Source: Dethiobacter sp. (GTDB lineage: Bacteria > Bacillota > Dethiobacteria > DTU022 > UBA8154). Taken from it: a stretch of DNA of 64,000 bases. The notes beneath the pieces were generated by a model, which did no database searches, was not told the origin of the DNA, and was given only the letters and a program-made list of their open reading frames with translations. Of this stretch, positions 1 to 64,000 are shown piece after piece. Numbering within the stretch: the first letter of the stretch is position 1; the number at the start of each line of letters is the position of its first letter. The stretch lies in NCBI GenBank assembly GCA_020725665.1, contig DYEO01000002.1:6451-70450 (forward strand), in the 5' to 3' direction. Made by a program: the position numbers and the translations under genes.

Positions 1-170
1 ACCCTGCTGCCAAGCTCGGGCATCTCTGGGAAACACCTCCGTTGAAGTAATGGTGGTATTGATTTGCCCTTTATCATAGTCTTTCTGTCTTTATAAAGAA
101 AATCCTTCCCTTGTCGGTAAAAATTTTCTTTACCTTTGTCTGACGGAAAAGGAATAAGGGAATTCAAATA

Positions 171-211
171 GCAAAATGCGACAGGGGGATGGTTCTCGAT
201 CTGTCGCATTT
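171..211 (-). terminator. Rho-independent terminator 3' of spoIIE
   Basis: 10-bp inverted repeat aatgcgacag / ctgtcgcatt with an A/T-rich flank, just beyond the spoIIE stop at 261. Confidence 0.4.
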
Positions 212-260
212 CACATTGTTACAGCTCACGTGGACGTATCGCCTGCCCTGTTTTAGGTCT

Positions 261-2441
261 TTAATTAATGGGTCGGAAGCGTCCCACCAGAACGGTGAGG
301 TCGTCCTGCACGCCCCGGGGCCGGCGATAGCACGCCTCCTCAATGAGGCGATCAGCAATAATCTGAGGGTGATCGTGCCGGATCTCGTTCAGGGTATCGA
401 CCAGCCACCCGTCTTCGTAGCCCGCGGCATTTTCCAGGAGGCCGTCGGTGACCATCACCAGCGTTCCCCCATGCTCAAGCTTAAAATGGTGTTTTTCAGG
501 AGCAATCTCCTCAAGGATACCAATAGGCAACGAACCGGAGCCCACGACCTTGGTCGCTCCCCCATTTTTTAAAAAGCTGGGTGGGGCACCCAATTTGTAG
601 AGATCCAGATCTCCCGAGCGACTATCCAGCATAGCCATGTCCAGGGTGGCAAATTTCTCCGAGGGGTAACGCAGGCGTAAAAGTGTATTGATCGTATTCA
701 GTATTACATCCTGACGCAGCCCGGCCGCCAGCAGGCGCTCCATGAGCTTTACCGTGGAACGGCTGGCCTGGCGCGCCTCCTTACCCGAACCCATGCCGTC
801 GCTGAGGAGAATAGCCTGTCTTCCCTCTTTTAACGGCAGCACGGCATAACTGTCACCGGTAACACTTTGTCCCTCCCGGGCTACCTGGGCCACGCCAATC
901 TCAAGCGCATAAAGCACCGTCTCGGAAAGCTGCGACTCTTCTCCATCCCCGGTCTGCAGCTTAATCTCCTGGGCCAGATCGTGCATCAACGCCGCAATAC
1001 CCTCTAATTGCTGGGAGACCAGCACCCGGCCCTGTTGCAGCTTTTCCTCCCAGAAACTGTGCAGGCGATAGATCTCCCGCATATTTCCCATCGTCCGGAC
1101 CATTTCCCGCTGGCGGGGACAATAACGCCTCAATTTCACGGGGATCATTTTTTCAGAAAAATTGCCGCCTTTCTCCACTTCAGCGAGCATGGTCACAACC
1201 CTGCGGTACTGGTTAAAGAGATCGGTGTGCCAGCAGCGGTTGAAATACTCACAGGCATTGCAGACTCTGCGGCTGAAATAATCCACCAGCGGAGAAAGAT
1301 CGCCGCAGCCATGATCCCCATCGACCTGTTGAAGGGGTCGGAAAGTTTCCGCCAGCTCCTTGAAGACGGCCGCGAAATCCTTAACGCGGGTGGCCATGCT
1401 GAAACGAAGCCGTTCCTCGTCTTCCGGACGATATGGCAGAAAACCGCTCAATTGTTCTGTTTTATCCCAGGAGGAGCGGGGCACAGCCAGGAAAAGAGCA
1501 ACCACAACTAACTCTTCCCATAAATGGGTGAAGATAAATCCCCCCTCCAGGGCGTAATACGCGAGAAAGCGAAGTGCCAGCAAATAACCCCCCGCCACCC
1601 AGAAACGGCGCTGGTTACGCAGCACTCCGGCAACCAATCCGGCAATACCCAGCGTGCCGCTGAAGGGCAGCATGGCCGGGTTGTGGAAACTGATACAGAG
1701 CCCCACCACCACACCACCGGCCACGCCCCAGAAAGGACCCCAGAGATATGCCCCGGTCAGGACCAGTAAGGGAGCTACAATATTGACAACGGCAATATTT
1801 TCATGTAAAAAAATATCGGTCATACCCAGCAGGACAAGAAAAAGGATCAGCCCCATACCTACAACAATTTCCGGTGCAGGACGGCTGTTTTTACGCAACT
1901 GTACCGACTCTAAAAGGGGGAGCAGGAGTGAGGGTAAAAGAACGGCCAGAGCCACCTCCAACCCGGTAATAAAAAGCTTGTAGCTGTTAAAAGAGATAAA
2001 ATAAAAGAGGGGCAGCCGCACCAACACGATGGCCAGGGGTAAGGTGAGGCTCAGGGACAACTTCCTGCGCCACAGCAGGGTCAGGACGCCATCCAGCAAG
2101 CGCCACAACAGCATGGTCGCCGGCAGGACCCAGGGGGGAAAAGCACCGGTATCAACCGTCAGCCAACCGGCCAGGATACCCAGGGTAACAGCATTTTTCC
2201 ATTGGCGTGAAGTACGTAAAACCACTGCCCAGAAAATCAGGGCAAACGGCATAACTTCTCCCAGCAGGGAGGCTCGTCCAATAAAAAGGGCAATAAAAAA
2301 CCAGTAAATCCAGCCAAACTCCAGGCTCCTCTTTTTTATGACAGCGCTTTTTAAGGCCTCAGAGATCCCCATTCCCTTCATCCGATGTATCCAGCCAGGC
2401 GTACGCAGGGGCAATTTCTCCGTATTAATGCGCTCCAACAT
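261..2441 (-). CDS. spoIIE: Stage II sporulation protein E (polytopic membrane PP2C-type phosphatase)
   Basis: N-terminal half is a long run of hydrophobic helices; C-terminal PP2C motifs (LSDGMGSG, VMVTDGLLE). Start moved to Met13 (MLERINTEK), which has a GGGAGGG RBS; the track's first ATG overlaps the -10 box. Confidence 0.85.
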   Translation of the reverse strand: MLERINTEKLPLRTPGWIHRMKGMGISEALKSAVIKKRSLEFGWIYWFFIALFIGRASLLGEVMPFALIFWAVVLRTSRQWKNAVTLGILAGWLTVDTGAFPPWVLPATMLLWRLLDGVLTLLWRRKLSLSLTLPLAIVLVRLPLFYFISFNSYKLFITGLEVALAVLLPSLLLPLLESVQLRKNSRPAPEIVVGMGLILFLVLLGMTDIFLHENIAVVNIVAPLLVLTGAYLWGPFWGVAGGVVVGLCISFHNPAMLPFSGTLGIAGLVAGVLRNQRRFWVAGGYLLALRFLAYYALEGGFIFTHLWEELVVVALFLAVPRSSWDKTEQLSGFLPYRPEDEERLRFSMATRVKDFAAVFKELAETFRPLQQVDGDHGCGDLSPLVDYFSRRVCNACEYFNRCWHTDLFNQYRRVVTMLAEVEKGGNFSEKMIPVKLRRYCPRQREMVRTMGNMREIYRLHSFWEEKLQQGRVLVSQQLEGIAALMHDLAQEIKLQTGDGEESQLSETVLYALEIGVAQVAREGQSVTGDSYAVLPLKEGRQAILLSDGMGSGKEARQASRSTVKLMERLLAAGLRQDVILNTINTLLRLRYPSEKFATLDMAMLDSRSGDLDLYKLGAPPSFLKNGGATKVVGSGSLPIGILEEIAPEKHHFKLEHGGTLVMVTDGLLENAAGYEDGWLVDTLNEIRHDHPQIIADRLIEEACYRRPRGVQDDLTVLVGRFRPIN

Positions 2442-2475
2442 ATTAACCCTCCCGTAGATAAAAGTAGCATCACCC

Positions 2476-2508
2476 ATTATAGCGGCGCCTTCAGGAAATG
2501 TCTGTCAA
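2476..2508 (-). promoter_or_regulatory. sigma-A-type spoIIE promoter with a 21-nt spacer (TTGACA-21-TATAAT)
   Basis: rc of 2503-2508 is TTGACA and rc of 2476-2481 is TATAAT, 21 nt apart. B. subtilis spoIIE is known to have an unusually long spacer and Spo0A dependence. Confidence 0.5.
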
Positions 2509-2580
2509 AAAAGGGAGGCTAAAGAAATTTTATTTATGACATTAATTTTCATGATCATTAATAAAATACTGCGTTAAACT

Positions 2581-2611
2581 AAAAATACGCCTCCTCCCCG
2601 GCGTATTTTTA
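2581..2611. terminator. Hairpin terminator between ppx and the spoIIE promoter
   Basis: aatacgcc-tcctcccc-ggcgtatt stem-loop flanked by an A-run and a T-run. Confidence 0.45.
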
Positions 2612-2660
2612 AGATTATTCTTTTATTGTTGTCGATCCGCAGAACAAAATAACCCAATTA

Positions 2661-3587
2661 TTAATAAAGTTTAACATTAAGTAAGCCGTGGAGCAGTCCT
2701 TGCTCCGAAACGCGAATATACTCTTTTTCCAGGTATTCCAGCAGAGTCGACAGGGCCGCCGCTCCCGCAACAATAATATGGGCACGCTGCGGCGCAAAGG
2801 GAAGGAGGTGTGCCCGCTGTGCCGGAGAGCTGCACCTGAGTACCCGTTCCAAATCATCTATATCCTTCTTTGGCAGCCGCAAATCGTCAACGCACCCCGG
2901 GACAAAGCATTCCAGTCCCAGCGCCAACATGGCCAAAGTTGTAACCGTTCCCCCCAGCCCCACCAGATCCCGATGCGTTGCCGCCGCAGAGAGATCTTTC
3001 TGTAAATTCATCAACCGTTTTACATTCTCCTGCAGACTGTTTAGCTGCTCAAGCGTCCGCCGGGAACCGGGATAAAAGGCTTCGGTGAGACTGACGGCGC
3101 CAAGCGGTAAACTGCAATAGCGAAATACGCCCTGTTCCTGCCAGGAAAACTCACTGCTCCGGCCTCCGAAATCAAGGACCAGGAAATTTTCTGCACTTGC
3201 AGCAGTGACAGTGCCTTTGATGGCCCCTTTAAAACCGTAATATGCCTCCTCCCTTTCCGTAAGCAGGCGAACAGGATAAGGGGAAATTCCCGCCGCTTCC
3301 GAGAGAAAAGCGGTTCCATCCCCGGCCTCCCGCACAGCGCTGGTGGCCACCACTTCCCCCTCTGACACCTGTTCCTGTTTCATGATACACAGCAAGGCAG
3401 AAAGAGCCGCCAGCGTTCGCTCCCTGGCCGGGGGGTAAAGGGGCCCGCCGGGAAGAAGTTTCTCACCCAGTCGTGTCTCCCTTAGCTCACTCCGCAGGTA
3501 TAGCAGGTTCTGTCCTTCTACAAGAGCTATGAGCAGGCGCAGGGAATTGCTGCCCAAATCAATGGCGCCGATTTTACGTGCTATCAA
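2661..3587 (-). CDS. Ppx/GppA-family phosphatase (exopolyphosphatase / pppGpp phosphohydrolase)
   Basis: N-terminal IGAIDLGSNSLRLLIA actin-like fold motif; TTG start with a GGGGAGTGA RBS. Confidence 0.7.
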   Translation of the reverse strand: MIARKIGAIDLGSNSLRLLIALVEGQNLLYLRSELRETRLGEKLLPGGPLYPPARERTLAALSALLCIMKQEQVSEGEVVATSAVREAGDGTAFLSEAAGISPYPVRLLTEREEAYYGFKGAIKGTVTAASAENFLVLDFGGRSSEFSWQEQGVFRYCSLPLGAVSLTEAFYPGSRRTLEQLNSLQENVKRLMNLQKDLSAAATHRDLVGLGGTVTTLAMLALGLECFVPGCVDDLRLPKKDIDDLERVLRCSSPAQRAHLLPFAPQRAHIIVAGAAALSTLLEYLEKEYIRVSEQGLLHGLLNVKLY

Positions 3588-3620
3588 TTATCACTCCCCA
3601 GCCATGTGTCTGAACAGTTG

Positions 3621-3647
3621 CAAACAAAAAGGCACTTTGCTGTGCCC
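3621..3647 (-). terminator. Rho-independent terminator 3' of yabR
   Basis: ggcac-tttgct-gtgcc hairpin followed by a T-run on the minus strand. Confidence 0.4.
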
Positions 3648-3820
3648 TTTTCTGTAAAGTAACATAATACTACCCGGTAAAAAAGAAAACGCCACCATGT
3701 TCCGGGTGTAAAGGTTTATTGTAACTTATTAACCTGCAACCGGCCTGATAATGAATGAAAAAGTATTATTCGGGATAATAGCGCCTTAACTGAACATAAG
3801 CCGGCTAAACCGGCGGGTTG

Positions 3821-4255
3821 CTAAAAGAACTCACGATCATAGTGCCGGTAACTTCTTCCTCCGCCTCTTTTTGCATCCGTATTTTTCTTCAGATCCTGCT
3901 GTTTTTCATCGCTCTCCTTGATAAACCGCGCCAGCTTGTCTTCAAAAGAGATGACACCACTACCACCGGTAACACGGCCGCCGCCACTACGACGTGGCGC
4001 CGGATTCCCCTTCCCGTCATTGAGGGCACGCCTGATGGAAAGCCCCACTTTACCGTCACCGTTAACGGAAAGAATCTTTACCTTGACCTTGTCCTTTTTC
4101 TGAAGATGCTCGTGAATATCCTTTACGTAACTGTCGGCCACTTCCGAAATATGCACAAGACCCGTTTCCCCGTTAGGCAGTAATATAAATGCACCAAAAT
4201 TTGTAATGCCAGTTACCACCCCTTCCACAATGCTTCCGACTGACAGCGAAGACAT
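3821..4255 (-). CDS. yabR: S1 RNA-binding domain protein YabR
   Basis: S1 domain (GSIVEGVVTGITNFGAFILLPNGETGLVHISE); conserved position between divIC and spoIIE. Confidence 0.75.
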   Translation of the reverse strand: MSSLSVGSIVEGVVTGITNFGAFILLPNGETGLVHISEVADSYVKDIHEHLQKKDKVKVKILSVNGDGKVGLSIRRALNDGKGNPAPRRSGGGRVTGGSGVISFEDKLARFIKESDEKQQDLKKNTDAKRGGGRSYRHYDREFF

Positions 4256-4354
4256 GATAAAAAAATATCCTCCTTATAAATATTAAATACCACCAAGATA
4301 AATTATATTCCCTTTCGACAAATTGTCAATAATCTGTTGCCTGAATTTAGCAAT

Positions 4355-4660
4355 TTAATTGCCCACGTTGAAGATAATCTCTCCCGGCCTCACCAGCCCC
4401 AGTTCCTTGCGCGCCCTGATCTCCAGATACTCCTTATCCTGTAAAAGAACTATTTCTTCCTCGAGGGCCATATTCTCCTCTTTGAGCATCTCCATGCGGA
4501 CCGAAAGCTTTTTTAGCTCCGCCTTGGCCTGCCAGTAGGCGAAAGCCTGTCCGGCATAGAGGTAAACTGCAACACCGATGCATAGAAGAAAGAGCAGGGT
4601 CAAGAGCGCACGTGCTGGTCTGGCCCTGGAGCGCCGCGGATAGCGGATTACCCGGTTCAT
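4355..4660 (-). CDS. divIC: Septum formation initiator DivIC/FtsB
   Basis: Single TM helix plus a coiled coil (LKKLSVRMEMLKEENMALEEEI); synteny with yabQ and yabR. Confidence 0.7.
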   Translation of the reverse strand: MNRVIRYPRRSRARPARALLTLLFLLCIGVAVYLYAGQAFAYWQAKAELKKLSVRMEMLKEENMALEEEIVLLQDKEYLEIRARKELGLVRPGEIIFNVGN

Positions 4661-4664
4661 AATA

Positions 4665-5075
4665 TCACTCCCCGGTTTTTTTCAGTTTACCGAGAAACCT
4701 GCGGCAGGCCGCTCTTTCCTTAAGAACAAAATATTTCGCCTTATGCCACAGTCTCAATCCATATTTTAAAGTATGCAGCATGTACTTGTAAAGGTGACGG
4801 CTGCAAAAAAAATAATAAATGATGATCCCCAGGAAAAAGGAAAGGTACACATGGAACCTCACTTCGCCCTGGTTGAAGAAAAAAAGAAACTGGTAAACGG
4901 CTAAAGCTGCCAGCAGGCAGATAAGTAAATCGGCAAGAAAAAGGATACTGCCCGGTAGCAGTAAAACCTTTTTCAGGGCACGCGTCAGATCAAAAATCAA
5001 CCCTGTAAGCAGTCCCCCGGCCAGGATGATTAAAAAGACCATAAACTGTTGGCTCAACGGCACCGCGGAGTTCAT
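4665..5075 (-). CDS. yabQ: Spore cortex biosynthesis membrane protein YabQ
   Basis: Small polytopic membrane protein immediately after yabP, with a 4-nt overlap. Confidence 0.55.
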   Translation of the reverse strand: MNSAVPLSQQFMVFLIILAGGLLTGLIFDLTRALKKVLLLPGSILFLADLLICLLAALAVYQFLFFFNQGEVRFHVYLSFFLGIIIYYFFCSRHLYKYMLHTLKYGLRLWHKAKYFVLKERAACRRFLGKLKKTGE

Positions 5076-5407
5076 TTAAACAACCGTTCAAAAAATGATT
5101 TGCCCCTTTCCTTGCGCAAGAAACCTTTCTTCTCCGAGTAAGCCATTTCCAGCAGGAAGCCTTCAATTAACAGTTGTCCCTGTTCCAGGTTAAGATGCTT
5201 GATATGCATCTCTTCACCCCGCATGGCCAAAAGGCCCTGCTCTGTCTCCAGCACAATTTCCTGGTCGTCGAAGCTGTCCACATTGAGTACGCCACTTATT
5301 TCAATGCGTCCCCGGTTATCAACTACAACCTTATGGTATGTCTGATGGCCCTGGTGCCCCTGCCTGTTGGTATACTTGTTTTCTTCCATAGCCACCCTCT
5401 CCTCCAC
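5072..5407 (-). CDS. yabP: Sporulation protein YabP
   Basis: YabP family signature (VVVDNRGRIEISGVLNVDSFDD...LLIEG). Confidence 0.8.
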   Translation of the reverse strand: MEERVAMEENKYTNRQGHQGHQTYHKVVVDNRGRIEISGVLNVDSFDDQEIVLETEQGLLAMRGEEMHIKHLNLEQGQLLIEGFLLEMAYSEKKGFLRKERGKSFFERLFK

Positions 5408-5462
5408 TGCATTATATGCGGGGGAAAGGAAGAATATTACCGTGGATAGCCCTTGCGCAGCG

Positions 5463-6482
5463 TTATTCCCAAACGGTGGCTATGTTGATGTCTCTATAGA
5501 AATAGCGGACAATCTCCTCCGGGGAGCGGCCCTGCTCCGCCAGGGCACGGGCTCCCCACTGGCACATACCCACGCCGTGACCGTAACCGCTCCCGGACAT
5601 CTGCAGCATCCCCTCCGCCACATTGACATCCTTCAGGAAAGTGGAACGCATCTCCGCGCTTCCCAGGCCCAGGCGCAATCCCGGCCCGCTGATCTCCAGA
5701 TCATTGACCTGAAAAACGGCAGCCCGCCCGGAAGGCCCGAATTCCTTAACCTCCACCCGCTGCACCGGCCCCGGATCCTTGCCGGTTGCCTCTCTTACAA
5801 CATTACGTACCTTTTCCAGGGGGAAACTGGCACTCCATTCACCCTCCTCCACGGGAATAATATCCTGTCCCGGGTTGTCAACAATCTGGATGTAGGGGGG
5901 GTTTCCTCCTTCAAAGGCGAGCCCCTCATCAGCCTCAGCCGTACGCGGTCCCGCGTAGGCGCTGAACCAGCCCCGGATAAACTCGTTGTTGTGGTATGCC
6001 ACCTCTCCCCGCGTCATCTGCACCGCTTCGCGCACCTGATCGGTTATATCTGCCGCACTGTACGCCTGGAACTCCTCGATATCCGTGGAAGCGTGAGCGC
6101 CGCGTTCGGGGACGCCCCCGTTCTCGGCAATTTTCTGTAGCGTAAAGGTACGGGCAATAATCGCCTGAGCCGCCAGGACTTCCCGGGGCCAGGTCGGATC
6201 CATTTCCCCGGCAACCACTCCGGCGATATATTCCTCAAAAGCCATCTCCCTTACAACACCCTCTTCCGCAATATATACCAACAGGGTCGGCTCCTCATTA
6301 CCCGTTTGCTGTAACTGGGGAGGGAGCGGCGGCGGTTCCGGCGTACCCGCTCCGGGGGGCTCAATGGGAGCAAGCCGGTCGCAGCCAATACTGCTTCCCA
6401 GCAGTATAAACATGACCGCCAAAATACAAATCACGCTGAAGAAAAACTTCCTTAATCCTGATTCTCCTTTTTGCCTTTTCAT
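5463..6482 (-). CDS. spoIID: Stage II sporulation protein D (SpoIID/LytB domain)
   Basis: SpoIID/LytB motifs (YIAGVVAGEM, GYGHGVGMCQWGA). Start moved to Met28 (MKRQKG), which precedes an N-terminal TM helix. Confidence 0.7.
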   Translation of the reverse strand: MKRQKGESGLRKFFFSVICILAVMFILLGSSIGCDRLAPIEPPGAGTPEPPPLPPQLQQTGNEEPTLLVYIAEEGVVREMAFEEYIAGVVAGEMDPTWPREVLAAQAIIARTFTLQKIAENGGVPERGAHASTDIEEFQAYSAADITDQVREAVQMTRGEVAYHNNEFIRGWFSAYAGPRTAEADEGLAFEGGNPPYIQIVDNPGQDIIPVEEGEWSASFPLEKVRNVVREATGKDPGPVQRVEVKEFGPSGRAAVFQVNDLEISGPGLRLGLGSAEMRSTFLKDVNVAEGMLQMSGSGYGHGVGMCQWGARALAEQGRSPEEIVRYFYRDINIATVWE

Positions 6483-6763
6483 TTTAATACCACTTGATAC
6501 CACCTCTCTGCATAATACCGGCAAGCACCCCGCCCTTAAAGCTTTTCTAGTCTGTGCCACCAATCCTATTTTATACAGCTCTTGAAACTATTCAGGAGTC
6601 AGGAGTCAGAATGAGAGAACCGGCGTGCCGCCGTCTCTATAGCAGCGCATAAAGCGGAAGGTTCTGCCGGCAAAAGGTTTTCCGTGTAACCTTCAGCTTA
6701 AAAGGGGAATAAAATAGAGGAAAATAAAGGCACATTCGCCACTAAAAAAAGGGGGAAACTCTC

Positions 6764-7624
6764 TTGACATCATCCGGCTTACATAGCGACAACGGATGGG
6801 AACTTGACTTTCAATTTCCTCTGCCTGAGCGGACGGAAAAACCGCGCCGCAGTGGTATTACCATGATTTTCGATAAGGGATTGGGACCGCAGGAAACACA
6901 GGACTTATTGGAACTATGCACGCCGCACATAGATTTCTGGAAGTTGGGATTCGCCTCTTCCGCACTCTACCCACCGGCCCTGCTGCGCCGTAAGATCGCC
7001 CTTGTAAAATCATTCAATATCAGTATTTACCCGGGAGGCACGTTTAGTGAAATTGCCACCGTGCAGGGAAAATTGTACACCTACCTGCAGAGGGCCCGGG
7101 AACTTGGTTTTTCTGCAGTGGAGATTTCCGACGGAACCATTCAAATCAACCCCCGGGAAAGAAGTGAGGCCATTAAAGCAGCCCGGGAAATGGGATTGTC
7201 TGTACTTACGGAAATCGGTAAAAAAGACGGGGCGGCTCCCTTCCAGCCTGCGGCCATGGCCGCACAAGTGGAAAGGGACCTGCGTGACGGTGCATCTCTG
7301 GTCATTGTGGAAGCCCGGGAGTCGGGCAAAGGTGTGACTATCTTTGACCGGGCCGGCCGCCTGGACCATGAAAAAGCCCTTAAACTGCTGCGGGAAATTG
7401 GTGCGGGAGCGGAACGGCTCATCTGGGAAGCACCCCTCTCCTCGCAACAGGTGGAGTTTATTCGCCTGCTGGGGGTGGAAGTGAACCTGGGCAACGTGGC
7501 GCCGAAAGATGTTCTCGCACTTGAATCACTGCGCCGGGGGCTGCGTGCCGACACCTTCCGCCTCTCCCTGGAACATAAAAAGAAAGATGCCGCTCATTCT
7601 ATCGCACCACTTACAGTCATATAA
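6764..7624 (+). CDS. comA: (2R)-phospho-3-sulfolactate synthase
   Basis: Blocks conserved with archaeal ComA and bacterial YitD: IFDKGLG, FSAVEISDGT, LTEIGKK, ARESGKGV, EAPLSSQQVEFI, LRRGLRADTF. TTG start with an AAAGGGGGAAAC RBS. Confidence 0.7.
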   Translation: MTSSGLHSDNGWELDFQFPLPERTEKPRRSGITMIFDKGLGPQETQDLLELCTPHIDFWKLGFASSALYPPALLRRKIALVKSFNISIYPGGTFSEIATVQGKLYTYLQRARELGFSAVEISDGTIQINPRERSEAIKAAREMGLSVLTEIGKKDGAAPFQPAAMAAQVERDLRDGASLVIVEARESGKGVTIFDRAGRLDHEKALKLLREIGAGAERLIWEAPLSSQQVEFIRLLGVEVNLGNVAPKDVLALESLRRGLRADTFRLSLEHKKKDAAHSIAPLTVI

Positions 7625-7663
7625 TGAGAGCAAAAAGGTATTAACCAAAAGGGCGGCGGTGAC

Positions 7664-8119
7664 ATGAGCGGCTTTACCTTGATTCTGTTGATTTTTCTGA
7701 TGGGTCTGGCCGCTCGTTCCACTTCCCTGACCCTCGCTGCCGGACTCTTGCTGCTTTTGCGCATACTTCATATAAAAAGCCTCCTCCCTCTGCTGGAAGA
7801 ACGGGGCGTGGAGGTAGGGCTTCTTTTTCTGATGATGGCCGTGCTTATTCCCATTGCCCTGGATCGGGTGGGGACAGAAGATTTTTTGATTACCTTTCGC
7901 ACCCTACCCGGGCTGCTGGCCATTGCCGCCGGGGTGGTAGCCACGCGCCTGAACGGTATGGGCCTGAATCTGTTGGAAAGCCAACCCCAGATTATATTTG
8001 GGTTGGTCGTAGGATCCATTATCGGCATTGTTTTTTTAAAAGGGGTCCCCGTGGGGCCGCTGATGGCCGGGGGAATGGCAGCCCTTTTCCTCTACGTGGC
8101 CGGCCTCTTTTCCCGCTAG
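7664..8119 (+). CDS. DUF441/UPF0756-family small membrane protein
   Basis: About 150 aa with 4 predicted TM helices, a common architecture. Confidence 0.45.
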   Translation: MSGFTLILLIFLMGLAARSTSLTLAAGLLLLLRILHIKSLLPLLEERGVEVGLLFLMMAVLIPIALDRVGTEDFLITFRTLPGLLAIAAGVVATRLNGMGLNLLESQPQIIFGLVVGSIIGIVFLKGVPVGPLMAGGMAALFLYVAGLFSR

Positions 8120-8404
8120 ATATCCCCGTATAAGACGGTCCCAAAAAGGTCAGACTTTTTTGGGACCAGAATTAAAAAGGGCCTTGACTCTGGAGGGAAT
8201 TTTAATGAAAGAGCTTTTTTTCCTGCTTTTTGTACTTAACCTGCTCTGGCTATGCGGTGTTTTGCCCCTCTTTCCAGGCACAGCCCGGGACAGCTACCGC
8301 TATTTCTTCCAAAAAACCGCCAGCAGGTATTCCTCCCGTTGTAAACCGGAGGAAAAGGGTTTTCTCCCTTTTCCTCTTTTCTTTAATGGTTATTCGCGGC
8401 GGGG

Positions 8405-9031
8405 ATGATATTACTTAATAAAGGCTCCCCTTCCTTTACGTTTCCGGAGCTCGACGAAAACACCCCGGCCGCCATTGCTTATACCTCGGCCACCACAGGC
8501 CTGCCCAAGGGTGTGGAAATGGGGGAACTTTTATTGCGGGGCCCCTGGATTGCCGGCGCATATTATAAAGACCCGGAGCGGAGCAATGAAACCTTTAAGG
8601 ATGGATGGTATTACAGCAACGATATTGTTACTGTGGATGAGGAGGGTTATATTCTCGTACAGGACCGGGCCAAGGATCTGATCAAAAGCGGGGGGGAATG
8701 GATTTCTTCAGTGGAGCTGGAAAATAAAATCATGGCCCATCCCGCCGTGGTGGAAGCAGCCGTCATAGCCATCCCCGATGCCAAATGGCAGGAGCGGCCC
8801 CTGGCCTGTGTCGTGCTAAAAGAAGAGGAAAAAGGTAAAATCTCCGGGGAAGATATTATCAACTTTATCAAGGACAAGGTGGCAAAATGGTGGTTGCCCA
8901 ACAGGGTTATCTTTATTGACGAGGTCCCCAAGATCAGCGTAGGCAAATTCGATAAAAAAAGCATGCGCCAGAAATACTTTCAGGCATGGGTCGAAGGTCA
9001 AAAGTCAAAAGTCGAAGGTCGGGACGCGTAG
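8405..9031 (+). pseudogene. Remnant of an AMP-dependent acyl-CoA synthetase/ligase (N-terminal truncation plus internal deletion)
   Basis: Contains the AMP-binding motif TSATTGLPKGV joined directly to the C-terminal GELLLRGPWIAGAYY...DGWYYSNDI...SGGEWISSVELE region. The roughly 300-aa N-terminus and 150 internal residues are missing. Confidence 0.6.
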
Positions 9032-9095
9032 CTTTATTTGTAAAGCAAATACATTTACTGAATGACTTTGGACTTTGGACTTTGGACTTTAGACT
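8990..9095. repeat. Inverted pair of tandem heptanucleotide repeats (GTCRAAR x5 ... GACTTTG x4) forming a long imperfect hairpin
   Basis: gtcgaaggtcaaaagtcaaaagtcgaaggtc ... gactttggactttggactttggactttagac. The arms are about 90% complementary and about 43 nt apart, between convergent genes. Confidence 0.55.
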
Positions 9096-9106
9096 GTACA
9101 ATTGCG

Positions 9107-10318
9107 TCAACTTTTTTGTTTTCCCGATTGCAGTACCACTTTTTCTTTAATGAGAAAATAGCCGGGCAAGCCTATTGCCAGGGCCAGAGCCCCGCCCACG
9201 GCGAACATAAAAAATGGCCCTACGCCCTGCATCAGGGAGAAGGCGGGCGGGCCCAGGGCCACGCCGAGAAAACGGACGCTGCCGTAAAGGGAGGTCACCC
9301 CTCCCCGCTGTTCACTCTGGGACGCACTGGTAACCATGGTATTGACAGACGGCAACACCAAACCGCTTCCCAGACCCAGCAATCCCAGCATGATGGGGTA
9401 AACGATAAGGCTGCGACAGCAGAAAGGGAGAATTCCCATGGCTACGGCAATGACAAGCAAGCCCACAAGGTAGGCAAGTTTAAAATATTTTTTTACTTTT
9501 CGCAGGTAGAGTCCTGTAAGGTAGGCGGTTACTGACATGGTGAGGAGGGGAACGGAGAGAATTACGCCCTTTGTCACCCCGGCCAGGCCGAATTTGCTTA
9601 CCAGGATATCTGAGGTAAAGGAGAGCACCCCAAAAAGGATAAAAAGGACTACCATCCCCCCAAAAAAATTAAAAATAAGGGAAACCCCTTTTTTATTAAA
9701 GATCCCCAGCATGCTGTGCATGTATTGCTTAAACGGCTGTGGCTTCACTTTTCCTGCCGGTTCCTTAACAAGCCACCAGACCAACAGGGCTGCAGGGATT
9801 GAGAGAATTGCATAAGAGAAGAAAAGCGCGTACCACACGATAAGGGCCACCGCCGCACCGATAATCGGGCTGAGCACCTTGCCCAGCCCGTTTGCCGCCT
9901 CCAGTATACCCATACTCTCGCTCCGTTCCGACGTTTTAAACAGGTCGCCGGCGAGAGCCATGGCGATAGGACCGGTTCCGGCCGCCCCCAAACCCTGCAC
10001 AACCCTGCCCACCAGCACTAGATTATAAGGGTTCTGCATAAGCATGGAGGCAAAGCCGCTCACAGCGCCGCCCGCACCATACAGAAGCAGGGCGGGTATA
10101 ATAATGGCCTTGCGGCCGACCCGATCCGACAAATAACCAAGTAAGGGAATGGCCACGGCTGCCGGGGCCGAAAAGAAAGTGATCAGCAAACCCACTTGAA
10201 ACTGGTTGATCTGCATCGCTTTTTTTATTGCCGGGAACTCGGGAATCAGCATGGAATTCCCCAGCACCATTAAAAAGGGAACAATGCCGAGCACAATTAC
10301 GATCATTTTTTTCTGCAT
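9107..10318 (-). CDS. MFS transporter
   Basis: 12 predicted TM helices; MFS motif GYLSDRVGRK between TM2 and TM3. Confidence 0.7.
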   Translation of the reverse strand: MQKKMIVIVLGIVPFLMVLGNSMLIPEFPAIKKAMQINQFQVGLLITFFSAPAAVAIPLLGYLSDRVGRKAIIIPALLLYGAGGAVSGFASMLMQNPYNLVLVGRVVQGLGAAGTGPIAMALAGDLFKTSERSESMGILEAANGLGKVLSPIIGAAVALIVWYALFFSYAILSIPAALLVWWLVKEPAGKVKPQPFKQYMHSMLGIFNKKGVSLIFNFFGGMVVLFILFGVLSFTSDILVSKFGLAGVTKGVILSVPLLTMSVTAYLTGLYLRKVKKYFKLAYLVGLLVIAVAMGILPFCCRSLIVYPIMLGLLGLGSGLVLPSVNTMVTSASQSEQRGGVTSLYGSVRFLGVALGPPAFSLMQGVGPFFMFAVGGALALAIGLPGYFLIKEKVVLQSGKQKS

Positions 10319-10486
10319 GACAAGGCCTCACAGTTAAAATAACAGGCAAACGAGGTTGTGCGATGAACACAACATTCTATTTTTAACCGTTCAATCCATT
10401 TTAGTAATGCCATTTTTTTCATCGGACAGCACCCCTGCCGCTACTTCATCATAAGATATAGAAATTTTAACAAGGAGGTCTTAATC

Positions 10487-11821
10487 TTGAACTATCTCTC
10501 CGAAAAAAACATATTTGCCGGGGAAAAAATCGGAGTTAACTGGTCGCAATTTTGGCAAAAAGAGGATTGGTGGACGGTCTGGATCGCCGTTACCCTGATC
10601 CTTTTCTCCCTCTTCAAACTGGTAAGTCGCATTCCTGTACCCGGAAACTGGAATACCAACCCCCTGCAGGCCTTTGCCGGAGCGCAGTTCTTTCATTTCT
10701 TGCTGCTCGGGGGCGGGCTCGCCCTCATTACCGGCCTGGCCATAACCGTCATGCGGGAGAAGGTACATAGCTACCTCGTCAGTTTCCCCATCGTCTTCGG
10801 GCTTTCCCTTTTGGCCTTCACCCTCAGCCGCCAGGTTACCCTGAACAGGTATCAGTTCGACAGCGTTATCTGGGCCCTCCTATTAGGACTGCTTATCAGC
10901 AACACGGTGGGGTTACCCCGTTGGCTCGCCCCGGCGGCACGCACTGAACTTTTTATCAAGACAGGATTGGTGCTGATGGGGGCGGAAATTCTCTTTTCGC
11001 GCATTCTCCTGCTCGGTACATACGGATTGGGTGTAGCCTGGCTGGTCACACCCATAGTGCTCATCTTCATGTTTATCATGGGAACCAAACTCTTTAAAAT
11101 CGAGAGTAAAGCCCTGGTCGCGACGATCAGTGCCGCCACTTCTGTCTGCGGGGTTTCCGCGGCTATCGCAGCGGGAGCAGCAACACGGGCACGGCGCGAG
11201 GAAATTAGTTACGCCATCTCCCTTTCGCTCCTTTTTACGGTGTTGATGATGATTGTTTTCCCCAACCTGATCAAACTGGCCGGACTGAGCGAGGCGGTGG
11301 GCGGTGCTTTAATCGGTGGCACCATTGATTCCACAGGAGCTGTCGTCGTAGCGGGAGCAATGGTTGGTAAAAAGGCCATGGAAGTGGCTGCCATCATAAA
11401 AATGATTCAGAACACACTTATCGGCGTGGTGGCCTTTTTTCTTTCTCTTTACTGGGTAACGCGTGTGGAGCAAGGTGCACCGGGCAGCCGCCCCTCCCTG
11501 CTGCAGATCTGGGAGCGCTTTCCCAAGTTCATCATCGGCTTTGTGCTGGCCTCCGTTTTCTTTTCTTTTATCCTCACACCGGCTCTCGGCGCTCCTGAGG
11601 TGGATAATATCCTCAAGCTAACCCGGGGGCTGCGCAACTGGTTGTTCTGCCTGGCCTTTGTTTCTATCGGCCTGGAAAGCAGTGTTTCCCGTTTAATGGC
11701 GCTGGGCAAAGGAGGCTGGCCGGTATATCTTTACATCACCGGACAACTTTTTAACATTGCCCTAACCTATCTTGCCGCCGTGTTCTTTTTTGGAGGCAAA
11801 TTTTTCCCTGCCGTAATGTAA
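10487..11821 (+). CDS. Polytopic membrane transporter, possibly YeiH/UPF0324 (putative sulfate exporter) family
   Basis: About 11 TM helices; TTG start with an AAGGAGG RBS. Family assignment is from memory of the pattern only. Confidence 0.35.
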   Translation: MNYLSEKNIFAGEKIGVNWSQFWQKEDWWTVWIAVTLILFSLFKLVSRIPVPGNWNTNPLQAFAGAQFFHFLLLGGGLALITGLAITVMREKVHSYLVSFPIVFGLSLLAFTLSRQVTLNRYQFDSVIWALLLGLLISNTVGLPRWLAPAARTELFIKTGLVLMGAEILFSRILLLGTYGLGVAWLVTPIVLIFMFIMGTKLFKIESKALVATISAATSVCGVSAAIAAGAATRARREEISYAISLSLLFTVLMMIVFPNLIKLAGLSEAVGGALIGGTIDSTGAVVVAGAMVGKKAMEVAAIIKMIQNTLIGVVAFFLSLYWVTRVEQGAPGSRPSLLQIWERFPKFIIGFVLASVFFSFILTPALGAPEVDNILKLTRGLRNWLFCLAFVSIGLESSVSRLMALGKGGWPVYLYITGQLFNIALTYLAAVFFFGGKFFPAVM

Positions 11822-11991
11822 GGATGCGACAGGGGACGGTTCTCAAGTTGTCGCACCAAACGATGAAAGCCTTTTAACGCTGCCGGTGGCGGGGTTAAAA
11901 GGCTTGTTTTTTTCTCCGCAAGAAAAGGATCGTCTTTGATGCACGCCTGGGGTAATCCCTTTCCCGGGCCTGCATACAAGAAAAAATGCAG

Positions 11992-12273
11992 TTAACGTAC
12001 TCCTTCTTTCAGGGTTTTACCTGCTTTAAAAGCAGGGATCTTCACAGCGGGCAGCTTAACGGATTTACCCTTTACCGGGTTATAACCCTGTCTTTCCCTG
12101 AGCACCCGCGTGTAAAAGGTGCCAAAGCCGATTACCTGAACTTTTTCGCCGCTCTTCAATGCGTTGGAAACCGTGCCGAAGAGCGCACTGACAACCTTTT
12201 CTGCATCCTTTTTGGAAACCCCCGCTTTTTCAGCAACACTGCCGATAAGTTCAGCCTTATTCACCTGCAACAT
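11992..12273 (-). CDS. hup: DNA-binding protein HU
   Basis: Canonical HU sequence (MNKAELIGSVAEKAGVSKKDAEK...GFGTF...RNP). Confidence 0.9.
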   Translation of the reverse strand: MLQVNKAELIGSVAEKAGVSKKDAEKVVSALFGTVSNALKSGEKVQVIGFGTFYTRVLRERQGYNPVKGKSVKLPAVKIPAFKAGKTLKEGVR

Positions 12274-12334
12274 CCCCCTTAATTTTTCAATAATGAAATT
12301 AACAAAAAAAATCGTTAATTCAATTCGCCGAATT

Positions 12335-12376
12335 ATAAATTAATTCCTGCCTTTTATAAATTAATTCCTGCCTTTT
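12335..12376. repeat. Perfect 21-bp tandem duplication (ataaattaattcctgcctttt x2) upstream of hup
   Basis: Two identical adjacent 21-mers between the yabN stop and the hup start. Confidence 0.7.
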
Positions 12377-12393
12377 CTTAAAAATTTTCTCAT

Positions 12394-13902
12394 TTATTCT
12401 TGAAATTTCGCCTCTTCCCAAAAATGATCCAGTTCTTCCAATGAAAAGAAAGTGAAATCTTTACCTGTTGCCTCTACTTTTCCTTTTATATACTGAAAAC
12501 GACGCGTAAATTTCTGTATTGCCGCAGCAAGGGCTTGCTCGGCATCAACATGGAGAAAGCGGGCCACATTAACCATGGCAAAAAGAAGATCGCCGTATTC
12601 TTCTTCCACCTTTTCCCTCTCCTCCCCGGTTCGTGCCGCCTTTAGCTCCCTCAGTTCCTCCCCTACTTTCTCCAGGGCTCCTTCAATATTCGGCCAGTCG
12701 AACCCCACTGCTGCCGCCCGCTTCTGAATTTTCTGCGCCTTCATCAGGGCAGGGAGGCCTGGCGGGAGAGCAAAGAAGTCATCCTTTACCCCTTCCTTAC
12801 CTTTTTCCTGGAGCTTTATCTCCTGCCAGCACCGGCTCACAGCACGGGCATCGGCAAGTTTTTCCTGCTGGAAAACATGGGGGTGGCGGCGATAGATCTT
12901 CCGGGTAATCCCATCAATTACCTCCCAAAGGGAGAAATCACCCTGCTCCCGGGCCAGTTCACTGTGGAAGATAACCTGCAGCAAAAGGTCCCCCAATTCC
13001 TCGCAAAGGCCTGCGGTATCACCGCTGTTAATCGCCTCCAGCACCTCGTAAGTCTCTTCCAGGAGGTAGGGTCTGAGGGAGCGGTGATCCTGCTGCCTGT
13101 CCCAGGGGCACCCCTCCGGGGAGCGCAGTTCAGCCATAATGGCAGTCATATCGCCCAGGGAGCAGCGGGGAGGCGGGGAAAGGTGCAAAAAACTCCAGCC
13201 ATGCAGCGGCAGAACGGAAAGTACGGCCAACTCATCCAGGGTCCATGAGCCGTGCAGGACCGTTTCTCCGTGCCGGTCAAACTGCCAGAGTGCAGCGTGA
13301 TGTCCCGCAGGATAAATATCTCCGAGCTGCTCCACAAGCTTCGTCAGCAGGGAATGACTGTAAACCTGGGAAATGAGCAGTTCACCCCGGGGTGGTTCCT
13401 TCAATTCCTCGCCACAGAGAGCATCAAGTATGGTCACTCCCCGGCAAAAAGAGAATGCAGCCACACTTTCACACCGCCCTGCCGTAGCCAATTGCATGGA
13501 ATCCAGGAGGGGAAGAATTACATCCTCACCCGTCAGATAAGAAATGTTTGTTTCCCGCAAATTCAGCCGCTGCCGCAGCAGCCTCCCCAGGATTTCGCCC
13601 GGCCAGGGCCGCCCGGGGAGGAGGAGGGCCGCTGCCTGCTCCTCCTTTAGCACATCGAGGATCGTTTCAACCATCTTTTCCCTTCTTTCCGCAAAAGGGA
13701 GATCCTCTGTCCCAACGCAGGACGCCTCAAGGTTGATCAGATGTCGATCCTTTATTGTCGCCAGGAACTCTTCAAGATGAGGCGGCACGGCGGTACAGAT
13801 AAAGCTGCGTACCCCCGACAGTTTTTTCTGTTCCAGGGCTGCCGCTATGGAGGAAAGATCACCCCGACCCAGCCCCACAATATATAAATGTGGCATCTGC
13901 AA
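12394..13902 (-). CDS. yabN: YabN: MazG nucleoside-triphosphate pyrophosphohydrolase fused to an N-terminal tetrapyrrole-methylase-like domain
   Basis: N-terminal LYIVGLGRGD methylase-like fold; C-terminal tandem MazG EEXXE motifs (EETYEVLEAI, EELGDLLLQV, EEYGDLLFAMV). Confidence 0.8.
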   Translation of the reverse strand: MQMPHLYIVGLGRGDLSSIAAALEQKKLSGVRSFICTAVPPHLEEFLATIKDRHLINLEASCVGTEDLPFAERREKMVETILDVLKEEQAAALLLPGRPWPGEILGRLLRQRLNLRETNISYLTGEDVILPLLDSMQLATAGRCESVAAFSFCRGVTILDALCGEELKEPPRGELLISQVYSHSLLTKLVEQLGDIYPAGHHAALWQFDRHGETVLHGSWTLDELAVLSVLPLHGWSFLHLSPPPRCSLGDMTAIMAELRSPEGCPWDRQQDHRSLRPYLLEETYEVLEAINSGDTAGLCEELGDLLLQVIFHSELAREQGDFSLWEVIDGITRKIYRRHPHVFQQEKLADARAVSRCWQEIKLQEKGKEGVKDDFFALPPGLPALMKAQKIQKRAAAVGFDWPNIEGALEKVGEELRELKAARTGEEREKVEEEYGDLLFAMVNVARFLHVDAEQALAAAIQKFTRRFQYIKGKVEATGKDFTFFSLEELDHFWEEAKFQE

Positions 13903-14075
13903 AATCTCCTATTCTTTTGATGTCAGAGGTCAGAGTGCCGGTGTGCCGGAAAATACTTCTAAAGAAACTAATATCCTGGGGCGCCTCAGGCACTCCCGTC
14001 AGCCCTGATTCCGTTTATTTTTACCCTTACTAGAAACGAAATATCCGGGGGGAGGACCCTCACTATCATTTTGTC

Positions 14076-15701
14076 TCAGCCTCGCAACAGCCTCAGGCGC
14101 CGCGCCCAGCGCAGAAGCAAAGGACCGAGGCGGGGGATGGCCCGCAGGTCTGCCTCCCGTACTCCCCCCAGCAGTAAAAGGACAGCCACATAGATAAAGA
14201 GCCCCACTATGATCGCCAGCAGCAGCCCTCCCGCCTGGGCCAGGCGCAGGGAGAGAATGTCGTCCAACAGCCCGGTCAGCAGGCGGTAAGAAAGGCTTGC
14301 CCCCCAGGCCATAACGAGAGCGGCCATTAGTGGTTTTAAAATCAGTTCACCAGCGGGGAAACGCCAGCCTGTTAGTTTTCCCACTTTGTGCAGGTTTAAA
14401 AATGAGGAAAGGGAAAAGCCGGCGATCGTGGAGAGAGCCGCCCCCCCGATATGCAGTTCCGGGATTGCCGTCAGATACCAGCTTAAGAATATCTTAACCA
14501 CCGCACCGAAGAACATGTTGCGTACGGGCACAAAAGTGTACCCCAGCCCCTGCAGGATACCGGAGGTAGTTGTGTATAGAGAAAGGAAGATGATGCCGAA
14601 GGAGAGAATGCGCAGGGGGAAAGCAGCGGATATATTGTCAAAAAGAACCAGGGTTGATGGCTCGGCCAGGACAAAAAGGCCCAGGGAGGCGGGTATGCTG
14701 AAAAAGAGAGTGAGGCGGACGGCCAGTTCCGTTCTCCCCCGGATCAGGATGTTGTTTCTGAGGGCCTGTGCCTCGGAGATAGCCGGCACCATGCTCATGG
14801 CCAGGGCGATGGTCAGGATAATGGGAAACTGAATGAGCGTGTTCGCCATTCCCGTGAGCTGGCCGTAGAGTGCGGTTGCCGCCTCCTTAGAGAAACCGGC
14901 TTCATGGAGGCGCAGTGGTACCACCGCCAAATCCAGCATGTTGATCAGGGGGATAACAAGGCTGCCTAATGTAATGGGAATGGAAAAGGCGGCAAGACGG
15001 TAGAGAACCGGCAGTGCGTGGAAATCACGCAGGGATGTTTGATCTCTGACCCTCAGGGTAATAGCGTCCCGCTTGCGCAGAAAGACCAGGAGTAGAAATA
15101 CAAGGCTTACAAAGGCGCCCGCAGCAGCTCCAAAGGTTGCCCCCGCAGCGGCAAACTCCAACCCCCGGGGAATGAGCAGGAAGACCAGCGCCAGTACTAC
15201 CACAACACGGGCGGTCTGTTCAAAAATCTGGGAGAAAGCGGTAGGGCGCATCTCCTGCTGTCCCTGGAAAAAACCGCGAAAAGCGGACATAACAGACGCT
15301 ATAAAAATAGCCGGGGAGATGCTCACCAGGGGATAGTAGGCACGGGGATCCAACTCGAGGATGTTGATTATATAATGAGCCCCAAAGAAGAGGAGCAGGG
15401 AAAAGAATGCCCCCAGGATTGTAAGCACGATAAGGGCCGTCTTAAAAACCTGGTAGGCGCCGCGGTAATCCTTGAGAACGAGGTGCTCGGCCACCAGCTT
15501 GGAAACAGCGATGGGCAAACCGGCGGTGGAGATGGCCAGCATGGTGGTATAAACGGGGTAGGCCATCTGGTAGAGACCGATGCCCTCATCCCCCATTACT
15601 GCCGCCAGGAAAACGCGCAATACAGCTCCGAGCAGCCGCACGCTGATGCCGGCGGCCCCCAGGATCAATGCTCCTTTGACAAAGGAGTGACCCCTGGACA
15701 A
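14076..15701 (-). CDS. MOP-superfamily polysaccharide/cortex flippase (YabM/SpoVB-like)
   Basis: About 14 TM helices; sits between yabN and spoVT as in Bacillus and Clostridia. Confidence 0.7.
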   Translation of the reverse strand: MSRGHSFVKGALILGAAGISVRLLGAVLRVFLAAVMGDEGIGLYQMAYPVYTTMLAISTAGLPIAVSKLVAEHLVLKDYRGAYQVFKTALIVLTILGAFFSLLLFFGAHYIINILELDPRAYYPLVSISPAIFIASVMSAFRGFFQGQQEMRPTAFSQIFEQTARVVVVLALVFLLIPRGLEFAAAGATFGAAAGAFVSLVFLLLVFLRKRDAITLRVRDQTSLRDFHALPVLYRLAAFSIPITLGSLVIPLINMLDLAVVPLRLHEAGFSKEAATALYGQLTGMANTLIQFPIILTIALAMSMVPAISEAQALRNNILIRGRTELAVRLTLFFSIPASLGLFVLAEPSTLVLFDNISAAFPLRILSFGIIFLSLYTTTSGILQGLGYTFVPVRNMFFGAVVKIFLSWYLTAIPELHIGGAALSTIAGFSLSSFLNLHKVGKLTGWRFPAGELILKPLMAALVMAWGASLSYRLLTGLLDDILSLRLAQAGGLLLAIIVGLFIYVAVLLLLGGVREADLRAIPRLGPLLLRWARRLRLLRG

Positions 15702-15785
15702 TTTTCTTCTCCCTCCGTTCGAGCCGGTTTTCTAATCTACACGCCGTTTAAAATAACAAAAGAAAATATGCCTTATTATAACACG

Positions 15786-15822
15786 ACAAAAAAGCAGTAA
15801 CAAATTTTGTTACTACTTTTTC
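15786..15822. terminator. Bidirectional hairpin terminator 3' of spoVT
   Basis: Perfect palindrome agtaacaaa-t-tttgttact flanked by an A-run and a T-run. Confidence 0.45.
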
Positions 15823-15950
15823 ATGTTTACGGTCACAGCAATGAAACTGTTACTCCGGTTAAGGAAATTTAACCGGCAACGGCTTAATCGCCCCAGCCTG
15901 CACCGTTGCCGCTATTTATAATTATGGAGGTAATGTTGGCAAGCGATGCT

Positions 15951-16505
15951 TTACTGTTCCATCTGTTTTGCCAAAAATCCCGCTGCTGTTTCCACCAGCT
16001 TAATCTCCAGGTCTCCCATTTTAACGTCCTGGTTCCGCGTTCCCACGATCACAGCTCCGATGGGGTCACCCTCGGTAATGATCGGGGCGATTGCCTCCGC
16101 GGAAAACTTGGAGAGCGTTTCCTCCTCCGCTCCCTGGTAATACTCATGATGCAGCGTATCGTTGATGATTATGCTCTTACGTGATTCCATAACCTTTTCC
16201 ACGGCAAGGCTGAGCGGACGATTGAGAAATTCTTTCTTTGGCGCTCCGGAAACAGCAATAATCGTATCTCTATCGGCAATACAGGCAATATGTTGCATCA
16301 CCTCATGCAGGGAATCGGCATATTCCTGGGCAAAATCCCCAAGTTCCCCAATTGGAGAATATTTCTTTAGGATGACCTCACCCTCACGGTCCACAAAAAT
16401 TTCCAGCGGGTCTCCTTCCCTTATTCTCAGGGTGCGCCGGATCTCCTTGGGAATTACCACCCTTCCCAAGTCATCAATTCTGCGGACTATTCCTGTTGCT
16501 TTCAA
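15951..16505 (-). CDS. spoVT: Stage V sporulation protein T (AbrB-type swapped-hairpin plus GAF domain)
   Basis: N-terminal MKATGIVRRIDDLGRVVIPKEIRRTLRIREGDPLEIF (AbrB/SpoVT fold); TTG start with an AAGGGAGGG RBS. Confidence 0.85.
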   Translation of the reverse strand: MKATGIVRRIDDLGRVVIPKEIRRTLRIREGDPLEIFVDREGEVILKKYSPIGELGDFAQEYADSLHEVMQHIACIADRDTIIAVSGAPKKEFLNRPLSLAVEKVMESRKSIIINDTLHHEYYQGAEEETLSKFSAEAIAPIITEGDPIGAVIVGTRNQDVKMGDLEIKLVETAAGFLAKQMEQ

Positions 16506-16627
16506 TCCCTTATCCCTCCCTTTTTCTTTTAAAGGTATTCGTAAGGCTTTACCTTATTATTAATCTGAAGGGAAGGTTTTATTCATTTAACTCCTTTCTC
16601 CTCTAAAAACAGAATGGAGTATTAAAA

Positions 16628-17563
16628 TCATTTTTTCTCCTTAAAAGTTTCGATATTGCTTTCCCGCAGCAACTGATGAAAATATTCCTCATAGCGTTCC
16701 TCTTTAACGGAGGCCATAGCCTCTGCTTTAACCTGCTCAAAAGTAAGGGTGGAGGCTTCTTCTTTTTCCGTGATCATGATGATATAATATCCCTGCACCG
16801 TTTCCACGGGCTCGCTTATCTCACCGGGTTTGAGTTGAAAGGCCGCTGCCATAAAGTGCGGGTCGAGTTTATCCGTTTCTTTGATATGACCCAGCTCCAC
16901 GTAACCTTCACGGGAGTATTTTTCCCCGGTCTCCACGAAATCTGCTCCCCGTTCCAACAAGCGGCGCACCTCCTGAGCCTCCTGCAGGCTTTCAACTAAA
17001 ATACGGTAGGCGTAAACACTGGCTTCCTGCTCCAAAAAGAACGGGTTCTCCTGCACAAAAGCAAGGGCATCTTCTTCCGTTACACCGGCCGAAATATGCT
17101 GGTAGAGAAGTTCCCGCAGCATGGTGCTGCGGGGGATTGTTTTCAGTTGCTCCTCAGCGAGCTGCAATTCCTGCAGGCGAGTAAGGAAATTTTCTTCTGT
17201 TTCATAAATTAACATAATTAAATCTTCCCGCAGCTGGCGAAAATTAAGTTCCAATTCCGCCTGGTCCAGTTTAAGGGAAAGCCTTTCCACCTCCTGCTCC
17301 AGAACTATGTATTCAATTAACAGCCAGAGAATCTCTTCTTCCAGGAGGGCGGCATGCTCTTTCTGTTTGTAGATCTCCTGCAGGTCCGGCATATAAAGAT
17401 AAATCATGCCGATAAAATTATTTAACTCCTTGCGGGTCACATCTCTCCCGTTTACCCGGGCAATCACATCGCCGGTAGGGGTCTCGGCACAACCAAAGAG
17501 AGATAGAGAAAATAAAAACAGCATAACAAGAGCATAAAGGGCGGGCCTTTTAAACTTTTTCAT
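16628..17563 (-). CDS. PrsA-like peptidyl-prolyl isomerase lipoprotein (parvulin/PpiC domain)
   Basis: Lipobox LSLFGC after Met15; C-terminal PpiC domain (GYVELGHI...FQLKPGEISEPVETVQGYYII). Start moved to MKKFKRP. Confidence 0.65.
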   Translation of the reverse strand: MKKFKRPALYALVMLFLFSLSLFGCAETPTGDVIARVNGRDVTRKELNNFIGMIYLYMPDLQEIYKQKEHAALLEEEILWLLIEYIVLEQEVERLSLKLDQAELELNFRQLREDLIMLIYETEENFLTRLQELQLAEEQLKTIPRSTMLRELLYQHISAGVTEEDALAFVQENPFFLEQEASVYAYRILVESLQEAQEVRRLLERGADFVETGEKYSREGYVELGHIKETDKLDPHFMAAAFQLKPGEISEPVETVQGYYIIMITEKEEASTLTFEQVKAEAMASVKEERYEEYFHQLLRESNIETFKEKK

Positions 17564-17672
17564 AAAAAAAGACGCTCCCTTTCTTTTTCTTTTTCTTCTT
17601 TGCACAAACCCCTATCATTATAGCACTTTCCAGTATATAGTTAAAGAAAGTAAAACCAATCTTTAAATTCAT

Positions 17673-19130
17673 ATGATGGAGGAAGGATTGGTAGAAGTGA
17701 ACTATCAAAAAGTAACACCGGAACTGGCGGCACGGCTGGCGGAGATCACCGGCCCCAGGTATGTGATCTACGCCGACAGTGAAAAGATGTTCCCGTACAG
17801 CCACGACGAAACCTTTGAGGGAGGCTATACGAGCATGCCGGAGGTCGTGGTGAAGCCGCGCACGGCGGCGGAGATCTCCCGCATCATGCAGTTGGCCGTG
17901 CAGGAACGGATCCCGGTGACGCCCCGTGGTGCGGGCAGCGGTCTCTCCGGGGGAGCTGTCCCCCTTTTCGGCGGCATCCTCCTCTCCCTGGAGCGCATGG
18001 ATAGCATCCTGGAGATCGATCGGGAAAACCTTATGGTTGTGGTGGAACCGGGAGTGATTACCAATGAACTCAACCGCACTCTGGCCGGAGAAGGGCTCTT
18101 TTACGCCGGATACCCTTTAAGCCTGGAAAGCTGCTTTATCGGCGGGAACGTCGCAGAAAACGCCGGGGGCGCACGAGCGGTTAAATACGGCGTTACCGGC
18201 CGTTACGTGCACGGCCTGGAGGTGGTCCTTCCCGGCGGGGAAATCTTGGAGCTTGGGGGGAAACGCCTTAAGGACGTGACCGGTTACGACCTGCTGCACC
18301 TGCTCGTAGGTTCAGAGGGAACACTGGGGATTTTTACGCGCATCACGCTGCGGGTACTGCCCCTGCCGCCGGCCTCCGCCGTATTGCTGGCACCCTTTCC
18401 CGACGTGGAAAGCGCCGTAAAAGCCGCTCCCCGCATGATGATCGAGACAGGGATTATCCCCTCCGCCATTGAACTGCTGGACCGGCGCAGCATGGAACTG
18501 TGCTGCCGCTTTCGTGGGGAAAAAGTTCCCAACATGGAGACGGCGGGGAGCTATCTTCTGATCGAGGTGGACGGCGCATTGGAGGAGGTGGAGAGGAGCT
18601 ACAACCTCCTCGCCGATAAATGCCTGGACGGAGGGGCACTGGATGTGTACGTAGCCAATACCCCAACCACGCGGGAAAAGTTCTGGAAACTGCGGGCCGT
18701 CATCGGTGAAGCCCTAAAAGCCTATTGCGGCGAAAACGCCGCCGAGGATATTGTCGTCCCTCCCGCCAACATTCCCGCCCTCTTGGCGGAATGCGAGAAC
18801 TTAAGCAGCCGCTATGGCCTGGATAGTGTTTGTTTCGGCCACCTCGGCGACGGGAACCTGCACATTCACCTGCTGAAAAAAGAGGAGAATATGCCTCCGG
18901 AAAAATGGCGGGAAGCCGTCCATGCCGTACTGAGCAAACTCTATACCCGGGCCCGTCTGCTCGGCGGGACGTTGAGCGGGGAGCACGGCATCGGGCACAA
19001 GCGCAAAAAATACCTTCCCTATGTCATGGGGGAGGCGGAACTGGCACTCATGCAGGGAATTAAGACTGTATTCGACCCTACCGGCATCCTTAACCCCGGC
19101 AAAATCACAGGGCCCGATCCGGGCCCCTAA
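17673..19130 (+). CDS. FAD-linked oxidase (GlcD / D-lactate dehydrogenase family)
   Basis: FAD-binding PCMH domain (VVKPRTAAEISRIMQLA, RGAGSGLSGGAVP) and a C-terminal FAD-oxidase domain. Confidence 0.7.
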   Translation: MMEEGLVEVNYQKVTPELAARLAEITGPRYVIYADSEKMFPYSHDETFEGGYTSMPEVVVKPRTAAEISRIMQLAVQERIPVTPRGAGSGLSGGAVPLFGGILLSLERMDSILEIDRENLMVVVEPGVITNELNRTLAGEGLFYAGYPLSLESCFIGGNVAENAGGARAVKYGVTGRYVHGLEVVLPGGEILELGGKRLKDVTGYDLLHLLVGSEGTLGIFTRITLRVLPLPPASAVLLAPFPDVESAVKAAPRMMIETGIIPSAIELLDRRSMELCCRFRGEKVPNMETAGSYLLIEVDGALEEVERSYNLLADKCLDGGALDVYVANTPTTREKFWKLRAVIGEALKAYCGENAAEDIVVPPANIPALLAECENLSSRYGLDSVCFGHLGDGNLHIHLLKKEENMPPEKWREAVHAVLSKLYTRARLLGGTLSGEHGIGHKRKKYLPYVMGEAELALMQGIKTVFDPTGILNPGKITGPDPGP

Positions 19131-19149
19131 GGCAACTGGAAATATTTTC

Positions 19150-19760
19150 AGGGGGGTCAGTCCCCTTTTGGGATACTTTGGGTTTCAAGCTTCTGCTTCA
19201 ACGTACTTACGGTAGAGTTGGCTATCCTTTTGAAAATACCCGAGAATCTTATCCGTTGAGACCATTGGATTATTTTTTTTACCTGCATAAACAGGATAAC
19301 TGCTCCAGGGGTAATCCAGAGGATTATCAACTATTTCTGCCCTGACAGGGTTCAAATGGATATATTTGCTGGTTAGCAGATTATGGGCGTCTGTTAGAAT
19401 AAGTTCGGAATGATAGCGACCTTGAAAAAGGTGGCCCACTAAATTATACCTTTTATTAAAATACATAGTATATTGCATATTTATGAGTTTCATGATTTTA
19501 GCGATCTCTTCATCTAATGTCTCCACCTGGAGATGCAGATGGTTGGTCATCAGGCAATAAGCATACAGGAGAAAAGGATATTTTTCACAGCACTCTTTCA
19601 AAATTGATAAGTAAACGCGCCTGTCTTTATCGTCTTTGAAGATGTCCTGCCGGCGATTACCCCGGCAGATAATGTGATAGATGGCGCCGGGAAACCAGAT
19701 ACGGGGTTTTCTGGGCATGCTCACCTACTCCTTTACTGGGGTCAGACCCCTTTTGGGAAA
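19150..19760 (-). mobile_element. IS200/IS605-like or REP-associated tyrosine-transposase (RAYT) unit bounded by 21-bp hairpin repeats
   Basis: ggggtcagtccccttttggga at 19153-19173 and ggggtcagaccccttttggga at 19738-19758, in direct orientation around a Y1-transposase gene. Confidence 0.6.
19185..19724 (-). CDS. Y1 (HUH) transposase, IS200-like / RAYT
   Basis: HUH motif HLHLQVE; catalytic Tyr region (HLFQGRYHSELI); N-terminal PRKPRIWFPGAIYHIICRGN. Confidence 0.7.
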   Translation of the reverse strand: MSMPRKPRIWFPGAIYHIICRGNRRQDIFKDDKDRRVYLSILKECCEKYPFLLYAYCLMTNHLHLQVETLDEEIAKIMKLINMQYTMYFNKRYNLVGHLFQGRYHSELILTDAHNLLTSKYIHLNPVRAEIVDNPLDYPWSSYPVYAGKKNNPMVSTDKILGYFQKDSQLYRKYVEAEA

Positions 19761-19763
19761 AGT

Positions 19764-20456
19764 TTACAGGATGTGTAGGGGGCGGAACTCCAGGTAGTCG
19801 CTTGAGGTGAAGTAGTAGGTAATACCGTCCCTTTCCCCGCTGAAGGCCCGGCGGTGGTCATCGCCGTGCAGGTGACCGTAGATACAGGTCTTGACGTTAT
19901 ACTGGTGCAGGAGCGTTACAAAGCCACTGTCCTCCAAACCAGGTCCAAAGGGAGGATAATGCAGGACAGCCACGATATGATCAAAGCCGTCCTTGATAGC
20001 CATACCGAGAGAGAGTTCCAGGCGAATCAGTTCCCGCTGGTAAACCCTTTCATCCTGCTCCGCAAAATTCATGATCCCGGGAATGTTCCAGCCACGCGTG
20101 CCGCAGATGGCAACACGGTTTTCGTAGAGGCAGTAATTGTTCTGCACCGCGCAGATGCTTCGGGGCAGGGCCTTTTTTACCTTGGCGTAACTCTGCCACC
20201 AGTAGTCGTGATTTCCTTTGAAGAAAACCTTGCGCCCGGGTAGGGCATGAATAAAGCGGAAGTCTTCCTCCATTTCCTCCAGTTTTAAGGCCCAGGATAT
20301 ATCCCCACCGATGATTACCGTATCCCTTCCGGCTACAACTTCTTCCCATTGCTCTTGCAACTTGAGGTGATGCCCCTCCCAGCGGTCACCGAAGATATGC
20401 ATCGGTTTTTCTCCATTAAGGGAGAGGTGCAGATCACTGATGGCAAAAAGGGACAT
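19764..20456 (-). CDS. Calcineurin-like metallophosphoesterase
   Basis: DLHLS...GDISW...GNHDYWW metallophosphatase motifs. Confidence 0.65.
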   Translation of the reverse strand: MSLFAISDLHLSLNGEKPMHIFGDRWEGHHLKLQEQWEEVVAGRDTVIIGGDISWALKLEEMEEDFRFIHALPGRKVFFKGNHDYWWQSYAKVKKALPRSICAVQNNYCLYENRVAICGTRGWNIPGIMNFAEQDERVYQRELIRLELSLGMAIKDGFDHIVAVLHYPPFGPGLEDSGFVTLLHQYNVKTCIYGHLHGDDHRRAFSGERDGITYYFTSSDYLEFRPLHIL

Positions 20457-20759
20457 CTTTTCACCGTCCTCTTTTTTAAGCTCTCCTTCTTATTCTACCC
20501 TATCCGCTCATTTTCCTTTATGTTTCCATTAAAAGGATTGGCTGATTGCATGTTTAAAGTCATGAAAATTTTAAATATTTTAGTCTATGGGGAAGGATAT
20601 TTTAACCCGGCCACAGAATAATGATACATAGGTTCAATATTCAAAATTCAATATCGCTCCCGCTTCGTATTCCATTATTTTTTATTGATTGTTATACAAA
20701 AGAAACAACACCGGCGAAACAGGTTCCGGCAAAAGGGGGTATAAAGGAGTGTTTGTGTC

Positions 20760-21779
20760 GTGAACCTGAGCATCATCAATAAGTGTAATACGAGCTGCCC
20801 TTATTGTTTTCAGGGCTCCTACAAGGTGGAAGGGCTGCAGATGATGTCCGTGGAGCTGGTACGCAAAATTTTGGACTGGAACAACTGTCACGACTATATC
20901 AAAATTGTGGGTGGGGAGCCGACCCTGCACCCCGATCTGTTGCAGATTATTACAGAAATTACGGGACGGGGCTGGTATGCCGATCTGCGCTCCAACCTGC
21001 TCATGGACAACACCCTGTTATGCAAGTTGCTGCAGATACCCCGCCTCAGCTTCCTCTTCAATATCGCCCACGCTTACAGCGAACACCGCCGTCAGGCGGA
21101 AATGTTCGCGGCAAACGTGGAGACAATTTTAAACCGTGAACCCGGGGCAGAACGCCGGGATGCGGTTATAGCCGTAGGGATTACCATAACCGCATACGTG
21201 GAAAAATACCTGCAGGGGCTCTATGATATTTTACTGGCAGACCGGCAAGGGGTGATCAATTATGTGCGGTTGGGGATCGAAACTGTCTCCTGGGATCCGG
21301 CCGTCCCTTACACCCTTGATCATCATATGGGCGGCATCATCCTGGAAATCGTCTCCACCATCCGCCGCCTCAAACACCATGTGCGTATCAACTTCGACTG
21401 CGCCGTGAACCTCTGCCTTATCGATCCGGAGACACTGCAGCAGCTACGCGCCTATGGCGTGCAGCCCATTTTTCTCGAATGTTCGTATGCCAATCCCCAA
21501 AGTCCTTTTGTGATCATGCCCGACCTGAGCGTCTCCTGGTGCGAGGCCTTTATGTACCATCCCGACCTCACAATCCCGGACATCTTTGCCTACCGCCACT
21601 GCGCCCACGCTCACAATGCCCTGATCAAGATGATGTATGATTTCAGTAAAAGGGAACCGCTTAATTGCCGCCACGCCACATGTGCAAAAGATGGCTGCCG
21701 CGGTCCGTGCCCGGGACTGAACCATTACCTGAAAAAGCACCCTCTTCCCCTCTACGCGGCACAGGTACTCTCCTCCTGA
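20760..21779 (+). CDS. Radical SAM protein with a Cys-rich C-terminal (SPASM/twitch-like) domain
   Basis: N-terminal CNTSCPYC (CxxxCxxC) and GGEPTL; C-terminal CRHATCAKDGCRGPC cluster; GTG start with an AAGGAG RBS. Confidence 0.6.
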   Translation: MNLSIINKCNTSCPYCFQGSYKVEGLQMMSVELVRKILDWNNCHDYIKIVGGEPTLHPDLLQIITEITGRGWYADLRSNLLMDNTLLCKLLQIPRLSFLFNIAHAYSEHRRQAEMFAANVETILNREPGAERRDAVIAVGITITAYVEKYLQGLYDILLADRQGVINYVRLGIETVSWDPAVPYTLDHHMGGIILEIVSTIRRLKHHVRINFDCAVNLCLIDPETLQQLRAYGVQPIFLECSYANPQSPFVIMPDLSVSWCEAFMYHPDLTIPDIFAYRHCAHAHNALIKMMYDFSKREPLNCRHATCAKDGCRGPCPGLNHYLKKHPLPLYAAQVLSS

Positions 21780-21885
21780 GGAACTTGGGAGACAATTCCC
21801 GAAGGTTCTTTGCCTATACAGTTACATTTCTACAGTTACTTTTGTTGACGGAGCAATCAAGCATAAGTTATAATGATGCCAACAG

Positions 21886-21970
21886 GCGGGCGTGGCGGAA
21901 CTGGCAGACGCGCAGGACTTAGGATCCTGTGGGGCGACCCGTGGGGGTTCAAATCCCTTCGCCCGCACCA
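21886..21970 (+). tRNA. tRNA-Leu (anticodon UAG), type II, CCA encoded
   Basis: Acceptor GCGGGCG/CGCCCGC; anticodon arm CAGGA-CTTAGGA-TCCTG; long variable arm; TTCAAAT T-loop; CCA at 3' end. Confidence 0.85.
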
Positions 21971-21986
21971 AAGAGAATATTACGGT

Positions 21987-22021
21987 TCACTCCCTGACGC
22001 AGCCGGGGAGTGAATTTTTTT
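21987..22021 (+). terminator. Rho-independent terminator after tRNA-Leu
   Basis: tcactccc...gggagtga stem followed by TTTTTTTT. Confidence 0.55.
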
Positions 22022-22049
22022 GAATCATTAAATTTAAGGTATTTATTGT

Positions 22050-22090
22050 TAAAAAGTAACTGCTCAGGCTAAAAACGCCTGAGCAGTTAT
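22050..22090 (-). terminator. Rho-independent terminator at the 3' end of the BMC operon
   Basis: 13-bp perfect stem gtaactgctcaggc / gcctgagcagttac with a T-run on the minus strand. Confidence 0.55.
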
Positions 22091-22134
22091 GTTATATATT
22101 TAAACAAACCCATGCAAACGGGATAAAAAAAGAT

Positions 22135-23937
22135 TCAAACTTTAACATTTGACGGACTGCGCCGGATCACCATACCCTTCTTTTGCGCCGTTGCCAGGAG
22201 TTCTCCCCCCTGCATGACAATCTCGCCGCTTTTCACCGTAAATACGGGCCAGCCGGTCAGTTCCTTCCCCTCGTAGAGGGAGAAGTCGGAGCGGGAGGCC
22301 AGTTGCAGCGGGTCAACCTTACGGCGCTCCTGCAGATCCACCACGACAATATCGGCATTACTCCCCGGCAAGAGGGAACCTTTGGCAGGATAGAAGCCAA
22401 ATATTTCCGCCGGACGTAGGGATGTAACCTCTGCCAGCCGGGTAAGGTCAATGCGCCCCCTGTTTACACCTTCACTTAACAGGGAGGGTAGATGGGTAGC
22501 CAGGGCCGGATAACCGGGCAGGGCTTCCGCCATACCTTTATCCACCATTTTTTCCGCAAGCGTAAGCGTGGCGTTATCCGTCCCCACTGTATCTATGATT
22601 CCTTCACGCAGGCCCTGCCAGAGAGCTTCGCGATCTTGCGGGGACCTGAAGGGTGGGGTCATCTTGCCCCGCGCACCGAGCAGCCAGTCCGTATCGATGG
22701 TCAGGTACGGCGAGGTAGTCTCCGCATAGAGGGAATAAGCGCCGCCACCTCTTTCGCGGTATCTGCGTATTACTTCTATGCTCTCCCGGGCGGACAGGTG
22801 TACCAGATAAATGGTAACCCCGCAACTCCGGGCCAGCAGCACAGCCCTTTTTACCGCCTCTTCCTCCGCCAGGCTGGGCCGTGTCAGGGACCAGGCCTGC
22901 AGGTCGTTATCCTGCTCCACCTGCCGGCGGTGTTGGGCGGTTGAACGCTCCACGATGTGGGAATTTTCAGCGTGGATGGCAATACTCACATCCCGGCAGC
23001 CTTTAACCTTTTCAAAAACATCCAGGATTTTATCATCATGCATGTGGGGGATTAGCCCCGGGATGCCGCACATAAATATTTTAAAAGAAGTTATTTGCAA
23101 ATGTTTGATGTAGGCGGGAATTTCCTCCACCTGCCGCGGTGTGGTGATGATCAGATGGGGGAATATGTCGATATAGCTGTGCCGTTCCACCATCTCCACA
23201 AAAGAAGGCAGGTAGTCAAAATATGATTCTTCACTGTAGAGCATACAACCGGCCGCCGTAACGCCGCCCAGCAGGGCTGAGGCTGTTTCCTTCTCCATCT
23301 CCTCCCGCATATCGCCGAATATTCCCAGATGGATATGCGGATCCACAACGCCGGGCAGCACATACAGGCCCGTTGCATCGATCATCTTCTTTCCCCGGGC
23401 CTGGCCGCTAACACTGATGGCGGCGATTTTACGACCGCTGACCTCCAGGTCTCCCCGGAACACACCGAGGCGGGGAATCACCAGGTAACCATTTTTGATT
23501 ACCAGATCCGCTTCCCCCGGAAGCACCCCACCGGCGCCCTTTAAGTAGGCGATCTCTTTTTTTATCTGCTCCAGCTCACCCTGGAACGATGCAAGGGAAG
23601 CAGCACTAGCCGGGATCGGGGGTTTCGCTCCCGTTTCCCCGGGCAAAGGGGAAGGCAGCAGCGATAGAGGAGACAGTGGCGGGGGCGGCAAAGCAGCCCC
23701 GGTAAAAGCGTCTCCGGCAACAGGCAGGCTTTCCTGCGCCGTCCCCCCGGCCCCGCTCCCTCCCTTAACTGACACACTGCCACTCCTGACAGGGTTTTTA
23801 ATAATACGTATCTCCAGCTGCGCCGCCCGCTCCAGCGCCACGTCCGTAACAACATCGTCAGCGCCGATCATGAATTCCTTGTTCCCCAGGCGGGCAGCCA
23901 TCTCCAGATCCAGGGCGGTAATAATTCTTTTGGGCAA
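22135..23937 (-). CDS. Cyclic amidohydrolase (dihydropyrimidinase / hydantoinase / allantoinase family) with an N-terminal targeting module and a Pro/Ser/Ala-rich linker
   Basis: VDPHIHL, KIFMCG, IHAEN, YLVHLS metal-dependent amidohydrolase motifs. TTG start (MPKRIITALDLEM) 16 nt after the BMC-T stop, with a GGGGGGAG RBS. The N-terminal 40 aa are homologous to the N-terminus of the class-V PLP enzyme at 24911-26263. Confidence 0.75.
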   Translation of the reverse strand: MPKRIITALDLEMAARLGNKEFMIGADDVVTDVALERAAQLEIRIIKNPVRSGSVSVKGGSGAGGTAQESLPVAGDAFTGAALPPPPLSPLSLLPSPLPGETGAKPPIPASAASLASFQGELEQIKKEIAYLKGAGGVLPGEADLVIKNGYLVIPRLGVFRGDLEVSGRKIAAISVSGQARGKKMIDATGLYVLPGVVDPHIHLGIFGDMREEMEKETASALLGGVTAAGCMLYSEESYFDYLPSFVEMVERHSYIDIFPHLIITTPRQVEEIPAYIKHLQITSFKIFMCGIPGLIPHMHDDKILDVFEKVKGCRDVSIAIHAENSHIVERSTAQHRRQVEQDNDLQAWSLTRPSLAEEEAVKRAVLLARSCGVTIYLVHLSARESIEVIRRYRERGGGAYSLYAETTSPYLTIDTDWLLGARGKMTPPFRSPQDREALWQGLREGIIDTVGTDNATLTLAEKMVDKGMAEALPGYPALATHLPSLLSEGVNRGRIDLTRLAEVTSLRPAEIFGFYPAKGSLLPGSNADIVVVDLQERRKVDPLQLASRSDFSLYEGKELTGWPVFTVKSGEIVMQGGELLATAQKKGMVIRRSPSNVKV

Positions 23938-23953
23938 ACTGCTCCCCCCTTCG

Positions 23954-24601
23954 CTATTTGGCCTGCAGGCTTGCGATAGCGTTTTGGGCAGCATCCATCG
24001 CCGTTTTAACCAGGGATTCATCCCCGGAGAGATAGAGGCGGCCGTAGCGTCCCACCGGATCGAAGTGTACTATTCTTATATCCGCATTTTTCTCCGCCTC
24101 ATTGACCGCATGGGTGATATAGACAGCCGGTTCCACCTCCATGATCAGGAGGGACTCGGAGGGGACAATCATGGAACCCTGGCGGAAACGGTTGATCAAC
24201 TGGGCCTGGTAGGGACTGATGTTGTTAATAATCTTGGTTGATACAATTTGCGGCATTATTTTATCAGTTTGATGCAGGTTGTAGCGGCTCAGGATAGCGT
24301 GGCCCGCTTCCAGGACACCGTCCACGGACTCGGAATGAAGCTCGATCATCCCGAATTCCCGCTCCACATCCTGGAAGCCGGAGCGGGCCTCCCCGCTTTT
24401 GAGGGCAATATCGAGCATGCCGTATACTTCGGAGCCGGGCGCGATCTCCAGCCAGAGCTGGGCCATACCCGCCATGGGGACATCTCCCCGGGAGACGGTC
24501 CCCAGGAACGCGGCATACTGGGGCTGCATACGGTCAATAAACACGTACGTTCTCAGAACAATATTTTCACCCACCTGAATTCCTCCTTCAGCAGCGGGCA
24601 A
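23954..24601 (-). CDS. BMC-T shell protein (tandem BMC-domain protein, EutL/PduB-like)
   Basis: 215 aa; DIALKSGE and DAAQNAIASL segments typical of permuted tandem BMC domains; lies inside the shell-gene cluster. Confidence 0.65.
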   Translation of the reverse strand: MPAAEGGIQVGENIVLRTYVFIDRMQPQYAAFLGTVSRGDVPMAGMAQLWLEIAPGSEVYGMLDIALKSGEARSGFQDVEREFGMIELHSESVDGVLEAGHAILSRYNLHQTDKIMPQIVSTKIINNISPYQAQLINRFRQGSMIVPSESLLIMEVEPAVYITHAVNEAEKNADIRIVHFDPVGRYGRLYLSGDESLVKTAMDAAQNAIASLQAK

Positions 24602-24896
24602 AATCTATTTCATCGATAATCGCCACAATGGCAGCATCCACGGGAAGCGCCTTCTCCTGCGGCAATGTTGTGCCCACAGGTTCGCCGCTGCTTAAAACAA
24701 GCTGGGCGGGACTTCCCGTGGTTACACAAACAAGGCTGCCCAGCCCCGAACCGAAAATATCCACCGCCACGAAGGGTTCACCCCGTACCTTCTTTTTCTC
24801 CGGGGAGTACTCCTGCACGATGGCCAGCTTGTAGCCGGAAAGTCTCCTGTCCTTGATCGTGGAGACCACTGCACCGGTTACTTTGGCTATGATCAT
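24588..24896 (-). CDS. BMC-P vertex protein (EutN/PduN/CcmL family)
   Basis: MIIAKVTGAVVSTIKDRRLSGYKLAIV...VAVDIFGSG, the EutN/CcmL fold signature. Confidence 0.8.
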   Translation of the reverse strand: MIIAKVTGAVVSTIKDRRLSGYKLAIVQEYSPEKKKVRGEPFVAVDIFGSGLGSLVCVTTGSPAQLVLSSGEPVGTTLPQEKALPVDAAIVAIIDEIDFARC

Positions 24897-24910
24897 TTAT
24901 AAACCCCCCA

Positions 24911-26263
24911 TCATTTTCGCAAAAGCCCGGCCAGGCAATCCATGACATGTTTGAGATTTTCCTTTGTGGTATAAAAGTGGGGTGCAATACGAATGGCATT
25001 GCCCCGGGCCGAGGCGATGATGTTATGTTTTTTCAGGTCAATCTCCACCTGGTGCGAGTCATCCACCCTGATCGCCGTGGTGGAACCTTTCTTTTTAACA
25101 TCCAGGGGACTGAGCAGCTCCAGGCCCCGCTCCTGCGCCAGCCCGATCGTATACTCAGAAAGCATGTTGATCCGTTTTTCAATGTTTTTTGGCCCGACCT
25201 CGTTGATTATTTCCATGCCGGCACGGGCGGCAAAGGCGGTAAGGACCGGCGGCGTCCCCGTGTCAAAGCGGCGGCTGTCGGAAGCATAATCGAGGTAACG
25301 CACCTGGAAGGAGAAGGGATTCTCCTGGCCGAACCAGCCGGTTACGGCCGGTTTGAGACAGGAAATAAGATCTTTTTTTACATAGATAAAGGCAATTCCC
25401 GGAATCCCCAGAAGATATTTCAGATTACCGGAGGATAGTATATCAATATCCATCTGCTTGACGTCGAGATCAACCGTACCGAGCGACTGGTAAGCGTCAA
25501 CGTAAAAGAGAGAGCCCTTTTCGTGAATGATCCGGGCAATGGCTCCCAGGTCCTGTTTAAAACCGTTCTGATAATAGACATGCGTCACGGAAGTGAGCAC
25601 AGTCTCCTCGTCCAAAAGACGGCGGTAGTCCTCCAGCAAAATCTCACCGTTGCGCACGGGGACGTAATCCACCTTGTAACCATATTTCTGACTGGCCAGC
25701 CAGACGTGGCCCACCGTGGGGAATTCCGCCTCTGTGGTCAGGATACGCCGTCTGGCCCCCAGCGGATCCAGGGCACTGGCAATGGATGCAGTAGCCTCCG
25801 ACACGGAGGTGGAGAGGGCGATCTCGTCGGGGCTGGCGTTAATCAACCGGGCAAATTCATGCTTGGCCTTAATTGTTTCCTCGATCCAGTACTCCCAGTC
25901 CATACCGGCTGTCAGCCAGCTATCAAGGTAATCTTCAATAGCCCGGCGCACTCTTTTGGCCTGGGGGGCCTGAGAGCAGTTGGCCACGTGAATGGTATGG
26001 GCCAGCAGGGGGAACTCTCCCTGCCAGCGGCGGGCAAAATCCTCGGAAAGCACATCCGCCCCTGTATTTGCGGGAGAACTTTGCTGTGTCGCAGCCGGAG
26101 TCCGATCCTGCGGCGATACTGCTGCCCTGACCAGGCTGATACCCAGGCGCCGCGCATTTTCTTCCGCTATCGCCGTTACAATGTCGTTTTCCCCGTATTC
26201 CATAACCGTTTTGCCTGCTTCTTTGCATAGCTCTATATCCCAAGCGGTAATGATCTTCTTCAT
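24911..26263 (-). CDS. Class-V PLP-dependent enzyme (aminotransferase/C-S-lyase family) with an N-terminal BMC-targeting-like module
   Basis: PLP-lysine region SSGNLKYLLGIPGIAF. N-terminal MKKIITAWDIELCKEAGK...VTAIAEENARRLGISL followed by an S/P/A/T/Q linker. RBS AAAGGGGGGAG. Confidence 0.7.
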   Translation of the reverse strand: MKKIITAWDIELCKEAGKTVMEYGENDIVTAIAEENARRLGISLVRAAVSPQDRTPAATQQSSPANTGADVLSEDFARRWQGEFPLLAHTIHVANCSQAPQAKRVRRAIEDYLDSWLTAGMDWEYWIEETIKAKHEFARLINASPDEIALSTSVSEATASIASALDPLGARRRILTTEAEFPTVGHVWLASQKYGYKVDYVPVRNGEILLEDYRRLLDEETVLTSVTHVYYQNGFKQDLGAIARIIHEKGSLFYVDAYQSLGTVDLDVKQMDIDILSSGNLKYLLGIPGIAFIYVKKDLISCLKPAVTGWFGQENPFSFQVRYLDYASDSRRFDTGTPPVLTAFAARAGMEIINEVGPKNIEKRINMLSEYTIGLAQERGLELLSPLDVKKKGSTTAIRVDDSHQVEIDLKKHNIIASARGNAIRIAPHFYTTKENLKHVMDCLAGLLRK

Positions 26264-26347
26264 TTAAGCGATCTCCCCCCTTTCATGCCGCAAAACACCC
26301 GTCACTCATGCCATTTGGCAGCAAACATCGCAGCAACGCGGTGCGGT

Positions 26348-26635
26348 TTATTCTCCCTTACTATTAAGGTTTTTAAGAATAAATGCCTCTATTTCGGCAT
26401 GGGGCCGGGGAATAACATGCACGGACAATACTTCTCCCACACGCTTGGCAGCAGAGGCTCCTGCATCGACAGCAGCCTTCACCGCCCCCACATCTCCTTC
26501 CACGATGACTGTGATATATCCTGCACCAATGTTCTCCTTCGCCAGCAACTGCACATTGGCCGCCTTAACCATGGCATCAGCCGCTTCGATAGCCGCAACC
26601 AGGCCCTTCGTTTCGATCAAACCAAGAGACTTCAT
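26348..26635 (-). CDS. BMC-H hexameric shell protein (PduA/EutM family)
   Basis: [28 protein letters not shown], the canonical BMC domain. Confidence 0.9.
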
Positions 26636-26699
26636 TGTTTAAAACCCTCCTCATGCAGAGCTATTTAATTAAATTGTATTGAACATATCGAAAAGTTTC

Positions 26700-26715
26700 T
26701 GTTAAAAAGACTACA
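26700..26715. promoter_or_regulatory. Crp/Fnr-type palindromic site TGT-N10-ACA (site A) at about -41.5 of the BMC operon promoter
   Basis: TTCTGTTAAAAAGACTACAAAA. rc TACAAT -10 hexamer (approx. 26673-26678) lies 21 nt from the site edge; coordinates +/-2 nt. Confidence 0.45.
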
Positions 26716-26799
26716 AAAGAGGAAATTCAGCAGCAAATCCCGAATAATTATTTTAAAGCGTTAATTTAATCAGATTTGGGGAGAGGAGGTTACCTGAAG

Positions 26800-27513
26800 A
26801 TGAACGCCGGCAGCAAACATGGGGGCAATTTTAGCGGATCTGCTTACCATTATTCACCCTGGTTTCGCCGAGGTGTAGCCTGCTGGGAACCTGTTTTCGA
26901 AAAATGCCCGCAAAAAAGTGTGCGTAAAAACAGCATTATTTTCAGCCAGGAAGAGGTAAACGAATCCGTCTACTTCATCCACAAGGGGCGGGTAAGGTTA
27001 TCATCGTTTGATAAAAACGGGAATGAGAAGTCCATCGTCATCGTCTCCGAGGGAAACATCATCGGTGAGGTGTCCGCCAAGGAAAGGATCCCGGCCATCG
27101 TAACGGCTACTGCCGTTACCGATTGTACACTTTTCTACATGCCCAGCGATCTCTTTTCCCAGAAGGTCTTAGCCAGCCCCGTTTTAAGTGAACGGCTTAT
27201 CCTGGAACTGATGTACCTGGTCCGTATTCTAACAGGTCATATACGGGATATATCCTTCATGGACGCAAGTGAGCGGGTGGTTACCTACCTGTTCAAGCTC
27301 TCCAACAATTACGGCTTGGATACACCCCAAGGACGCAAGATCACTATCCGTTTTACCCACCAGGAAATGGCCGATCTTACGGGCACCTGCCGCGTCACCG
27401 TCTCCAAAATCATGAAATCCCTCGATAAATCAAAAGTCATCAAAAAAATCGACGGCCACCTCTATATCCTCGACGAAGCTTACTTTCAAAAAATTATGGA
27501 AGAGGTCTCCTGA
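26800..27513 (+). CDS. Crp/Fnr-family transcriptional regulator
   Basis: cNMP-binding beta-roll (FIHKGRVRLSS...GEVS) plus a C-terminal HTH (QEMADLTGTCRVTVSKIMKSL). Start moved to MNAGSKHG with a GAGGAGG RBS. Confidence 0.8.
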   Translation: MNAGSKHGGNFSGSAYHYSPWFRRGVACWEPVFEKCPQKSVRKNSIIFSQEEVNESVYFIHKGRVRLSSFDKNGNEKSIVIVSEGNIIGEVSAKERIPAIVTATAVTDCTLFYMPSDLFSQKVLASPVLSERLILELMYLVRILTGHIRDISFMDASERVVTYLFKLSNNYGLDTPQGRKITIRFTHQEMADLTGTCRVTVSKIMKSLDKSKVIKKIDGHLYILDEAYFQKIMEEVS

Positions 27514-27514
27514 C

Positions 27515-28240
27515 TCATTTGCCAAAGCCAACATAGGGCGGGGCATGTACGGCGTGTTCCAGCATCAGGGCGGCACCCGTAATGTCAAAAACAGGGAGTT
27601 GGTACTTTTCCTGTAGAGCATGGCTGTAGGTTGCCAGGTTGCTGCACTCCAGGAGGAGGGCCTGCACCCCCTTGTTTTTCTGCAACAGCTTCCCGGCAGC
27701 GGCCAGTACATCCCGGCACATCAGGTCCACATCGAGAGCCGTACCGCCCTCGATAACGATCTCCCGGAAATGGGGTTCCAGCTCCATGCCCTGGATTTCC
27801 AGGTGGGTTTCCGAGCCGATCCCCGCAGCGCGCAGGTGCTGCTCCTGCAGGAGACCGGCATGCCCGGTAATGATGCCGATGGCTCCTTTTCGTCCCACAA
27901 GGTTCCAGAGCAGGGGCACGAGCACCAGGGCTGAGGTGAGTATGGGCAGGGATCCGCCCGATGCCAGTTCCTGCTGGTAAAGAGCCATGAGACCGCAGTC
28001 GCCGATAACCGCCCATATACCTTTTGCCTTCAGCTTCTTTACCGCGCCCAGCAGTTCATTTTTTATCCCTTCCGACCCTTCGATCAGGTCAGAAAATGAC
28101 CCTTCCACCACTTCGTAGCAAACAGGGAAGGGAAACGTCTTGGCGTGACCCGGATCCCCGGGGACGCGAGGCGACTTACCTTGAAAAACCAGGACGCCCA
28201 CACGCTGGCCGTAAAATGGAAAACCCTTTGCAACTTTCAT
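27515..28240 (-). CDS. Asp/Glu/hydantoin-racemase superfamily protein
   Basis: About 240 aa; Cys-containing half-site motifs (VIGDCGL, LLECSNL) typical of the PF01177 family. Confidence 0.55.
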   Translation of the reverse strand: MKVAKGFPFYGQRVGVLVFQGKSPRVPGDPGHAKTFPFPVCYEVVEGSFSDLIEGSEGIKNELLGAVKKLKAKGIWAVIGDCGLMALYQQELASGGSLPILTSALVLVPLLWNLVGRKGAIGIITGHAGLLQEQHLRAAGIGSETHLEIQGMELEPHFREIVIEGGTALDVDLMCRDVLAAAGKLLQKNKGVQALLLECSNLATYSHALQEKYQLPVFDITGAALMLEHAVHAPPYVGFGK

Positions 28241-28329
28241 CGGGCTGTATCCTTTCCACTTAATTTCCTGTAACTACCCAGATTAAAGATGATCTGTCAC
28301 ACCGCGAAGCAGGGGGTCAAACGGTTCCA

Positions 28330-29544
28330 TCATCTTCCCCTGAGCAATAATAATTTATTTTTATTTAAAAGATCAGCGGTGATCTCCAGTAGCCTGTCAA
28401 TGTCCTCCCTGCTGTTGTAGCAGTGGGGCGAAACCCTGATACCGCCCACACCGGAAGTATAGCGCAGGGAAACAAAGACTCCTTCCTGCGTCAGGCGGGC
28501 ATTTAATTTTCTCTCCTCTTCCAGGCCTCCCGGCAGGGTAAAAGAAGTAATCCCTGAACGATGCCGGGGCTCCCGGGGGCTGACTAGCCTGATTCCCAGT
28601 TCCTCCAGGCCGGTAGCCAGCACATCGCCCAGTTCCCTAACCTTCTTTTCCACGGCTTTTATGCCCGTTTCTTCCAGTTTTTTCAGGCTGTGACAGAGGG
28701 TCAGGGCGCCAAGGTAATTTCCCGTCCCCCCCGTTTCAAACTTCCGGGCCGTCTCTGCCAGCTCCAGTCGGTCAAAGGGCGTGCGCAGGGGTGATTCCAG
28801 ATATTCTCCCCATCCTCCCTCCGGCTCAAGGGCGTTGAAATAGCTGTAGAAATCCGGCTTTAGGAGGGGCAGAAGATTTCTGTTAACATAAAGAAAGCCC
28901 ATGCCAAAGGGATTGCGCAGCCACTTGTGCCCCCCGGCACAGTAAACGTCCACCTCCGTTTCCCCCAAATCCACAGCCAGGGCGCCCGCTTCCTGGATTC
29001 CATCCACAATCAACAGGCAACCGTGCTCCCGGGCCAGCCGGCTGAATTCCTGCAGCTCCACCCGGAAGCCGTTTATCTCCTGCACGGCGCTGATTACGAT
29101 CGCTTTGGTGTTTTCGTCGATGCGGGCGGCAAAATCGGAAACATCCACCCTGCCGTCCTTTGTGGCCACGGCGCGAATCTCGAAGGGAATTTTCTCACGC
29201 CTCGCCTGCCAGCAGAGCGTTGTGGCAAAAAACTCCAGGTCGCAGATGAGGATATTGTCTTCCTTTTCCAGGGGCAGGCTGCCGGCAATGAGGCCGAGTC
29301 CGTGGCTGGTGCTTTCCACCAGGGCAATCTCCTCCGGCGTCACGTTCAACAGACGGGCCGCCTCTGCCCTGGCCCGGGCAAAATAGCTGTAAAGATGTAC
29401 GGTAAAATCCGTGGGAGGGATATGAATATTTTGCAGGGAAGCGATCACTTGTTTCGCTTCTTCCGCAACTTCGGGATCGATTAAACCCATGCAGGCCGTG
29501 TCGAGATAGGTTATTTTGTTGGAGGAAAGATCTATGTTTTTCAC
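28330..29544 (-). CDS. Class-V aminotransferase / cysteine-desulfurase-like PLP enzyme (no targeting module)
   Basis: PLP-lysine motif YCAGGHKWLRNPFGMGFLYV; fold-type I class V. Confidence 0.7.
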   Translation of the reverse strand: MKNIDLSSNKITYLDTACMGLIDPEVAEEAKQVIASLQNIHIPPTDFTVHLYSYFARARAEAARLLNVTPEEIALVESTSHGLGLIAGSLPLEKEDNILICDLEFFATTLCWQARREKIPFEIRAVATKDGRVDVSDFAARIDENTKAIVISAVQEINGFRVELQEFSRLAREHGCLLIVDGIQEAGALAVDLGETEVDVYCAGGHKWLRNPFGMGFLYVNRNLLPLLKPDFYSYFNALEPEGGWGEYLESPLRTPFDRLELAETARKFETGGTGNYLGALTLCHSLKKLEETGIKAVEKKVRELGDVLATGLEELGIRLVSPREPRHRSGITSFTLPGGLEEERKLNARLTQEGVFVSLRYTSGVGGIRVSPHCYNSREDIDRLLEITADLLNKNKLLLLRGR

Positions 29545-29658
29545 TTGACGCCTCCAAAATTGTTGTAACGCTGTTGCCCCCCCGGGTTGCTGAGAGCAAA
29601 CAGCGCTACAACAATCTTAATAACTATTGCCGGTACAGAAGCTACAACAAAAGTTGCG

Positions 29659-30042
29659 CTATAAACTTAACGGCTTTTGCGGCTGCGCGATGGCTTTTTC
29701 TTCAACCTCATAAGCCTGATCATCCATATATTCCCGGCCCCAGCCCGTATAATTATGGCATAAAACATAACCAAGAGCAGCGCCCAGGAACCAGGCCATG
29801 AGCATAATGGCCACCATTTCGGAAGCCATACCCTTAATCATGGCATCGGCGCACTGCCTTACATTCTTAGCCAGGATCAAAGCCACCACTATGCCGGCAA
29901 GCGTCGGCACCCAGAAAGCCATGGGTAACGGCGCCCCGGCAAAGGCCAACCACACAATACCGATAAACAACACTAAAAAGGGCAAAATCAGGCCAAACAT
30001 ACCAACATGAAACTCAAGCCTTTCTTTCGACATTTCACCCAC
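29659..30042 (-). pseudogene. Probable N-terminal fragment of an NhaC-family Na+/H+ antiporter
   Basis: First about 90 aa resemble the NhaC N-terminus (GAPLPMAF...AMIKGMAS...MVAIMLMAWFLG); the ORF is only 127 aa where about 470 is expected. Confidence 0.35.
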
Positions 30043-30127
30043 TCTTCAAAGTGTTGTAAAGGGGAAAGCACAGGAGCACCGTTTCCAATGAGTCATACTG
30101 GTAATCTCAACCGGATTCCGGAAATTC

Positions 30128-31642
30128 TTAATTGTTCAGGCTCTCTTTTATCATTTGCCGTGCTTCGTCAGAGTCCATAAAGCCGTGGAACTTGGCGATA
30201 ACCTCCGGCGGTTGCGGCGGGGTCAGATAGGAGACCACCGTGAAGACAATGATGTTAAAGATTAGCCCTACAAATCCCGGGTGCATGCCCCAGGGGTTCA
30301 TCTTGTTGATAAACAGGAAATAAATGGCGATCAACGTGCCCACTATTAAACCGGATATGGCCCCAGCCTTTGTGGCACGCGGCCAGAAGAGGCAGCCCAC
30401 AATGGAGGGGAAAAACTGGCTCAACCCCGCCGTCGATACGGCAACGAGCATGGAGAGGAGCTGGGGCGGCTCCAGAACCGCCCAGGCGGAAAAAATAAAG
30501 ATGCAGATAACCGCAGCCCGGCTAATGCCCAGTACCGTTCTGTCTTTGGCCTTTTTATTTATTGTTTTTTCATATACGTCCCGGCCTATCAGTTGTGCTG
30601 TGGTTAAAAGCTGGCTGTCGGCAGTAGAAAGGGTAGCGCATAAGCCCCCCGCGGCAATGAGGGCCGCCAGCCAGACAGGCAGATATTCAAACGTAAAACG
30701 GGGCAGGATCTGGTCGGCGAATTCAATACCTGGCATGGCTGCCCGTGCACCCATGCCCAACCAGATATAAGACACGTAAATCCACACCAGGTAGAGGGGC
30801 GCCAGAATGGCCACCCACTTGAGCACGCGCAGGGAACCGGCGGCAAACATGCGGATGATCATGTGTGGTGCCGTAATGGACAAGCCGATGGTAATAATCA
30901 CAACCCAGGAAAAAGCCATGGGTAGCTTGAAATAACCGGGAGCTCCCGGCAGGACAAGCTGTCCCGGCGTTTCCCGGTAAATCATCTGCCAGATCTCTCC
31001 CGGGCTGCCCCAAAGGGCCGTGGAAATAAGCGCCCCGCCGACGACGATGGCCAAAAACATGAAGATCCCCATGAAGATATCCGTCCATACTACTGAGCGT
31101 ATGCCGCCGAAAAAGACGTAGATAACCACAAATACGCCCAACCCTATGGCACCCCAGGCATAGGAGATGGCACCAAACGTGGCAAATTCGGCGATCCAGC
31201 CGGCACCGGCCAACTGCATCTGTATATAGGGAATAATGAAGAGTGCGCCTAGAATGCCGATGAGAGCCCTCAGGAAATCGCTCTGGTAAAAATCACCAAG
31301 CATGTCGCCGGGCGTTACATAATCATACTTTTTACCCAGCAGCCAGATGCGGTAACCGAAGATAAAGAGGCAAAGCCCACCGATAATCTGGGTAAAAGGA
31401 CCGAGAGCCCAGTAGGCCATCCCGTGTTTATAAAAGAAACCACCTGTTCCCAGAAAAGCGGAGGCACTGTGATAGGTAGCCGTATAGGTGAAAAAGAGGG
31501 CTACAAATCCAAGCGTTCTTGAAGCGACAAAGAAGTCTACTGTAGAATCGGAAATACGGCGAAAATAGGCAATCATACCGATGCCGAAAGCCAATACCAT
31601 GACCAAAAGGACGATAAATACGGATAAGGAAACATCCGACAT
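30128..31642 (-). CDS. Sodium:solute symporter (SSS family, PutP/PanF-like)
   Basis: 13 predicted TM helices; SSS signature regions. Confidence 0.8.
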   Translation of the reverse strand: MSDVSLSVFIVLLVMVLAFGIGMIAYFRRISDSTVDFFVASRTLGFVALFFTYTATYHSASAFLGTGGFFYKHGMAYWALGPFTQIIGGLCLFIFGYRIWLLGKKYDYVTPGDMLGDFYQSDFLRALIGILGALFIIPYIQMQLAGAGWIAEFATFGAISYAWGAIGLGVFVVIYVFFGGIRSVVWTDIFMGIFMFLAIVVGGALISTALWGSPGEIWQMIYRETPGQLVLPGAPGYFKLPMAFSWVVIITIGLSITAPHMIIRMFAAGSLRVLKWVAILAPLYLVWIYVSYIWLGMGARAAMPGIEFADQILPRFTFEYLPVWLAALIAAGGLCATLSTADSQLLTTAQLIGRDVYEKTINKKAKDRTVLGISRAAVICIFIFSAWAVLEPPQLLSMLVAVSTAGLSQFFPSIVGCLFWPRATKAGAISGLIVGTLIAIYFLFINKMNPWGMHPGFVGLIFNIIVFTVVSYLTPPQPPEVIAKFHGFMDSDEARQMIKESLNN

Positions 31643-31663
31643 ACCTTTTCACCACCTTTATTA

Positions 31664-31945
31664 TTATTTCCAGAGATATTTGGCCGCGACCATGCCGCAG
31701 GCGAGAATTACATGGGACCACAGCGTCAGCCAGAAATAGATGAAAGGAACGCCAAAAACAAACGGCTCAGCCCTGTTTGCCCAGATCAGCCCCGGGTAAA
31801 CCATGAGAAAAGCCACAATACCAACTATGGTCAGCACCCAACCTAACTGTGTGCGGGGCCACAAATAGGTATGGGCTTTAATCAGGCGGTACGATTCCTC
31901 GTAAGATGCGGCCGTTGCTTTGCTTACTTCAACTTCTGGTTTCAT
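31664..31945 (-). CDS. Small membrane subunit associated with SSS transporters (DUF4212-like)
   Basis: 93 aa, 2 TM helices, placed immediately upstream of the SSS gene. Confidence 0.45.
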   Translation of the reverse strand: MKPEVEVSKATAASYEESYRLIKAHTYLWPRTQLGWVLTIVGIVAFLMVYPGLIWANRAEPFVFGVPFIYFWLTLWSHVILACGMVAAKYLWK

Positions 31946-32246
31946 GCTTATTCACCTCCAACTTATTATGAGTAGTTTAAGAAAGTCATAATCCCTCTAT
32001 CCACGGTGCTTTAAGCGCAGTGGATAGATATTTTTCACCCCCAAACGGGGTGTTTTTGTATTAGGCATTAATTTGCTGATATCCAGTGATATAGCGAGAT
32101 TATCAGCGATATATGGCATTTTTCTCTGCTCAAGGCAGTATATCAAACTTGACATTTACGGATCGCCACCAAAATTGAAATATAGGTATTAATTAACATT
32201 ATTTCCAGGAGGTGTCGGTTATGTTGGACCATGTACGCGGTCATCC

Positions 32247-33524
32247 ATGATGAGTACTTGTGTTTCATGTTGCCCCGGATTAGAAAATTATTTCTGGAAA
32301 AACCCGGGACAGGTCCTGTTTTATCTCGATGCGCCGCTCAAGGCTTATCTGCTGAACCTGGATAGAGGCATCGAGATTTTACAGGGGTGTTACTCTAAAG
32401 ATTTCGGCAGGCCGGCTGTTTTTGACCCGGTGGATATGCTCCGATCTTTAATTCTTATGGTGTCACTTAAAATTACCTGTGTTACCAAATGGGCTGATGA
32501 TCTCACCAAAAGTGATGTGCTGGCTATTTTATGTGGTTTCGAGCCGGGCAAGACTCCTTCCGCCTCCGCTTTTTACGATTTCTGGAACAGGTTGTGGCTG
32601 GAAGACAAAAGGCTGAGAAAAAAACGTAAACTAAGGATTAGGATAAAGAGTAAGCAACCGAAAAATGTGCAGAAAGGGCAGAAATTGCCCAACAGGCGCC
32701 CGGGGGGGATAGACTCGTCAGGTCTTTCCGTAAGGGAAGATTTTTCTCCACCAAACGTCCCGAGCGGCTGCTGCAGGAGCTGTTCACCAGGGTCTTTGTT
32801 CAAGGCTCCAGGGATAGAAATATTATCCCTGTTTCTATGATACTAACCGGTGACGTATTTCTGGGGCAGAAATCTGTATACGTTTTCCTGTGTTAATGGT
32901 GAAGATGAACTGCCGGTATTTCTTCGTTTTGGACAAGGCTCCAGGCATGATAGTGTGGTTTTTGCGTTCAGTGTGGTGGAAGCGTGGTCCCTTTTTTCTA
33001 AGGCCGGGCTTAATGTCAGCGTTTTCATCGGTGATTCGGCGCACGATGCTAACCCCTTATATGCACTGCTGGATGATTACGGCTCCAAGCCGGTTATTGC
33101 GCTGAATAAAAAGCCTTCATCTCTTATCCCTTTAAATGAGCAGGGTATTCCTCTTTGTCCTAAAGGGTTTTTAATGCAGTACTGGGGATTCGGTGAGAAA
33201 AAAAGCCGGTTCAAATGGCGCTGCCCTAAAATCGTCGGTAAAAAAAGGAACAGGAACAAAATTGATTGTACAACGCCCTGCACAAACTCCAGCTACGGCT
33301 TTACTTGTTATACCAACCCGGAGTGGGACCGGCGTATCTTTACGGATATCCCCAGGGGGTCGGCTGTCTGGAAACAGCTATACAGTGCATCTGGATGCCT
33401 GGATTGCACAGGAACTGGAGCTTTCAAAGCTCGACAAAAAGGCACTGCTGCTGCGCGTTCTGTGAGTTGGCACGGCCGCTGCCTGTGCGTAGGCGCAGCG
33501 GCTCTTGATTTTGGACACTTGTAG
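32247..33524 (+). mobile_element. Frameshifted IS5/IS1182-family transposase remnant (DUF772 N-terminal domain plus DDE domain)
   Basis: ORF1 GRPAVFDPVDMLRSLILM matches the DUF772 N-terminus; ORF2 (32850-33524, a different frame) carries the DDE region (GDSAHDANPLYALL...). Confidence 0.6.
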
Positions 33525-33917
33525 TTGCTTTTGATAGTAATGATTGTACCCTGCACGCTTTTTTTGGAAAGGAGGGCTGCTTTAGCCTACCGATTATTGG
33601 TGTTTTCAAAGAGCAAATTGATAACTTATGGCATTAATGGTAATACATGCTAATTCCAACGGCCTCAATCTAATAAACTGCTTAATGACTTTCTGAACAC
33701 ACTCATTATTTGTGGTTTAGAAACACAATAAAACACCCAACTCTACACCTTTACACTGCCCAACTGACTGTCAACTGTAAATCCTTTTTCCCTTTACCTC
33801 ATAAATCACCCCCTTGCCTTAAAAGAATTATGCAAAAAACAAACGCAAGAGAAAATTCATGATATATTATAACCCCATCCATTTAATTTAGTTTACTGAA
33901 TTTTTACTATTAATTCT

Positions 33918-33933
33918 GTAAAAAAGACTACAA
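33918..33933. promoter_or_regulatory. Crp/Fnr-type site TGT-N10-ACA (site B) with a minus-strand -10 (rc TAAACT) 21 nt away; orphaned promoter
   Basis: TTCTGTAAAAAAGACTACAAAA, identical core to site C; coordinates +/-2 nt. Confidence 0.4.
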
Positions 33934-34116
33934 AAATATGGTTTGTCCAGTCCCATTTGTACTAAAATTGCCGTTATTTTTCAGGTGCTCCTCAATATTG
34001 GCTGTGGTAAGCCCTACTACATAGCAAGGAATAAAAAAATCGTTGTAACACTGCTTTGCCAAACAATGCCACAACGATTTAAAAAAAGCAATTTCGACCC
34101 AGTTCAACAATCAAAA

Positions 34117-35556
34117 CTATTTGCTTTGACTACCCGTTAAAGTGCTTGCCGCATCCTTTTCTTTTACTGCTAAACTAATAACAACAAGAAGGATTAAACC
34201 AATAACGGCGCCGGCGGCAGCACCGGCAATACCCCAGGGTTTGTTAAGATCCCAGATTATTGCCGTGATACAGCCAGCGACCGTTCCCGCGATTGCCCCC
34301 TCTTTTTTTGCACCCTTCCAAAACACCCCCGCGTACAAAGGTGCTGCGATAGCCCCTCCAATTACAGCTGCTTGGAATACCCAGAGGTCCAACATCATTT
34401 TTGGTGGCCGTAAAGCGAGCAGCATACCTAATACACCGATAGTTCCAGTTGCGATACGGCTTATTACAAAAAGCTGTTGCTCCGATACGTCCTTTTTAAT
34501 CTTTGCATAGAAATCCTTGCTAAATATTGTACCCGCTGCAATAAGCGCCGAGTCTGCTGTGGATAAAATTGCCGCGCCAACCGCGCTTAACACAAACCCG
34601 CCAAGGACAGGCGGAAGGTAATTGTTCATGAGCAGGGGAAAGGCATGATCAGCAGATTGTAAGTTAGGCTCTAGAACACGGGCAGCCGAGCCGGCCAAAA
34701 CAATAAAAGTGTAAAATACTACCATGAACGCCCCGGACACACCAATCATACCTTTTGCTGTTAAAGTATCTTTACAAATGAAAAGTCTCATCAAATAATA
34801 CGGGAGCGTGGAGGAGGCCACTACGGCAAATATTACCATACTACCAATGGTAAGCCATGTAAGACTACCTCCCTGATTGAAGCTAACCAGGTCACCGGCG
34901 GATACGTTATTAATACCGCCCGTAACCAAAGCCAGCCTGGCATTAAGGTTGGAAACACTGCCAAACTGCGTTACAATAATATAAATCGTGCCAATGCTAA
35001 CTCCTAACCACAAAATGATAAACTGAATGCCATCGGTCCAGACAACTGATGTCATACCACCAAATGTAGTGTATAAAAGTAAAATGGCTCCTATTAATAG
35101 AACAACCGTAGAATATTCCCATCCAACCAGTTGTTGAAGCACCAATCCGATACCGCGCAACTGCAGTATAACAAAAATACAAAGAATCGCCAGGTAAATG
35201 GCCGCGCTCCACATGGATAAAAACGGGCTCTTAAAACGCTGCTCCAGGTATTCGGAAACTGTTACAGGCCCTAATCGCCTTAGCTCACCCGCAATGAAAT
35301 AAAGGACTAACCAGGCAATTGCTATGGGTATTAATAAAAATGCAAAAAACCCATAGCCCCGTAGATAACTGGTCCCCGTAAAACCTACAATAGTAACCGA
35401 GCTGATGTAAGTGGCGCCAAAACTGCCAGCCGCCAGCCATACACCTAATTTCCGTCCGGCAAGATAATAATCTTCAAGATCTTTAGTTTTAACATACCCA
35501 TAAAACCCCACAGCAAGAACAATAAGCAACATAATTCCAAAAATTAAAATTTGCAA
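34117..35556 (-). CDS. Sodium:solute symporter (SSS family)
   Basis: 13 TM helices; TTG start with a GGAGGGAAG RBS. Confidence 0.8.
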   Translation of the reverse strand: MQILIFGIMLLIVLAVGFYGYVKTKDLEDYYLAGRKLGVWLAAGSFGATYISSVTIVGFTGTSYLRGYGFFAFLLIPIAIAWLVLYFIAGELRRLGPVTVSEYLEQRFKSPFLSMWSAAIYLAILCIFVILQLRGIGLVLQQLVGWEYSTVVLLIGAILLLYTTFGGMTSVVWTDGIQFIILWLGVSIGTIYIIVTQFGSVSNLNARLALVTGGINNVSAGDLVSFNQGGSLTWLTIGSMVIFAVVASSTLPYYLMRLFICKDTLTAKGMIGVSGAFMVVFYTFIVLAGSAARVLEPNLQSADHAFPLLMNNYLPPVLGGFVLSAVGAAILSTADSALIAAGTIFSKDFYAKIKKDVSEQQLFVISRIATGTIGVLGMLLALRPPKMMLDLWVFQAAVIGGAIAAPLYAGVFWKGAKKEGAIAGTVAGCITAIIWDLNKPWGIAGAAAGAVIGLILLVVISLAVKEKDAASTLTGSQSK

Positions 35557-35592
35557 TTTTTCTTCCCTCCGGAATTTAATTAAGTTTAATTT

Positions 35593-35700
35593 TTATTGTT
35601 TCCTAAGACCATCAATATAAAAACCAAGCATGCAAATACTTATTCCGTAAAAAACGATAATACCAAACCATGTACCCCAGGGCAAATTAGCCGGTCCCAT
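35593..35700 (-). CDS. Unannotated 35-aa single-TM protein (MGPANLPWGTWFGIIVFYGISICMLGFYIDGLRKQ) upstream of the SSS gene
   Basis: ATG preceded by AAAGGAGGTG at ideal spacing; not in the ORF track because it is shorter than 60 aa. Confidence 0.4.
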   Translation of the reverse strand: MGPANLPWGTWFGIIVFYGISICMLGFYIDGLRKQ

Positions 35701-35737
35701 AATTTTCACCTCCTTTCGCGAACTTTTGCCGATTGGA

Positions 35738-36493
35738 TCATGCATCAACATTTGTATCCAGTGCAAAAAGTTTACCAGGCCCTTTTGCTTTTTTTACTCC
35801 TGACAATTTTAACATATGCCAAAGAAGACACTGATTACTGGATATTACCGGTTTATTTAAATCAGTTTCAATTAAATTAATTGCCTTCATGGCAGGGAAC
35901 CCGGTACAACTGAGAAATATTGCCTGGCTATCCCGGCAATCAGCCCTTAATGCCAGTTCATAAATATCTTTTTCATTTACATAGGCTATTTCTTCGCCTC
36001 CTTTTAAACCCAACCATGCGTCACCACTTACCGTATAGCCTTCCTTTATAAAATAATTGACTCCTTTTTTATGGATAATTTCTTCATAAGGGCTGCAGAA
36101 CGAAATATTTATAACGCCAAGCACTTTCAATGCGTTTAAAACAGCCGTGGTGGCAGTTGTCACTGGAACTCCATTTAGTTTTGCGCTTATCTCGTTGCAC
36201 AAAACCTTATCATAGTTTTCTTTATAAAAACTTCCGGAAGTGCATCCATAACCTATTACAGAAACTTTGGATAATATCAGTTTTTCTGCCTCAATAATTA
36301 CCTGTTCGGACATTTCCTCTAACAGTTCCAGAGACAAAACATCCCCGGGAGTTCTGGCTCGGGAAAAATGAACTGACACTCCGTCAGGCAAATAATTAAT
36401 GAGATCGCACTCAATAATCGGATTTGGTGACGGTACTATTACACCTAACCTTGCTCGCCAACCAGGACCAACCAAGTTTTCAGGCACGCTCAA
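35738..36493 (-). CDS. Asp/Glu/hydantoin-racemase superfamily protein (maleate-isomerase / arylmalonate-decarboxylase-like)
   Basis: Two Cys-containing half-site motifs (GYGCTSGSF, FLSCTGFP) at the spacing typical of the family. Confidence 0.55.
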   Translation of the reverse strand: MSVPENLVGPGWRARLGVIVPSPNPIIECDLINYLPDGVSVHFSRARTPGDVLSLELLEEMSEQVIIEAEKLILSKVSVIGYGCTSGSFYKENYDKVLCNEISAKLNGVPVTTATTAVLNALKVLGVINISFCSPYEEIIHKKGVNYFIKEGYTVSGDAWLGLKGGEEIAYVNEKDIYELALRADCRDSQAIFLSCTGFPAMKAINLIETDLNKPVISSNQCLLWHMLKLSGVKKAKGPGKLFALDTNVDA

Positions 36494-36648
36494 TTCTCTC
36501 CTTCTCTATATACTTAGCTGTTTTCCACCAATTCTTATTTCCTTATTGCAGAAGACTAACATAATACATTTGTTCCATCTGTTGTTCAGGCTACATTTAT
36601 GAGAATAATAAATATATTATTAATAAACCCTCGTCCTTGCAAGAGATA

Positions 36649-37197
36649 TTAATTACCAGCAAAAGCAGAACCATCCGCACCGGTCAACTGCAGCGACTCC
36701 CGCAGTTGCTCCGGCGTAACCTTGGGAAAATGTACGGCCAGGTACCAGGGAAAGGTCTGGTGCAGCCAGAGTTGGTAACGGTTGGTGAGGGTAAACATGG
36801 CGTCCAGGAGACTACAATATTCTTCCCTGGCTTTCACCTCATCCAGAGAGGCAACGAACTTATTCAGCAACTCCCCGTAGCGTTTCAGGCCGAAATAGCC
36901 GATCACACCACGGCCCACGCCGGTCATCTGACGGGTCATCATTTTAAGCATCTCGAGCGTAAACTCCTGCCGTACGGCGAACACACGCAGATCTGCCAGG
37001 GAATGCACTCCCAGGTTGCGTACTTCGCTGCCTAACATCACCCAGACCGTAAAATACTGGTTATCCACCCCCGCCCCAGTATCCAGTAGACCAAGGCGAA
37101 ATCGCTGCAAATCAGGAGGTTCAGTAAGCCAGATCGCCTCCAACTCTGCGTTGATCTCCTGCAAGAGTGAAAGGACCATGGGATTCAGATCAGCCAT
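36649..37197 (-). CDS. Hypothetical protein, translationally coupled to the upstream ORF (ATGA overlap)
   Basis: 182-aa ORF in an operon; no recognisable motif. Confidence 0.45.
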   Translation of the reverse strand: MADLNPMVLSLLQEINAELEAIWLTEPPDLQRFRLGLLDTGAGVDNQYFTVWVMLGSEVRNLGVHSLADLRVFAVRQEFTLEMLKMMTRQMTGVGRGVIGYFGLKRYGELLNKFVASLDEVKAREEYCSLLDAMFTLTNRYQLWLHQTFPWYLAVHFPKVTPEQLRESLQLTGADGSAFAGN

Positions 37198-37643
37198 CAG
37201 CTCTCCCCCCTTTGCACATGCACGCGCAGAAACCTGCCCGGCTCGAAAAGGAGGTTGTGCCAGACTTTTTCCCCGATACGCAGGAGGGTATCCACGTCTT
37301 CCGCAACCACCTGGGCCAGGGGCAAGGCCGGGACCGGCTCGGTAGGTTGTTCATAATTAATCGCCAGGTATTGAAAAACATGTTCCAGGTTGATACGGCC
37401 GATGGGCTGTTTATCCATAGGTTCCCAGTAGAATTTGGCCTCTGCCGCCTGGGGCAGGAGCAGACGTACGGGAAAATACATCTGACGCCCGGCTACCACG
37501 GCATGGCTTTGGATGCTGGACATGGGCAGGCTTTTTAAAAACACTTCTTTTAGTTCAGCCCACTGCTCTTCCAGCAGGTAAGCCTGTAATGACATCTGCA
37601 ATTCCGGCCAGTGCAGGTGAATCTTATTTTTCTTCATTTTCAC
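37197..37643 (-). CDS. Hypothetical protein
   Basis: 148-aa ORF; 20-nt overlap with the upstream gene; no recognisable motif. Confidence 0.45.
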   Translation of the reverse strand: MKMKKNKIHLHWPELQMSLQAYLLEEQWAELKEVFLKSLPMSSIQSHAVVAGRQMYFPVRLLLPQAAEAKFYWEPMDKQPIGRINLEHVFQYLAINYEQPTEPVPALPLAQVVAEDVDTLLRIGEKVWHNLLFEPGRFLRVHVQRGES

Positions 37644-38145
37644 CCCGCCATTTATAAATCATTTCACAATACGGATCCCCTTTGAGGATGTTCTTTGTTA
37701 ATTGAAATTCAATTTGTGGCTGGTAGCCTTCCCAAATGGCATAATCGATATCACAATACAGCAGTCCGATCTCGTTGGCTCCCAACTCTTTCCATGTATT
37801 GCCAAAAGGACAACGAGTAACATGGGTGATATGGCAATTATTTTCCTGCCTGGTTTCTCCCTGCCAGGCCGAAGAACCGATAGGCAGATCGTGATACTTA
37901 TATTCATTTTCCTGGGTCACCGCAAGCCCCGCTTCCTCGACCTTGTGTCTGACCCTGCGCCCCCGCTCCACGCCAAACGCGTGAATAGCGTCCCGCACGG
38001 CCTGGGCACCTTCTTCACCGAAACGTTCCACCACGGTTCCCGCCAGGTGATAAAACAGGCGTGCCGCATATTCTGTGAGCTGGGCCACCATGATTTCGGG
38101 ATCGGGCGGTGGCGGCAACTTCCTGACGCCTTTTTCTTCAGTCAT
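37624..38145 (-). CDS. Possible L-2-amino-thiazoline-4-carboxylate (ATC) hydrolase-family protein
   Basis: About 170 aa with conserved Cys positions (RCPFG, LLYCDID, DPYCEM) recalled as characteristic of the ATC_hydrolase family. Assignment is from memory and needs an HMM check. Confidence 0.35.
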   Translation of the reverse strand: MTEEKGVRKLPPPPDPEIMVAQLTEYAARLFYHLAGTVVERFGEEGAQAVRDAIHAFGVERGRRVRHKVEEAGLAVTQENEYKYHDLPIGSSAWQGETRQENNCHITHVTRCPFGNTWKELGANEIGLLYCDIDYAIWEGYQPQIEFQLTKNILKGDPYCEMIYKWRGENEEK

Positions 38146-38196
38146 TTTTTGTACCTCCTTTTTAAGCTGTCTTTTACATCTTGCCCTGAGAAGTTT

Positions 38197-40104
38197 TTAA
38201 ATGACGGGGACCCCTGCTGCCAGCAGTTGGCGGGCCACATCAGCAAGGCCCAGCCGGGAGAGAGTCTTCCCTGTGGGGATGCCTGTTGCCGGGTCCCAGC
38301 CCCGTGCCGCGTAGTACTCGTCCAGCATGGCCTCGAGTTCCACAACACTGCCCTTGGATGGATGTTCTCCCGGCAGGGGCTCTTTAAGAAAGCGCTCCGG
38401 CAAGGTATCATCACTGCGCCGGATCCCCTGCCGCACGATAAAAGCCCTCTCCAGGTTCAGTACCCGCTCACAGGCTTGCTGCACACCCTCGCCCGTAAAA
38501 GCGCCGCCGGTCAGCGCCGCAAGCAGCGCCGCCGCTTCCCCAAAGTCGATGATCTCCATATTCACGATTGTATTCTTGCAGGCGCTCAGGCAGTCGGAGA
38601 GAGCGCTCCATTCCTCGTAGTGTTTGACCAGCCGGCCTTTGCCCCGGTACTCCAGGCGAAAGGCCGCTTCCCTGGCCCCGTAACGCCTTATGCCCTCATC
38701 GGGATCATTGGAAAATTCGAAGGAGGGTTCGGAACGGAGGTGGTCGCCCCCCCGGCTGGCCAGGGCAAAGCCCAGGGCGTAACCCTTCAGCCCCCGCGGG
38801 TCCGCCTGGAAGACCTCCAGGCCTTTAATGTGCATGGCCAGTTTTTCCGTGCCTCGCCCGATTGTACGGGAGGCATGGCGCACCCCCCTGGCCAGGAGGT
38901 CGCCAATACCCTCGCGCCAGGCAATCTTGCGCAGCAGTTCGCGTATTGCCCTTTGATCCCCCCAGCGCGGCTCCAGTCCGTCCACTTCATCACGGCTGAG
39001 CAACCCTTTTTCGAAACACTCCATGACAAAGGAGATGCACTCGGAGGCAGTGATCACGTCCATTCCCAGCCGGTTGCAGTCGTCAACCCCCTGTAGGGCG
39101 AAGGCCAGGTCGTTGCAGCCCACGCGGGAGGAAAACCCGGCCAGGCCTTCAAACTCCGGGCCTTCCGAGGCGAGGCCGGCGTACGGGCCGGAAGTGATAC
39201 GGAAAAATCGGCTGCAGGGGATCGTGCAGGCAAAACAAGACTTGGACTTAACCTTGAGGGTCTTTGCCAGTTGTTCGCCGCTTACGGCATCAGCACCGGC
39301 GAAATCCCCGGAGAGGAAGTGGCGGGTGGCCAGGCAGCCGAATTTGTTCAGCGCATTGATCAACTTGGTTGTCCCCATCATGGCCCGGGCCTGGTATTCG
39401 TCATGCTTGTAGATCTTTGCATCAATTTGCGCGAGCAGCTTTTGGAAGCGCTCCCGGTCATGAATATTGATGCAGCCCTTGCCGCGCACGGCCACGGCCT
39501 TGAGGTTTTTCGCCCCCATCACCGTACCCATGCCCGTGCGTGCCGCGGTACGGACCAGGTTGGCAAAGACACCGGCAAAGGTCACGCCACGTTCCGCGGC
39601 GGGGCCGATGCAGGCCACCTGCAGGCGGTTGTCCGCCAGCTCTTCCCGCAGGGCTTTGTCCGTCTGCCAGACGTCCCGGCCCCAGAGATGTTCGGCCGGA
39701 CGGATCTCCACCCGGCCATCGGTAATGAGCAGGTATACGGGCTTCTCGCTGCGTCCACTGATGATGAGCTGGTCGTAGCCGGCAAACTTGAGCTCCGGCC
39801 CGAAGAAACCACCGGCATTGGCATCGCCGAGAATCCCCGTGTGGGGTGACTTGGCGGAAACATTAAAGCGCGCCCCCCCGGGAAAAAGCGTGCCGGCCAG
39901 GGGCCCGGCGCTGAAAAGGAGAGGATTACGGGGTGAAAGGGGATCCGTATCCCGGTCCAAAAGACGGAAAAGCCTGCATATATTCAAACCCCGACCTCCC
40001 AGGTAGCTTTCCACCTCGGGACCCAGTTCCTCTTGCTCCACACGGCCCTGCGTGAGGTCAACATTTAACACCTTACCGGCATAACCGCCGTGCCATTTTA
40101 CCAT
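38197..40104 (-). CDS. aor: Tungsten-containing aldehyde:ferredoxin oxidoreductase (AOR family)
   Basis: N-terminal AOR domain (KVLNVDLTQG...GGRGLN) and 635-aa length typical of AOR. Confidence 0.85.
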   Translation of the reverse strand: MVKWHGGYAGKVLNVDLTQGRVEQEELGPEVESYLGGRGLNICRLFRLLDRDTDPLSPRNPLLFSAGPLAGTLFPGGARFNVSAKSPHTGILGDANAGGFFGPELKFAGYDQLIISGRSEKPVYLLITDGRVEIRPAEHLWGRDVWQTDKALREELADNRLQVACIGPAAERGVTFAGVFANLVRTAARTGMGTVMGAKNLKAVAVRGKGCINIHDRERFQKLLAQIDAKIYKHDEYQARAMMGTTKLINALNKFGCLATRHFLSGDFAGADAVSGEQLAKTLKVKSKSCFACTIPCSRFFRITSGPYAGLASEGPEFEGLAGFSSRVGCNDLAFALQGVDDCNRLGMDVITASECISFVMECFEKGLLSRDEVDGLEPRWGDQRAIRELLRKIAWREGIGDLLARGVRHASRTIGRGTEKLAMHIKGLEVFQADPRGLKGYALGFALASRGGDHLRSEPSFEFSNDPDEGIRRYGAREAAFRLEYRGKGRLVKHYEEWSALSDCLSACKNTIVNMEIIDFGEAAALLAALTGGAFTGEGVQQACERVLNLERAFIVRQGIRRSDDTLPERFLKEPLPGEHPSKGSVVELEAMLDEYYAARGWDPATGIPTGKTLSRLGLADVARQLLAAGVPVI

Positions 40105-40208
40105 AATACACCTCTATTTGCGACAACAGGGACGGTTCTCTTTCGTCGCAATTTCTGAATATTTATTTATGCTGGTGCCTTACATGCGTTTTTAATCTTC
40201 CGTTATAC

Positions 40209-40712
40209 TTACCGTGTAGTGTTGGAATCTGTCTTTAAATGAAGTTTCTCCTGCGGCAAGGTAATTGCATGAACCGGGGCGGTTACGATCCGGCCCGCCC
40301 CATCGCGATATTTCAGGGCATGCACTACGCAGCGCTGTACACAGGCAGGCTCTCCTTTGCAGAGATCGCAAATTATTGCCCGATCGCGCGCCTCATCGAG
40401 TCGTGCCGCACCAAAGGGGCAGGTTTCCACGCAGGCGCCACAGCCGATACATGCGTCCTTGACCAGCACAGCCCCTGTCTGCAGGTCCCGTTCCAGTGCT
40501 TCTTCAGGGCAGGCCGCCATACAGGCGGCATCATCACACTGCAGGCAGACCATGGGATAATCCAGACCGTCCTCCTCTTTTTTATATACCTGAATGCGGG
40601 CCCTTTCCGGCCAGAAACAACCCTCATGCGCCAGGCTGCACGCCACCTCGCAGGAACGGCAGCCCGTGCAGATATCCCTGTCCACAATCAATCTGCCATA
40701 TTTTTCCGTCAT
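40209..40712 (-). CDS. Polyferredoxin-type electron-transfer protein (4 x [4Fe-4S] motifs)
   Basis: CTGCRSCEVAC, CLQCDDAACMAACP, CIGCGACVETCP, CDLCKGEPACVQRC. Confidence 0.8.
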   Translation of the reverse strand: MTEKYGRLIVDRDICTGCRSCEVACSLAHEGCFWPERARIQVYKKEEDGLDYPMVCLQCDDAACMAACPEEALERDLQTGAVLVKDACIGCGACVETCPFGAARLDEARDRAIICDLCKGEPACVQRCVVHALKYRDGAGRIVTAPVHAITLPQEKLHLKTDSNTTR

Positions 40713-40758
40713 CCTTCAGCCTCCTGGAAGGACCCTTATTTGCCTTGGCACTTTCTCT

Positions 40759-40786
40759 ATAAAACTCACACCATAAAACTCACACC
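40759..40786. repeat. 14-bp perfect tandem repeat (ataaaactcacacc x2) in the leader of the ferredoxin-AOR operon
   Basis: Read directly; lies between the inferred -10 and the ferredoxin start. Confidence 0.6.
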
Positions 40787-40826
40787 GGTCCTTAACTAAA
40801 TTTTATTTGAATTGTTAGTAATATTT

Positions 40827-40842
40827 CTGTAAAAAAGACTAC
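40827..40842. promoter_or_regulatory. Crp/Fnr-type site TGT-N10-ACA (site C) at about -41.5 of the ferredoxin-AOR operon promoter
   Basis: TTTCTGTAAAAAAGACTACAAAAAG; a weak minus-strand -10 (rc TAAATT) 22 nt away; coordinates +/-2 nt. Confidence 0.4.
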
Positions 40843-40942
40843 AAAAAGCTAAATTAATCCTGGTTGTAATAACCGGATCTTGTATTCACTGTATAGGACT
40901 GGCTATTCTGTTAATGGAGCAGGAATGACTATCTGGAATAAT

Positions 40943-40982
40943 TGGGCGGCAAATAACTTGTGTGGGCGGCAAATAACTTGTG
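40943..40982. repeat. 20-bp perfect tandem repeat (tgggcggcaaataacttgtg x2) between the tRNA-Gln 3' end and the island promoter
   Basis: Read directly. Confidence 0.6.
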
Positions 40983-41009
40983 GAAAAATGCGATGTGTGG
41001 GAAATAAAA

Positions 41010-41084
41010 TGGCTGGGGCGGTAGGATTCGAACCTACGGATGCGGGATCCAAAGTCCCGTGCCTTACCGCTTGGCTACACCCCA
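41010..41084 (-). tRNA. tRNA-Gln (anticodon UUG), CCA encoded
   Basis: rc: TGGGGTG...CGGGA-CTTTGGA-TCCCG...GGTTCGAATCC...CGCCCCA-G-CCA; coordinates +/-1. Confidence 0.8.
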
Positions 41085-41110
41085 GCATTGCCTGTAACCT
41101 GTTAAATTGT

Positions 41111-41188
41111 TGGGGTGAGTGATGGGGCTCGAACCCACGGCCTCCAGGGCCACAACCTGGCGCTCTAACCAGCTGAGCTACACCCACC
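41111..41188 (-). tRNA. tRNA-His (anticodon GUG) with encoded G-1 and CCA
   Basis: rc: G-GTGGGTG-TA-GCTCAGCTGGTTAGAGC...CCAGG-TTGTGGC-CCTGG...GGTTCGAGCC...CACTCAC-C-CCA. The extra 5' G pairing with discriminator C is a His hallmark; coordinates +/-1. Confidence 0.8.
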
Positions 41189-41242
41189 ATGTTCCTATAA
41201 CTGCTCAATAACACGGTTCTTTATATAGTTTAAGCAACAATT

Positions 41243-41271
41243 AGTTTAACATACCCTCTTGATCATGTCAA
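41243..41271 (-). promoter_or_regulatory. sigma-A-type promoter for the tRNA-His/tRNA-Gln pair (TTGACA-17-TAAACT)
   Basis: rc TTGACA at about 41266-41271 and rc TAAACT at about 41243-41248, spacer 17. Confidence 0.4.
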
Positions 41272-41391
41272 GAAACTGCAAATTGCAGAAATTACAGATT
41301 GGTAAACGGGCTGTATTTGCAAAAATATACTTTGTTTGCAAAATGCACGTTTATAAATATAAACATGTTTTGAAGAATTTACAGCCGCAGG

Positions 41392-42834
41392 TTAACGGCC
41401 TGTGCGAGGGGTGAGGAATTTTTGCGTGTAATATTCCTCCACTACTTCCACTCCCAGGTGAGTAAAATCTTCGTTCAGGATGTTCCTGCGGTGTCCGGCG
41501 CTGTTCATCAGGCCCGCGTGGGCGCTGAAGGCATCGGGTTGGCCAAAGGCGATATTCTCCCCGGCGTTCCGGAAAGCAATGCCCGCATCCCGGAGACGGT
41601 CAGAGGGGCTTTTTCCGCTGATTAGGGAATCATGGCTGAAGTAATCGTAGGCATTCATCTCCCGGCTGTGACCCAAGGCCACGCCCGCTGCCTCTTCATG
41701 CCAGGAAAGGGCGGAAAGTCCCCAACGCAGGCGCGCACTGTTGACCAGATCGAGCATCTGCCGGGCGGCTGCGGTGGCCGCCTCCGCTTTTTGGCCTGCA
41801 CTCAGGGAAGGAAGGGAGAGATCAGGGGGACGTTGGGGATCATACCGGTAGCTAAAACTCATCCCGCCTCTTTTCAACAGCGTTTCCGTATCGGTAAGCA
41901 AGAGGGCCACAACTCTTCCTCCGTCATGGACATCGCAGTAAAAGACGGCGGCGTAATCTCCTTTGATCACAAGAGGATGTTCAGCCAGATCCTTATCTGT
42001 TTGCGTAATCAAAAAATCAGCGCCGTCATAGGCCAGCTGTACTGTTTTTTCCCTTTTAAAGCTACGGGTCAGTTCCTTTTGGGTATCACCGGGAGAAACG
42101 CCGGCAAAGCTCCATCCCAGGCCACAGGTATAAAGGGCCGCCACCCGTCCATCCTTGATCCCAACCTGCAGGTATTTGAGCAGATCCTCGTTGTAGATCC
42201 ACCAGTCCACACCATAATTACTCCTGTCCACCCGCTGCGGTTCCCCTAGCAGGACCTTTACCTGCCCCGTGCCAGCACCAAGGTAAATCCCGTAAATATC
42301 CTCTCCCGCCGCCTGGAGCGGTACTTTTTCCTGCGGTACTGCAAGAGGCGGAGCTGTTCCCTGCAGAGTTGTGCCTGTATCCGCCCCCGACCCGGTGAAG
42401 ATATATACGGTTTTACTATCATTCTCCCAAAAAACGCGGTAGCCGATGCTTTCGCTTAAAAAGCGCAGCGGTATAAAGGTCCGTCCATTAATAATTTGCG
42501 GAGGGATCTCCATGGCAACAGGGCGGCCATTTACAAGGGCCAGGTTGCTGCCTAGATCCAGGATCACTATTCGCTCCCCTTCTCTGACACTGACGCGGCC
42601 CCGTCCACTATCCCAATCCACAGTTGCATTCATATTTTCCATGATTGCCCGCAGGGGCACCAGGGTACGTCCGCCTTTGATAAAGGGGGGAATTTGGAAA
42701 GCAATCTCCCGGTTATCCACAAACACCCTTATTGCCCCGGAGGCTCCGGCATGTGGCAGTGAAAGATAATGAAAAAGCAGCATGCTGCAGAGGACAAGTA
42801 TGTATATGTAAAAGAAGCGAAATTTTTTAGACAA
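41392..42834 (-). CDS. Secreted protein with copper-amine-oxidase-like N-terminal (stalk) domains and a C-terminal CAP/SCP (YkwD-like) domain
   Basis: Signal peptide; repeated RTLVPLRAI.../RTFIPLRFL... Cu_amine_oxidN1 repeats; C-terminal GHSREMNAYDYFSH...AGENIAFG CAP motif. Confidence 0.6.
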   Translation of the reverse strand: MSKKFRFFYIYILVLCSMLLFHYLSLPHAGASGAIRVFVDNREIAFQIPPFIKGGRTLVPLRAIMENMNATVDWDSGRGRVSVREGERIVILDLGSNLALVNGRPVAMEIPPQIINGRTFIPLRFLSESIGYRVFWENDSKTVYIFTGSGADTGTTLQGTAPPLAVPQEKVPLQAAGEDIYGIYLGAGTGQVKVLLGEPQRVDRSNYGVDWWIYNEDLLKYLQVGIKDGRVAALYTCGLGWSFAGVSPGDTQKELTRSFKREKTVQLAYDGADFLITQTDKDLAEHPLVIKGDYAAVFYCDVHDGGRVVALLLTDTETLLKRGGMSFSYRYDPQRPPDLSLPSLSAGQKAEAATAAARQMLDLVNSARLRWGLSALSWHEEAAGVALGHSREMNAYDYFSHDSLISGKSPSDRLRDAGIAFRNAGENIAFGQPDAFSAHAGLMNSAGHRRNILNEDFTHLGVEVVEEYYTQKFLTPRTGR

Positions 42835-43092
42835 GGGGTCAGCTTCCTTTCAGACAGAGAATAGCGCTAGGATGGCAACCTTTATTAACCGTTAGATACG
42901 CTTGACGATTCAATTATACCATGGTTAACCACTTATTTTACTCTGAAATATCATTTTTCCCCTGAAGTAATTATTGGAATATTAAATACTGCAATACCGG
43001 CAGTTTTTTATTTTTAATTCAGGCAATCATTTCATCTTATTAAAAAGGTGGTTTTTTGAAAGACTAAACGCGTGTAAGAGAGGTGAAGAGCA

Positions 43093-44619
43093 ATGCCTGT
43101 TATTGACATACCTGTCATTAAATTACCCGCCCTTATCGAAGGCCTGAACTGTCTTTATGCGCACAAGCGCGAAAGCAACGTTCCTGTTTATGGTATCAGC
43201 CATGATTCGCGCAGTGTAAAACCGGGACATCTTTTTGTCGCCGTAAAGGGTGAGGAAGACGATGGACATAATTATATTGACGAGGCCCTGCGAAAAGGGG
43301 CCGTGGCGATTATTGCGGAAAACAAGCCCTCATCCGCCTCTTCTCCTGTTACCTGGATTCAGGTTCCAGACTCCAGGCTGGCTCTGTCCCACCTGGCCGC
43401 CAATCTATTCCGCCACCCATCGCGTGAACTCATGCTCGTCGGCGTAACGGGAACCTGTGGTAAAACCACGATCACATCCATGCTGCAGGAAATATACAGG
43501 ACAGCAGGTTATAACACCGGGCTGATCGGTACGGTTTATGTTCAATGCAACCGGCAGACCTGGCGGGCCCGCATGACCACCCCCGATGCCCTGGAAGTAC
43601 AGCGACTCCTGCGTCTCATGGTTGACAACAGCGTCAGCCATGCGGTGATGGAGGTATCTTCGCACGGCCTGGCTCAAAAAAGAGTGGAAGGCCTTAATTT
43701 TCACGGGGCGCTCTTTACCAACATCTCTCCCAACCACCTGGATTTCCACAAAAACCTGAAAGATTATGCCGCTGCAAAATGGAGACTGGCTTCCCTGGTA
43801 GAGAAAGGGGGGTTTATCCTGGTCAACGGGGATGATCCTTTTTTCAGAAATATGCAGGCCCCCGCAAGAAATATTGATCATTTATTTTTGGGCAACCATC
43901 CTTTATGCGACTTCCGCATTGACAACGTTGTTATGGGAAAAGAAGGAAGTACTTTTACCCTGACCATGCAAAATGCCGGGTTGCTGGATAAACATCCGTC
44001 CCTGGAAAATAATGTTTTCCGATTGGGCATTTCCCTTTGGGGAAAACATAATATTTTTAATGGAGCGGCGGCAGCAGCAGCTGCTTTACTCACAGGCATA
44101 CCCGCAGAGCATGTCAGGGGGGGATTGGCTACTTTCCCCGGTGTGGAGCGCCGCCTGCAACTTTACCGTTTTGGCGAGTACCAGGTTCTGGACGATACCG
44201 CCATGAGTCCCGGCAGTATCAATGCCGTTTTCAACACGCTGGAGCAGCTGGCTTTTTCCGGTCCCAACCTCGTGGTTGTTTACGCCATCAGGGGCAGGCG
44301 GGGAGTCCAGGTCAATGAAGACAATGGGCGGGTCCTGGCCCGCTGGGTCAAAAAGCTAAAGATTAGGCACTTTTTCTCCACCTGCAGTATAAACCACGTG
44401 GACGAACAGAACAGGGTGCTTCCCCAGGAAAGAGAGTCTTTTTCCCGGGGAACCCGGACTTCAGGTATAGCTCCCATACATTTCGCCGCTTTGGAAGAGG
44501 CGCTCGCCCAGGCTCTAAAAGTAGCCACCCCGGGGGCTGTCCTGCTCCTGCTCGGGGCACAGGGTATGGATGCAGGATTAAAGTTGGTGCAGGAACAATT
44601 ATTTCCAAAAGGGGTCTGA
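43093..44619 (+). CDS. Mur-ligase-family protein (MurE-like N-terminal and central domains, divergent C-terminal domain)
   Basis: VGVTGTCGKTT P-loop, MEVSSHGL, NISPNHLDFH. The C-terminal VVYAIRGRRG replaces the usual GCGGDRD region, and the gene is not in a dcw context. Confidence 0.6.
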   Translation: MPVIDIPVIKLPALIEGLNCLYAHKRESNVPVYGISHDSRSVKPGHLFVAVKGEEDDGHNYIDEALRKGAVAIIAENKPSSASSPVTWIQVPDSRLALSHLAANLFRHPSRELMLVGVTGTCGKTTITSMLQEIYRTAGYNTGLIGTVYVQCNRQTWRARMTTPDALEVQRLLRLMVDNSVSHAVMEVSSHGLAQKRVEGLNFHGALFTNISPNHLDFHKNLKDYAAAKWRLASLVEKGGFILVNGDDPFFRNMQAPARNIDHLFLGNHPLCDFRIDNVVMGKEGSTFTLTMQNAGLLDKHPSLENNVFRLGISLWGKHNIFNGAAAAAAALLTGIPAEHVRGGLATFPGVERRLQLYRFGEYQVLDDTAMSPGSINAVFNTLEQLAFSGPNLVVVYAIRGRRGVQVNEDNGRVLARWVKKLKIRHFFSTCSINHVDEQNRVLPQERESFSRGTRTSGIAPIHFAALEEALAQALKVATPGAVLLLLGAQGMDAGLKLVQEQLFPKGV

Positions 44620-44660
44620 CCCCTATGACCAGGCAGGCATTACAGGAGGCGACAGCCGGC

Positions 44661-46391
44661 TTATCCTATGCTTACTTTTCCCTTCAACCCTTTAGCAGAG
44701 TCCCACCTGAGCGTCTTCCCGGGCAAATACAGCATGGTCAGATCGTTATCCAATACAAGATCAAAGCTTAAACCCCTGTTCCTGTTTTTTAATACACTGG
44801 CAAAAAAGACGGCTTTTTCCAGGCCGTCACCCCGCCCGTAATTCCATACCTCATCCGGCTGGGCAACCCTTGGGCCTGCGTAGATTGATTGCTCAGGCAT
44901 ACTTTCCAGCATGCTCAGAACCTCATCTTCCGTGAGGTTTTTGCAACCTTCAACGGCTACGGGATTCCTCTCCACGGCAGCCTTGATGAAAGGTTCCCAG
45001 TTGGTTCTACTAAAATCTCTGTATGCATAAAAGGCCAGGTCAGCCGTTGTGCTGGCGCTTCTGAGAGATTCCAGGCAAGCAATAATCTCCTCCCGGCTCA
45101 TTTCAGGCGTTATGCCGACAGCCGGGTTTTTAACAAACTTCTTTGCCTTTTCCGGCAACCTGGGCGTGAGGTGACAAAACTCAAACAAGGCATTGAGGAT
45201 TTCATTTTTCCTGATATGCGTGCAGTCAAGCTCCTGCACAAGACGATCCAGGCTTTTCTTGTCGTCAAAATTCACTTTGTGGTTTTTAAAGAAATCCTCA
45301 AGTTTATTCAGGCAAATCCTGTTAGCCAGCGGTTCGGCAAAAAAATCATATTCGTCTATTTCAGCGAAAAGGTTCTCCCTGGTATGGTCGTTAAGCCTGA
45401 AAGAACTTGTATGTTCGTAGGCATAGGCCTTCTCCGCACCAATGTAGCGCTTTTTGCCATTATAAAGGTGCTCCATCTGGAAGCAAATTTGCAGGTGACT
45501 TTCCTGCCTGAGAAAATTGTACAAAATTTCCGAGTCGAGTTCTGTAACAAGAAACCTTTTTAGCTTTTTCTCAAATTTTTCATAAACCCTGTTATCCATG
45601 GTGGCCCGGGGGTATACGACATGCACGTAGCCTGTATTGTGAGCAACAATGGTGATCTGTTCATGGCGCATGGCTCTTTGCGCTTTGGCTGTGAGTTCTG
45701 TCCCGTTAAACCACATGTTTTTCGTAACAATTCTCCTGTTATTCGTTAGTATACCATCATTTATATCAATAAAATTTTGGGAATGGAGGGGTGTGGCCAG
45801 TAAAAATATTTTCTCCAGGGGTATCTGGCAGACAACAAACAGCGCGGCGGCATACAGGGCCGACAGGGAGACACACTCTCCCGCTCCCTTTGCGTAGCCC
45901 GGTTTAAATTTAAAAGCATCCATGGCTTCAATGGTTTCTGTCTTCCAATAGGGAATGATGTTGGAAGTATATTTATCCAGCCCGAAATGCTTCCTGATAT
46001 CAACACTGAAATAATATTTATCCCCTTCATAACCAAAAAGGGCATTGCTTTTGCTGATTTTCTCCTCATCCATGAACTGCCTGAACCTTGCCAGTTCAGT
46101 TTCTTTATCTGTCAGCCCCCATGTTTCCAGGTCCAGGTTAAAGTCATAATTATCCATGATAAATTGTTTCAGGCGCAATATTTTACGGTAGGGTGTGAGT
46201 TTTTGCATATTTTTAAACCACGCATCCTTTTTCCATTCCCAAATAAGAGGAGACATGATATTGGCCAGCAGCAAACTGTAGAGGAGTTCCGGGAAAATGA
46301 AAATCTCCATATCGGACAGGGTCACGGCCGCCGAGTACTTTTCCATATCTTCCGCCCTGATGGCCGGATAATCACTTGTCATATCAGCCAC
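44661..46391 (-). CDS. Hypothetical 576-aa protein, possible transglutaminase-like Cys-His-Asp core
   Basis: GAGECVSLSALYAAALFV (candidate nucleophile Cys), then HNTGYVHVVY and Asp-rich segments; low-confidence fold guess. Confidence 0.3.
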   Translation of the reverse strand: MADMTSDYPAIRAEDMEKYSAAVTLSDMEIFIFPELLYSLLLANIMSPLIWEWKKDAWFKNMQKLTPYRKILRLKQFIMDNYDFNLDLETWGLTDKETELARFRQFMDEEKISKSNALFGYEGDKYYFSVDIRKHFGLDKYTSNIIPYWKTETIEAMDAFKFKPGYAKGAGECVSLSALYAAALFVVCQIPLEKIFLLATPLHSQNFIDINDGILTNNRRIVTKNMWFNGTELTAKAQRAMRHEQITIVAHNTGYVHVVYPRATMDNRVYEKFEKKLKRFLVTELDSEILYNFLRQESHLQICFQMEHLYNGKKRYIGAEKAYAYEHTSSFRLNDHTRENLFAEIDEYDFFAEPLANRICLNKLEDFFKNHKVNFDDKKSLDRLVQELDCTHIRKNEILNALFEFCHLTPRLPEKAKKFVKNPAVGITPEMSREEIIACLESLRSASTTADLAFYAYRDFSRTNWEPFIKAAVERNPVAVEGCKNLTEDEVLSMLESMPEQSIYAGPRVAQPDEVWNYGRGDGLEKAVFFASVLKNRNRGLSFDLVLDNDLTMLYLPGKTLRWDSAKGLKGKVSIG

Positions 46392-46571
46392 TTCTCCAAA
46401 CCTTTTATTTTTTTAACACCTTGCAGGTATACAATTTATTTTTCCCAGGCAGCCCGTTGATCGAGGGTTACCCATTGTTTTTATTATAAAACATAAAGGA
46501 AATTTGATAAATAAGCGGAATAAATAATTTATATTGTTTATGCGCAGGGCAGTCGGTAATGAAACGGGAAA

Positions 46572-46629
46572 GTAAAAAGGTGAAGTAAAAAGGTGAAGAG
46601 ACAAGGTGAAGAGACAAGGTGAAGAGACA
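46572..46629 (+). repeat. Tandem 13-bp repeats carrying an RBS-like AAGGTGA core (gtaaaaaggtgaa x2, gagacaaggtgaa x2 plus a partial copy) abutting the ABC ATPase start codon
   Basis: Read directly; ends at ATG 46630. Confidence 0.65.
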
Positions 46630-47334
46630 ATGAAAGTAATTCTCGAGGGTAAAGGGCTGATGAAGTGGTACCAGATGGGGGAAGTAAAGGTGGAGGCGCT
46701 GCGCGGCGTTGATTTTCAGATCTTCGAGGGCGAATTTGTGGTAGTGTTGGGGCCGAGCGGTTCGGGCAAGAGCACTATGTTGAATATGATCGGCGGTATG
46801 GACCAGGCCAGCGCGGGGGAGCTTTATTACCTACAGGAGCCCCTTCATCTGGCCGATGAAAAAAAGCTGACCTTTTACCGCCGCCATGCCGTGGGCTTTA
46901 TTTTCCAGTTCTATAATCTCATGCCCAACCTGACAGCCCTGGAAAACGTGCAGCTGGCGGCGGAGATCGCCGCCAACCCCCTCGATGCGGCCACCGTCCT
47001 GGAGGAAGTGGGGCTGGGTGATAGGGCGGGGCATTTTCCCTCCCAACTTTCCGGCGGTGAACAGCAGCGCGTGGCCGTGGCCCGTTCCATCGTGAAAAAC
47101 CCGGAGATCCTGCTCTGCGACGAGCCCACCGGAGCCCTCGATTTTACGACGGGGATCCAGGTGCTCAAGTTATTGAAAAAATTCCAGCAGGTGTACGGCA
47201 AAACGGTGATGGTGATCACGCATAATGCGGGGATCGCAGATATGGCCGACAGGGTCTTTCATATGAAAGACGGCAAGCTGGCAAAAGTATACGGCGTGGA
47301 AAAGCCCGTTGCTCCCGAAGAGGTGTCCTGGTAA
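46630..47334 (+). CDS. ABC transporter ATP-binding protein (MacB/LolD/FtsE-like)
   Basis: Walker A GPSGSGKST, signature LSGGEQQRVAVARS, Walker B ILLCDEPTGALD. Start moved to MKVILEGK. Confidence 0.85.
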   Translation: MKVILEGKGLMKWYQMGEVKVEALRGVDFQIFEGEFVVVLGPSGSGKSTMLNMIGGMDQASAGELYYLQEPLHLADEKKLTFYRRHAVGFIFQFYNLMPNLTALENVQLAAEIAANPLDAATVLEEVGLGDRAGHFPSQLSGGEQQRVAVARSIVKNPEILLCDEPTGALDFTTGIQVLKLLKKFQQVYGKTVMVITHNAGIADMADRVFHMKDGKLAKVYGVEKPVAPEEVSW

Positions 47335-49691
47335 TGCTGAAACGCAAAATGCTGCGGGATCTTATGGAAAACAAACTGGCTTACTTCGCCTGCCTGGTGA
47401 TTATCACCATCGGGTTGATGCTTTATACATCCGTCAACATTGTCATGGACAATCTTTACGAAGCCAGGGATACCTTTTACGAGGAAGCCCGTTTTGCCGA
47501 CGGATTTGCCCGCATCAGCGGCATGCCCGCAGCGCATGTGGGTCGTCTCGCCAGTCTTGAGGGGGTCGAGGAGATTGAAGGGCGGCTGGTTAAAGATGTG
47601 CGCGTTTTGTACCCTGACGCGGAAAGAAACGTATATCTACGTCTCGTTTCCCTGCCCGGCGAAAAGAGCAACCCGATCAATACCCCCCTGCTCATGGGGG
47701 GATCTCCTTTAAACCCGGACGGCAGGGAACTATGGGTCAACCCCGCTTTTTTTGAGGCCCAGGAGCTGGCATTGGGCGACGAAATCCCCCTGCTCGTGGA
47801 AGGCCGCTCCGTTCCCTTTACGATCGTGGGGACGGCCCAAAGTCCTGAATTTGTCTATGCCATGCGCACGGGCCGGGAACTGTATCCCATGCCCGAAACA
47901 TTCGGTATCGCCTACCTGCCTTTTTCCGTAATGAAGACGCTTTTCCGGGAGCAGGACCGGGTCAATGACCTGATCTTCCTGCTGCAGCCGGGATACTCTT
48001 TCGCCGAGGTGGAAGAAAGACTGAAGCCGCGCCTGGAAAACTACGGCCTGATCAGCATCTTCCCCCGGGAAAACCAGGCGAGCAACATGATTCTGGATAT
48101 GGAACTGCAGGGGCTCGAAGCCAGCGCCACGGCCATGCCTCTCCTCTTTCTGGGTATTGCCGGGGTGATTCTCTATATCCTTTTAAAACGCATGGTGGAA
48201 CAGCAGCGGGGCCAGATCGGCACGCTCAAAGCCTTTGGTTATACCGACAGGGAACTGGTCCTGCATTATCTCTCCTATGCCCTGCTACTGGGTTTTTGCG
48301 GCGGCATACTGGGAGGGTTTTTGGGAATCTGGCTCTCCTTCTCTTTTACGGAGATGTATGCCATGTTTTTTCAACTGCCCGGCCTGGGCAGTCAGCTATC
48401 CTATAAATACGTGGGGCTGGGCATAATCCTCTCCTTTATTTTCAGCGCCCTGGCCGGTTATTTCGGCTGCCGCGCTTCTTTAAAACTCCAGCCCGCGGAG
48501 GCGATGCGCCCCGCGGCGCCGCCGCCGGGCCGCCGCACGCGCCTGGAAGTCTGGCAATTTTACTGGAACCTGCTCACGGTGCAGGGGAAGATGGCCACGC
48601 GCAATCTCTTTCGCAACAAGCAGCGCAGTATCTTTACGCTGATCGGCATCATGTTTGCTTTCAGCATGATGGCCACCACCTGGTATTTCCACTCTGTTTC
48701 CGATTTGTTGATCTTTGACCAGTTTGAGAAAGTGCAGACACACGATGTGCAGGTCAATTTCATACGGCCCCTTTCCCTGAAAGAGATGGAACGGGAGTTG
48801 GGGCGCTTTCCCGGTGTCAGACGCCTGGAACCGATGCTGGAAGCCCCGGCCACGCTGAAACACCGCTGGCTGGAAAAAGATACCATAATCCTGGGGCTCC
48901 CCCATGACGCCTTTCTCTACAACATTTTAACGGATAAGGGAGAGCGGGTGGATCCGCCGCGCGGGGGTGTTGTGCTGGCGCAGCGCCTCGCCGACGAGTT
49001 GAGCGCAAGGGTGGGATCGGAACTGTACCTGGAAAGCTACTGGATTAAGGACCCGCTGCGCGTCAAGGTTGTGGGTGTTATCCCCCAGTACCTGGGAAGC
49101 AATGCTTACATGGAAATAGACGCCCTCAACAACCTGCTGGGCCTGGGCTCCATGGCCACCTCCGCATTGCTGGCCATGGAGCAAGAGGCAATCCCCCATT
49201 TATACAACCATTACCGGGAAGCGGAGCCTGTAGCGGCCGTGGAAGAGAGCGGGGCGCTCCTGGATACATTCGATGAGTTGATGGAATCCTTTGGCTACAT
49301 GCAGTACGTCTTTGCCGTTTTCGGCTTTATTATCGGATTTGCCATAATCTATAACTCCAGTATCGTCTCCCTCTCGGAAAGAAAAAGGGAACTGGCTTCA
49401 CTCAAGGTGATGGGTATGACCCCGGGCGAAGTGCTGCAGGTGCTTACCTTTGAACAGTGGCTGGTCAGCATTTTGGGCATGCTGGCGGGCATTCCTTTCA
49501 CGCTCATGCTCATGCATGCCATCTCCCAAGCCCTGGCCAACGACCTGTATTCCATACCCGTGCGGGTGGAAGCCGGTTTATATATAGTCGCCCTGCTGGG
49601 AACCGCCTTTTCCATCCTGGTGGCGCAGTGGACAATTGCGCGGCACCTACGGGGACTTTCCCTGGTGGAGGTTTTGAAGGAGAGGGACTAA
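47334..49691 (+). CDS. ABC transporter permease with two FtsX domains (MacB-type)
   Basis: 785 aa with two 4-TM FtsX modules and large extracytoplasmic domains; TAATG overlap with the ATPase gene. Confidence 0.8.
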   Translation: MLKRKMLRDLMENKLAYFACLVIITIGLMLYTSVNIVMDNLYEARDTFYEEARFADGFARISGMPAAHVGRLASLEGVEEIEGRLVKDVRVLYPDAERNVYLRLVSLPGEKSNPINTPLLMGGSPLNPDGRELWVNPAFFEAQELALGDEIPLLVEGRSVPFTIVGTAQSPEFVYAMRTGRELYPMPETFGIAYLPFSVMKTLFREQDRVNDLIFLLQPGYSFAEVEERLKPRLENYGLISIFPRENQASNMILDMELQGLEASATAMPLLFLGIAGVILYILLKRMVEQQRGQIGTLKAFGYTDRELVLHYLSYALLLGFCGGILGGFLGIWLSFSFTEMYAMFFQLPGLGSQLSYKYVGLGIILSFIFSALAGYFGCRASLKLQPAEAMRPAAPPPGRRTRLEVWQFYWNLLTVQGKMATRNLFRNKQRSIFTLIGIMFAFSMMATTWYFHSVSDLLIFDQFEKVQTHDVQVNFIRPLSLKEMERELGRFPGVRRLEPMLEAPATLKHRWLEKDTIILGLPHDAFLYNILTDKGERVDPPRGGVVLAQRLADELSARVGSELYLESYWIKDPLRVKVVGVIPQYLGSNAYMEIDALNNLLGLGSMATSALLAMEQEAIPHLYNHYREAEPVAAVEESGALLDTFDELMESFGYMQYVFAVFGFIIGFAIIYNSSIVSLSERKRELASLKVMGMTPGEVLQVLTFEQWLVSILGMLAGIPFTLMLMHAISQALANDLYSIPVRVEAGLYIVALLGTAFSILVAQWTIARHLRGLSLVEVLKERD

Positions 49692-49710
49692 TCGATTCAA
49701 GGGGGTAATA

Positions 49711-50970
49711 TTGTTGAAGAAAAAAGTGAAATGGATCCTGTGGTTCTTGCTAATCCTGGCCGTAGTTGCCTACTCTTTGTTTGCATATTTGCAACCGCTG
49801 GCAGCACCCCTGCTGGAGGTCCGGCCACAGGCCGTGGAGAAAAGTTTTACGGAATCAGGGACCGTAATCAGCGCCTTGGAGCAGGACCTTTTCAGCCTGG
49901 CCGGGGGGAAAATCCTGGCATTGCATACGCGGCAGGGAGCGGAGGTAAGGGCAGGCGACCTGCTCGTGGCCATGGATACGCAGGAACTGAAGTTTCAACT
50001 GGACCAACTAGAGGGTCAGCTTTTAAGCACGCAGGGCCAGGAAAGCATCGCCCTGAGAAATCCTTCCCCGGCCCACGCCGAACAACAGCGCCTGGCGATT
50101 AGGCAGGCAGAAATGCTGGTAGAAAGGGCGCAAACTGATTATGCGCATTTAACCGAGCTGCATGAGGCCGGAGCAGTCAGCCGCAAAACCCTGGAGGAAG
50201 GGGAAAATGCTCTCTTTGAAGCGGAAAATCTGCTGGCCCGGCAAAAACTGGCGCTGGACCTGCTGCATGAACAGCTTACGCCGCCGCCCGGCACACGGGA
50301 ACAATTTGCCGGCCTCAGGGAATCTCTACAGGCTCAAAAAGCTCTACTGGAACATCAAATAAATCAAAGTTCCGTTTTCGCCCCTTTTGACGGTATCATC
50401 AAGGATGTTTTCGTTAAAGAAGGCGCCGTTACGCTCCCCGGGACCCCCCTGCTCAGCATCTTTCAGCCGGGAAATTACCAGGTTGAGGTGTTTTTACTTA
50501 CCGGTGATATGGAACAGGTGCAGCCGGGAATGCCCGTAAGCATTACTTATGCCGGCAGTATCCGTGATTACCATTTTGAGGGAAAGGTTTACGCCGTTGC
50601 CCCCACAGCCGTGGAGACCGTCTCCGCCCTGGGTCTCGTGGAGCAGCGGGTTAAGGTAACAGTGGCGCCGGCAGGTAACATAGAGATACTGCGGCCTGGT
50701 TATGAAGTGGATGTAAAATTTGTGACCCACCGGGAAGAAGAAAAACTGTCCGTTCCCCGCACTGCTGTCTTTACGGACAACGGGACGGATGCGCTCTGGG
50801 TGGTGCAGCAGGGCAGGGCAGAAATCAGACAGGTGAAAAAAGGCCTGGAGACCGATGAAAAGGTAGTAATCGAGGAAGGTCTCCATTCCGGTGACCAGAT
50901 TATCCGCAACCCACGCCTGGCCGGACTGGCAGAGGGGAAACGGGTTGTAGGCCAGATCGGGAGACATTAA
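49711..50970 (+). CDS. HlyD-family periplasmic adaptor / membrane fusion protein
   Basis: N-terminal TM helix, coiled coils, C-terminal beta-barrel; TTG start. Confidence 0.7.
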   Translation: MLKKKVKWILWFLLILAVVAYSLFAYLQPLAAPLLEVRPQAVEKSFTESGTVISALEQDLFSLAGGKILALHTRQGAEVRAGDLLVAMDTQELKFQLDQLEGQLLSTQGQESIALRNPSPAHAEQQRLAIRQAEMLVERAQTDYAHLTELHEAGAVSRKTLEEGENALFEAENLLARQKLALDLLHEQLTPPPGTREQFAGLRESLQAQKALLEHQINQSSVFAPFDGIIKDVFVKEGAVTLPGTPLLSIFQPGNYQVEVFLLTGDMEQVQPGMPVSITYAGSIRDYHFEGKVYAVAPTAVETVSALGLVEQRVKVTVAPAGNIEILRPGYEVDVKFVTHREEEKLSVPRTAVFTDNGTDALWVVQQGRAEIRQVKKGLETDEKVVIEEGLHSGDQIIRNPRLAGLAEGKRVVGQIGRH

Positions 50971-50984
50971 ACAACAAAGGTTAA

Positions 50985-52877
50985 TTATTGGCGGGAGGCC
51001 AGGTAGCGCTTAATCCCCAAAGCCATGGCCTCGGCGGCCCGTCTTTGGAACGCCGGGTCGGCCAACAATTTTTCCTCCGCCGGGTTGGAGATATAAGCGA
51101 CTTCCACCAGCACGGCCGGTATCGGGCAACTGCGCAAAACAAGGAAGTTTGCTTGTCGCACTCCCTTATCCTCCCGCTGCAGGCGGTTGAGCAGTTCAAC
51201 CTGGATATAACCGGCCGGCGCCCTGCCGGAGGCAAGGTGGTAAAAAGTCATCGTTCCGGCGGCAGCACGATTGGTGGAGGCGTTGGCATGAACACTTATC
51301 AGCAGTTCAGCGCCGGAAATACTCGCCGTTGCGGCCCTGTCTTCCAGCGTTAAAGCCGTATCGCCCTGGCGGGTATAGATTACGGAATATCCTTCATTTA
51401 GGAGGATATTGCCCAGCTCCAGGGAAATGCTGCGCACAACATCCCGTTCCTTCAGCCCCGTGGGACCGATCGCCCCCGGATCTGAGCCGCCCCACTCGTG
51501 GAACGCTCCATGCCCCGGATCAATGACAATGACTCTGCCGCCAGGATCAATGGGCCGGATCTGGATAGTAATCACCCGACCATCAGGGTCCTGGGTCAGC
51601 GCATAGGAGGCCGACCCCTGCAAGTCGGCTACAATCCTTACAGTCCCGGCGTCAAACCGGCTCAGGCGAAAACGGGCAACAGGGCCGTGATTGACCTGGA
51701 GTGCGGGTGCCGGGTCTTCTTCAACTAGGCATGCCGGGAAATCGAAGACCAGGCGGGAGGGGTTCTCCAGACGGAACGACGCCGGCAGCTTTAGGGCTGA
51801 AGAGCCATTTACTTTCAACAGAACCCCGCTGCCGGACCGTTCAACCTCCACGCCGGTTATAGCCGGCAGATCACCGGCCATATGCTGTTCCCCTTCCGGA
51901 CCCCAGCGGCTGATCAACGCAGCCAAACGGCTCTTGTCCGCAGCAGTTTCCTGCCTCTGGGCATCATACCTTACGGCTACCAGCCAGCCGGCAAGCCAAC
52001 CGCTTCCGCCATCGGGCAGGCGAACCTCAAACCAGTTGTCTCTCTCACCCAGTACAACCAACTGCTGCCCCAGGGTTAACCTGGCAACAATCCCATAGTC
52101 CACTCCCGGACCGGAGCGAACATTGACCGATTCCTTCATAATCAGGGCCGAACGGGTAACACCCGAAGGTACGGCAAAATCCCGGAGGACTGTTTCACCG
52201 GAAGGTATCCCTCCCTGGAATTCAACCAGCCAGCCGGCAATCCAGCCTTTTCCCCCCTGGGGAATCTCCACCTGGAGCCAATCACCGTCTTCCGCCAGCA
52301 CAGACAGGCGGGTCCCCGCGGCAACCTGGGTCAAGCGGGAATAGTCCACTCCCGGCCCGGAGCGTATATTTACCAGGTCCCCGGTAACAGTTACAGTGCC
52401 GGCCCGGGGGTTGGCCGCCGGCTCAGGAGGCGGTGGCGGTGGGGGCGACTGGATGGCAACCGTCTGCTGTTCCTGCTCCCAGTTTACCTTCAGGCCAAAC
52501 GTTTCCGCCAGGAAACGCAGGGGGACCATGGTACGCCCTTCCCTGATGACAGCCGTTGTATCCATCCCCTGCTCTGTCCCGTTAACACGGGCCGCCTGCT
52601 GTCCAATATCAAGTTCAACAATGATACCGGGACGGGCAATCCTCACCCGTTGTTCCCCGGCATGCCATTCCACATAACAACCAAGGGCCTCCGATACTAA
52701 ACGCGCCGGGACCATGGTGCGGGCATTGTCGTCAATATAGGGCGGCACATCTGTTTGCACGGTCACTCCGTCAACGGTAATACTGACCGGTCCGGCAGCC
52801 TGCACGACGCCATAGCCTGTCCATAAAAACAAAACACCAAACGACGCGAGCAGACACGTTATGCGCCAAAATCGCAT
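50985..52877 (-). CDS. N-acetylmuramoyl-L-alanine amidase (Amidase_3, CwlC-like) with Cu-amine-oxidase-N, SH3b and AMIN-like domains
   Basis: C-terminal VIVIDPGHG...ISVHANA amidase_3 motifs; two SH3b repeats (GDLVNIRSGPGVDY..., SVNVRSGPGVDY...); PPPPPPPEP linker. Start moved to MRFWRITC, a signal peptide. Confidence 0.8.
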   Translation of the reverse strand: MRFWRITCLLASFGVLFLWTGYGVVQAAGPVSITVDGVTVQTDVPPYIDDNARTMVPARLVSEALGCYVEWHAGEQRVRIARPGIIVELDIGQQAARVNGTEQGMDTTAVIREGRTMVPLRFLAETFGLKVNWEQEQQTVAIQSPPPPPPPEPAANPRAGTVTVTGDLVNIRSGPGVDYSRLTQVAAGTRLSVLAEDGDWLQVEIPQGGKGWIAGWLVEFQGGIPSGETVLRDFAVPSGVTRSALIMKESVNVRSGPGVDYGIVARLTLGQQLVVLGERDNWFEVRLPDGGSGWLAGWLVAVRYDAQRQETAADKSRLAALISRWGPEGEQHMAGDLPAITGVEVERSGSGVLLKVNGSSALKLPASFRLENPSRLVFDFPACLVEEDPAPALQVNHGPVARFRLSRFDAGTVRIVADLQGSASYALTQDPDGRVITIQIRPIDPGGRVIVIDPGHGAFHEWGGSDPGAIGPTGLKERDVVRSISLELGNILLNEGYSVIYTRQGDTALTLEDRAATASISGAELLISVHANASTNRAAAGTMTFYHLASGRAPAGYIQVELLNRLQREDKGVRQANFLVLRSCPIPAVLVEVAYISNPAEEKLLADPAFQRRAAEAMALGIKRYLASRQ

Positions 52878-53010
52878 GTACACCCATCCTTTTGTAAAAA
52901 CAATATCAAAAACCCTCATTTTTCCTTATAACGTATCTCTTCCCAAAAAGATACGCCTTTTACGTTTGCCAATATATTGTAAGGGGATCTATCCTGAAAC
53001 ATCCTGTTTA

Positions 53011-53040
53011 AATAAAAATGGCTGGGGGAACGTCCCCAGC
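53011..53040 (-). terminator. Rho-independent terminator 3' of the DUF3048 gene
   Basis: gctggggga-acg-tccccagc hairpin followed by a T-run on the minus strand. Confidence 0.45.
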
Positions 53041-53155
53041 TACTCATTATCAAAAAGATGTTTAATCATTTTCAGCATCTTTGCCCAACGGGCGGGGCAT
53101 GCCTCGCCCCTACAGGAGGAAATGTCAACTGGATATTAGCAATAATTCCGGTTTT

Positions 53156-54484
53156 CTAGCGCCGTACCACCTGGATCCAGGTGCTGCCGGGGATGGGCTT
53201 TACCGGCATATCCGTCGCGTAGAAAAAGGTCGTTTGCCGGCCCTTATTTTCCCAGGTAATGTAGTATTTACGGCCCTTTTCATAAAGGAGGCCCTCACCG
53301 GAACCCTGCAGGTCGATATCTACCAGGCCTTCCGGGCCGGGAACATTGCGGTGGGAAGTCTCGCGAATGATAACCCTGTCCGCATAGTACTGCTTCCCCG
53401 TTTCCCGGTCGGTATGGGGGGTATCATTAATGTAGCGGTAGTATACCCCCTCTGTTTCGTCGTAAAGATAACTAACCCGGTTGTGCGCGGCATAATTGAC
53501 GGTGATGTCTTTACCCACCTGGTAGCCAACTTTAACCTCTTGCTCCAGGTCGTAAGTCCGCTCCACTGTCTGGATACGGTTCAAGGCAACGCGGTAGAGG
53601 TTGTCAATACAGGTACAGAGATTATGGGGTGCCTGCCGTGTGCGATCACGCCAGAAGTTGTCGCCCACATCACCGATCTGGAATAGGCCCAGCCCCGAGA
53701 CCATCTGCATTGTACGGGTGGAATACCCGCTGTGGGCGATGATCCCGCCATACTCCAGGGACTGGACAGCAAAATAGGGTCTCAGGCTGCGCACCGGTCC
53801 TATATCAAAATCTTCCAGGTGTTTCCTTTTATACACGGCAAGATAACGCGTGGTACCCCCCTCTACCAGGAATTCATAAACGATGTCGGCCTGTTGCAAC
53901 CCCGAGGAAGGCCGGGCTGCCGGGTAATTATTAATGACAACGCATATGGCGGGTTCAATTTCCTGTAAGGTTACTGTGGCAGGAGATGCCGGCAGGGCAT
54001 CTTCCTTCTCCCGGGTTTCCCGGGCTTCGAGCATCCGGGTAAAGTACTCTTGCAGCCGGAAAGAAATATTATAACTGATGCTGAACTTTTCCTCCCGTTC
54101 CTTCCTGCCCTGCTCGTAGAAGGCGAAATCCACACCGTCACCGGCAAAGACCAGTCGTAAAAAGTTATCCTCATCCCGGTAAAGGTCCACCATGTGGGTC
54201 CAGCCGGTATTTACATCCATATTCCGTTCTTTTTGAAAGGTCAGTGGAGCCAGTATCTCCAGGAATGCAGCGATGCTCTCCCGGTCTTCCACTTCTAGCT
54301 GTTCCCCGGTGGGGCCGTTTCTTATGATCAGCTGCTGCACTTCTTCTGCCTGGAGCATACTCAGATCACTGAAAGTATGAACAACCGGTCCCTTTTCCCT
54401 TAAAACTAGCACCACGAGCAAAGCAAGCAGCAGGGCAACACCGCCCAGCAGAAGATAAGTACGCTTTTTGGCAGGGATTTTCAA
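53156..54484 (-). CDS. DUF3048-family lipoprotein (YerB-like)
   Basis: N-terminal TM/signal anchor; central YLAVY...IGPVRSLRPYF and C-terminal DUF3048 features. Confidence 0.5.
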   Translation of the reverse strand: MKIPAKKRTYLLLGGVALLLALLVVLVLREKGPVVHTFSDLSMLQAEEVQQLIIRNGPTGEQLEVEDRESIAAFLEILAPLTFQKERNMDVNTGWTHMVDLYRDEDNFLRLVFAGDGVDFAFYEQGRKEREEKFSISYNISFRLQEYFTRMLEARETREKEDALPASPATVTLQEIEPAICVVINNYPAARPSSGLQQADIVYEFLVEGGTTRYLAVYKRKHLEDFDIGPVRSLRPYFAVQSLEYGGIIAHSGYSTRTMQMVSGLGLFQIGDVGDNFWRDRTRQAPHNLCTCIDNLYRVALNRIQTVERTYDLEQEVKVGYQVGKDITVNYAAHNRVSYLYDETEGVYYRYINDTPHTDRETGKQYYADRVIIRETSHRNVPGPEGLVDIDLQGSGEGLLYEKGRKYYITWENKGRQTTFFYATDMPVKPIPGSTWIQVVRR

Positions 54485-54700
54485 TTTAAGAACACCCTTT
54501 CTTCTTAGAAAAAATGCGTTAACAGCGGACGATCAATGTATTTGACCAAAATGTATAGTTGGGTAGGAAATGGGTAGGAAAATTATGGTTATAAAAAATG
54601 CGAATACCCCGCGAGCATCGATAATACAGGGTCTCCGCAACATGTAAGCTGGCACGCCCGTATAGCGGGTGGAATAACATTTAGGCTTTCTTTTTCAACC

Positions 54701-54910
54701 TTATTGAGCTACTACATAATCTGCCTCAGAAGAAGGTTCAGGAACGGGCAAGCCATCTTCCACAAGTCCTTCCAGGTGTAATACAAGTGCCTCAACAATT
54801 TTTTGCCGCGCTTCCTCTTTCGTTTTACCAGTTGCAACACACCCCGGAATATCCGGTAAATACGCAGAATAGTTTCCACCAGCCTTCTCAATAACAACAA
54901 GATATTTCAC
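54701..54910 (-). CDS. hicB: HicB-family antitoxin (UPF0150)
   Basis: MKYLVVIEKAGGNYSAYLPDIPGCVATGKTKEEA, the HicB N-terminal RNase-H-like fold; GTG start. Confidence 0.75.
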   Translation of the reverse strand: MKYLVVIEKAGGNYSAYLPDIPGCVATGKTKEEARQKIVEALVLHLEGLVEDGLPVPEPSSEADYVVAQ

Positions 54911-54911
54911 A

Positions 54912-55070
54912 TTAATCCCTCCCTTTTAAACCGGCTTGTTTCAAAATGCTGTTAAGCGTTCCTGGCGGGCCGCTTTTTTCCGGATGTTTATACTGTTTAT
55001 GGCTACCTTTTTGTCTTACCAGGTACCAGCCATCTTTTTCTATAAGCTTGATTGTCTCGCGGACTTTCAA
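54912..55070 (-). CDS. hicA: HicA-family mRNA interferase toxin
   Basis: LKVRETIKLIEKDGWYLVRQKGSHKQYKHPEKSG, a YcfA/HicA dsRBD-like motif. TTG start with an AAGGAGA RBS; the TAA stop is 1 nt before the hicB GTG. Confidence 0.65.
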   Translation of the reverse strand: MKVRETIKLIEKDGWYLVRQKGSHKQYKHPEKSGPPGTLNSILKQAGLKGRD

Positions 55071-55180
55071 TGTACATGTTCTCCTTGCGCATGCTCGCTT
55101 AATCCGTATTATAACATAGATTCAACAACAATTATAAACATTAGAATAAACTAACAATTATAAAATATTGAAAACATTTT

Positions 55181-56082
55181 TTGAAGGAATATTTTTATAT
55201 TCACAAAATCTATTTAGAGGTAACCAAATTTAATCAGCACCTAATCCTAAAACATACTCCAGACCTCCAGATATCCCTGCCCCCCAGACATCCTGCCCTG
55301 ATACAACATTTGCTTAAAACAATATCCTCCTGTAAAGGAATGTTTCGCTATTTGCAGAATATTATATGTATCTTGACCACAAGGCCGCCAAATACCTGTA
55401 TGGCTTGCCGCCAAAAAGAACATTATAGCTTGCGACTGGCGGAGCCGTTCAAATTCGAGAGGGTCCAGCGAGTTGAAGGCAGGGGCAGAAAACTACACCC
55501 CAACCTGGCCGGCCTTCTCTTATTGGGTAATCCCCGCTTGGCTGAAGCGTTCAAAAGGGTCGGTTTCATCGAACAAACAGGCCGGGGTGTGGATAAAATA
55601 TATATGGGGCAACTGCATTACGGCCGCCCTATTCCCGATTACAGCCGCAGCGACAGTGAGGGGCCTTAAATCACCTTTTCTTCGAACGCCGCGTGGATTC
55701 TGAAATCATCGGCAAACTCATTCAAAAGGGCACTACGGAGGGACATGCCGTCCTGGAGCACTTGGTGGAACGGGGCCTGCTCCAGTCCAAAGGGGAAAAA
55801 AGAGGTCGCGTATATCATCTTGCAGCCCCTATCTACGCAAAGCTGGGCCTGCCGCGGGAATACGTAAGAAGCCGGGGCTTCGAGCCCATCCAGCAGGAGC
55901 AGATGATCCTGCAGTACATTGACGCCCACGCCAAAATCACCCGGGCGGAGGCATCAAGCCTCTGTATGATAACTGTTTATCAGGCTTCAAAAAAGTTAAA
56001 AAAAATGTGTGATAAAGGCCTTATTCAAATGGTAGGGAAACCGCCCAAGGGCGCTTATTATATTCGTGCAATAAAAAAATAA
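55181..56082 (+). pseudogene. Frameshifted and N-terminally truncated gene for an AlbA_2/HATPase_c_4/HTH-type putative transcriptional regulator (RecG C-terminal-like)
   Basis: Two ORFs in different frames (55181-55669, 55693-56082) together match the C-terminal half (GLLLLGNPRLAEAFKRVGFIEQTGRG... and the HTH ITRAEASSLC...KGLIQMVGK). The N-terminal domain is absent. Confidence 0.5.
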
Positions 56083-56085
56083 GCT

Positions 56086-56165
56086 TGTAAATACAAGCCG
56101 GCTTGTATTTTACGAGCCATTCTTGTATTTAATCATTTTTCTTGTATTTATTTTAGTTTTCAGAT
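56086..56165. promoter_or_regulatory. Perfect palindrome gcttgta-aat-tacaagc plus three cttgtattt direct repeats between the decayed HTH gene and mod
   Basis: The hairpin plus T-run probably terminates the upstream gene; the repeated 9-mers at about 20-bp spacing lie upstream of mod. Confidence 0.4.
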
Positions 56166-56200
56166 GCCGTGGAATGCAAGTTTAGATACTTTTAAAGAAT

Positions 56201-59200
56201 GTGCCCGGTATCTGTAAATGTACAAAGATAAAGGAAGAGGGTGATATTGTGGTTGACAACCTGAATAAGTTAAAACAGATCCTTAGGGAAATGTTCCAGT
56301 TTGACCAGGCGGATCTGGATTTTGGCATTTATCGAATCATGAACCAAAAACGTGCAGAGGTCGAAAGGTTTCTGGATGATGAACTGCTGCCCCAGGTAAA
56401 AGATGCTTTCAGTGTTTTCTCTTCTGCCGATAAAGCACTGCTTACACAAGAGATGGAAAAATTAAAGAAAACCCTGGAAGATGCCGGTGTAATAGCGGAA
56501 ACGGCACCTAAATACCAGGAAATGCAGGCGCGGATGGAAGCGGCCACCGACATAGAAGCCCTGGAGCAGGATGTCTTTTCTCATCTTGTGACTTTTTTCA
56601 GCCGTTACTACGATAACGGTGATTTTCTGTCCCGTCGCCGCTACAAGGCCGGTGTTTATGCCCTCCCTTACGCGGGAGAGGAAGTAAAACTGCACTGGGC
56701 CAACGCCGATCAGTACTACATTAAAACAACCGAGTTTTTCCGGGATTACACGTTTAGCTTACCCTCGGGGAAAAAAGTTCATTTCAAAATTATCGAAGCA
56801 AGCACGGAACAAAACAACAACAAGGAACAGAACGGCAAAGAAAGACGCTTTTTTCTGGATGGGGAATCACCACTTATGATAGAAGATAATGAGCTGTACA
56901 TTCGCTTCCAGTACAACATCCATGAAGAAAAACAGGATGAATTGAATGCACAAACAATCCAGTATTTACTGGCTAATGCCGCCAGCGAGCAACTGCAAGA
57001 TTATGTAGAGCTTTTCACCCTCTCGCCAACAGAATCCAATCCGAACCGCAGTCTCCTGGAAAAGCACCTGCGCGATTACACCGCCCGCAATACCTTTGAC
57101 TATTTCATTCATAAGGATCTGGGTGGCTTTCTGCGCCGCGAACTGGATTTTTACCTGAAAAACGAGGTTATGCATATTGATGACCTGGACACGGAAAACG
57201 AACTTAAAGTGGAGCAATACATCTCCAAAATCAAAGTGATAAAGCGTATCGCATACAAAATAATCGCCTTCCTGGAACAACTGGAAAACTTTCAAAAAAT
57301 GCTTTGGCTGAAGAAAAAGTTTGTGATAGAGACAAACTACTGCCTTACCCTGGATAAAGTACCGGAAGACCTATATCCCAGGATACTCGCCAATGCAGCG
57401 CAGATCCAGGCATGGAAATACCTCTTTGCCATTGAAGAAATTGATAGGTCCACCGTTAACCCGGGCTACAGTGAACCCTTAACCGTGGAATTCCTCAAGG
57501 CAAACCCTTACCTGGTTTTGGATACCGCTTTCTTTGACGAAGACTTCAAGGAAGCGCTCCTGGCCTCCTTCGAAGACCTGGAAGATTCCATCGACGGTCT
57601 GCTGGTACATAGTGAAAACTTCCAGGCCCTGAACCTGCTGCAGGAAAGATACAGGGAGCAAATTAAGTGTATTTACATCGACCCGCCATACAATTCCGGG
57701 TTCAGTGAAATTTTATATAAAAACACTTTTAAGCATTCTTCCTGGCTGTCTCTTATTGAGAATCGTTTACAGGCTAGCCATATTTTAATTACAGACGAAA
57801 GCATTATAATTATCGCAATAGATGAAAATGAGCAGGAGCGGCTTGGTCTTCTTTTAGATGGTCTTTACTCAAATTTCTTAAAAACCTGTATAACGGTAAT
57901 TCATAACCCTGGAGGAATACAGGGAAACAATTTTAAATATACCCATGAATATGCTTATTTTATTTACCCAAATAAAAGCGGAGTTATTGCTCTTCAGGAT
58001 AGAAGAGACGACACAGATGTGCGGCCGTTAAGAGATGTGTCAAAAGGAGATCATCTTCGTATTTCTGCGGCAAATTGCTTTTATCCAATCTACATCAAAG
58101 ATAATAAAATTGTCGGGTTTGGTGATGTATGTAATGACTCTTTTCATCCACCATCTGCGAACGTTTACCTAAATGACGGTATTATTGAGGTTTACCCTAT
58201 AGACGCTCAAGGAAATGAACGGAAGTGGGTGTTTGCTAGAAATAGTGTGGAAAGTATACAAGATGAATTAGAGGTTTATTTCAATAATAAAAGACAAATA
58301 TATGATATCATTAGAACTAAATCAATGTTTAATTACAAAACTGTTTGGATGGATAAGAAGTACAATGCCAATTCTTATGGGACAAAACTTCTAAACAATA
58401 TAATTGGGCAATCAATATTTGATTTTCCTAAATCTATTTATAACGTAATGGAATGCGTTAGCGCATCAACTAAAAATGCAGATACAGCAATCATTCTCGA
58501 CTTCTTCGCCGGCTCCGGCACCACAGCCCACGCAGTTATCAACCTCAACCGTGAAGATGGGGGGCGGCGAAAATACATCCTGGTGGAAATGGGTGAATAC
58601 TTCGATAGCGTAATGAAGCCACGTATCCAAAAGGTGATCTACTCCCGGGACTGGCGGGAGGGTAAGCCTCTCTCCCGGGAGGGTAGCAGCCATATGTTCA
58701 AGTACCTGCGCCTGGAATCATATGAAGACACCCTTTCCAACCTGGAGGTCATAAGAACAGGCACACAGCAACAAGTTTTGGATGAGCATCCACAATTCCG
58801 GGAGGAGTACATGCTCTCCTACATGCTTGACATTGAAAGCAGGGGCAGCGCTTCCCTGCTAAACCTGGACCAATTTGAGAATCCCTTCAGCTACAAGCTG
58901 CAAATTCATAAAAAAGGGGAAACGCGCCCCGTAGCCGTTGACCTTATTGAAACCTTTAACTACCTTTTGGGGCTTCGCGTACGACAGACGCAAATGATTC
59001 ACGGGTTCAAGGTGGTCCGTGGTGATCTTCCCAACGGTGAAAAGGTTCTTATTATCTGGCGTAACCTCAAGGAAAAATCCAGGGAGGACTTGACCCGCTT
59101 CTTTAATGAAGAGGGTTACAGCACCCCGGGCTCTGAATTTGACCGTATCTACGTAAACGGTGACCATAACCTGCAGAACCTGAAAAAAAGTGAAGACCGC

Positions 59201-59263
59201 TGGAAAGTACTGCTTATCGAACAGGAATTCAAACGCCTCATGTTTGACCTGCGCGACGTATAG
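56201..59263 (+). CDS. mod: Type III restriction-modification Mod-like N6-adenine DNA methyltransferase (beta-class) with a roughly 400-aa N-terminal extension
   Basis: Motif IV DPPYN (IYIDPPYNSGF) precedes motif I FFAGSGTT by about 290 aa (the target-recognition domain), the beta-class order. A GTG at 56249 may be the true start. Confidence 0.7.
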   Translation: MPGICKCTKIKEEGDIVVDNLNKLKQILREMFQFDQADLDFGIYRIMNQKRAEVERFLDDELLPQVKDAFSVFSSADKALLTQEMEKLKKTLEDAGVIAETAPKYQEMQARMEAATDIEALEQDVFSHLVTFFSRYYDNGDFLSRRRYKAGVYALPYAGEEVKLHWANADQYYIKTTEFFRDYTFSLPSGKKVHFKIIEASTEQNNNKEQNGKERRFFLDGESPLMIEDNELYIRFQYNIHEEKQDELNAQTIQYLLANAASEQLQDYVELFTLSPTESNPNRSLLEKHLRDYTARNTFDYFIHKDLGGFLRRELDFYLKNEVMHIDDLDTENELKVEQYISKIKVIKRIAYKIIAFLEQLENFQKMLWLKKKFVIETNYCLTLDKVPEDLYPRILANAAQIQAWKYLFAIEEIDRSTVNPGYSEPLTVEFLKANPYLVLDTAFFDEDFKEALLASFEDLEDSIDGLLVHSENFQALNLLQERYREQIKCIYIDPPYNSGFSEILYKNTFKHSSWLSLIENRLQASHILITDESIIIIAIDENEQERLGLLLDGLYSNFLKTCITVIHNPGGIQGNNFKYTHEYAYFIYPNKSGVIALQDRRDDTDVRPLRDVSKGDHLRISAANCFYPIYIKDNKIVGFGDVCNDSFHPPSANVYLNDGIIEVYPIDAQGNERKWVFARNSVESIQDELEVYFNNKRQIYDIIRTKSMFNYKTVWMDKKYNANSYGTKLLNNIIGQSIFDFPKSIYNVMECVSASTKNADTAIILDFFAGSGTTAHAVINLNREDGGRRKYILVEMGEYFDSVMKPRIQKVIYSRDWREGKPLSREGSSHMFKYLRLESYEDTLSNLEVIRTGTQQQVLDEHPQFREEYMLSYMLDIESRGSASLLNLDQFENPFSYKLQIHKKGETRPVAVDLIETFNYLLGLRVRQTQMIHGFKVVRGDLPNGEKVLIIWRNLKEKSREDLTRFFNEEGYSTPGSEFDRIYVNGDHNLQNLKKSEDRWKVLLIEQEFKRLMFDLRDV

Positions 59264-59275
59264 GAGGTGGAGAGC

Positions 59276-62200
59276 TTGCCTACTGCCAGGAGTCAAACAA
59301 GACAGCGCGCCGCGGGTCCAGCCCTCCGTTTCGACCAGCGCCTGGTGCTGAACCAATACATGCTCTTACGCATTTTTGGAGCGGGTACATTCGAGGAACT
59401 GGCTGCAGAGATGAAAGATCCGGCCTTCGAGGGTTGGGACGAAAACAATATCTCCTGGTTCTGTCACTCCCTGTTAAACGGGCGCTATCTGGAGAGATCG
59501 GAACTGGACGAGGATACCCTTTTACAGTATGACCGCAACATAGCGCGGCATACCCGGGTGATCCAGGGGCGCCGCCCGGAAAAGATACACTGGAAATACT
59601 TTCAGTATTTTGCCCTCTTGTTCACGGAGATTTACCTGGATCGTTACTTCCGGGACCCAGATGGCCTTTTGGAAGGCCTGAATAATCACGTGGAGCTGTT
59701 CAACCGGGATAAGGATGACGCAGATCGGGTTAACCTGTACAGGCGGGAAGACCTGTCCAAGCTGGCCTATTGGAAAGCTACCGGCTCCGGCAAGACCCTG
59801 ATCATGCACGTAAACATTCTACAATACCTGGATTACCTGGCACTCCACCAGCGTAACGAAGAACTGAACCGCATTATTCTCCTCACACCCAACGAGGGGC
59901 TTTCCCGCCAGCACCTGGAGGAATTCCACCTTTCGGGGCTGGAGGCCAGGTATTTTGACAAGGACGGCACCATACCCCTGGAAAAGCTGTGGGGAAGGGT
60001 CAAGCAGGGGACGGTGGAAATCATTGATATCCATAAGCTGAAGGAGGAAGCCGGACAGAAAACCGTGGCCATAGAGGCCTTTGAAGGAAACAACCTGGTC
60101 CTGGTGGATGAAGGACACCGGGGCTCCAGCGGTATTGACTGGAAATCGCGCCGTGACCGCCTCTGTCAAAATGGTTTTTCCTTTGAATACTCGGCGACCT
60201 TTGGCCAGGCCATGAAAGCCTCTGGGAAAAAGGAACTAATCCAGGAGTATGCCCGCTGTATCCTTATCGATTACTCTTATAAGTTTTTTTACCGGGACGG
60301 TTTCGGCAAGAACTACCATATTTTAAACCTTCCCGACGACAGTGACGCTGATAAGAAGAATCTTTATCTGACAGCCTGCCTGCTCTCTTTTTACCAGCAA
60401 CAAAAGATATTCCTGGAGCAGCAGCGAGCCCTTGTACCCTTCAACCTGGAAAAACCTCTATGGGTATTTGTGGGCAGTAAGGTAACTGCCGTGCGCACGG
60501 AAAACAGACGCAAGGTTTCCGATGTGGTGGATATTCTGCTTTTTCTCTCCGATTTTGTCCGGGATGACGGTAGGAGCATTGCCGCTCTTGACCTGCTGCT
60601 CAGCGGCCGGCCGGGTTTGCTGAACAGAAAGAACGAGGAACTGTTTGCCAACCAGTTTACCTACCTGCACAGAATAAGATTGAGGGGACGGGAGCTTTTC
60701 CAGGATATCCTGGCCACCCTTTTCAATAACAATGTTGCCGGCGCCCTTCTGCACGTAGAGAATCTCAAGGGGAGCGAAGGCGAGATCGGTTTGCGGGTTG
60801 GTGACAATGACTATTTTGGCGTCATCAATGTGGGTGACGAGCGCAACTTACTCAAACTCTGTGAAGAAAATGGACTTTACGTCTCGGAAAAGGACTTTTC
60901 CCACTCCCTGTTCGCCCTGCTGGGGGACCGCCAGTCTCCCATAAATGTGCTTATCGGCTCCAAGAAGTTCAGTGAGGGCTGGAACAGTTGGAGAGTTAGC
61001 ACCATGGGGTTGATGAATATAGGCCGCAAGGAAGGTTCGGAGATTATCCAGCTTTTTGGCCGGGGTGTGCGCCTCAAGGGCTACAACCTGAGCCTGAAGC
61101 GCAGCAGCGCGTTAAAAGACATCGAAGACCGGGTGCCGGGGGAACTGCCGTTGCTGGAAACTCTCAATGTCTTCGGTGTGCGTGCAGATTATATGGCCCA
61201 GTTTCAGGAGTACCTGGCAGAAGAAGGCCTGCCTGCCGACCAGGGGACAACAGAAATGATCCTGCCGGTACTGAAAAACCTGGGGAAAAAAAAATTGAAG
61301 GTAATCAAGCTCCAGGAGGGGGTTAATTTCAAAAAGAACGGGCCCAGGCCCACGCTGAGCACACCGGACAGCTATCTGCAGAAAAATCCCGTTGTGGTGA
61401 ATTGGTACCCCCGTATTGAGTCCATACGCAGCGGGGCCACCGGTGGGTCACCCTTCCAGGAACTGCAGGAAGGAAAGTTGGGGGCCGGACATATTGCCTT
61501 TTTGGATCTGGATGCCCTCTATTTTGAACTGCAGCAGTTAAAACTGGAGCAGGGTTGGCATAACCTCAACCTGGAGCGTGAGACAATTTACCGTTTATTA
61601 CGCGATTCAAGCTGGTACCGCCTTTATATTCCTCCCCACGAGCTGGAGTTCGGCAGTTTTGATAGAGTGAGAAGGTGGCAGGAGATAGCGGGCGTTCTTT
61701 TAAAGAAATACTGCCGGCGCTTCTACCTTGCACAGAAAGCTGCTTACGAGGCGGACAAGTTGGAATACACTACCGTTGAAGAATACGAGCAAAAACTGAC
61801 CTCCGCCGGCAAGGAAGGCAATATTCCTCCTGCATACCACTTTTATGTGCCGGAGACGGAGACGGCATTTATTGAACAGCTTATGCAGTTAAAGGAGGCT
61901 ATTGAGAAGGGTGATTTAAGGGATATCAATTTTTCTAGCATGATGGACGTAATTTTTATGGAGCAGCATCTCTATCAACCCCTGCTCGCGTTGAACCATT
62001 CCGAAATCAAAGTAACCCCGGTCCAGCTGAACAGGGGGGAAAAGGACTTCGTGCTGGATTTAAGAAAATACGTGGAGCGCCATGCGGATCGTTTTACCGG
62101 GAAAGAGCTTTACCTGCTGCGCAACCAGAGCCGGGGGAGGGGTATCGGCTTTTTCGAACTGGGCAACTTTTATCCCGATTTTATCCTCTGGCTGGTGGAT

Positions 62201-62476
62201 AACAGCAAGCAGTACATCAACTTCATCGACCCCAAGGGACTGCGCAACCTGAATGCCATGGATGACCCCAAAATCAACTTTTACAAAAGTATCAAGGATA
62301 TAGACAGCCTCAAAGACCCTGACGTAATCCTTAACTCCTTTATTATCTCCATTACCCCTTTCCACCGCGTCAACTGGCGGGGATCTATTACCAAGGACGA
62401 CTTCGAAGCATGCAACGTCTTTTTCCAGGAAGACAGGGATGAGTATATCGGGAAGATGTTTGGGAGGATTAAGTGA
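59276..62476 (+). CDS. res: Type III restriction enzyme Res-like subunit (SF2 helicase plus C-terminal PD-(D/E)xK nuclease)
   Basis: Walker A TGSGKT, DEGH box (LVLVDEGHRG), C-terminal YPDF...FIDPK nuclease motif. TTG start 13 nt after the mod stop, with an AGGAGG RBS. Confidence 0.7.
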   Translation: MPTARSQTRQRAAGPALRFDQRLVLNQYMLLRIFGAGTFEELAAEMKDPAFEGWDENNISWFCHSLLNGRYLERSELDEDTLLQYDRNIARHTRVIQGRRPEKIHWKYFQYFALLFTEIYLDRYFRDPDGLLEGLNNHVELFNRDKDDADRVNLYRREDLSKLAYWKATGSGKTLIMHVNILQYLDYLALHQRNEELNRIILLTPNEGLSRQHLEEFHLSGLEARYFDKDGTIPLEKLWGRVKQGTVEIIDIHKLKEEAGQKTVAIEAFEGNNLVLVDEGHRGSSGIDWKSRRDRLCQNGFSFEYSATFGQAMKASGKKELIQEYARCILIDYSYKFFYRDGFGKNYHILNLPDDSDADKKNLYLTACLLSFYQQQKIFLEQQRALVPFNLEKPLWVFVGSKVTAVRTENRRKVSDVVDILLFLSDFVRDDGRSIAALDLLLSGRPGLLNRKNEELFANQFTYLHRIRLRGRELFQDILATLFNNNVAGALLHVENLKGSEGEIGLRVGDNDYFGVINVGDERNLLKLCEENGLYVSEKDFSHSLFALLGDRQSPINVLIGSKKFSEGWNSWRVSTMGLMNIGRKEGSEIIQLFGRGVRLKGYNLSLKRSSALKDIEDRVPGELPLLETLNVFGVRADYMAQFQEYLAEEGLPADQGTTEMILPVLKNLGKKKLKVIKLQEGVNFKKNGPRPTLSTPDSYLQKNPVVVNWYPRIESIRSGATGGSPFQELQEGKLGAGHIAFLDLDALYFELQQLKLEQGWHNLNLERETIYRLLRDSSWYRLYIPPHELEFGSFDRVRRWQEIAGVLLKKYCRRFYLAQKAAYEADKLEYTTVEEYEQKLTSAGKEGNIPPAYHFYVPETETAFIEQLMQLKEAIEKGDLRDINFSSMMDVIFMEQHLYQPLLALNHSEIKVTPVQLNRGEKDFVLDLRKYVERHADRFTGKELYLLRNQSRGRGIGFFELGNFYPDFILWLVDNSKQYINFIDPKGLRNLNAMDDPKINFYKSIKDIDSLKDPDVILNSFIISITPFHRVNWRGSITKDDFEACNVFFQEDRDEYIGKMFGRIK

Positions 62477-62494
62477 AGGCGGTATAACTGAGGT

Positions 62495-63130
62495 ATGTTT
62501 ATTTATTACCTTATAGGCATTTTTACTATTATTATGTGGTTTTTATTGAAGTGGTTATGTTTTTTTAAATTTGAACCGGTAAGTGCCATACTATCTGCTG
62601 TTGCTGCCATAGGGGCTCTTGGCGCTGCTATAGCAGCTGCCGTGTCTGCTTATTATTCAAATAAGTCTTACGAAGCAGACCTAAAGCCAATCCTATCAAT
62701 TTCGTGTTTTAAACCATTAAAAAAAGAGAATAACCTGTTCCCAATACTTATATTTTTTAGAAATACGAGCAAAGGTGTTGCTCTCCTAAAAGCAGTTGAT
62801 GTTGTGCCAGATCCGGATAATATATATAGGGCAAATGTCGGAATCCCGCTTGCAATTGGCTCATCAAATGCAACAGAAATCAGAATATGGCTCAAGAAAG
62901 AAAACATTCCCGTCGAAATTAAATTTGCTATCTATTATTGGGATAGTACAAAAAAATGTCATGTAACGGCTGCCCACGTAAAAATAAAATATCCAGATAA
63001 TCACAGCCTTAAAGTAATAGAGGAATATATTACACAAATAAAGCACAACATGCCACGCGAAGTATTACACTGGCCTCCAACGAGCAATAAAACATACAAT
63101 ATTAAAAATCCAATGGTTTTTTTAAAATAA
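62495..63130 (+). CDS. Hypothetical membrane protein encoded in an AT-rich insert
   Basis: 211-aa ORF with 2 N-terminal TM helices; local GC is far below the window average; no recognisable motif. Confidence 0.4.
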   Translation: MFIYYLIGIFTIIMWFLLKWLCFFKFEPVSAILSAVAAIGALGAAIAAAVSAYYSNKSYEADLKPILSISCFKPLKKENNLFPILIFFRNTSKGVALLKAVDVVPDPDNIYRANVGIPLAIGSSNATEIRIWLKKENIPVEIKFAIYYWDSTKKCHVTAAHVKIKYPDNHSLKVIEEYITQIKHNMPREVLHWPPTSNKTYNIKNPMVFLK

Positions 63131-63970
63131 GGTAAATGATATTTTTATATTCGCTAAGCGAACCACCTGCCTGTACTGCTCATCGATGCGGTCCGTGCAG
63201 CCGTCCCGCTCCTGCCTGACAGCCAGGTCATAGCGGTTGGCTACAGCCTCACAATCGCCAGGGTAACCCCGCAGCACAGCAGCCGCTGCTGCCCGGTTGT
63301 CGTTGATGCGGCGGGCCGTCTGCACGTCCTGCCAGAGGGCGCCGATGTTCACCTCCCGCCACTGTTCGCCGTCGTAGTTGTCCGGTAGCTGCTTGAAAAG
63401 GGCGCTGATTTCGGCGCTGCACTGTTTGACTTCGTTGTTGGCGATGGTGCGCTTATCATAGAAATATTTCTCCGCCAGCCAGGCTAGGGCGGGGATAGCA
63501 TGCTGGTCCAGGTTGACGGGGGGGACTTCGCCGAACCACTCCTGCAGCTGGGCCGTGCTGAGGCGCATGGGAAGCAGGGAGAGGAGAATCTCCGTCTGCT
63601 CCTTGTCCTTGCAGTTCATGAAGTCCACGGGGTTGAAGCTGAAGGCGCCGGTGATGGCCCTGAGGGCCGATTCCGGTTTGGGGATTTTGGCCCCGTCCCG
63701 GGTGAGGCTGACGCCGCTCCGACCGTCGGCCTTAATGCAACGCTCGATGGCCAGGCCGTTGTCCAGCTCCACGTAGAGGGTACATTCCTCGGCGCCGTCG
63801 CGCACAAATTTGACGCGCCGCTCCGTGTTGCGCAGCGCCTTCTCGTTCACCTCCAGGATGGAGGTCTTGCCGCTCTCATTGGCTCCTTTAATCAAGTTGA
63901 CCTGCCCGGCCTGCAGCTCCAGCTCCTTGATGCCCAGGCAGTTTTTTATCTCCAAACGTTTAATTTGCAT
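63122..63970 (-). CDS. P-loop ATPase, SMC/RecF/SbcC-like N-terminal head domain (probably a truncated gene)
   Basis: MQIKRLEIKNCLGIKELELQAGQVNLIKGANESGKTSILE (Walker A). Only 282 aa, with no Walker B, signature motif or coiled coil; the ORF ends at the AT-rich insert boundary. Confidence 0.5.
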   Translation of the reverse strand: MQIKRLEIKNCLGIKELELQAGQVNLIKGANESGKTSILEVNEKALRNTERRVKFVRDGAEECTLYVELDNGLAIERCIKADGRSGVSLTRDGAKIPKPESALRAITGAFSFNPVDFMNCKDKEQTEILLSLLPMRLSTAQLQEWFGEVPPVNLDQHAIPALAWLAEKYFYDKRTIANNEVKQCSAEISALFKQLPDNYDGEQWREVNIGALWQDVQTARRINDNRAAAAAVLRGYPGDCEAVANRYDLAVRQERDGCTDRIDEQYRQVVRLANIKISFTLF

Positions 63971-64000
63971 GTCTTAACCCCCCCTTCTCCACCTCTTTAA

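Follow-up and report, generated by a model that had tools for sequence, protein, structure and literature searches.

On the minus strand of the 64-kb stretch of Dethiobacter sp. DNA analysed here (the window), the genes for BMC-H, a class-V PLP enzyme, BMC-P, BMC-T and a hydantoinase-family amidohydrolase, read from 26635 to 22135, form an intact microcompartment operon, co-transcribed as judged from sequence. It is a reduced and distinct variant of BUF3, a locus type catalogued by Sutter et al. (2021, in their Supplementary Data 2). We consider it highly probable that the locus is BUF3 and that its cargo consists of the PLP enzyme and the amidohydrolase (Table 1). The single five-gene operon described in a sequence-only reading of the same DNA is borne out, as all five genes lie on one strand at full length. 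That reading had also taken the chemistry to be uncharacterised, and this stands: a literature search found no paper characterising BUF3 function and no demonstrated substrate, product or encapsulation for any BUF3 locus. The novelty that it implied was overstated, since the type is already catalogued and Maledivibacter halophilus has a BUF3 locus whose core genes stand in an identical order (Crp / H, PLP, P, (H), T, amidohydrolase) and whose proteins are orthologous. The enzyme set of the M. halophilus locus agrees with the published BUF3 list. Likewise, a PLP homologue 55% identical to that of the window (P0176) corresponds to locus tag APF77_15230, and the neighbouring tag, APF77_15235, is a BMC-P labelled BUF3 in the catalogue tree. 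About 40 loci share the BUF3 core.

Table 1. Features of the microcompartment operon and its surroundings (window coordinates; a dot marks features without a strand).
Feature	Position	Strand	Basis or remark
BMC-H, hexamer shell protein	26348-26635	-	PF00936, E 9.9e-30; first operon gene
Class-V-fold PLP enzyme, 450 aa, predicted cargo 1	24911-26263	-	PF00266, E 1.7e-39
PLP enzyme residues 1-48, EutQ-N-like domain	26120-26263	-	
PLP enzyme residues ~49-78, linker		-	
PLP enzyme residues 79-450, catalytic domain		-	
BMC-P, pentamer (vertex) protein	24588-24896	-	PF03319, E 5.8e-23
BMC-T, tandem-domain CcmP/CsoS1D-like trimer protein, 206 aa	23954-24574	-	NCBIfam CcmP, 228 bits, below the curated cut-off of 340
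Hydantoinase/dihydropyrimidinase-family cyclic amidohydrolase, 600 aa, predicted cargo 2	22135-23937	-	PF01979, E 5.5e-18
Amidohydrolase residues 2-49, EutQ-N-like domain	23791-23934	-	
Amidohydrolase residues 50-113, linker		-	Pro/Gly/Ser/Ala-rich
Amidohydrolase residues 114-134	23536-23598	-	helix-like heptad pattern, by inspection, not predicted
Amidohydrolase residues ~144-600, catalytic domain		-	
Terminator-like hairpin, bidirectional, intrinsic	22056-22090	.	closes operon; stem 13-14 bp, 7 G-C pairs
Divergent intergenic region, BMC-H / Crp/Fnr gene	26636-26775	.	presumed promoter and operator site
Crp/Fnr-family regulator	26776-27513	+	PF00027 and PF13545
Two-cysteine Asp/Glu/hydantoin-racemase-like protein	27515-28240	-	NCBIfam PRK07475, 208 bits
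Second class-V PLP enzyme	28330-29544	-	PF00266
Accessory pair (racemase-like and second PLP)	27515-29544	-	without targeting domains
Probable uptake genes	29659-31945	-	PF00474, PF11755
Small protein, 127 aa	29659-30042	-	no assigned function; within probable uptake genes
Sodium:solute symporter	30128-31642	-	best NCBIfam PanF-like, below cut-off
DUF3311 small subunit	31664-31945	-	probable uptake genes
Second same-strand run, seven genes	34117-40712	-	Pfam and NCBIfam; polyferredoxin, tungsten AOR, ATC-hydrolase-like, 148-aa protein without assigned function, Cucumopine_C-domain, Amdase/EutA-like, sodium:solute symporter
Tungsten-type AOR	38197-40104	-	no N-terminal extension; AFOR_N starts at residue 10
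Polyferredoxin	40209-40712	-	found by tblastn and ORF listing; precedes AOR; absent from the sequence-only reading

The operon encodes a complete shell set of BMC-H, BMC-P and a tandem-domain BMC-T. The BMC-H translation contains a PRPH motif and is 91% identical to its homologue in locus L004, and no second BMC-H was found by tblastn across the window. BMC-T, whose coordinates are corrected here to 23954-24574, is 57-91% identical to the BMC-T proteins of BUF3 loci, and the precomputed Pfam assignment of an identical NCBI record is PF27545 CsoS1D_N with a faint PF00936. An 11-residue insertion in BMC-P is shared in full only with L009 and in a shorter form with L004. The strong terminator-like hairpin lies 45 nt past the amidohydrolase stop codon, and at the other end the Crp/Fnr regulator diverges from the operon, an arrangement kept in most BUF3 loci (a homologue occupies the same position in L001, L004, L005, L006 and most others). 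The locus could instead be the decaying remnant of a full BUF3 locus that lost its second BMC-H, oxidoreductase and synthetase genes through IS-linked rearrangement and no longer makes the organelle; two transposases are encoded close by, one IS200-like (19185-19724) and the other a split DDE type (32247-33524), and the oxidoreductase and synthetase genes are absent from the window. We regard this as very improbable, given that none of the five genes is truncated, that the catalytic residues are invariant, that a clean terminator ends the operon, and that the same five-gene, single-BMC-H core without adjacent oxidoreductase genes occurs in L004/L010 and in the separate lineages L013 (Ignavibacteriales) and L020 (Thermodesulfobacteriota). 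Moreover, dN/dS against the closest relative, L009, is 0.045 for BMC-T and 0.087 for BMC-P, indicating strong purifying selection on the shell genes.

Within this intact BUF3 variant, the PLP enzyme and the amidohydrolase have in common an N-terminal domain of about 48 residues, followed in each by a low-complexity linker. The two domains are homologous (hhalign probability 99.7%, E 1.4e-26), and tblastn within the window also recovers their cross-match. An HMM of the domain matched the PLP enzyme (E 6.9e-21) and the amidohydrolase (E 1.8e-18) and no other ORF of the window, the racemase-like protein and the second class-V PLP enzyme included; within BUF3 loci it likewise matches these two enzyme families only. 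For the 600-residue amidohydrolase, the TTG at 23937 is the most likely start codon: NCBI calls the gene from there, a ribosome-binding site (GGGGGAG) precedes it, and the resulting N-terminus (M-PKRIITALDLE) parallels that of the PLP enzyme (MKKIITAWDIE). For these reasons we regard the ATG at 24021 as an improbable start.

In a search of 150 sequences, the N-domain aligned to residues 2-47 of E. coli EutQ (E 1.2e-8), and 4 of the 39 long N-domain matches in a library-wide search carry the EutQ cupin domain. In Salmonella EutQ, helices H1/H2 (residues 9-41) have been found experimentally to bind the shell (PMC12487888); the match to EutQ spans about 46 residues, and shell binding is known from the Salmonella protein only. 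The domain is modelled by AlphaFold2 as a confident small alpha/beta fold (pLDDT 91). We infer that it is a homologue of the EutQ N-terminal module and that it would anchor the two enzymes on the inner face of the shell, which would make them cargo. The amidohydrolase and class-V PLP enzyme had been proposed as the cargo pair before, and the EutQ-like domain that they alone carry in the window lends support to that proposal.

Could the N-domains serve another role, such as oligomerisation or regulation, with both enzymes cytosolic and the shell enclosing the product of genes elsewhere? Neither Pfam nor solved structures assign the domain a function, encapsulation in BUF3 loci is a prediction from genes, and in two-BMC-H BUF3 loci the amidohydrolase bears a different extension. 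That extension, however, includes an amphipathic helix similar, on visual inspection, to an encapsulation peptide, and the extension occurs together with the second BMC-H. The N-domain itself matches the EutQ segment that binds the shell, is found on small ORFs adjoining related BMC-T genes in other microcompartment types, and occurs only in homologues whose genes neighbour shell genes: the domain pattern is missing from 25 of 120 PLP homologues, 20 of them short (383-406 aa), and the four of these that were examined do not adjoin shell genes. A non-targeting role is therefore improbable in our view.

Both predicted cargo enzymes look catalytically competent. The amidohydrolase has L-hydantoinase 1GKR as its best solved-structure match (E 2.4e-62), falls below the cut-off of all NCBIfam equivalogs, and has six metal ligands (H201, H203, K286, H322, H380 and D454) that are invariant in 120 homologues; its site is a binuclear-metal one of the hydantoinase type. 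The PLP enzyme has an intact class-V site without a persulfide cysteine loop; K282, D256, R420, R425 and C96 are invariant among 120 homologues. Among PDB structures it is matched best by kynureninase 1QZ9 and SufS/IscS, with SufS and kynureninase about equally distant, and it reaches no NCBIfam cut-off; the type of reaction cannot be read from the sequence. Since its top NCBIfam matches are SufS and NifS, with a weak match to the encapsulin desulfurase cargo model, the locus might be a sulfur-mobilising compartment built around a cysteine desulfurase, analogous to family 2A encapsulins. This is extremely improbable: the scores are far below the cut-offs (107 versus 475 bits for SufS), the alignments end before the catalytic-cysteine loop, the C-terminus aligns with kynureninase and has no such loop, and the amidohydrolase and ferredoxin-oxidoreductase genes would be left without a role.

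The surroundings of the operon suggest what the two enzymes may be connected to. The racemase-like protein has GDCG and ECSN cysteine motifs in its translation, and its pairing with a second PLP gene recurs in L005, L006, L012, L019, L060 and L073. In Evansella clarkii, the same DUF3311 and SSF pair follows a non-compartment PLP homologue. The second same-strand run is probably linked to the operon. Its AOR, which lies 12 kb away across an insertion-sequence remnant, had been set aside in the sequence-only reading; the distance and the lack of a targeting extension hold, yet the AOR is probably part of the pathway, because an AOR, alone or with a polyferredoxin, adjoins the operon in the closest relatives (L004/L010, L013, L014, L044 and L070) and because a non-compartment operon unites orthologues of the PLP enzyme (63% identity), the racemase-like protein (37%) and the AOR (52%). 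For the window genome, the link from operon to AOR is thus a comparative one.

Taken as a whole, a BUF3 variant with EutQ-like tethering and a pathway running from PLP enzyme to amidohydrolase is our best explanation, to which we give not quite an even chance. An amino-acid-like substrate would be imported by the Na+-coupled carrier and, where needed, racemised by the racemase-like protein with its two cysteines. The PLP enzyme, acting within the shell by transamination or elimination, would yield a carbonyl compound that is already a cyclic amide (a lactam or ureide) or cyclises to one, an intermediate that we infer from the chemistry rather than observe. Ring opening by the amidohydrolase would presumably give ammonia plus either a 2-oxoacid or an aldehyde, and the intermediate passing from one enzyme to the other would stay enclosed by the shell. 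The 2-oxoacid or aldehyde would then leave the shell and be oxidised with ferredoxin, in most BUF3 loci by a 2-oxoacid:ferredoxin oxidoreductase coupled to ATP formation through an ADP-forming acyl-CoA synthetase and in the window's subtype probably by the polyferredoxin and AOR pair. Our confidence in any particular substrate is low.

The order of the two steps is a tentative preference. The reverse order in the same organelle would have a chiral cyclic amide (a hydantoin-, dihydropyrimidine-, thiazoline- or lactam-type ring) imported, racemised and opened by the amidohydrolase to a free-amine compound, which the PLP enzyme would deaminate or transaminate to a 2-oxoacid for the ferredoxin oxidoreductase. 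The pairing of a hydantoinase with a racemase-like protein is also compatible with this: the amidohydrolase is closest to L-/D-hydantoinases and dihydropyrimidinases, a racemase gene of the Asp/Glu/hydantoin family is part of classical hydantoin-utilisation clusters and a relative accompanies this locus, ATC-hydrolase-like ring-opening genes recur nearby, and RidA, which some of the operons encode, fits a PLP elimination as the last step. However, opening of a hydantoin or dihydropyrimidine gives an N-carbamoyl product, which offers the PLP enzyme no free amine, and no carbamoylase of the M20 or CN-hydrolase type is conserved across the loci (an M20 dipeptidase-like ORF, identified by eye only, is present in 3 of about 40). 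Gene context also argues against it. PLP homologues without the N-domain (60-65% identical) lie beside amino-acid carriers in L090, L092 and L007 with neither shell nor amidohydrolase genes, and in L091 such a homologue sits beside a carrier, a racemase-like gene, an AOR and an aldolase, so that the racemase-like gene travels with the PLP gene. It is the amidohydrolase, not the PLP enzyme, that adjoins the oxidoreductase genes: homologues without extensions directly adjoin 2-oxoacid oxidoreductase genes in L008 and L093, and in BUF3 loci the oxidoreductase and synthetase genes come right after the amidohydrolase gene. We therefore consider the reverse order unlikely and retain the PLP step as the first.

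The usual metabolosome core had been reported missing, and this is confirmed for the 64-kb window, where Pfam searches of every ORF of at least 100 aa in a non-overlapping set and tblastn with reference proteins found no aldehyde dehydrogenase, PduL, alcohol dehydrogenase, glycyl-radical or B12 enzyme, and also no second shell locus, 2-oxoacid:ferredoxin oxidoreductase or acyl-CoA synthetase. The window differs from typical BUF3 loci in having one BMC-H rather than two, a BMC-P that is not cysteine-rich and lacks the conserved cysteines typical of two-BMC-H loci, and no adjacent oxidoreductase or synthetase, whereas in most relatives the locus runs on into a four-subunit 2-oxoacid:ferredoxin oxidoreductase and an ADP-forming acyl-CoA synthetase. 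Loci without the oxidoreductase have a PanE-type 2-oxoacid reductase, and some of these operons include RidA and Ser/Thr-dehydratase-like genes; both observations count in favour of the PLP-first order and its downstream steps. As judged from these genes, the BUF3 type overall would not be core-less in function, because the oxidoreductase and synthetase of most relatives would make acyl-CoA and ATP. In classical metabolosomes, acyl-CoA and ATP are made by an aldehyde dehydrogenase, PduL and a kinase, and the predicted outputs of the BUF3 pair resemble those of this classical set.

The microcompartment operon consists of five closely packed ORFs, separated by 13-84 nt, that encode three shell proteins, a class-V-fold PLP enzyme and an amidohydrolase. 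We scanned all ORFs of at least 100 aa in a non-overlapping set from the 64-kb window against Pfam, and we also ran tblastn with reference proteins. No match to aldehyde dehydrogenase (PF00171) was found among the ORFs scanned against Pfam. Likewise, neither Pfam nor tblastn recovered PduL/Pta, alcohol dehydrogenase, glycyl-radical or B12 enzymes, further shell genes outside the operon, a 2-oxoacid:ferredoxin oxidoreductase (pfam01558, pfam17147, pfam02775), or a pfam13380 CoA-binding protein or acyl-CoA synthetase anywhere in the window, and the core of a classical metabolosome (PDU, EUT or GRM), including an aldehyde-generating signature enzyme, is absent from it. The five ORFs and these window-wide negatives bear out the sequence-only reading, which had described an aldehyde-dehydrogenase-free microcompartment operon and had correctly read the amidohydrolase and the PLP enzyme as its cargo. 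The window also carries SpoVT, SpoIIE, SpoIID and YabP/YabQ sporulation genes, which would fit an endospore-former. Further along, a large gene for an N6/N4 DNA methylase precedes a type III restriction-enzyme res-subunit/helicase-like (ResIII/SNF2/DEAD) gene; the two probably form a restriction-modification system, which is unrelated to the microcompartment.

Table. Positions of the features discussed, within the window
Feature	Position	Strand	Evidence or remark
Microcompartment operon	22135-26635	-	Five ORFs
BMC-H	26348-26635	-	Pfam E 9.9e-30
Class-V-fold PLP enzyme	24911-26263	-	Pfam E 1.7e-39
HVANCSQ motif, PLP enzyme residues 92-98	25970-25990
BMC-P	24588-24896	-	Pfam E 5.8e-23
BMC-T, tandem-domain, CcmP/CsoS1D-like	23954-24574	-	NCBIfam 228 bits, cut-off 340; precomputed Pfam CsoS1D_N + BMC
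Amidohydrolase, 600 aa	Start most likely TTG at 23937	-	Pfam E 5.5e-18; GGGGGAG ribosome-binding site upstream
Hairpin, 13-14 bp	22056-22090		Closes the operon
Seven same-strand genes	40712->34117	-	8 kb upstream of the operon, beyond the split transposase
Polyferredoxin, first of the seven	40209-40712	-
Genes matched by the Evansella clarkii 144-aa/Cucumopine_C pair	37197-37643 and 36649-37197
Transposase (DUF772/DDE), split into two ORFs	32247-33524	+	Between the two gene sets
IS200-like Y1 transposase	19185-19724	-	Downstream of the microcompartment operon
186-aa ORF	40239-40799	+	No family match; shadow of the minus-strand polyferredoxin gene
DNA methylase, then ResIII/SNF2/DEAD gene	56201-62476	+

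BUF3 is a microcompartment type catalogued from 10 loci, mostly of Clostridiales (Sutter, Melnicki, Schulz, Woyke and Kerfeld 2021, Nat Commun 12:3809, PMC8217296, Supplementary Data 2), with Maledivibacter halophilus, Dorea sp. D27 and Clostridia bacterium BRH_c25 among the examples. According to the catalogue, BUF3 loci are without aldehyde dehydrogenase and encode a pfam00266 enzyme alongside a "deamidase", both bearing a 70-80-aa N-terminal extension that has a Pro-rich linker and is restricted to microcompartment loci. The shell comprises two BMC-H, a cysteine-rich BMC-P and a type-specific BMC-T, and the list also includes pyruvate:ferredoxin-oxidoreductase domains, a TPP enzyme and a CoA-binding protein (PMC8217296). 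The window shares with BUF3 the missing aldehyde dehydrogenase, a divergent Crp-type regulator, the gene order BMC-H, pfam00266 enzyme, BMC-P, tandem-domain BMC-T and amidohydrolase, and N-terminal extensions with a Pro-rich linker on exactly these two enzymes. In M. halophilus, a Crp gene on the minus strand is followed by genes for BMC-H, Aminotran_5, EutN, BMC-H, BMC-T and Amidohydro_1, and then by those for oxidoreductase gamma, delta, alpha and beta subunits, ADP-forming acyl-CoA synthetase alpha and beta subunits and an NhaC-type carrier. The enzymes of that locus are those of the BUF3 list and its core order is that of the window, with identities of 57% for BMC-T, 49% for the PLP enzyme and 46% for the amidohydrolase, whose orthologue is the only amidohydrolase of the M. 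halophilus locus and lies at the same position. The catalogue refers to a "pfam13382 deamidase"; current Pfam assigns PF01979/PF07969, and not PF13382, to both the window and the M. halophilus proteins. In addition, one PLP enzyme homologue (P0176) is locus tag APF77_15230, and its neighbour APF77_15235 is a BMC-P labelled BUF3 in the catalogue tree. The window BMC-T is 57-91% identical to the BMC-T of loci with BUF3 enzymes, and related BMC-T genes (47-57% identity) also occur in loci without them. The locus is a variant of the known, uncharacterised BUF3 type and not a new kind of organelle; our literature searches found no paper that assigns a function or a substrate to BUF3.

The variant departs from BUF3 as catalogued in that it has a single BMC-H rather than two, and from two-BMC-H loci in that its BMC-P has no conserved cysteines and contains an insertion. 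Moreover, the extension of its amidohydrolase is the EutQ-like domain of the PLP enzyme and not the other extension type, and the adjacent 2-oxoacid:ferredoxin oxidoreductase and CoA-binding synthetase genes are absent, the redox enzyme associated with this subtype being a tungsten aldehyde:ferredoxin oxidoreductase (AOR). A scan with a BMC-T alignment, using one genome per species and typing ORFs by BLAST against reference proteins, yielded 80 loci (comparison loci are designated by L numbers). The core of PLP enzyme and amidohydrolase is present in about 40 of these species-level loci, and the remainder are other microcompartment types with related BMC-T. Core-bearing loci occur in Lachnospiraceae, Christensenellaceae, Tissierellia, Syntrophomonadaceae, Halobacteroidaceae, Ignavibacteriales, Thermodesulfobacteriota and Bipolaricaulota, with gut Lachnospiraceae and Christensenellaceae, anaerobic digesters and soda-lake sediments among their hosts and habitats. 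BUF3 is far commoner than the ten loci of 2021.

Single BMC-H genes are also found in L004, L005, L006, L011, L013 and L020, and the closest relatives of the window locus are Syntrophomonadaceae MAGs with CSSed16-series isolate names, whose BMC-T are 91% and 85% identical to that of the window. The BMC-P cysteines conserved in two-BMC-H loci (at the MYIC, GKC and IGC positions) are missing in the window, L004 and L009; an 11-residue BMC-P insertion is common to the window and L009, and L004 has a shorter version of it. Purifying selection on the shell genes is strong (dN/dS = 0.045 and 0.087), indicating that the single-BMC-H variant is functional and not decaying. On these values, and because the architecture recurs in other loci and the operon has its terminator, we reject a decaying remnant as an explanation of the locus.

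The first ~48 residues of the PLP enzyme (MKKIITAWDIELCKEAGKTVMEYGENDIVTAIAEENARRLGISLV) and of the amidohydrolase (M-PKRIITALDLEMAARLGNKEFMIGADDVVTDVALERAAQLEIRII) constitute a shared N-terminal domain. The N-terminal profiles of the two families align with an hhalign probability of 99.7% and an E of 1.4e-26, and the cross-match was also recovered by tblastn within the window. Within the window, an HMM of the domain picks out these two ORFs alone, and its matches in BUF3 loci are confined to the same two families. The extension of the PLP enzyme spans residues 1-78, with the domain at 1-48 followed by a linker that contains Pro, Ala, Ser, Thr and Gln. In the amidohydrolase, the linker comprises 63 residues rich in Pro, Gly, Ser and Ala, after which residues 114-134 show, by inspection, a helix-like heptad pattern. 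The domain is present in 95 of the 120 closest PLP clusters; 20 of the 25 clusters without its pattern are short (383-406 aa), and none of the four domain-less homologues that we examined adjoins shell genes. Amidohydrolase clusters are more varied, with the domain in 26, another extension in 59 and no extension in 35, and N-termini read by eye show that the other extension often has an ILKEISSKLDxL-type amphipathic helix. Loci with the domain on the amidohydrolase mostly have one BMC-H, while two-BMC-H loci use the other extension (L001, L012, L045, L051, L063, L067-L069, L073). Since the extension type tracks the number of BMC-H genes across loci, this suggests that a second BMC-H and a peptide-type tag go together.

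The domain corresponds to no Pfam family, and its comparison with the sequences of solved structures gave only spurious matches (designed TIM barrels and SH3 domains). AlphaFold2 models it as a beta-alpha-beta-beta-alpha-beta unit with a pLDDT of 91, and a Foldseek search of the PDB with this fold returned nothing significant (best E 0.14). A profile search of 1.84 billion representative proteins returned 1202 matches, among them cupin proteins of the EutQ type and the tandem-domain proteins described below. In E. coli EutQ, the HMM matches residues 2-47 with an E of 1.2e-8 (hmmsearch, 150 targets). In Salmonella, a 2025 study found that EutQ's N-terminal region connects shell and cargo, and that its helices H1 and H2 (residues 9-41) bind the shell (PMC12487888). 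Given the EutQ match and this shell binding, we infer that the domain may tether the PLP enzyme and the amidohydrolase to the shell by way of their low-complexity linkers. The homology concerns the E. coli EutQ N-terminus, and shell binding has been demonstrated for Salmonella EutQ only. EutQ carries the domain on a cupin adaptor, whereas in the window it is fused directly to enzymes, and the published AlphaFold description of EutQ has helices only, whereas our model of the BUF3 domain contains strands as well.

EutQ-N-like domains also occur in other settings. Proteins of 190-255 aa with two or three such domains in tandem (P0241, P0245, P0247, P0253, P0255, P0256, P0259) could be shell-cargo scaffolds; judged by eye, the amphipathic helix at their C-terminus (e.g. 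LFEQVKKAVLARL...VIRQVL) looks like an encapsulation peptide. In non-BUF3 loci (L017-L088) from Anaerolineae, Bradyrhizobium/Afipia, Burkholderiaceae and Actinomycetota, the domain lies at or near the N-terminus of 95-200-aa ORFs that adjoin a related BMC-T gene or lie within ~2.5 kb of one (e.g. L027 6640-6930, L079 12435-13380 and L075 12460-13387). Because several microcompartment types other than BUF3 have the domain beside related BMC-T, it may serve generally as a tag for loading cargo, as a microcompartment module that travels with this BMC-T clade.

The PLP enzyme retains the PLP lysine (K282), D256 and two arginines; its N-terminal half is SufS-like and its C-terminus follows the kynureninase pattern. 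It falls below all family cut-offs, scoring 107 bits against the SufS model (cut-off 475) and 84 bits against TIGR01814 kynureninase (cut-off 246). The catalytic-cysteine loop of desulfurases was not found in SufS/IscS alignments, which stop short of it; where the C-terminus is aligned to kynureninase, there is no loop of desulfurase length. Absence of this loop indicates that the enzyme is not a cysteine desulfurase, and a cysteine-desulfurase compartment is rejected on the same ground. A canonical kynureninase is ruled out by the score and by the residue before the PLP lysine, which is Leu281 in 119 of 120 homologues and Tyr in the aligned Pseudomonas kynureninase. The enzyme has in common with kynureninase and SufS/IscS the class-V fold, the PLP lysine, the aspartate and the carboxylate-binding arginines, but differs from them in having no catalytic-cysteine loop and an invariant N-C-S-Q motif. 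The cysteine of this HVANCSQ motif is conserved in 120/120 homologues, and we take the position of the motif to be that of the SufS Ala-Ala-Ser/Thr active-site motif.

The catalytic domain of the amidohydrolase aligns over its full length to L- and D-hydantoinases and dihydropyrimidinases (1GKR, E 2.4e-62). Residues H201, H203, K286, H322, H380 and D454 align with the 1GKR motif positions of the binuclear metal ligands (HxH, carboxylated Lys, His, His, Asp), and all six are invariant in 120 homologues. Nevertheless, the enzyme scores under the cut-off for all curated families, including allantoinase, dihydroorotase and ErtD hydantoin-propionate amidohydrolase, and reaches 260 bits against TIGR02033 D-hydantoinase (cut-off 393). 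Taken together, these features suggest a competent cyclic amidohydrolase with no named specificity. The full-length catalytic-domain alignment and all six metal ligands, including the lysine carboxylated in this family, connect it with the hydantoinase/dihydropyrimidinase/allantoinase/dihydroorotase group (1GKR, 4TQT, 3DC8), to which the window protein adds a predicted N-terminal targeting region of ~140 residues.

Both enzymes have untagged relatives outside microcompartments. Untagged PLP homologues, 60-65% identical, adjoin amino-acid-type carriers, namely SNF carriers in L090 and L092, an SSF carrier in Evansella clarkii (order Crp, PLP, DUF3311, SSF, 144-aa protein, Cucumopine_C protein) and an AA_permease in L091 (order AA_permease, PLP, racemase-like, AOR, aldolase-like; identity to the window 37% for the racemase-like protein and 52% for AOR). 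Untagged amidohydrolase homologues, 47-49% identical, directly adjoin 2-oxoacid oxidoreductase genes in Desulfoscipio and Desulfosporosinus. The conserved cluster of Desulfoscipio gibsoniae (L008) and Desulfosporosinus sp. (L093) also includes a sigma-54 activator, a Fer4_20/Pyr_redox_2 subunit of the 2-oxoacid oxidoreductase, a DMSO-reductase-family enzyme and an ATC-hydrolase-like gene, with an additional xanthine-dehydrogenase-family hydroxylase in L093; the cluster has the appearance of an anaerobic pathway for N-heterocycles that has not been described.

Accessory genes vary among the core-bearing loci. Most have four oxidoreductase and two synthetase genes directly 3' of the amidohydrolase gene; L045, L058 and L062 carry instead two genes for M24 hydrolases, together with a PanE-type 2-oxoacid reductase. 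Polyferredoxin and AOR genes adjoin the operon in L004 and L010 (on both sides), L013 and L014, and an AOR gene lies just upstream of it in L044 and L070. A two-cysteine racemase-like gene and a second class-V enzyme are present in the window and in L005, L006, L012, L019, L060 and L073, and genes of the RidA, Ser/Thr-dehydratase-like and GntG/threonine-aldolase families lie in or adjoin some of these operons.

The window itself has a second set of seven genes, encoding in order polyferredoxin, tungsten AOR, an ATC-hydrolase-like protein, a 148-aa protein, a Cucumopine_C-domain protein, an Amdase/EutA-like protein and an SSF (sodium:solute symporter). Pieces of this set recur beside BUF3 operons or a non-compartment PLP homologue (L004, L013, L018, L007, L091), and the E. 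clarkii 144-aa/Cucumopine_C pair matches genes of the window as well as a pair 3' of the synthetase genes in a Dorea BUF3 locus. Judging from these comparative links to BUF3 loci and PLP homologues, the set probably belongs to the same metabolism as the microcompartment operon, whereas the sequence-only reading had set the AOR aside. The split DDE and IS200-like transposases suggest local rearrangement. The shadow ORF opposite the polyferredoxin gene illustrates that longest-ORF lists are misleading in a GC-rich stretch.

From these contexts, the PLP enzyme would be able to act alone on an imported amino acid, and the amidohydrolase would be the partner of the oxidoreductase. The contexts outside compartments, together with the operon order PLP enzyme, amidohydrolase, oxidoreductase, synthetase, favor a pathway in which an amino acid would be converted by the PLP enzyme to a product that would give a cyclic amide, ring opening of which would release a 2-oxoacid or aldehyde for conversion to acyl-CoA and ATP, or to an acid via AOR. 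The PanE-type reductase of oxidoreductase-less loci points to a 2-oxoacid product. The opposite order, with the amidohydrolase acting before the PLP enzyme, is less probable, since a carbamoylase is missing and the racemase-like gene accompanies that of the PLP enzyme. Utilisation of hydantoin or dihydropyrimidine in the classical manner, by racemase, hydantoinase and carbamoylase, is rejected in its own right, since neither the window nor the ~40 loci have a conserved carbamoylase and its N-carbamoyl product would offer no free amine to the PLP enzyme; it survives only as part of the amidohydrolase-first order. The best models for the oxidoreductase subunits (PadG/PadI, PorA, VorB) all score below cut-off and too close together to discriminate the 2-oxoacid. 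As for substrates, we considered ectoine or hydroxyectoine (for which there are weak EutA, EutB and DoeA-like matches), creatinine, thiazoline carboxylates, and glutamine by way of the 2-oxoglutaramate lactam; the sequence speaks neither for nor against any of them.

Tentatively, and with the odds against it, BUF3 may be a third organelle design, built around a confined amino-acid-derived cyclic amide and a folded EutQ-type loading domain. In such a design, the PLP enzyme would form the confined cyclic amide and a dedicated amidohydrolase would open it, so that the confined intermediate would be neither an aldehyde nor CO2; a candidate is the amide or ureide of a 2-oxo acid, undergoing lactam closure in the manner of 2-oxoglutaramate. 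What leaves the pathway would pass to an oxidation that is linked to ferredoxin and yields ATP, and a folded, portable EutQ-type domain of 48 residues would load the cargo in place of a classical amphipathic encapsulation peptide.

Among microcompartments, the class without aldehyde dehydrogenase is the one least understood, and the value of the locus is as a minimal experimental system. With its three shell genes, two enzymes, single regulator and clean terminator, the operon is about the smallest self-contained version available and thus a practical construct with which to express the genes, purify shells and screen substrates. It offers two leads, a shared EutQ-type targeting domain and a two-module pathway logic. 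The first makes cargo predictable, which permits a direct binding or targeting experiment and possibly provides a new tag for engineered shells. The second divides the system in two, a PLP module for an amino acid that is imported and an amidohydrolase module linked to the oxidation of 2-oxoacids, and so narrows the substrate search.

Among known systems, BUF1/BUF1B, for which xanthine utilisation has been proposed, is likewise a Firmicute type without aldehyde dehydrogenase that has amidohydrolases in the locus and is thought to process nitrogen heterocycles. However, the enzymes of BUF1 are different and far more numerous (they include xanthine dehydrogenase, several hydrolases, a decarboxylase and a formiminotransferase), its shell clades are others, and none of the BUF1-specific enzyme genes is present in the locus. 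Ravcheev 2019 treats the xanthine locus and not BUF3. The accessory genes of BUF3 resemble the machinery of Thermococcales in comprising a four-subunit oxidoreductase closest to the Por/Vor/Pad types, an ADP-forming synthetase (alpha and beta) and polyferredoxin with AOR. Thermococcales ferment amino acids by means of aminotransferase, 2-ketoacid:ferredoxin oxidoreductases, ADP-forming acyl-CoA synthetases and AOR. BUF3 differs in being found in bacteria, and in that the upstream part of its pathway is predicted to be enclosed in a shell and to include a ring-opening amidohydrolase.

Follow-up and report, generated by a model that had tools for sequence, protein, structure and literature searches.

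A EutQ-Like N-Terminal Mini-Domain Shared by Two Enzymes of a Microcompartment Shell Operon Is a Probable Shell-Docking Module

Two enzymes of unrelated families, encoded in one bacterial microcompartment (BMC) shell operon of Dethiobacter sp., begin with the same short module. We consider this module to be, probably, a shell-docking domain that is small, folds independently, and belongs to the same family as EutQ H1/H2; a disordered tether joins it to each of the two cargo enzymes. Because it is related to the part of EutQ that adheres to the shell, the module most likely anchors both enzymes at the shell and brings about their packaging. The core idea of the initial annotation, which had proposed a candidate encapsulation domain, thus gains support from four sides: homology with EutQ, fusion to unrelated enzymes, linkage to shell genes, and the exchange of N-terminal extensions among orthologs.

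Results

A Shared Module at the Start of Two Shell-Operon Enzymes

The window, by which we mean the whole stretch of 64 kb that was analyzed, contains a shell operon of five genes on the minus strand. The operon opens with the gene for a BMC-H shell hexamer (26348..26635; Pfam BMC 9.9e-30), followed by a class-V PLP enzyme (24911-26263, ATG start at 26263), a BMC-P shell pentamer of the EutN/CcmL family (24588..24896; Pfam EutN_CcmL 5.8e-23), a tandem-domain, CcmP/CsoS1D-like BMC-T shell protein (23954..24601; NCBIfam CcmP 1.1e-67, under the equivalog cut-off; Pfam BMC 1.2e-6), and an amidohydrolase (22135-23937, TTG start at 23937, N-terminus MPKRIITALD). Sixteen nucleotides separate the end of the BMC-T gene from the amidohydrolase start downstream. 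The amidohydrolase corresponds to an NCBI-annotated protein of 600 aa (P0001) with 100% identity and coverage, and the start codon agrees.

That the two enzymes carry homologous N-termini, as the initial annotation had claimed, is borne out by an ungapped BLASTP alignment with 18/48 identities (E = 1e-8); the length given there, 40 aa, has to be extended to about 47 residues, with coordinates 23794-23937 and 26123-26263. The first copy comprises residues 1-48 of the amidohydrolase (23794..23937, minus strand; MPKRIITALDLEMAARLGNKEFMIGADDVVTDVALERAAQLEIRIIKN) and is a EutQ-N-like mini-domain that scores 64.2 bits against the module HMM; the second comprises residues 1-47 of the PLP enzyme (26123..26263, minus strand; MKKIITAWDIELCKEAGKTVMEYGENDIVTAIAEENARRLGISLVRA) and scores 63.7 bits. 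An HMM built exclusively from modules that orthologs of the amidohydrolase carry in other genomes gave the PLP module 54.3 bits, whereas the best of 4000 composition-matched shuffles reached 11.9. A six-frame HMM scan of all 64 kb returned exactly two matches of about 64 bits each, with the next best at 5, in agreement with the proposed confinement of the module to two genes of the shell operon. The same scan detected no module in a class-V PLP paralog (28330..29544, minus strand; Aminotran_5 3.1e-46 over residues 13-385), as had also been stated; this gene lies outside the five-gene operon and serves as an internal negative control. The module is conserved across dozens of orthologs, and its positions T7, D10, G18, T31, and A34 hardly vary. 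A recent duplication inside the locus was considered and rejected: the two copies of the window are 38% identical to each other, compared with 30-47% to copies in other genomes.

Each module is followed by a linker rich in P/S/A/G/T/Q, as previously described. The amidohydrolase linker (residues 49-143; 23509..23793, minus strand) is rich in Pro, Gly, Ala, and Ser and predicted to be disordered except for one helix at residues 112-134; the six residue types account for 63% of it versus 36% of the catalytic domain. The linker of the PLP enzyme spans about residues 48-74 (26042..26122, minus strand; AVSPQDRTPAATQQSSPANTGADVLSE), with a share of 68% over residues 48-75. The catalytic domain of the amidohydrolase (residues 144-600 and the stop codon; 22135..23508, minus strand) is that of a dihydropyrimidinase/hydantoinase-like cyclic amidohydrolase, with matches to Pfam Amidohydro_1 (4.7e-18) and to the NCBIfam D-hydantoinase/dihydropyrimidinase model (3e-77, under the equivalog cut-off), and is modeled by AlphaFold2 with pLDDT >90. 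The PLP enzyme has a class-V aminotransferase-fold catalytic domain (24911..26041, minus strand; Pfam Aminotran_5 1.7e-39, KYNU_C 5e-7), which begins near FARRWQGEFPLL according to a comparison with module-less paralogs.

Predicted Structure of the Module

The initial annotation had suggested two amphipathic helices; AlphaFold2 instead predicts the module alone as a compact, folded beta-alpha-beta-beta-alpha-beta mini-domain (pLDDT 89.9), in which two short helices are packed on a four-stranded sheet. In the first copy (pLDDT 83-94), the predicted helices span residues 8-16 and 32-40; the strands cover 5-6, 21-24, 29-30, and 44-47. In the model of the full-length amidohydrolase, the module forms a separate unit, after which linker residues 51-111 have pLDDT <50 and the linker helix at 112-134 has values of 58-67. 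This helix is kept in the closest orthologs only; examined as a possible hidden classical encapsulation peptide, it has an unremarkable hydrophobic moment, which was reached by 1180 of 5000 shuffles. No known catalytic or oligomerization domain of either enzyme family was recognized in the module: no Pfam model covers it, and no relative was found in the PDB.

Relationship to EutQ and Other Eut and Pdu Proteins

The closest link to a characterized protein leads to EutQ. The module profile aligns with residues 1-46 of E. coli EutQ (hhalign 94.8%, E 5e-8), and the HMM made without window sequences gives E. coli EutQ 1-51 a score of 32.5 bits, with shuffles at 11.9 or below; the module of the PLP enzyme matches positions 1-48 of the NCBIfam EutQ model NF012001 (E 0.005). 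Identity with Salmonella EutQ is only about 20-30% over 46 residues. The EutQ N-terminus of Salmonella and E. coli thus resembles the window module in being homologous, in its extreme N-terminal position ahead of a flexible linker, and in being encoded among shell genes; conversely, the module has the features of the EutQ N-terminal type, with two predicted helices followed by a predicted flexible region, at a locus of shell genes. In EutQ, however, the module heads an adaptor. Next in that protein come H3/H4, to which EutC and EutE are bound by their amphipathic encapsulation peptides, and after these a cupin/acetate-kinase domain. In the window enzymes, by contrast, the module is fused directly to the cargo and nothing resembling H3/H4 was matched. 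The window proteins are not EutQ orthologs (PF06249) and have only the module in common with them: the EutQ model matches at its positions 1-48 only, and both proteins continue into Amidohydro_1 or Aminotran_5. A six-frame module HMM scan found no separate EutQ-like gene in the window.

In Eut microcompartments, H1/H2 of EutQ are needed for association with the shell (Yang et al. 2025, PMC12487888). Upon deletion of residues 9-41 (H1/H2) the shell parts from the cargo, with the truncated EutQ staying with the cargo, and EutQ 1-99, which includes H1/H2, suffices to target GFP to Eut microcompartments; cargo binding was mapped to H3/H4 by NMR and ITC, with no chemical-shift changes in H1/H2 (PMC12487888). 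EutQ interacts with EutM and EutL in microscale thermophoresis (PMC12487888), and in an earlier pull-down the binding of EutM required the EutQ N-terminus (PMC4827028). It should be noted that the assignment of shell binding by Yang et al. derives from the localization of deletion mutants and not from a mapped interface, that the flexible region matters too, and that these authors describe H1/H2 as helices, based on an AlphaFold3 model, and not as a beta-alpha-beta fold (PMC12487888).

The same module is contained in the ethanolamine-utilization protein family TIGR02536 (positions about 152-207, best E 3e-14), in the N-terminus of EutT (E. coli residues 1-46; hhalign 89.9%, E 1.7e-6), and, as a weak match in one protein, in PduM (positions 106-152, E 6e-6). 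TIGR02536, PduM, and EutT differ from the window in that the module is C-terminal or repeated, and none of them belongs to the hydrolases or the PLP enzymes. Among the best 146 database matches, 47 fit the NCBIfam EutQ model and 33 fit TIGR02536; a predicted complex of EutL with TIGR02536 has been reported for Listeria (PMC13181095). CcmN, CsoS2, and PduB 1-37 likewise tether a cargo core to the shell, a comparison drawn by Yang et al. (PMC12487888), but they have no kinship to the module in sequence or fold and are separate proteins or an extension of a shell protein rather than a domain fused to an enzyme.

Distribution and Genomic Context

An exhaustive profile search found the module in 1578 representative proteins; 106 database representatives among 1.84 billion proteins have E <= 1e-10. 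Such a search of representatives was needed, since looking for homologs of the short module by a word index gave one candidate and then eight short fragments. At least six unrelated domains serve as fusion partners of the module: Amidohydro_1, Aminotran_5, the EutQ cupin, a DUF3830/cyclophilin-like domain, HpcH_HpaI, and Flavoprotein, where the module is C-terminal. In other cases it is found in small EutQ-N-like proteins. Many family members have two to three tandem modules together with a C-terminal helix pair (P0129-P0139). A high-scoring short-chain dehydrogenase of 772 aa with nine partial matches (P0132) was judged to be a repeat-driven false positive.

Genome context was established for a handful of the 1578 representatives. 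Shell ORFs are present at 23 of 25 species-representative genome loci with the module motif, mostly within a few hundred nucleotides of it; these loci were recovered by a single peptide pattern, [ND][TVI]VLTDLARE, and come mostly from Chloroflexi, and are therefore a biased sample. No shell gene lies within 10 kb at L020 and L022. Within this sample, the module is accordingly not common on proteins unconnected with BMCs. All three of the loci with a module-bearing amidohydrolase that were examined encode BMC-H and BMC-P, and two of them encode BMC-T. The DUF3830 fusion, the flavoprotein fusion, and a stand-alone module protein of 101 aa are likewise found in shell loci, and most related loci have a BMC-T gene no more than a few hundred nucleotides away from the module gene. 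For P0131 and P0149, encoded on contigs of <1 kb, a six-frame scan finds BMC-T at 4 nt (L010) and BMC-P at 40 nt (L038).

The orthologs of the amidohydrolase show that the extension can be exchanged. At the syntenic locus L005, the orthologous enzyme has a helix resembling an encapsulation peptide instead of the module, and at the syntenic L006 it has PFxPDF/FVPxW motifs in the same place, so that the module and an encapsulation-peptide-like extension replace each other among orthologous amidohydrolases. The ortholog of L007 has no extension, and no shell gene is found within 10 kb of it; amidohydrolase orthologs with an extension are in shell loci, whereas the one without is not.

Comparison with Known Targeting Signals and Locus Types

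Classical encapsulation peptides, formed by the N-terminal ~18 residues of PduP, PduD, EutC, and EutE, share with the module a terminal position, a flexible linker, and the restriction to shell-associated homologs. They consist, however, of one amphipathic helix of 15-20 residues, compared with 47 residues and a predicted alpha/beta fold for the module, and those of the Eut system bind H3/H4 of EutQ and not H1/H2 (PMC12487888).

Our interpretation is not wholly new, given that Sutter et al. (2021) noted N-terminal extensions of 70-80 aa in BUF3 enzymes and suggested that they might act in targeting (Supplementary Data 2), although they neither tied the extension to EutQ nor gave its fold. In BUF3, a pfam00266 enzyme has an extended N-terminus with a proline-rich linker in shell-locus members only (Sutter et al. 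2021), and the same is seen for the PLP enzyme of the window, where module and linker together measure ~75 residues. The window shares with BUF3 this extended pfam00266 enzyme, the proline-rich linker, BMC-H, BMC-P, and a double-stacking BMC-T. The second extended enzyme differs: a pfam13382 deamidase in BUF3, and a PF01979/PF07969 hydantoinase-like amidohydrolase in the window. BUF3 operons have no aldehyde dehydrogenase, and we found none (PF00171) among the 30 window ORFs scanned. These ORFs also yielded no genes for PFOR (pfam01558/17147), a pfam02775 TPP enzyme, a pfam13380 CoA-binding protein, or a CoA ligase; in the sister loci L002 and L005, PFOR, the TPP enzyme, and the CoA-binding protein of the BUF3 enzyme set are present. 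Rather than a typical BUF3 member, the locus of the window is a reduced variant related to this type.

Discussion

If the module is a shell-docking domain, expression of the five-gene operon would be followed by binding of each enzyme's module to the lumenal side of the shell during assembly, likely at the BMC-T trimer or at the interface of BMC-H and BMC-T; the BMC-T of the window is a candidate docking partner. The flexible linkers of 30-95 residues would let the oligomeric catalytic domains hang inside the shell. With module and linker, the two enzymes would therefore need neither a separate adaptor nor classical amphipathic encapsulation peptides to be copackaged. By analogy with EutQ we infer that the module binds the shell, and its shell partner and its sufficiency for encapsulation are to be read at the same level.

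An alternative role, which we regard as unlikely, is that the module drives association of cargo with cargo, acting in core condensation or scaffolding and making no direct contact with the shell: it would bind another module or a core protein and nucleate an enzyme aggregate, which the shell then encloses in a core-first assembly. The tandem modules with a C-terminal helix pair fit this model, being multivalent in the manner of scaffold proteins, and so does the occurrence of one module on both cargo enzymes, since homotypic contacts would coaggregate them; in the Eut system, cargo does form a separate polar aggregate (PMC12487888). The Salmonella data argue in the other direction, as EutQ devoid of H1/H2 keeps its cargo, bound through H3/H4, and loses the shell (PMC12487888), and the gene next to a module gene is mostly that of BMC-T and not of another cargo protein.

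A still less probable reading makes the module a small domain with a regulatory or ligand-binding role, by which a pathway metabolite would be sensed; a distant kinship with a single CBS motif would fit such a role. The beta-alpha-beta-beta-alpha order of the module resembles that of a CBS motif, and its first strand and helix give a weak local match to MJ0100, a CBS protein (whole-protein E 5e-4, domain E 0.07); yet Pfam CBS (PF00571) gave no match to the window modules with a threshold as loose as E 10, and none to any of 146 members of the module family at E <= 1e-3. Sensing is also hinted at in Supplementary Data 2 of Sutter et al. (2021), where the EutQ-like extension of MIC2 is described as "possibly interacting with a ligand." A shared ligand is, however, hard to square with host enzymes of unrelated chemistry whose sole common denominator is the shell genes, and a long disordered tether would be unusual for an allosteric domain.

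A functionless similarity, arising from chance or compositional resemblance or from a mis-called start, has next to no likelihood. In its favor are the shortness of the module and the G-rich ribosome-binding site that both genes share. The latter, GGGGGGAG, does occur upstream of both (23942-23949 and 26273-26280), as the initial annotation had reported, but it is not unusual: the window has six occurrences versus 5.8 expected, and the octamer also precedes an unrelated gene (37203-37210), so that we discarded it as evidence. The similarity itself, with a pairwise E of 1e-8 and 54 bits against at most 12 for shuffles, its conservation in dozens of orthologs, the 106 representatives at E <= 1e-10, the confident AlphaFold2 fold, and the start codon that agrees with NCBI together refute such an explanation.

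The preferred reading as a shell-docking domain can be taken further, although we rate the chances of this extension as evenly balanced: the module may represent a widespread, unnamed family of folded shell-docking domains that forms a second general packaging system of BMCs beside the amphipathic-helix encapsulation peptides. It would be used as the head of an adaptor (EutQ and the small EutQ-N-like proteins), as repeats of a multivalent, TIGR02536-like scaffold, and as a direct enzyme tag (EutT, the BUF3-like hydrolase and PLP enzyme, the HpcH aldolase, the DUF3830 protein, and the flavoprotein), with BMC-T trimers as a possible specific docking site. What is understood of enzyme sorting into BMCs comes mainly from short amphipathic peptides, and many of the catalogued types were reported to have "no detectable encapsulation peptide"; a folded docking domain akin to the shell-binding head of EutQ may target cargo in BUF3-like, SPU6, MIC, and other types and, if so, would explain packaging in orphan compartments. 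One shared element would then link EutQ, EutT, PduM, and the TIGR02536 proteins. For engineers, the module would be a portable tag of 47 residues for loading foreign enzymes into shells, and a second, orthogonal targeting tag.

With five genes for a shell and two enzymes, the compact operon of the window is an attractive minimal test system. A Crp/Fnr-family regulator (26776..27513, plus strand; cNMP_binding and HTH_Crp_2) is encoded divergently from it, and this gene is conserved in the sister loci L002, L003, and L005, where it likewise adjoins the shell operon.

A Homologous Module on Both Cargo Enzymes

The shell operon lies on the reverse strand and encodes, in order, a shell hexamer (BMC-H, 26348-26635), a class-V PLP enzyme (24911-26263), a pentamer (BMC-P, 24588-24896), a tandem-domain, CcmP/CsoS1D-like shell protein (BMC-T, 23954-24601), and a dihydropyrimidinase/hydantoinase-like amidohydrolase (22135-23937), whose TTG start is matched by an identical NCBI protein (600 aa) encoded in a metagenome-assembled Bacillota genome. 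A Crp-family regulator gene is divergent from the operon; a racemase-like gene, a PLP paralog (28330-29544), and a sodium:solute symporter are found upstream. The module-bearing N-termini of the amidohydrolase and the PLP enzyme share 18/48 identities in a gapless alignment (E 1e-8), and an HMM derived solely from the modules of orthologous amidohydrolases in other genomes gave the PLP module 54.3 bits, compared with 11.9 bits for the best of 4000 shuffles; chance similarity is excluded. A recent duplication was also ruled out, as the two copies are 38% identical to each other and 30-47% identical to copies elsewhere. Scanning the entire window in six frames recovered exactly these two copies and none in the PLP paralog, and the linkers following them are of low complexity (63% and 68% P/S/A/G/T/Q, vs. 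36% in the catalytic domain), all as the initial annotation had it. The GGGGGGAG ribosome-binding site to which it also drew attention is indeed common to both genes, but is uninformative: The window holds 6 copies against 5.8 expected, one of them preceding an unrelated gene.

Predicted Structure

The module had been thought to be perhaps two amphipathic helices. AlphaFold2, supplied with a 39-sequence alignment, instead predicts a compact beta-alpha-beta-beta-alpha-beta unit (mean pLDDT 89.9) with helices at residues 8-16 and 32-40. In the full-length amidohydrolase model, the module (residues 1-48, pLDDT 83-94) is followed by a disordered linker (51-111, below 50), a helix (112-134, 58-67), and the catalytic domain (143-596, above 90). 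Based on these models, the module is predicted to be a tethered folded mini-domain rather than a long amphipathic peptide. The linker helix (ASLASFQGELEQIKKEIAYLKG; 23536-23604, reverse strand) is shared by no orthologs beyond the closest ones (P0002-P0005), and its amphipathicity is not significant.

Relatives and Architectures of the Module

Pfam lacks a model for the module. Its PLP copy matches positions 1-48 of the NCBIfam EutQ model (E 0.005), and the module profile aligns with residues 1-46 of both Escherichia coli EutQ (hhalign probability 94.8%, E 5e-8) and the E. coli EutT adenosyltransferase (89.9%, E 1.7e-6; eutT at L001:20503-21306, reverse strand, in K-12); if the latter match holds, the classical Eut system itself includes an enzyme to which a copy is directly fused. 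An exhaustive search with the profile against 1.84 billion representative proteins returned 1578 matches at E <= 1e-3, 106 of them at E <= 1e-10. Among the best 146 of the 1578, the EutQ model is matched by 47, the C-terminal part of TIGR02536 by 33, and the PduM C-terminus by one; proteins of approximately 100 aa in this group match EutQ up to position 96, the whole N-terminal region. The short-chain dehydrogenase-like P0132 (772 aa, E 5e-21) proved a false positive arising from nine partial repeats of an 'ELAARGG'-like stretch, so summed scores among the 1578 matches need per-domain checking.

Fusion partners include amidohydrolases, class-V PLP enzymes, an EutQ-type cupin, a DUF3830/cyclophilin-like domain, a flavoprotein (with the module at the C-terminus), and an HpcH/HpaI aldolase, and some proteins have two to three tandem copies. 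Small multi-module proteins (P0129-P0139, 190-255 aa; P0145, P0171, and P0175) show two layouts, either two to three tandem modules with a C-terminal tail resembling EutQ H3/H4 or two modules preceded by an N-terminal helix (TIGR02536/PduM-like), and look like multivalent shell-cargo scaffolds.

Ortholog Classes and Genome Context

By their N-termini, the 120 closest homologs of the amidohydrolase can be sorted into four classes: Those with the module lie inside shell loci (L002, L003, and L004); others carry a classical encapsulation peptide-like helix (DIYSKYLESLKG...) and a second helix (L005), or duplicated PF[IV]PDF / FVP[EG]W motifs (L006), both in syntenic shell loci whose PLP enzyme keeps the module; and those without extension are represented by L007, where shell genes were not found within 10 kb. 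The third class, exemplified by P0063 (L006:10001-11461), makes up about 30 of the 120; its two copies of PF[IV]PDF ... FVP[EG]W have no predicted helix, occupy the place of the module or peptide-like helix, and may represent a separate short linear motif for binding the shell.

The DUF3830 (L036) and flavoprotein (L037) fusions adjoin shell genes, and a 101-aa stand-alone module protein (L008) is encoded beside EutABC and a BMC-T. In a small, motif-biased survey of one genome per species, shell ORFs were found in 23 of 25 loci with the module motif, usually with a BMC-T within a few hundred nucleotides of the module gene, and none were found nearby in two. The module gene is very often directly downstream of BMC-T with gaps of tens of nucleotides (L011-L035, including L017 and L023; L008; L036; and 23954-24601 in the window).

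Proposed Shell Docking and Alternative Roles

According to Yang et al. (Sci Adv 2025, PMC12487888), deletion of EutQ residues 9-41 (H1/H2) uncouples shell from cargo, the truncated protein remaining with the cargo. In the same study, the encapsulation peptides of EutC and EutE were bound by H3/H4 (62-99) while H1/H2 showed no NMR shift changes, residues 1-99 were enough to bring sfGFP to the compartment, and EutM and EutL were interaction partners of EutQ. The EutM pull-down requires the EutQ N-terminus (Held et al. 2016, PMC4827028), and an EutL-TIGR02536 complex is predicted for Listeria in a structure-prediction atlas (PMC13181095).

In the reading with the most support, the module is a shell-docking domain of the EutQ-N type, joined directly to each of two cargo enzymes. 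Its homology, predicted fold, modularity, context, and ortholog swaps are shown and support the encapsulation role first proposed for it; we infer shell binding, a docking partner, and sufficiency for packaging. Whereas the Eut system uses EutQ as adaptor together with encapsulation peptides, direct fusion would replace this two-part arrangement. Gene adjacency, the EutQ-EutL interaction, and the predicted TIGR02536-EutL complex suggest the BMC-T trimer as partner. Condensation of cargo with cargo through the module is less well supported than shell docking, as is ligand sensing, for which there is a weak CBS-like local match.

The packaging idea is partly anticipated: In their Supplementary Data 2, Sutter et al. 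(2021) described BUF3 loci, where they proposed N-terminal enzyme extensions of 70-80 aa as a possible targeting signal, and noted EutQ-like homology for an extension in MIC1/MIC2 loci and an approximately 130-aa SPU6 protein, the BUF3 extensions being given without a link to EutQ or a fold description. Sister loci L002 and L005 hold the BUF3 enzyme set (PFOR, TPP enzyme, and CoA-binding/ligase), whereas the window locus lacks these genes and has a PF01979 amidohydrolase as second cargo; we therefore consider it a reduced variant related to BUF3.

Pathway and Neighborhood

From the enzyme set, the pathway substrate is probably a cyclic amide or hydantoin-type compound that feeds into a PLP-dependent step. 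A natural fusion of class-V PLP enzyme and amidohydrolase without the module (P0027, 840 aa, among the amidohydrolase homologs) suggests that the two cargo enzymes catalyze successive steps. A tungsten-type aldehyde:ferredoxin oxidoreductase (AFOR_N + AFOR_C; 38197-40104, reverse strand) lies 12 kb from the operon, and the related locus L006 has an AFOR (L006:267-2603) and ferredoxin directly upstream; the enzyme could provide the aldehyde-oxidizing step of a compartment lacking aldehyde dehydrogenase. Between both symporter genes and on the opposite strand to them, two adjoining ORFs of 197 and 224 aa (32247-33524, forward strand) look to us, from their translations, like a transposase split by a frameshift; an insertion sequence here would stand between the region of the shell operon and the Amdase-like and AFOR genes. 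At 56201-62476 (forward strand), genes for an N6/N4 DNA methylase (1020 aa) and, after it, a ResIII/SNF2-type helicase (1069 aa) resemble a restriction-modification or similar defence system with no connection to the N-terminal module.

Follow-up and report, generated by a model that had tools for sequence, protein, structure and literature searches.

A 64-kb stretch of DNA (hereafter, the window) encodes a microcompartment (BMC) operon, a divergent regulator of the Crp/Fnr family, and three copies of a 22-mer that stand at operon starts. The question raised by this locus is which protein reads these copies, and which genes it would control through them.

The 22-mer sites and their operons

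The search for TTCTGT(T/A)AAAAAGACTACAAAA revealed three exact matches in the 64-kb window (26697, 33914, and 40825) where none was expected, and 0 of 100 dinucleotide-preserving shuffles yielded a match. No site beyond these three was found in the window for the 22-mer TTCTGTWAAAAAGACTACAAAA with up to three mismatches. The first-pass annotation had also counted three copies, but its positions (26695, 33912, and 40822) are each 2–3 nt too low. At a genomic G+C content of about 51%, base composition does not account for three copies of a 22-mer rich in A+T.

All three sites lie on the minus strand. Site A (26697..26718) reads TTCTGTTAAAAAGACTACAAAA in plus-strand letters and TTTTGTAGTCTTTTTAACAGAA in the direction of the operon; site B (33914..33935) and site C (40825..40846) both read TTCTGTAAAAAAGACTACAAAA in plus-strand letters and TTTTGTAGTCTTTTTTACAGAA in the direction of the operon. 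The half-site TGTTA of site A is TGTAA in sites B and C. They are all intergenic, have the same orientation relative to the minus-strand operons, and contain the TGT-N10-ACA core as it had been described. The 16-bp core of site A (26700-26715) lies in the intergenic DNA that the BMC operon and the divergently transcribed regulator gene share.

A position weight matrix (PWM) was built from 14 non-redundant sites. Its scores were bimodal: true sites had 20–35 bits (35 bits for each of sites A–C), whereas sequences elsewhere in 74 kb reached about 15 bits at most, the best being 14.8 bits in the window and no more than 15.3 bits in another 10 kb of this contig. The degenerate palindrome TTYTGTAR-N6-YTACARAA, with up to two mismatches, gave one extra weak match, at 52890, without the ACA. 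When 241 million metagenome records were scanned with the 22-mer, two matches emerged; one falls within a UDP-glucose dehydrogenase gene, where it is due to chance, and the other was on a 2.4-kb contig without interpretable context. An Rfam scan of the whole window found nothing beyond three tRNAs, which argues against a riboswitch or leader RNA at the sites.

The sites lie between a tRNA-Leu gene (21886-21970) and tRNA-Gln/His genes (41010-41187), which bound the region on either side. This agrees with its earlier description as an accessory island, but its G+C content (0.43–0.61) is not clearly set apart from that of the flanks (about 0.5), and the label is weakly supported.

The genes behind the sites were assigned with Pfam and NCBIfam. 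Operon A (22135..26635, minus strand), downstream of site A, has the same gene order in all orthologous loci. It encodes a BMC-H protein (26348-26635), a class V PLP enzyme with an N-terminal extension (24911-26263), a BMC-P/EutN protein (24588-24896), a CsoS1D-like BMC-T protein (23954-24601), and a hydantoinase/dihydropyrimidinase-like amidohydrolase (22135-24021). Operon C (34117..40712, minus strand) starts with a poly-ferredoxin gene (40209-40712), whose start codon is 112 nt downstream of site C. It continues with genes for a tungsten-type aldehyde:ferredoxin oxidoreductase (AOR; 38197-40104), an ATC_hydrolase-family protein (37624-38145), a 148-aa protein (37197-37643), a Cucumopine_C-domain protein (36649-37197), an Amdase/EutA-like protein (35738-36493), and an SSF symporter (34117-35556). 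An intrinsic terminator with a 20-bp stem (34037..34080, minus strand) ends this operon about 100 nt upstream of site B.

No gene directly follows site B. The site had been assigned to a third transcription unit, which we identified as operon B (27515..31945, minus strand), with genes for a DUF3311 protein (31664-31945), an SSF symporter (30128-31642), a 127-aa protein (29659-30042), a class V PLP enzyme annotated as an aminotransferase (28330-29544), and an Asp/Glu/hydantoin-racemase-like protein (27515-28240). This unit is cut off from its promoter in the present genome by an insertion sequence (IS) of 1745 bp (31965..33709, plus strand). The element has terminal inverted repeats of 25 nt (31965-31989 and 33685-33709) and a transposase reading frame with the Pfam domain DUF772 (32247-33524, plus strand) that is broken by an in-frame stop (32838-32840). 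The transposase matched DDE_Tnp_1 with E = 0.088 at best and received no name from NCBIfam, and no target-site duplication was recognized at the element. BLAST searches with the IS and with the leaders of B and C found no further copies among the DNA gathered for this analysis. Two weak outward-facing promoter-like sites (32207-32179 and 32146-32118) are present at the IS end nearest operon B.

Operon B is presumably the original target of site B, because the sites of four relatives (L005, L008, L017, and L025) directly precede transporter, aminotransferase, and racemase operons. The search for an uninterrupted orthologue of operon B, done through its SSF symporter, gave closest relatives that were 58–61% identical. 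One of them belongs to L025, which carries a regulator of the family and a site and is not a direct orthologue of the arrangement in the window.

Conservation of the sites and promoter geometry

The regulator has few close relatives. Its orthologues were collected by a word-indexed search that gave 11 clusters, and their loci were judged where the contigs were long enough. Proteins 35–81% identical to the regulator were present in at least 10 other genomes, among them Syntrophomonadaceae, Tepidanaerobacteraceae, and Defluviitaleaceae MAGs and soda-lake sediment contigs. On every contig of sufficient length, the orthologous gene was divergent from, and beside, the same five-gene BMC operon; a representative obtained by profile search (L026) showed the same arrangement. 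A counterpart of site A was found at the same position in eight loci (L001, L005, L006, L008, L009, L011, L012, and L026). These intergenic dyads differ in their spacers, as seen in TTCTGTAAAATATACTACAAAA (L001), TTCTGTAAAATATGCTACAAAA (L005), TTCTGTTAAACTGTTTACAACG (L006), TGTCAACCAGATTACA (L012), and TGTAATCTATTTTACA (L026). Column counts showed that T-T-G-T-A and T-T-W-A-C-A were invariant in 15 of 15 sites and that the positions between them vary. Invariant half-sites around a variable spacer are the signature of a site for a dimeric protein and not of a copied repeat.

Each locus had from zero to two additional sites, before transporter, AOR, or aminotransferase operons. They precede a TRAP-transporter, ferredoxin, and AOR operon in L001 (site 15719), an SNF-transporter, aminotransferase, and racemase operon in L005 (site 17194), and an aminotransferase gene in L008 (site 6868). 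L017 has one site before a ferredoxin, AOR, and MFS operon (site 275) and another before a TctCAB-aminotransferase operon (site 4516). In L025, whose regulator is 47% identical to that of the window, no BMC genes occur within 16 kb, and the site, the spacing, and the -10 module are kept before an operon for DUF3311, SSF, 143-aa, and Cucumopine_C proteins. Some operons beside orthologous regulators, such as the PFOR operons of L012 and L026, lack a recognizable site. The more distant Crp/Fnr proteins of L013–L020 (28–32% identity), some of which have the helix SRVTVSKIM, showed no site of such geometry near their genes and were not counted in the family.

The sites are followed by hexamers that resemble -10 elements. 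The predicted hexamers are TACAAT, 21 nt after site A in the promoter of the BMC operon (26673..26678, minus strand), TAAACT, 21 nt after site B (33890..33895, minus strand), and TAAAAT, 22 nt after site C (40800..40805, minus strand). Hexamers at 21–22 nt had been noted before, with the right letters for sites A and B and with TAAATT, which is wrong, for site C. Transcription would start at about 26666, 33883, and 40793 as judged from the hexamers, assuming, as the figure of -41.5 does, a start 7 nt after each. If the hexamer is set at -12 to -7, the 16-bp core extends from -49 to -34 and the centre of the dyad is at -41.5.

This spacing is conserved across genomes. In 13 of the first 15 sites, TAnnnT began exactly 21 nt past the ACA; no other offset from 0 to 59 was shared by more than 3 of the 15. 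Counting all 18 sites, which are partly related by descent and represent roughly 9–10 lineages and not 18 independent observations, it was at 21 nt in 16 and at 22 nt in the remaining two (site C of the window and the second site of L008). L012, L025, and L026 have TATAAT, TATTAT, and TAAAAT, all at 21 nt, and the sequence of the 21 nt themselves is not conserved. The class II geometry proposed in the first-pass annotation thus holds between genomes far beyond chance.

A sigma-70 promoter scan found no complete canonical -35/-10 pair downstream of any of sites A–C. The distance from the half-site TTWACA to the -10 hexamer, 21 nt, exceeds by 3–4 nt what a -35 element of sigma-A allows. The sole conserved asymmetry is a promoter-proximal flank, G-A-A at about -33 to -31, which coincides with the G-A of a -35 hexamer and may represent a remnant of contact with sigma. 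A dyad at about -41.5, a fixed -10 register, and the lack of a canonical -35 are together the features by which these promoters can be classed, from their sequence, as putative class II activator-dependent promoters. A rigid -41.5 register is a hallmark of class II activation in CRP, FNR, NtcA, and PrfA.

On the regulator side of site A and of the orthologous sites, no fixed -10 register was found. The regulator start codon is 23–172 nt from the site across loci, and 23–84 nt in several of them. With this short distance and no fixed -10 on that side, the divergent regulator gene could be autorepressed, and its autoregulation is possible.

The adjacent regulator, the proposed mechanism, and its alternatives

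The gene divergent from the BMC operon (26800..27513, plus strand) encodes a protein of 237 aa, and its start at 26800 is also the start of the NCBI protein (P0001). Pfam confirmed that it is a real Crp/Fnr gene, as had been reported. The matches to cNMP_binding (64.7 bits; cut-off 27.5) and HTH_Crp_2 (50.3 bits; cut-off 27) place the product in the Crp/Fnr superfamily, with a predicted cNMP-binding-type beta-barrel and a C-terminal winged HTH. It has 89 solved relatives in the Crp/Fnr group, the best of which is NtcA (2xgx, E = 6e-18), and CprK and PrfA are among them. The recognition helix reads R-V-T-V-S-K, and R180, E181, and R185 of CRP align to R, V, and K.

In the family alignment, the HTH segment FTHQEMADLTGTCRVTVSKIM was invariant or nearly so across members with 33% to 100% overall identity. 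This constancy, which extends to members that share 33–56% of their residues overall, fits an unchanged DNA target. No cysteine was invariant among the 11 members aligned. A profile search of 1.84 billion cluster representatives gave 213 matches at E ≤ 1e-30. Among the 151 best full-length matches (50%-cluster representatives), the first two helix positions were Arg in 149 and Val in 136, and an N-terminal S/N-P-W motif was present in 105. These counts indicate that the regulator belongs to a sizeable, apparently uncharacterized Bacillota subfamily with an NtcA-like reading head. To name this protein as the obvious candidate binder of the sites was sound, since each orthologous locus examined has the regulator, the BMC operon, and the site together and the HTH is invariant.

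We consider it likely, from these sequence data, that a homodimer of the adjacent regulator uses sites A–C as its operators and that these are the upstream elements of activator-dependent class II sigma-A promoters. Read along transcription, the module would consist of TTTTGTAR-N6-TWACAGAA, 21 nt, and TAnnnT. The dimer, bound at about -41.5, would replace the missing -35 element and recruit RNA polymerase. Within its recognition helix, the first Arg would recognize the invariant G that lies 7 bp from the dyad, and the next residue, Val here and Glu in CRP, would recognize the T at 6 bp. The regulon would be a small catabolic unit formed by the BUF3-type operon, the ferredoxin/aldehyde-oxidoreductase operon, and the operon for a transporter, a PLP enzyme, and a racemase-like protein, and a small-molecule effector would switch it on. 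Promoter B would be a member that the IS element has parted from its operon in this genome.

Three other explanations were weighed against this one. The sites could be real operators that another transcription factor binds, such as a second Crp/Fnr paralogue with an R-V helix, the neighbouring regulator having other targets. The R-V helix is common (the Val count given above shows this), so paralogues of similar specificity may share one genome. But the site and the regulator gene co-occur in every orthologous locus, including the one without BMC genes, the site is always within the upstream region of the regulator itself, the ORFs annotated between 22 and 41 kb include no second Crp/Fnr gene, and the helix of the regulator matches the box. 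We regard a different binder as improbable. The 22-mers could also lack a dedicated regulator and be a repeat spread by mobility or recombination, either an element of REP or MITE type or a promoter cassette that was duplicated. The three copies in this genome are identical, including the non-palindromic spacer, and their similarity runs about 40 nt further on the -10 side; taken alone, these identical spacers would also be compatible with a copied promoter cassette. The distribution of the copies speaks against it, with only three in 74 kb, in one orientation and all at operon starts, and two matches in the metagenome records, one of them by chance in a gene. As far as these 74 kb and metagenome records reach, the sites are thus not dispersed repeats of the REP/MITE kind, a check that the earlier annotation had itself proposed. 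Moreover, orthologous sites of distant genomes keep the half-sites and change the spacer, and no flanking inverted repeats or target duplications are present. A repeat origin is already largely refuted, and we give it almost no weight.

The remaining explanation accepts the adjacent regulator as the binder but reverses the sign of its action: it would be a repressor that occludes the -35 of constitutive promoters until a substrate of the pathway releases it. The promoter-proximal TTWACA resembles TTGACA, the flanking G-A at about -33/-32 matches -35 consensus positions, the site (-49 to -34) overlaps the position where sigma region 4 binds, and in several loci the regulator start codon is near enough to the site (23–84 nt) to make autorepression plausible. 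However, the distance of TTWACA from the -10 is too long for sigma-A, no -10-like hexamer is enriched 16–18 nt after TTWACA, the promoter scan detected no complete promoter at the sites, and the rigid -41.5 register is typical of class II activation. We think that repression is unlikely.

Comparison with NtcA, CRP, FNR, and BUF3 loci

The box is of the NtcA type, TGTA-N8-TACA (GTA-N8-TAC), and not of the CRP (TGTGA) or FNR (TTGAT) type. The first-pass annotation had called the sites CRP/FNR-type; the TGT-N10-ACA frame is right, but the letters of the box are those of NtcA and match the Val found at the position of CRP Glu181. Canonical NtcA-activated promoters have GTAN8TAC centred at about -41.5 and a TAN3T -10 element, in a class II arrangement (PMC3898017). 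In the 3.0-Å structure of NtcA with DNA, R186 forms a hydrogen-bonded contact with the invariant G located 7 bp from the dyad, the methyl group of the thymine at 6 bp is contacted by V187 and T190, and the change V187E abolishes binding (PMC11850224). Positions G2/C15 and T3/A14 of the 16-mer, the two that these residues read, are invariant in our sites.

The promoters studied here therefore resemble those of NtcA in the box (TGTA-N8-TACA), in the 22-nt spacing from TAC to TAN3T (GTA-N8-TAC-N22-TAN3T), and in the class II architecture. The sites read TGTA-N8-TACA or TGTW-N8-WACA, and, as far as sequence can tell, the regulator would pair Arg-Val with GTA-N8-TAC as NtcA does. Its helix, RVTVSK, shares the Arg-Val of RVTVTR (RVTVTRLL in NtcA), and Thr190 and Arg191 are conservatively replaced by Ser and Lys. 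The regulator is not an NtcA orthologue, with 67.5 bits against a cut-off of 244.95 for TIGR03697. It has the N-terminal SPW motif, which NtcA is without, and does not conserve R142, which contacts DNA in NtcA. NtcA is a global nitrogen regulator of cyanobacteria, whereas this protein, from an anaerobic Bacillota MAG, would be a local pathway regulator. We take the 2-oxoglutarate pocket of NtcA to be formed by R87, R128, and E133 (S. elongatus numbering). In the phmmer alignment, R128 corresponds to L140 and E133 to T145 of the regulator; the loop of R87 is two residues shorter and the alignment of R87 is ambiguous. The contacts of R128 and E133 are not kept, so the effector is not inferable by analogy with NtcA. 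We know of no PipX partner for the regulator.

E. coli CRP shares with this system the TGT-N10-ACA frame, the family of dimeric winged-HTH folds, the position at -41.5, and the absent -35, and the Gly-Glu and the Arg of its nucleotide-binding loop are retained in the regulator. Its box, TGTGA-N6-TCACA, differs from ours, in which position 4 of the half-site is A and not G and position 5 is not fixed. Its helix, R-E-T-V-G-R, also differs from R-V-T-V-S-K, and Glu181, which reads the G:C pair, is Val here. With the CRP equivalog NF008732 (cut-off 266 bits), the regulator scored 70.5 bits, which leaves it outside that group, and cAMP is unlikely to be its ligand. It is likewise outside the FNR group (NF008365: 32 bits, cut-off 228). 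The oxygen sensor FNR has a conserved cysteine cluster for a [4Fe-4S] centre; the present family has no conserved cysteine, and its proposed sites differ from the FNR box TTGAT-N4-ATCAA.

CprK (with its dehalobox), PrfA, and Bacillus Fnr are pathway-specific Crp/Fnr activators of Firmicutes that bind a palindrome at about -41.5. The likeness lies in a dedicated Crp/Fnr regulator beside its catabolic genes, with several neighbouring operons. Their boxes (TTAAT-N4-ATTAA, TTAACA-N2-TGTTAA, and TGTGA-N6-TCACA, respectively) differ from the present one, as do their effectors and target pathways.

The microcompartment itself corresponds to a described type. BUF3 loci are defined by an N-terminally extended pfam00266 enzyme, a deamidase, BMC-H, BMC-P, and BMC-Tdp shell proteins, and no aldehyde dehydrogenase (Sutter et al., 2021; PMC8217296, supplement 6). 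That survey, in its account of the type, reports ten loci, mostly from Clostridiales, with unknown function (PMC8217296). Operon A has the same composition: BMC-H, BMC-P, BMC-Tdp, a pfam00266 PLP enzyme, an amidohydrolase, and no aldehyde dehydrogenase. Like the published loci, that of the window comes from a Clostridia-type organism. They differ in that the PFOR, TPP, and CoA-ligase (CoA-binding) genes given there for BUF3 are absent from the window, which has the AOR operon instead; such genes are present in L005, L012, and L026. We found no regulator or operator named in the published description of the type (PMC8217296), and our literature search found no later work on BUF3.

A broader reading is possible, and we offer it tentatively: the regulator, the box, and the -10 module would mark the full regulon of BUF3 and with it a hitherto undescribed anaerobic route for a cyclic amide or an N-substituted amino acid, under the control of a ligand specific to that route. 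The hydantoinase-like cyclic amidohydrolase and the class V PLP enzyme would then act inside the shell. Outside it would be AOR or PFOR, the hydantoin-racemase-like, Amdase/EutA-like, ATC-hydrolase, and Cucumopine_C proteins, and interchangeable transporters. The regulator would be the first assigned member of a large Bacillota Crp/Fnr subfamily with the SPW motif and the R-V helix. If this is true, that subfamily uses a DNA-reading code so far deemed a signature of cyanobacterial NtcA.

Few microcompartment types lack an aldehyde dehydrogenase, and BUF3, for which no substrate is known, is one of them. A conserved operator would allow the genes co-regulated with the shell operon to be listed from sequence, genome by genome, and a list of such AOR or PFOR modules, racemase-like enzymes, and transporters would narrow the candidate substrate. 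The regulator and its ligand would also be a handle for inducing the organelle. Pairing of an Arg-Val helix with GTA-N8-TAC in a sizeable Bacillota subfamily would aid regulon prediction for uncharacterized Crp/Fnr proteins. The mechanism, class II activation by a Crp/Fnr dimer, is already textbook. What this locus adds to the known systems is the first predicted regulator, operator, and regulon for a BUF3 microcompartment, together with a box–helix rule that may be transferable within this Crp/Fnr subfamily.

A regulator and predicted operator without a microcompartment

Locus L025 (Logan SRR19546412_4545, 5192-9311) encodes a regulator of the same family as that of the window, with 47% identity, and retains the predicted operator, the 21-nt spacing and the -10 module as they occur in the window. 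No microcompartment genes were found near this regulator. The operon predicted from the sequence to be under its control encodes a 122-aa protein, a DUF3311-like protein, an SSF transporter, a 143-aa protein, and a Cucumopine_C protein. Because L025 combines regulator and site in the absence of microcompartment genes, two pairs, DUF3311 with SSF and the ~145-aa protein with Cucumopine_C, make up a conserved core that does not depend on the shell.

Enzyme content of the predicted regulon

The enzymes encoded by the three operons (22135-26635, 27515-31945, and 34117-40712) point to a cyclic amide or an unusual amino acid as the substrate of the predicted regulon. The amidohydrolase resembles hydantoinases, dihydropyrimidinases, and allantoinases (260 bits, under all equivalog cut-offs), and two class V PLP enzymes are SufS/kynureninase/EgtE-like. 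The remaining products include a hydantoin-racemase-family protein, a protein similar to ectoine EutA and arylmalonate decarboxylase, an ATC_hydrolase-family protein, and a protein with a Cucumopine_C domain. Other BUF3 loci (L005, L012, and L026) carry a PFOR/acyl-CoA-synthetase module; in contrast, the window genome has a tungsten-type AOR and a poly-ferredoxin in its place.

Rearrangements and surroundings of the operons

The three-operon region lies between tRNA-Leu(TAG) (21886-21970) and tRNA-Gln/tRNA-His (41010-41187), and its base composition gives no clear sign of a foreign origin. Site C (40825-40846) is flanked on both sides by perfect tandem duplications: one of 2 x 14 nt (ATAAAACTCACACC, 40759-40786) lies within the predicted 5' UTR of operon C, and the other, of 2 x 20 nt (TGGGCGGCAAATAACTTGTG, 40943-40982), lies ~100 nt upstream of the site, on the tRNA-Gln side.

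The predicted promoter B and operon B are separated by a 1745-bp insertion sequence (31965-33709) with imperfect 25-nt terminal inverted repeats; the element lies upstream of the DUF3311 gene, at a distance of 6 nt from the ribosome-binding site. An in-frame stop (32838-32840) breaks its DUF772-type transposase frame (32247-33524). A search for a target duplication recognized none, and no further copy was present within 74 kb of the contig. Two weak, outward-facing promoter-like sites within the element (32207-32179 and 32146-32118, minus strand) are directed at operon B.

Separately, window positions ~54000-64000 together with L024 1-10000 are A+T-richer (G+C 0.42-0.48) and encode an N6/N4 methyltransferase (1004 aa), a SWI2/SNF2-ResIII helicase (1069 aa), an AAA_15 ATPase, HicAB, a PIN-domain protein, Gp49/HTH, and a phage metallopeptidase. 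This stretch resembles a region of defence genes or mobile elements and has no relation to the operator finding.

The regulator and its relatives

Operon B closes with the racemase-like gene, which converges on the regulator gene so that a single base separates the two stop codons (27513-27515). Likewise, in the orthologous loci L005 and L008, the regulator gene abuts an aminotransferase gene tail-to-tail. In the regulator family (P0001-P0011 and P0047-P0195), a conserved N-terminal S/N-P-W motif is located ahead of the beta-barrel in 105 of 151 relatives; in the window protein it comprises residues 19-21, within Y-S-P-W-F. Neither CRP nor NtcA has a counterpart of this motif.
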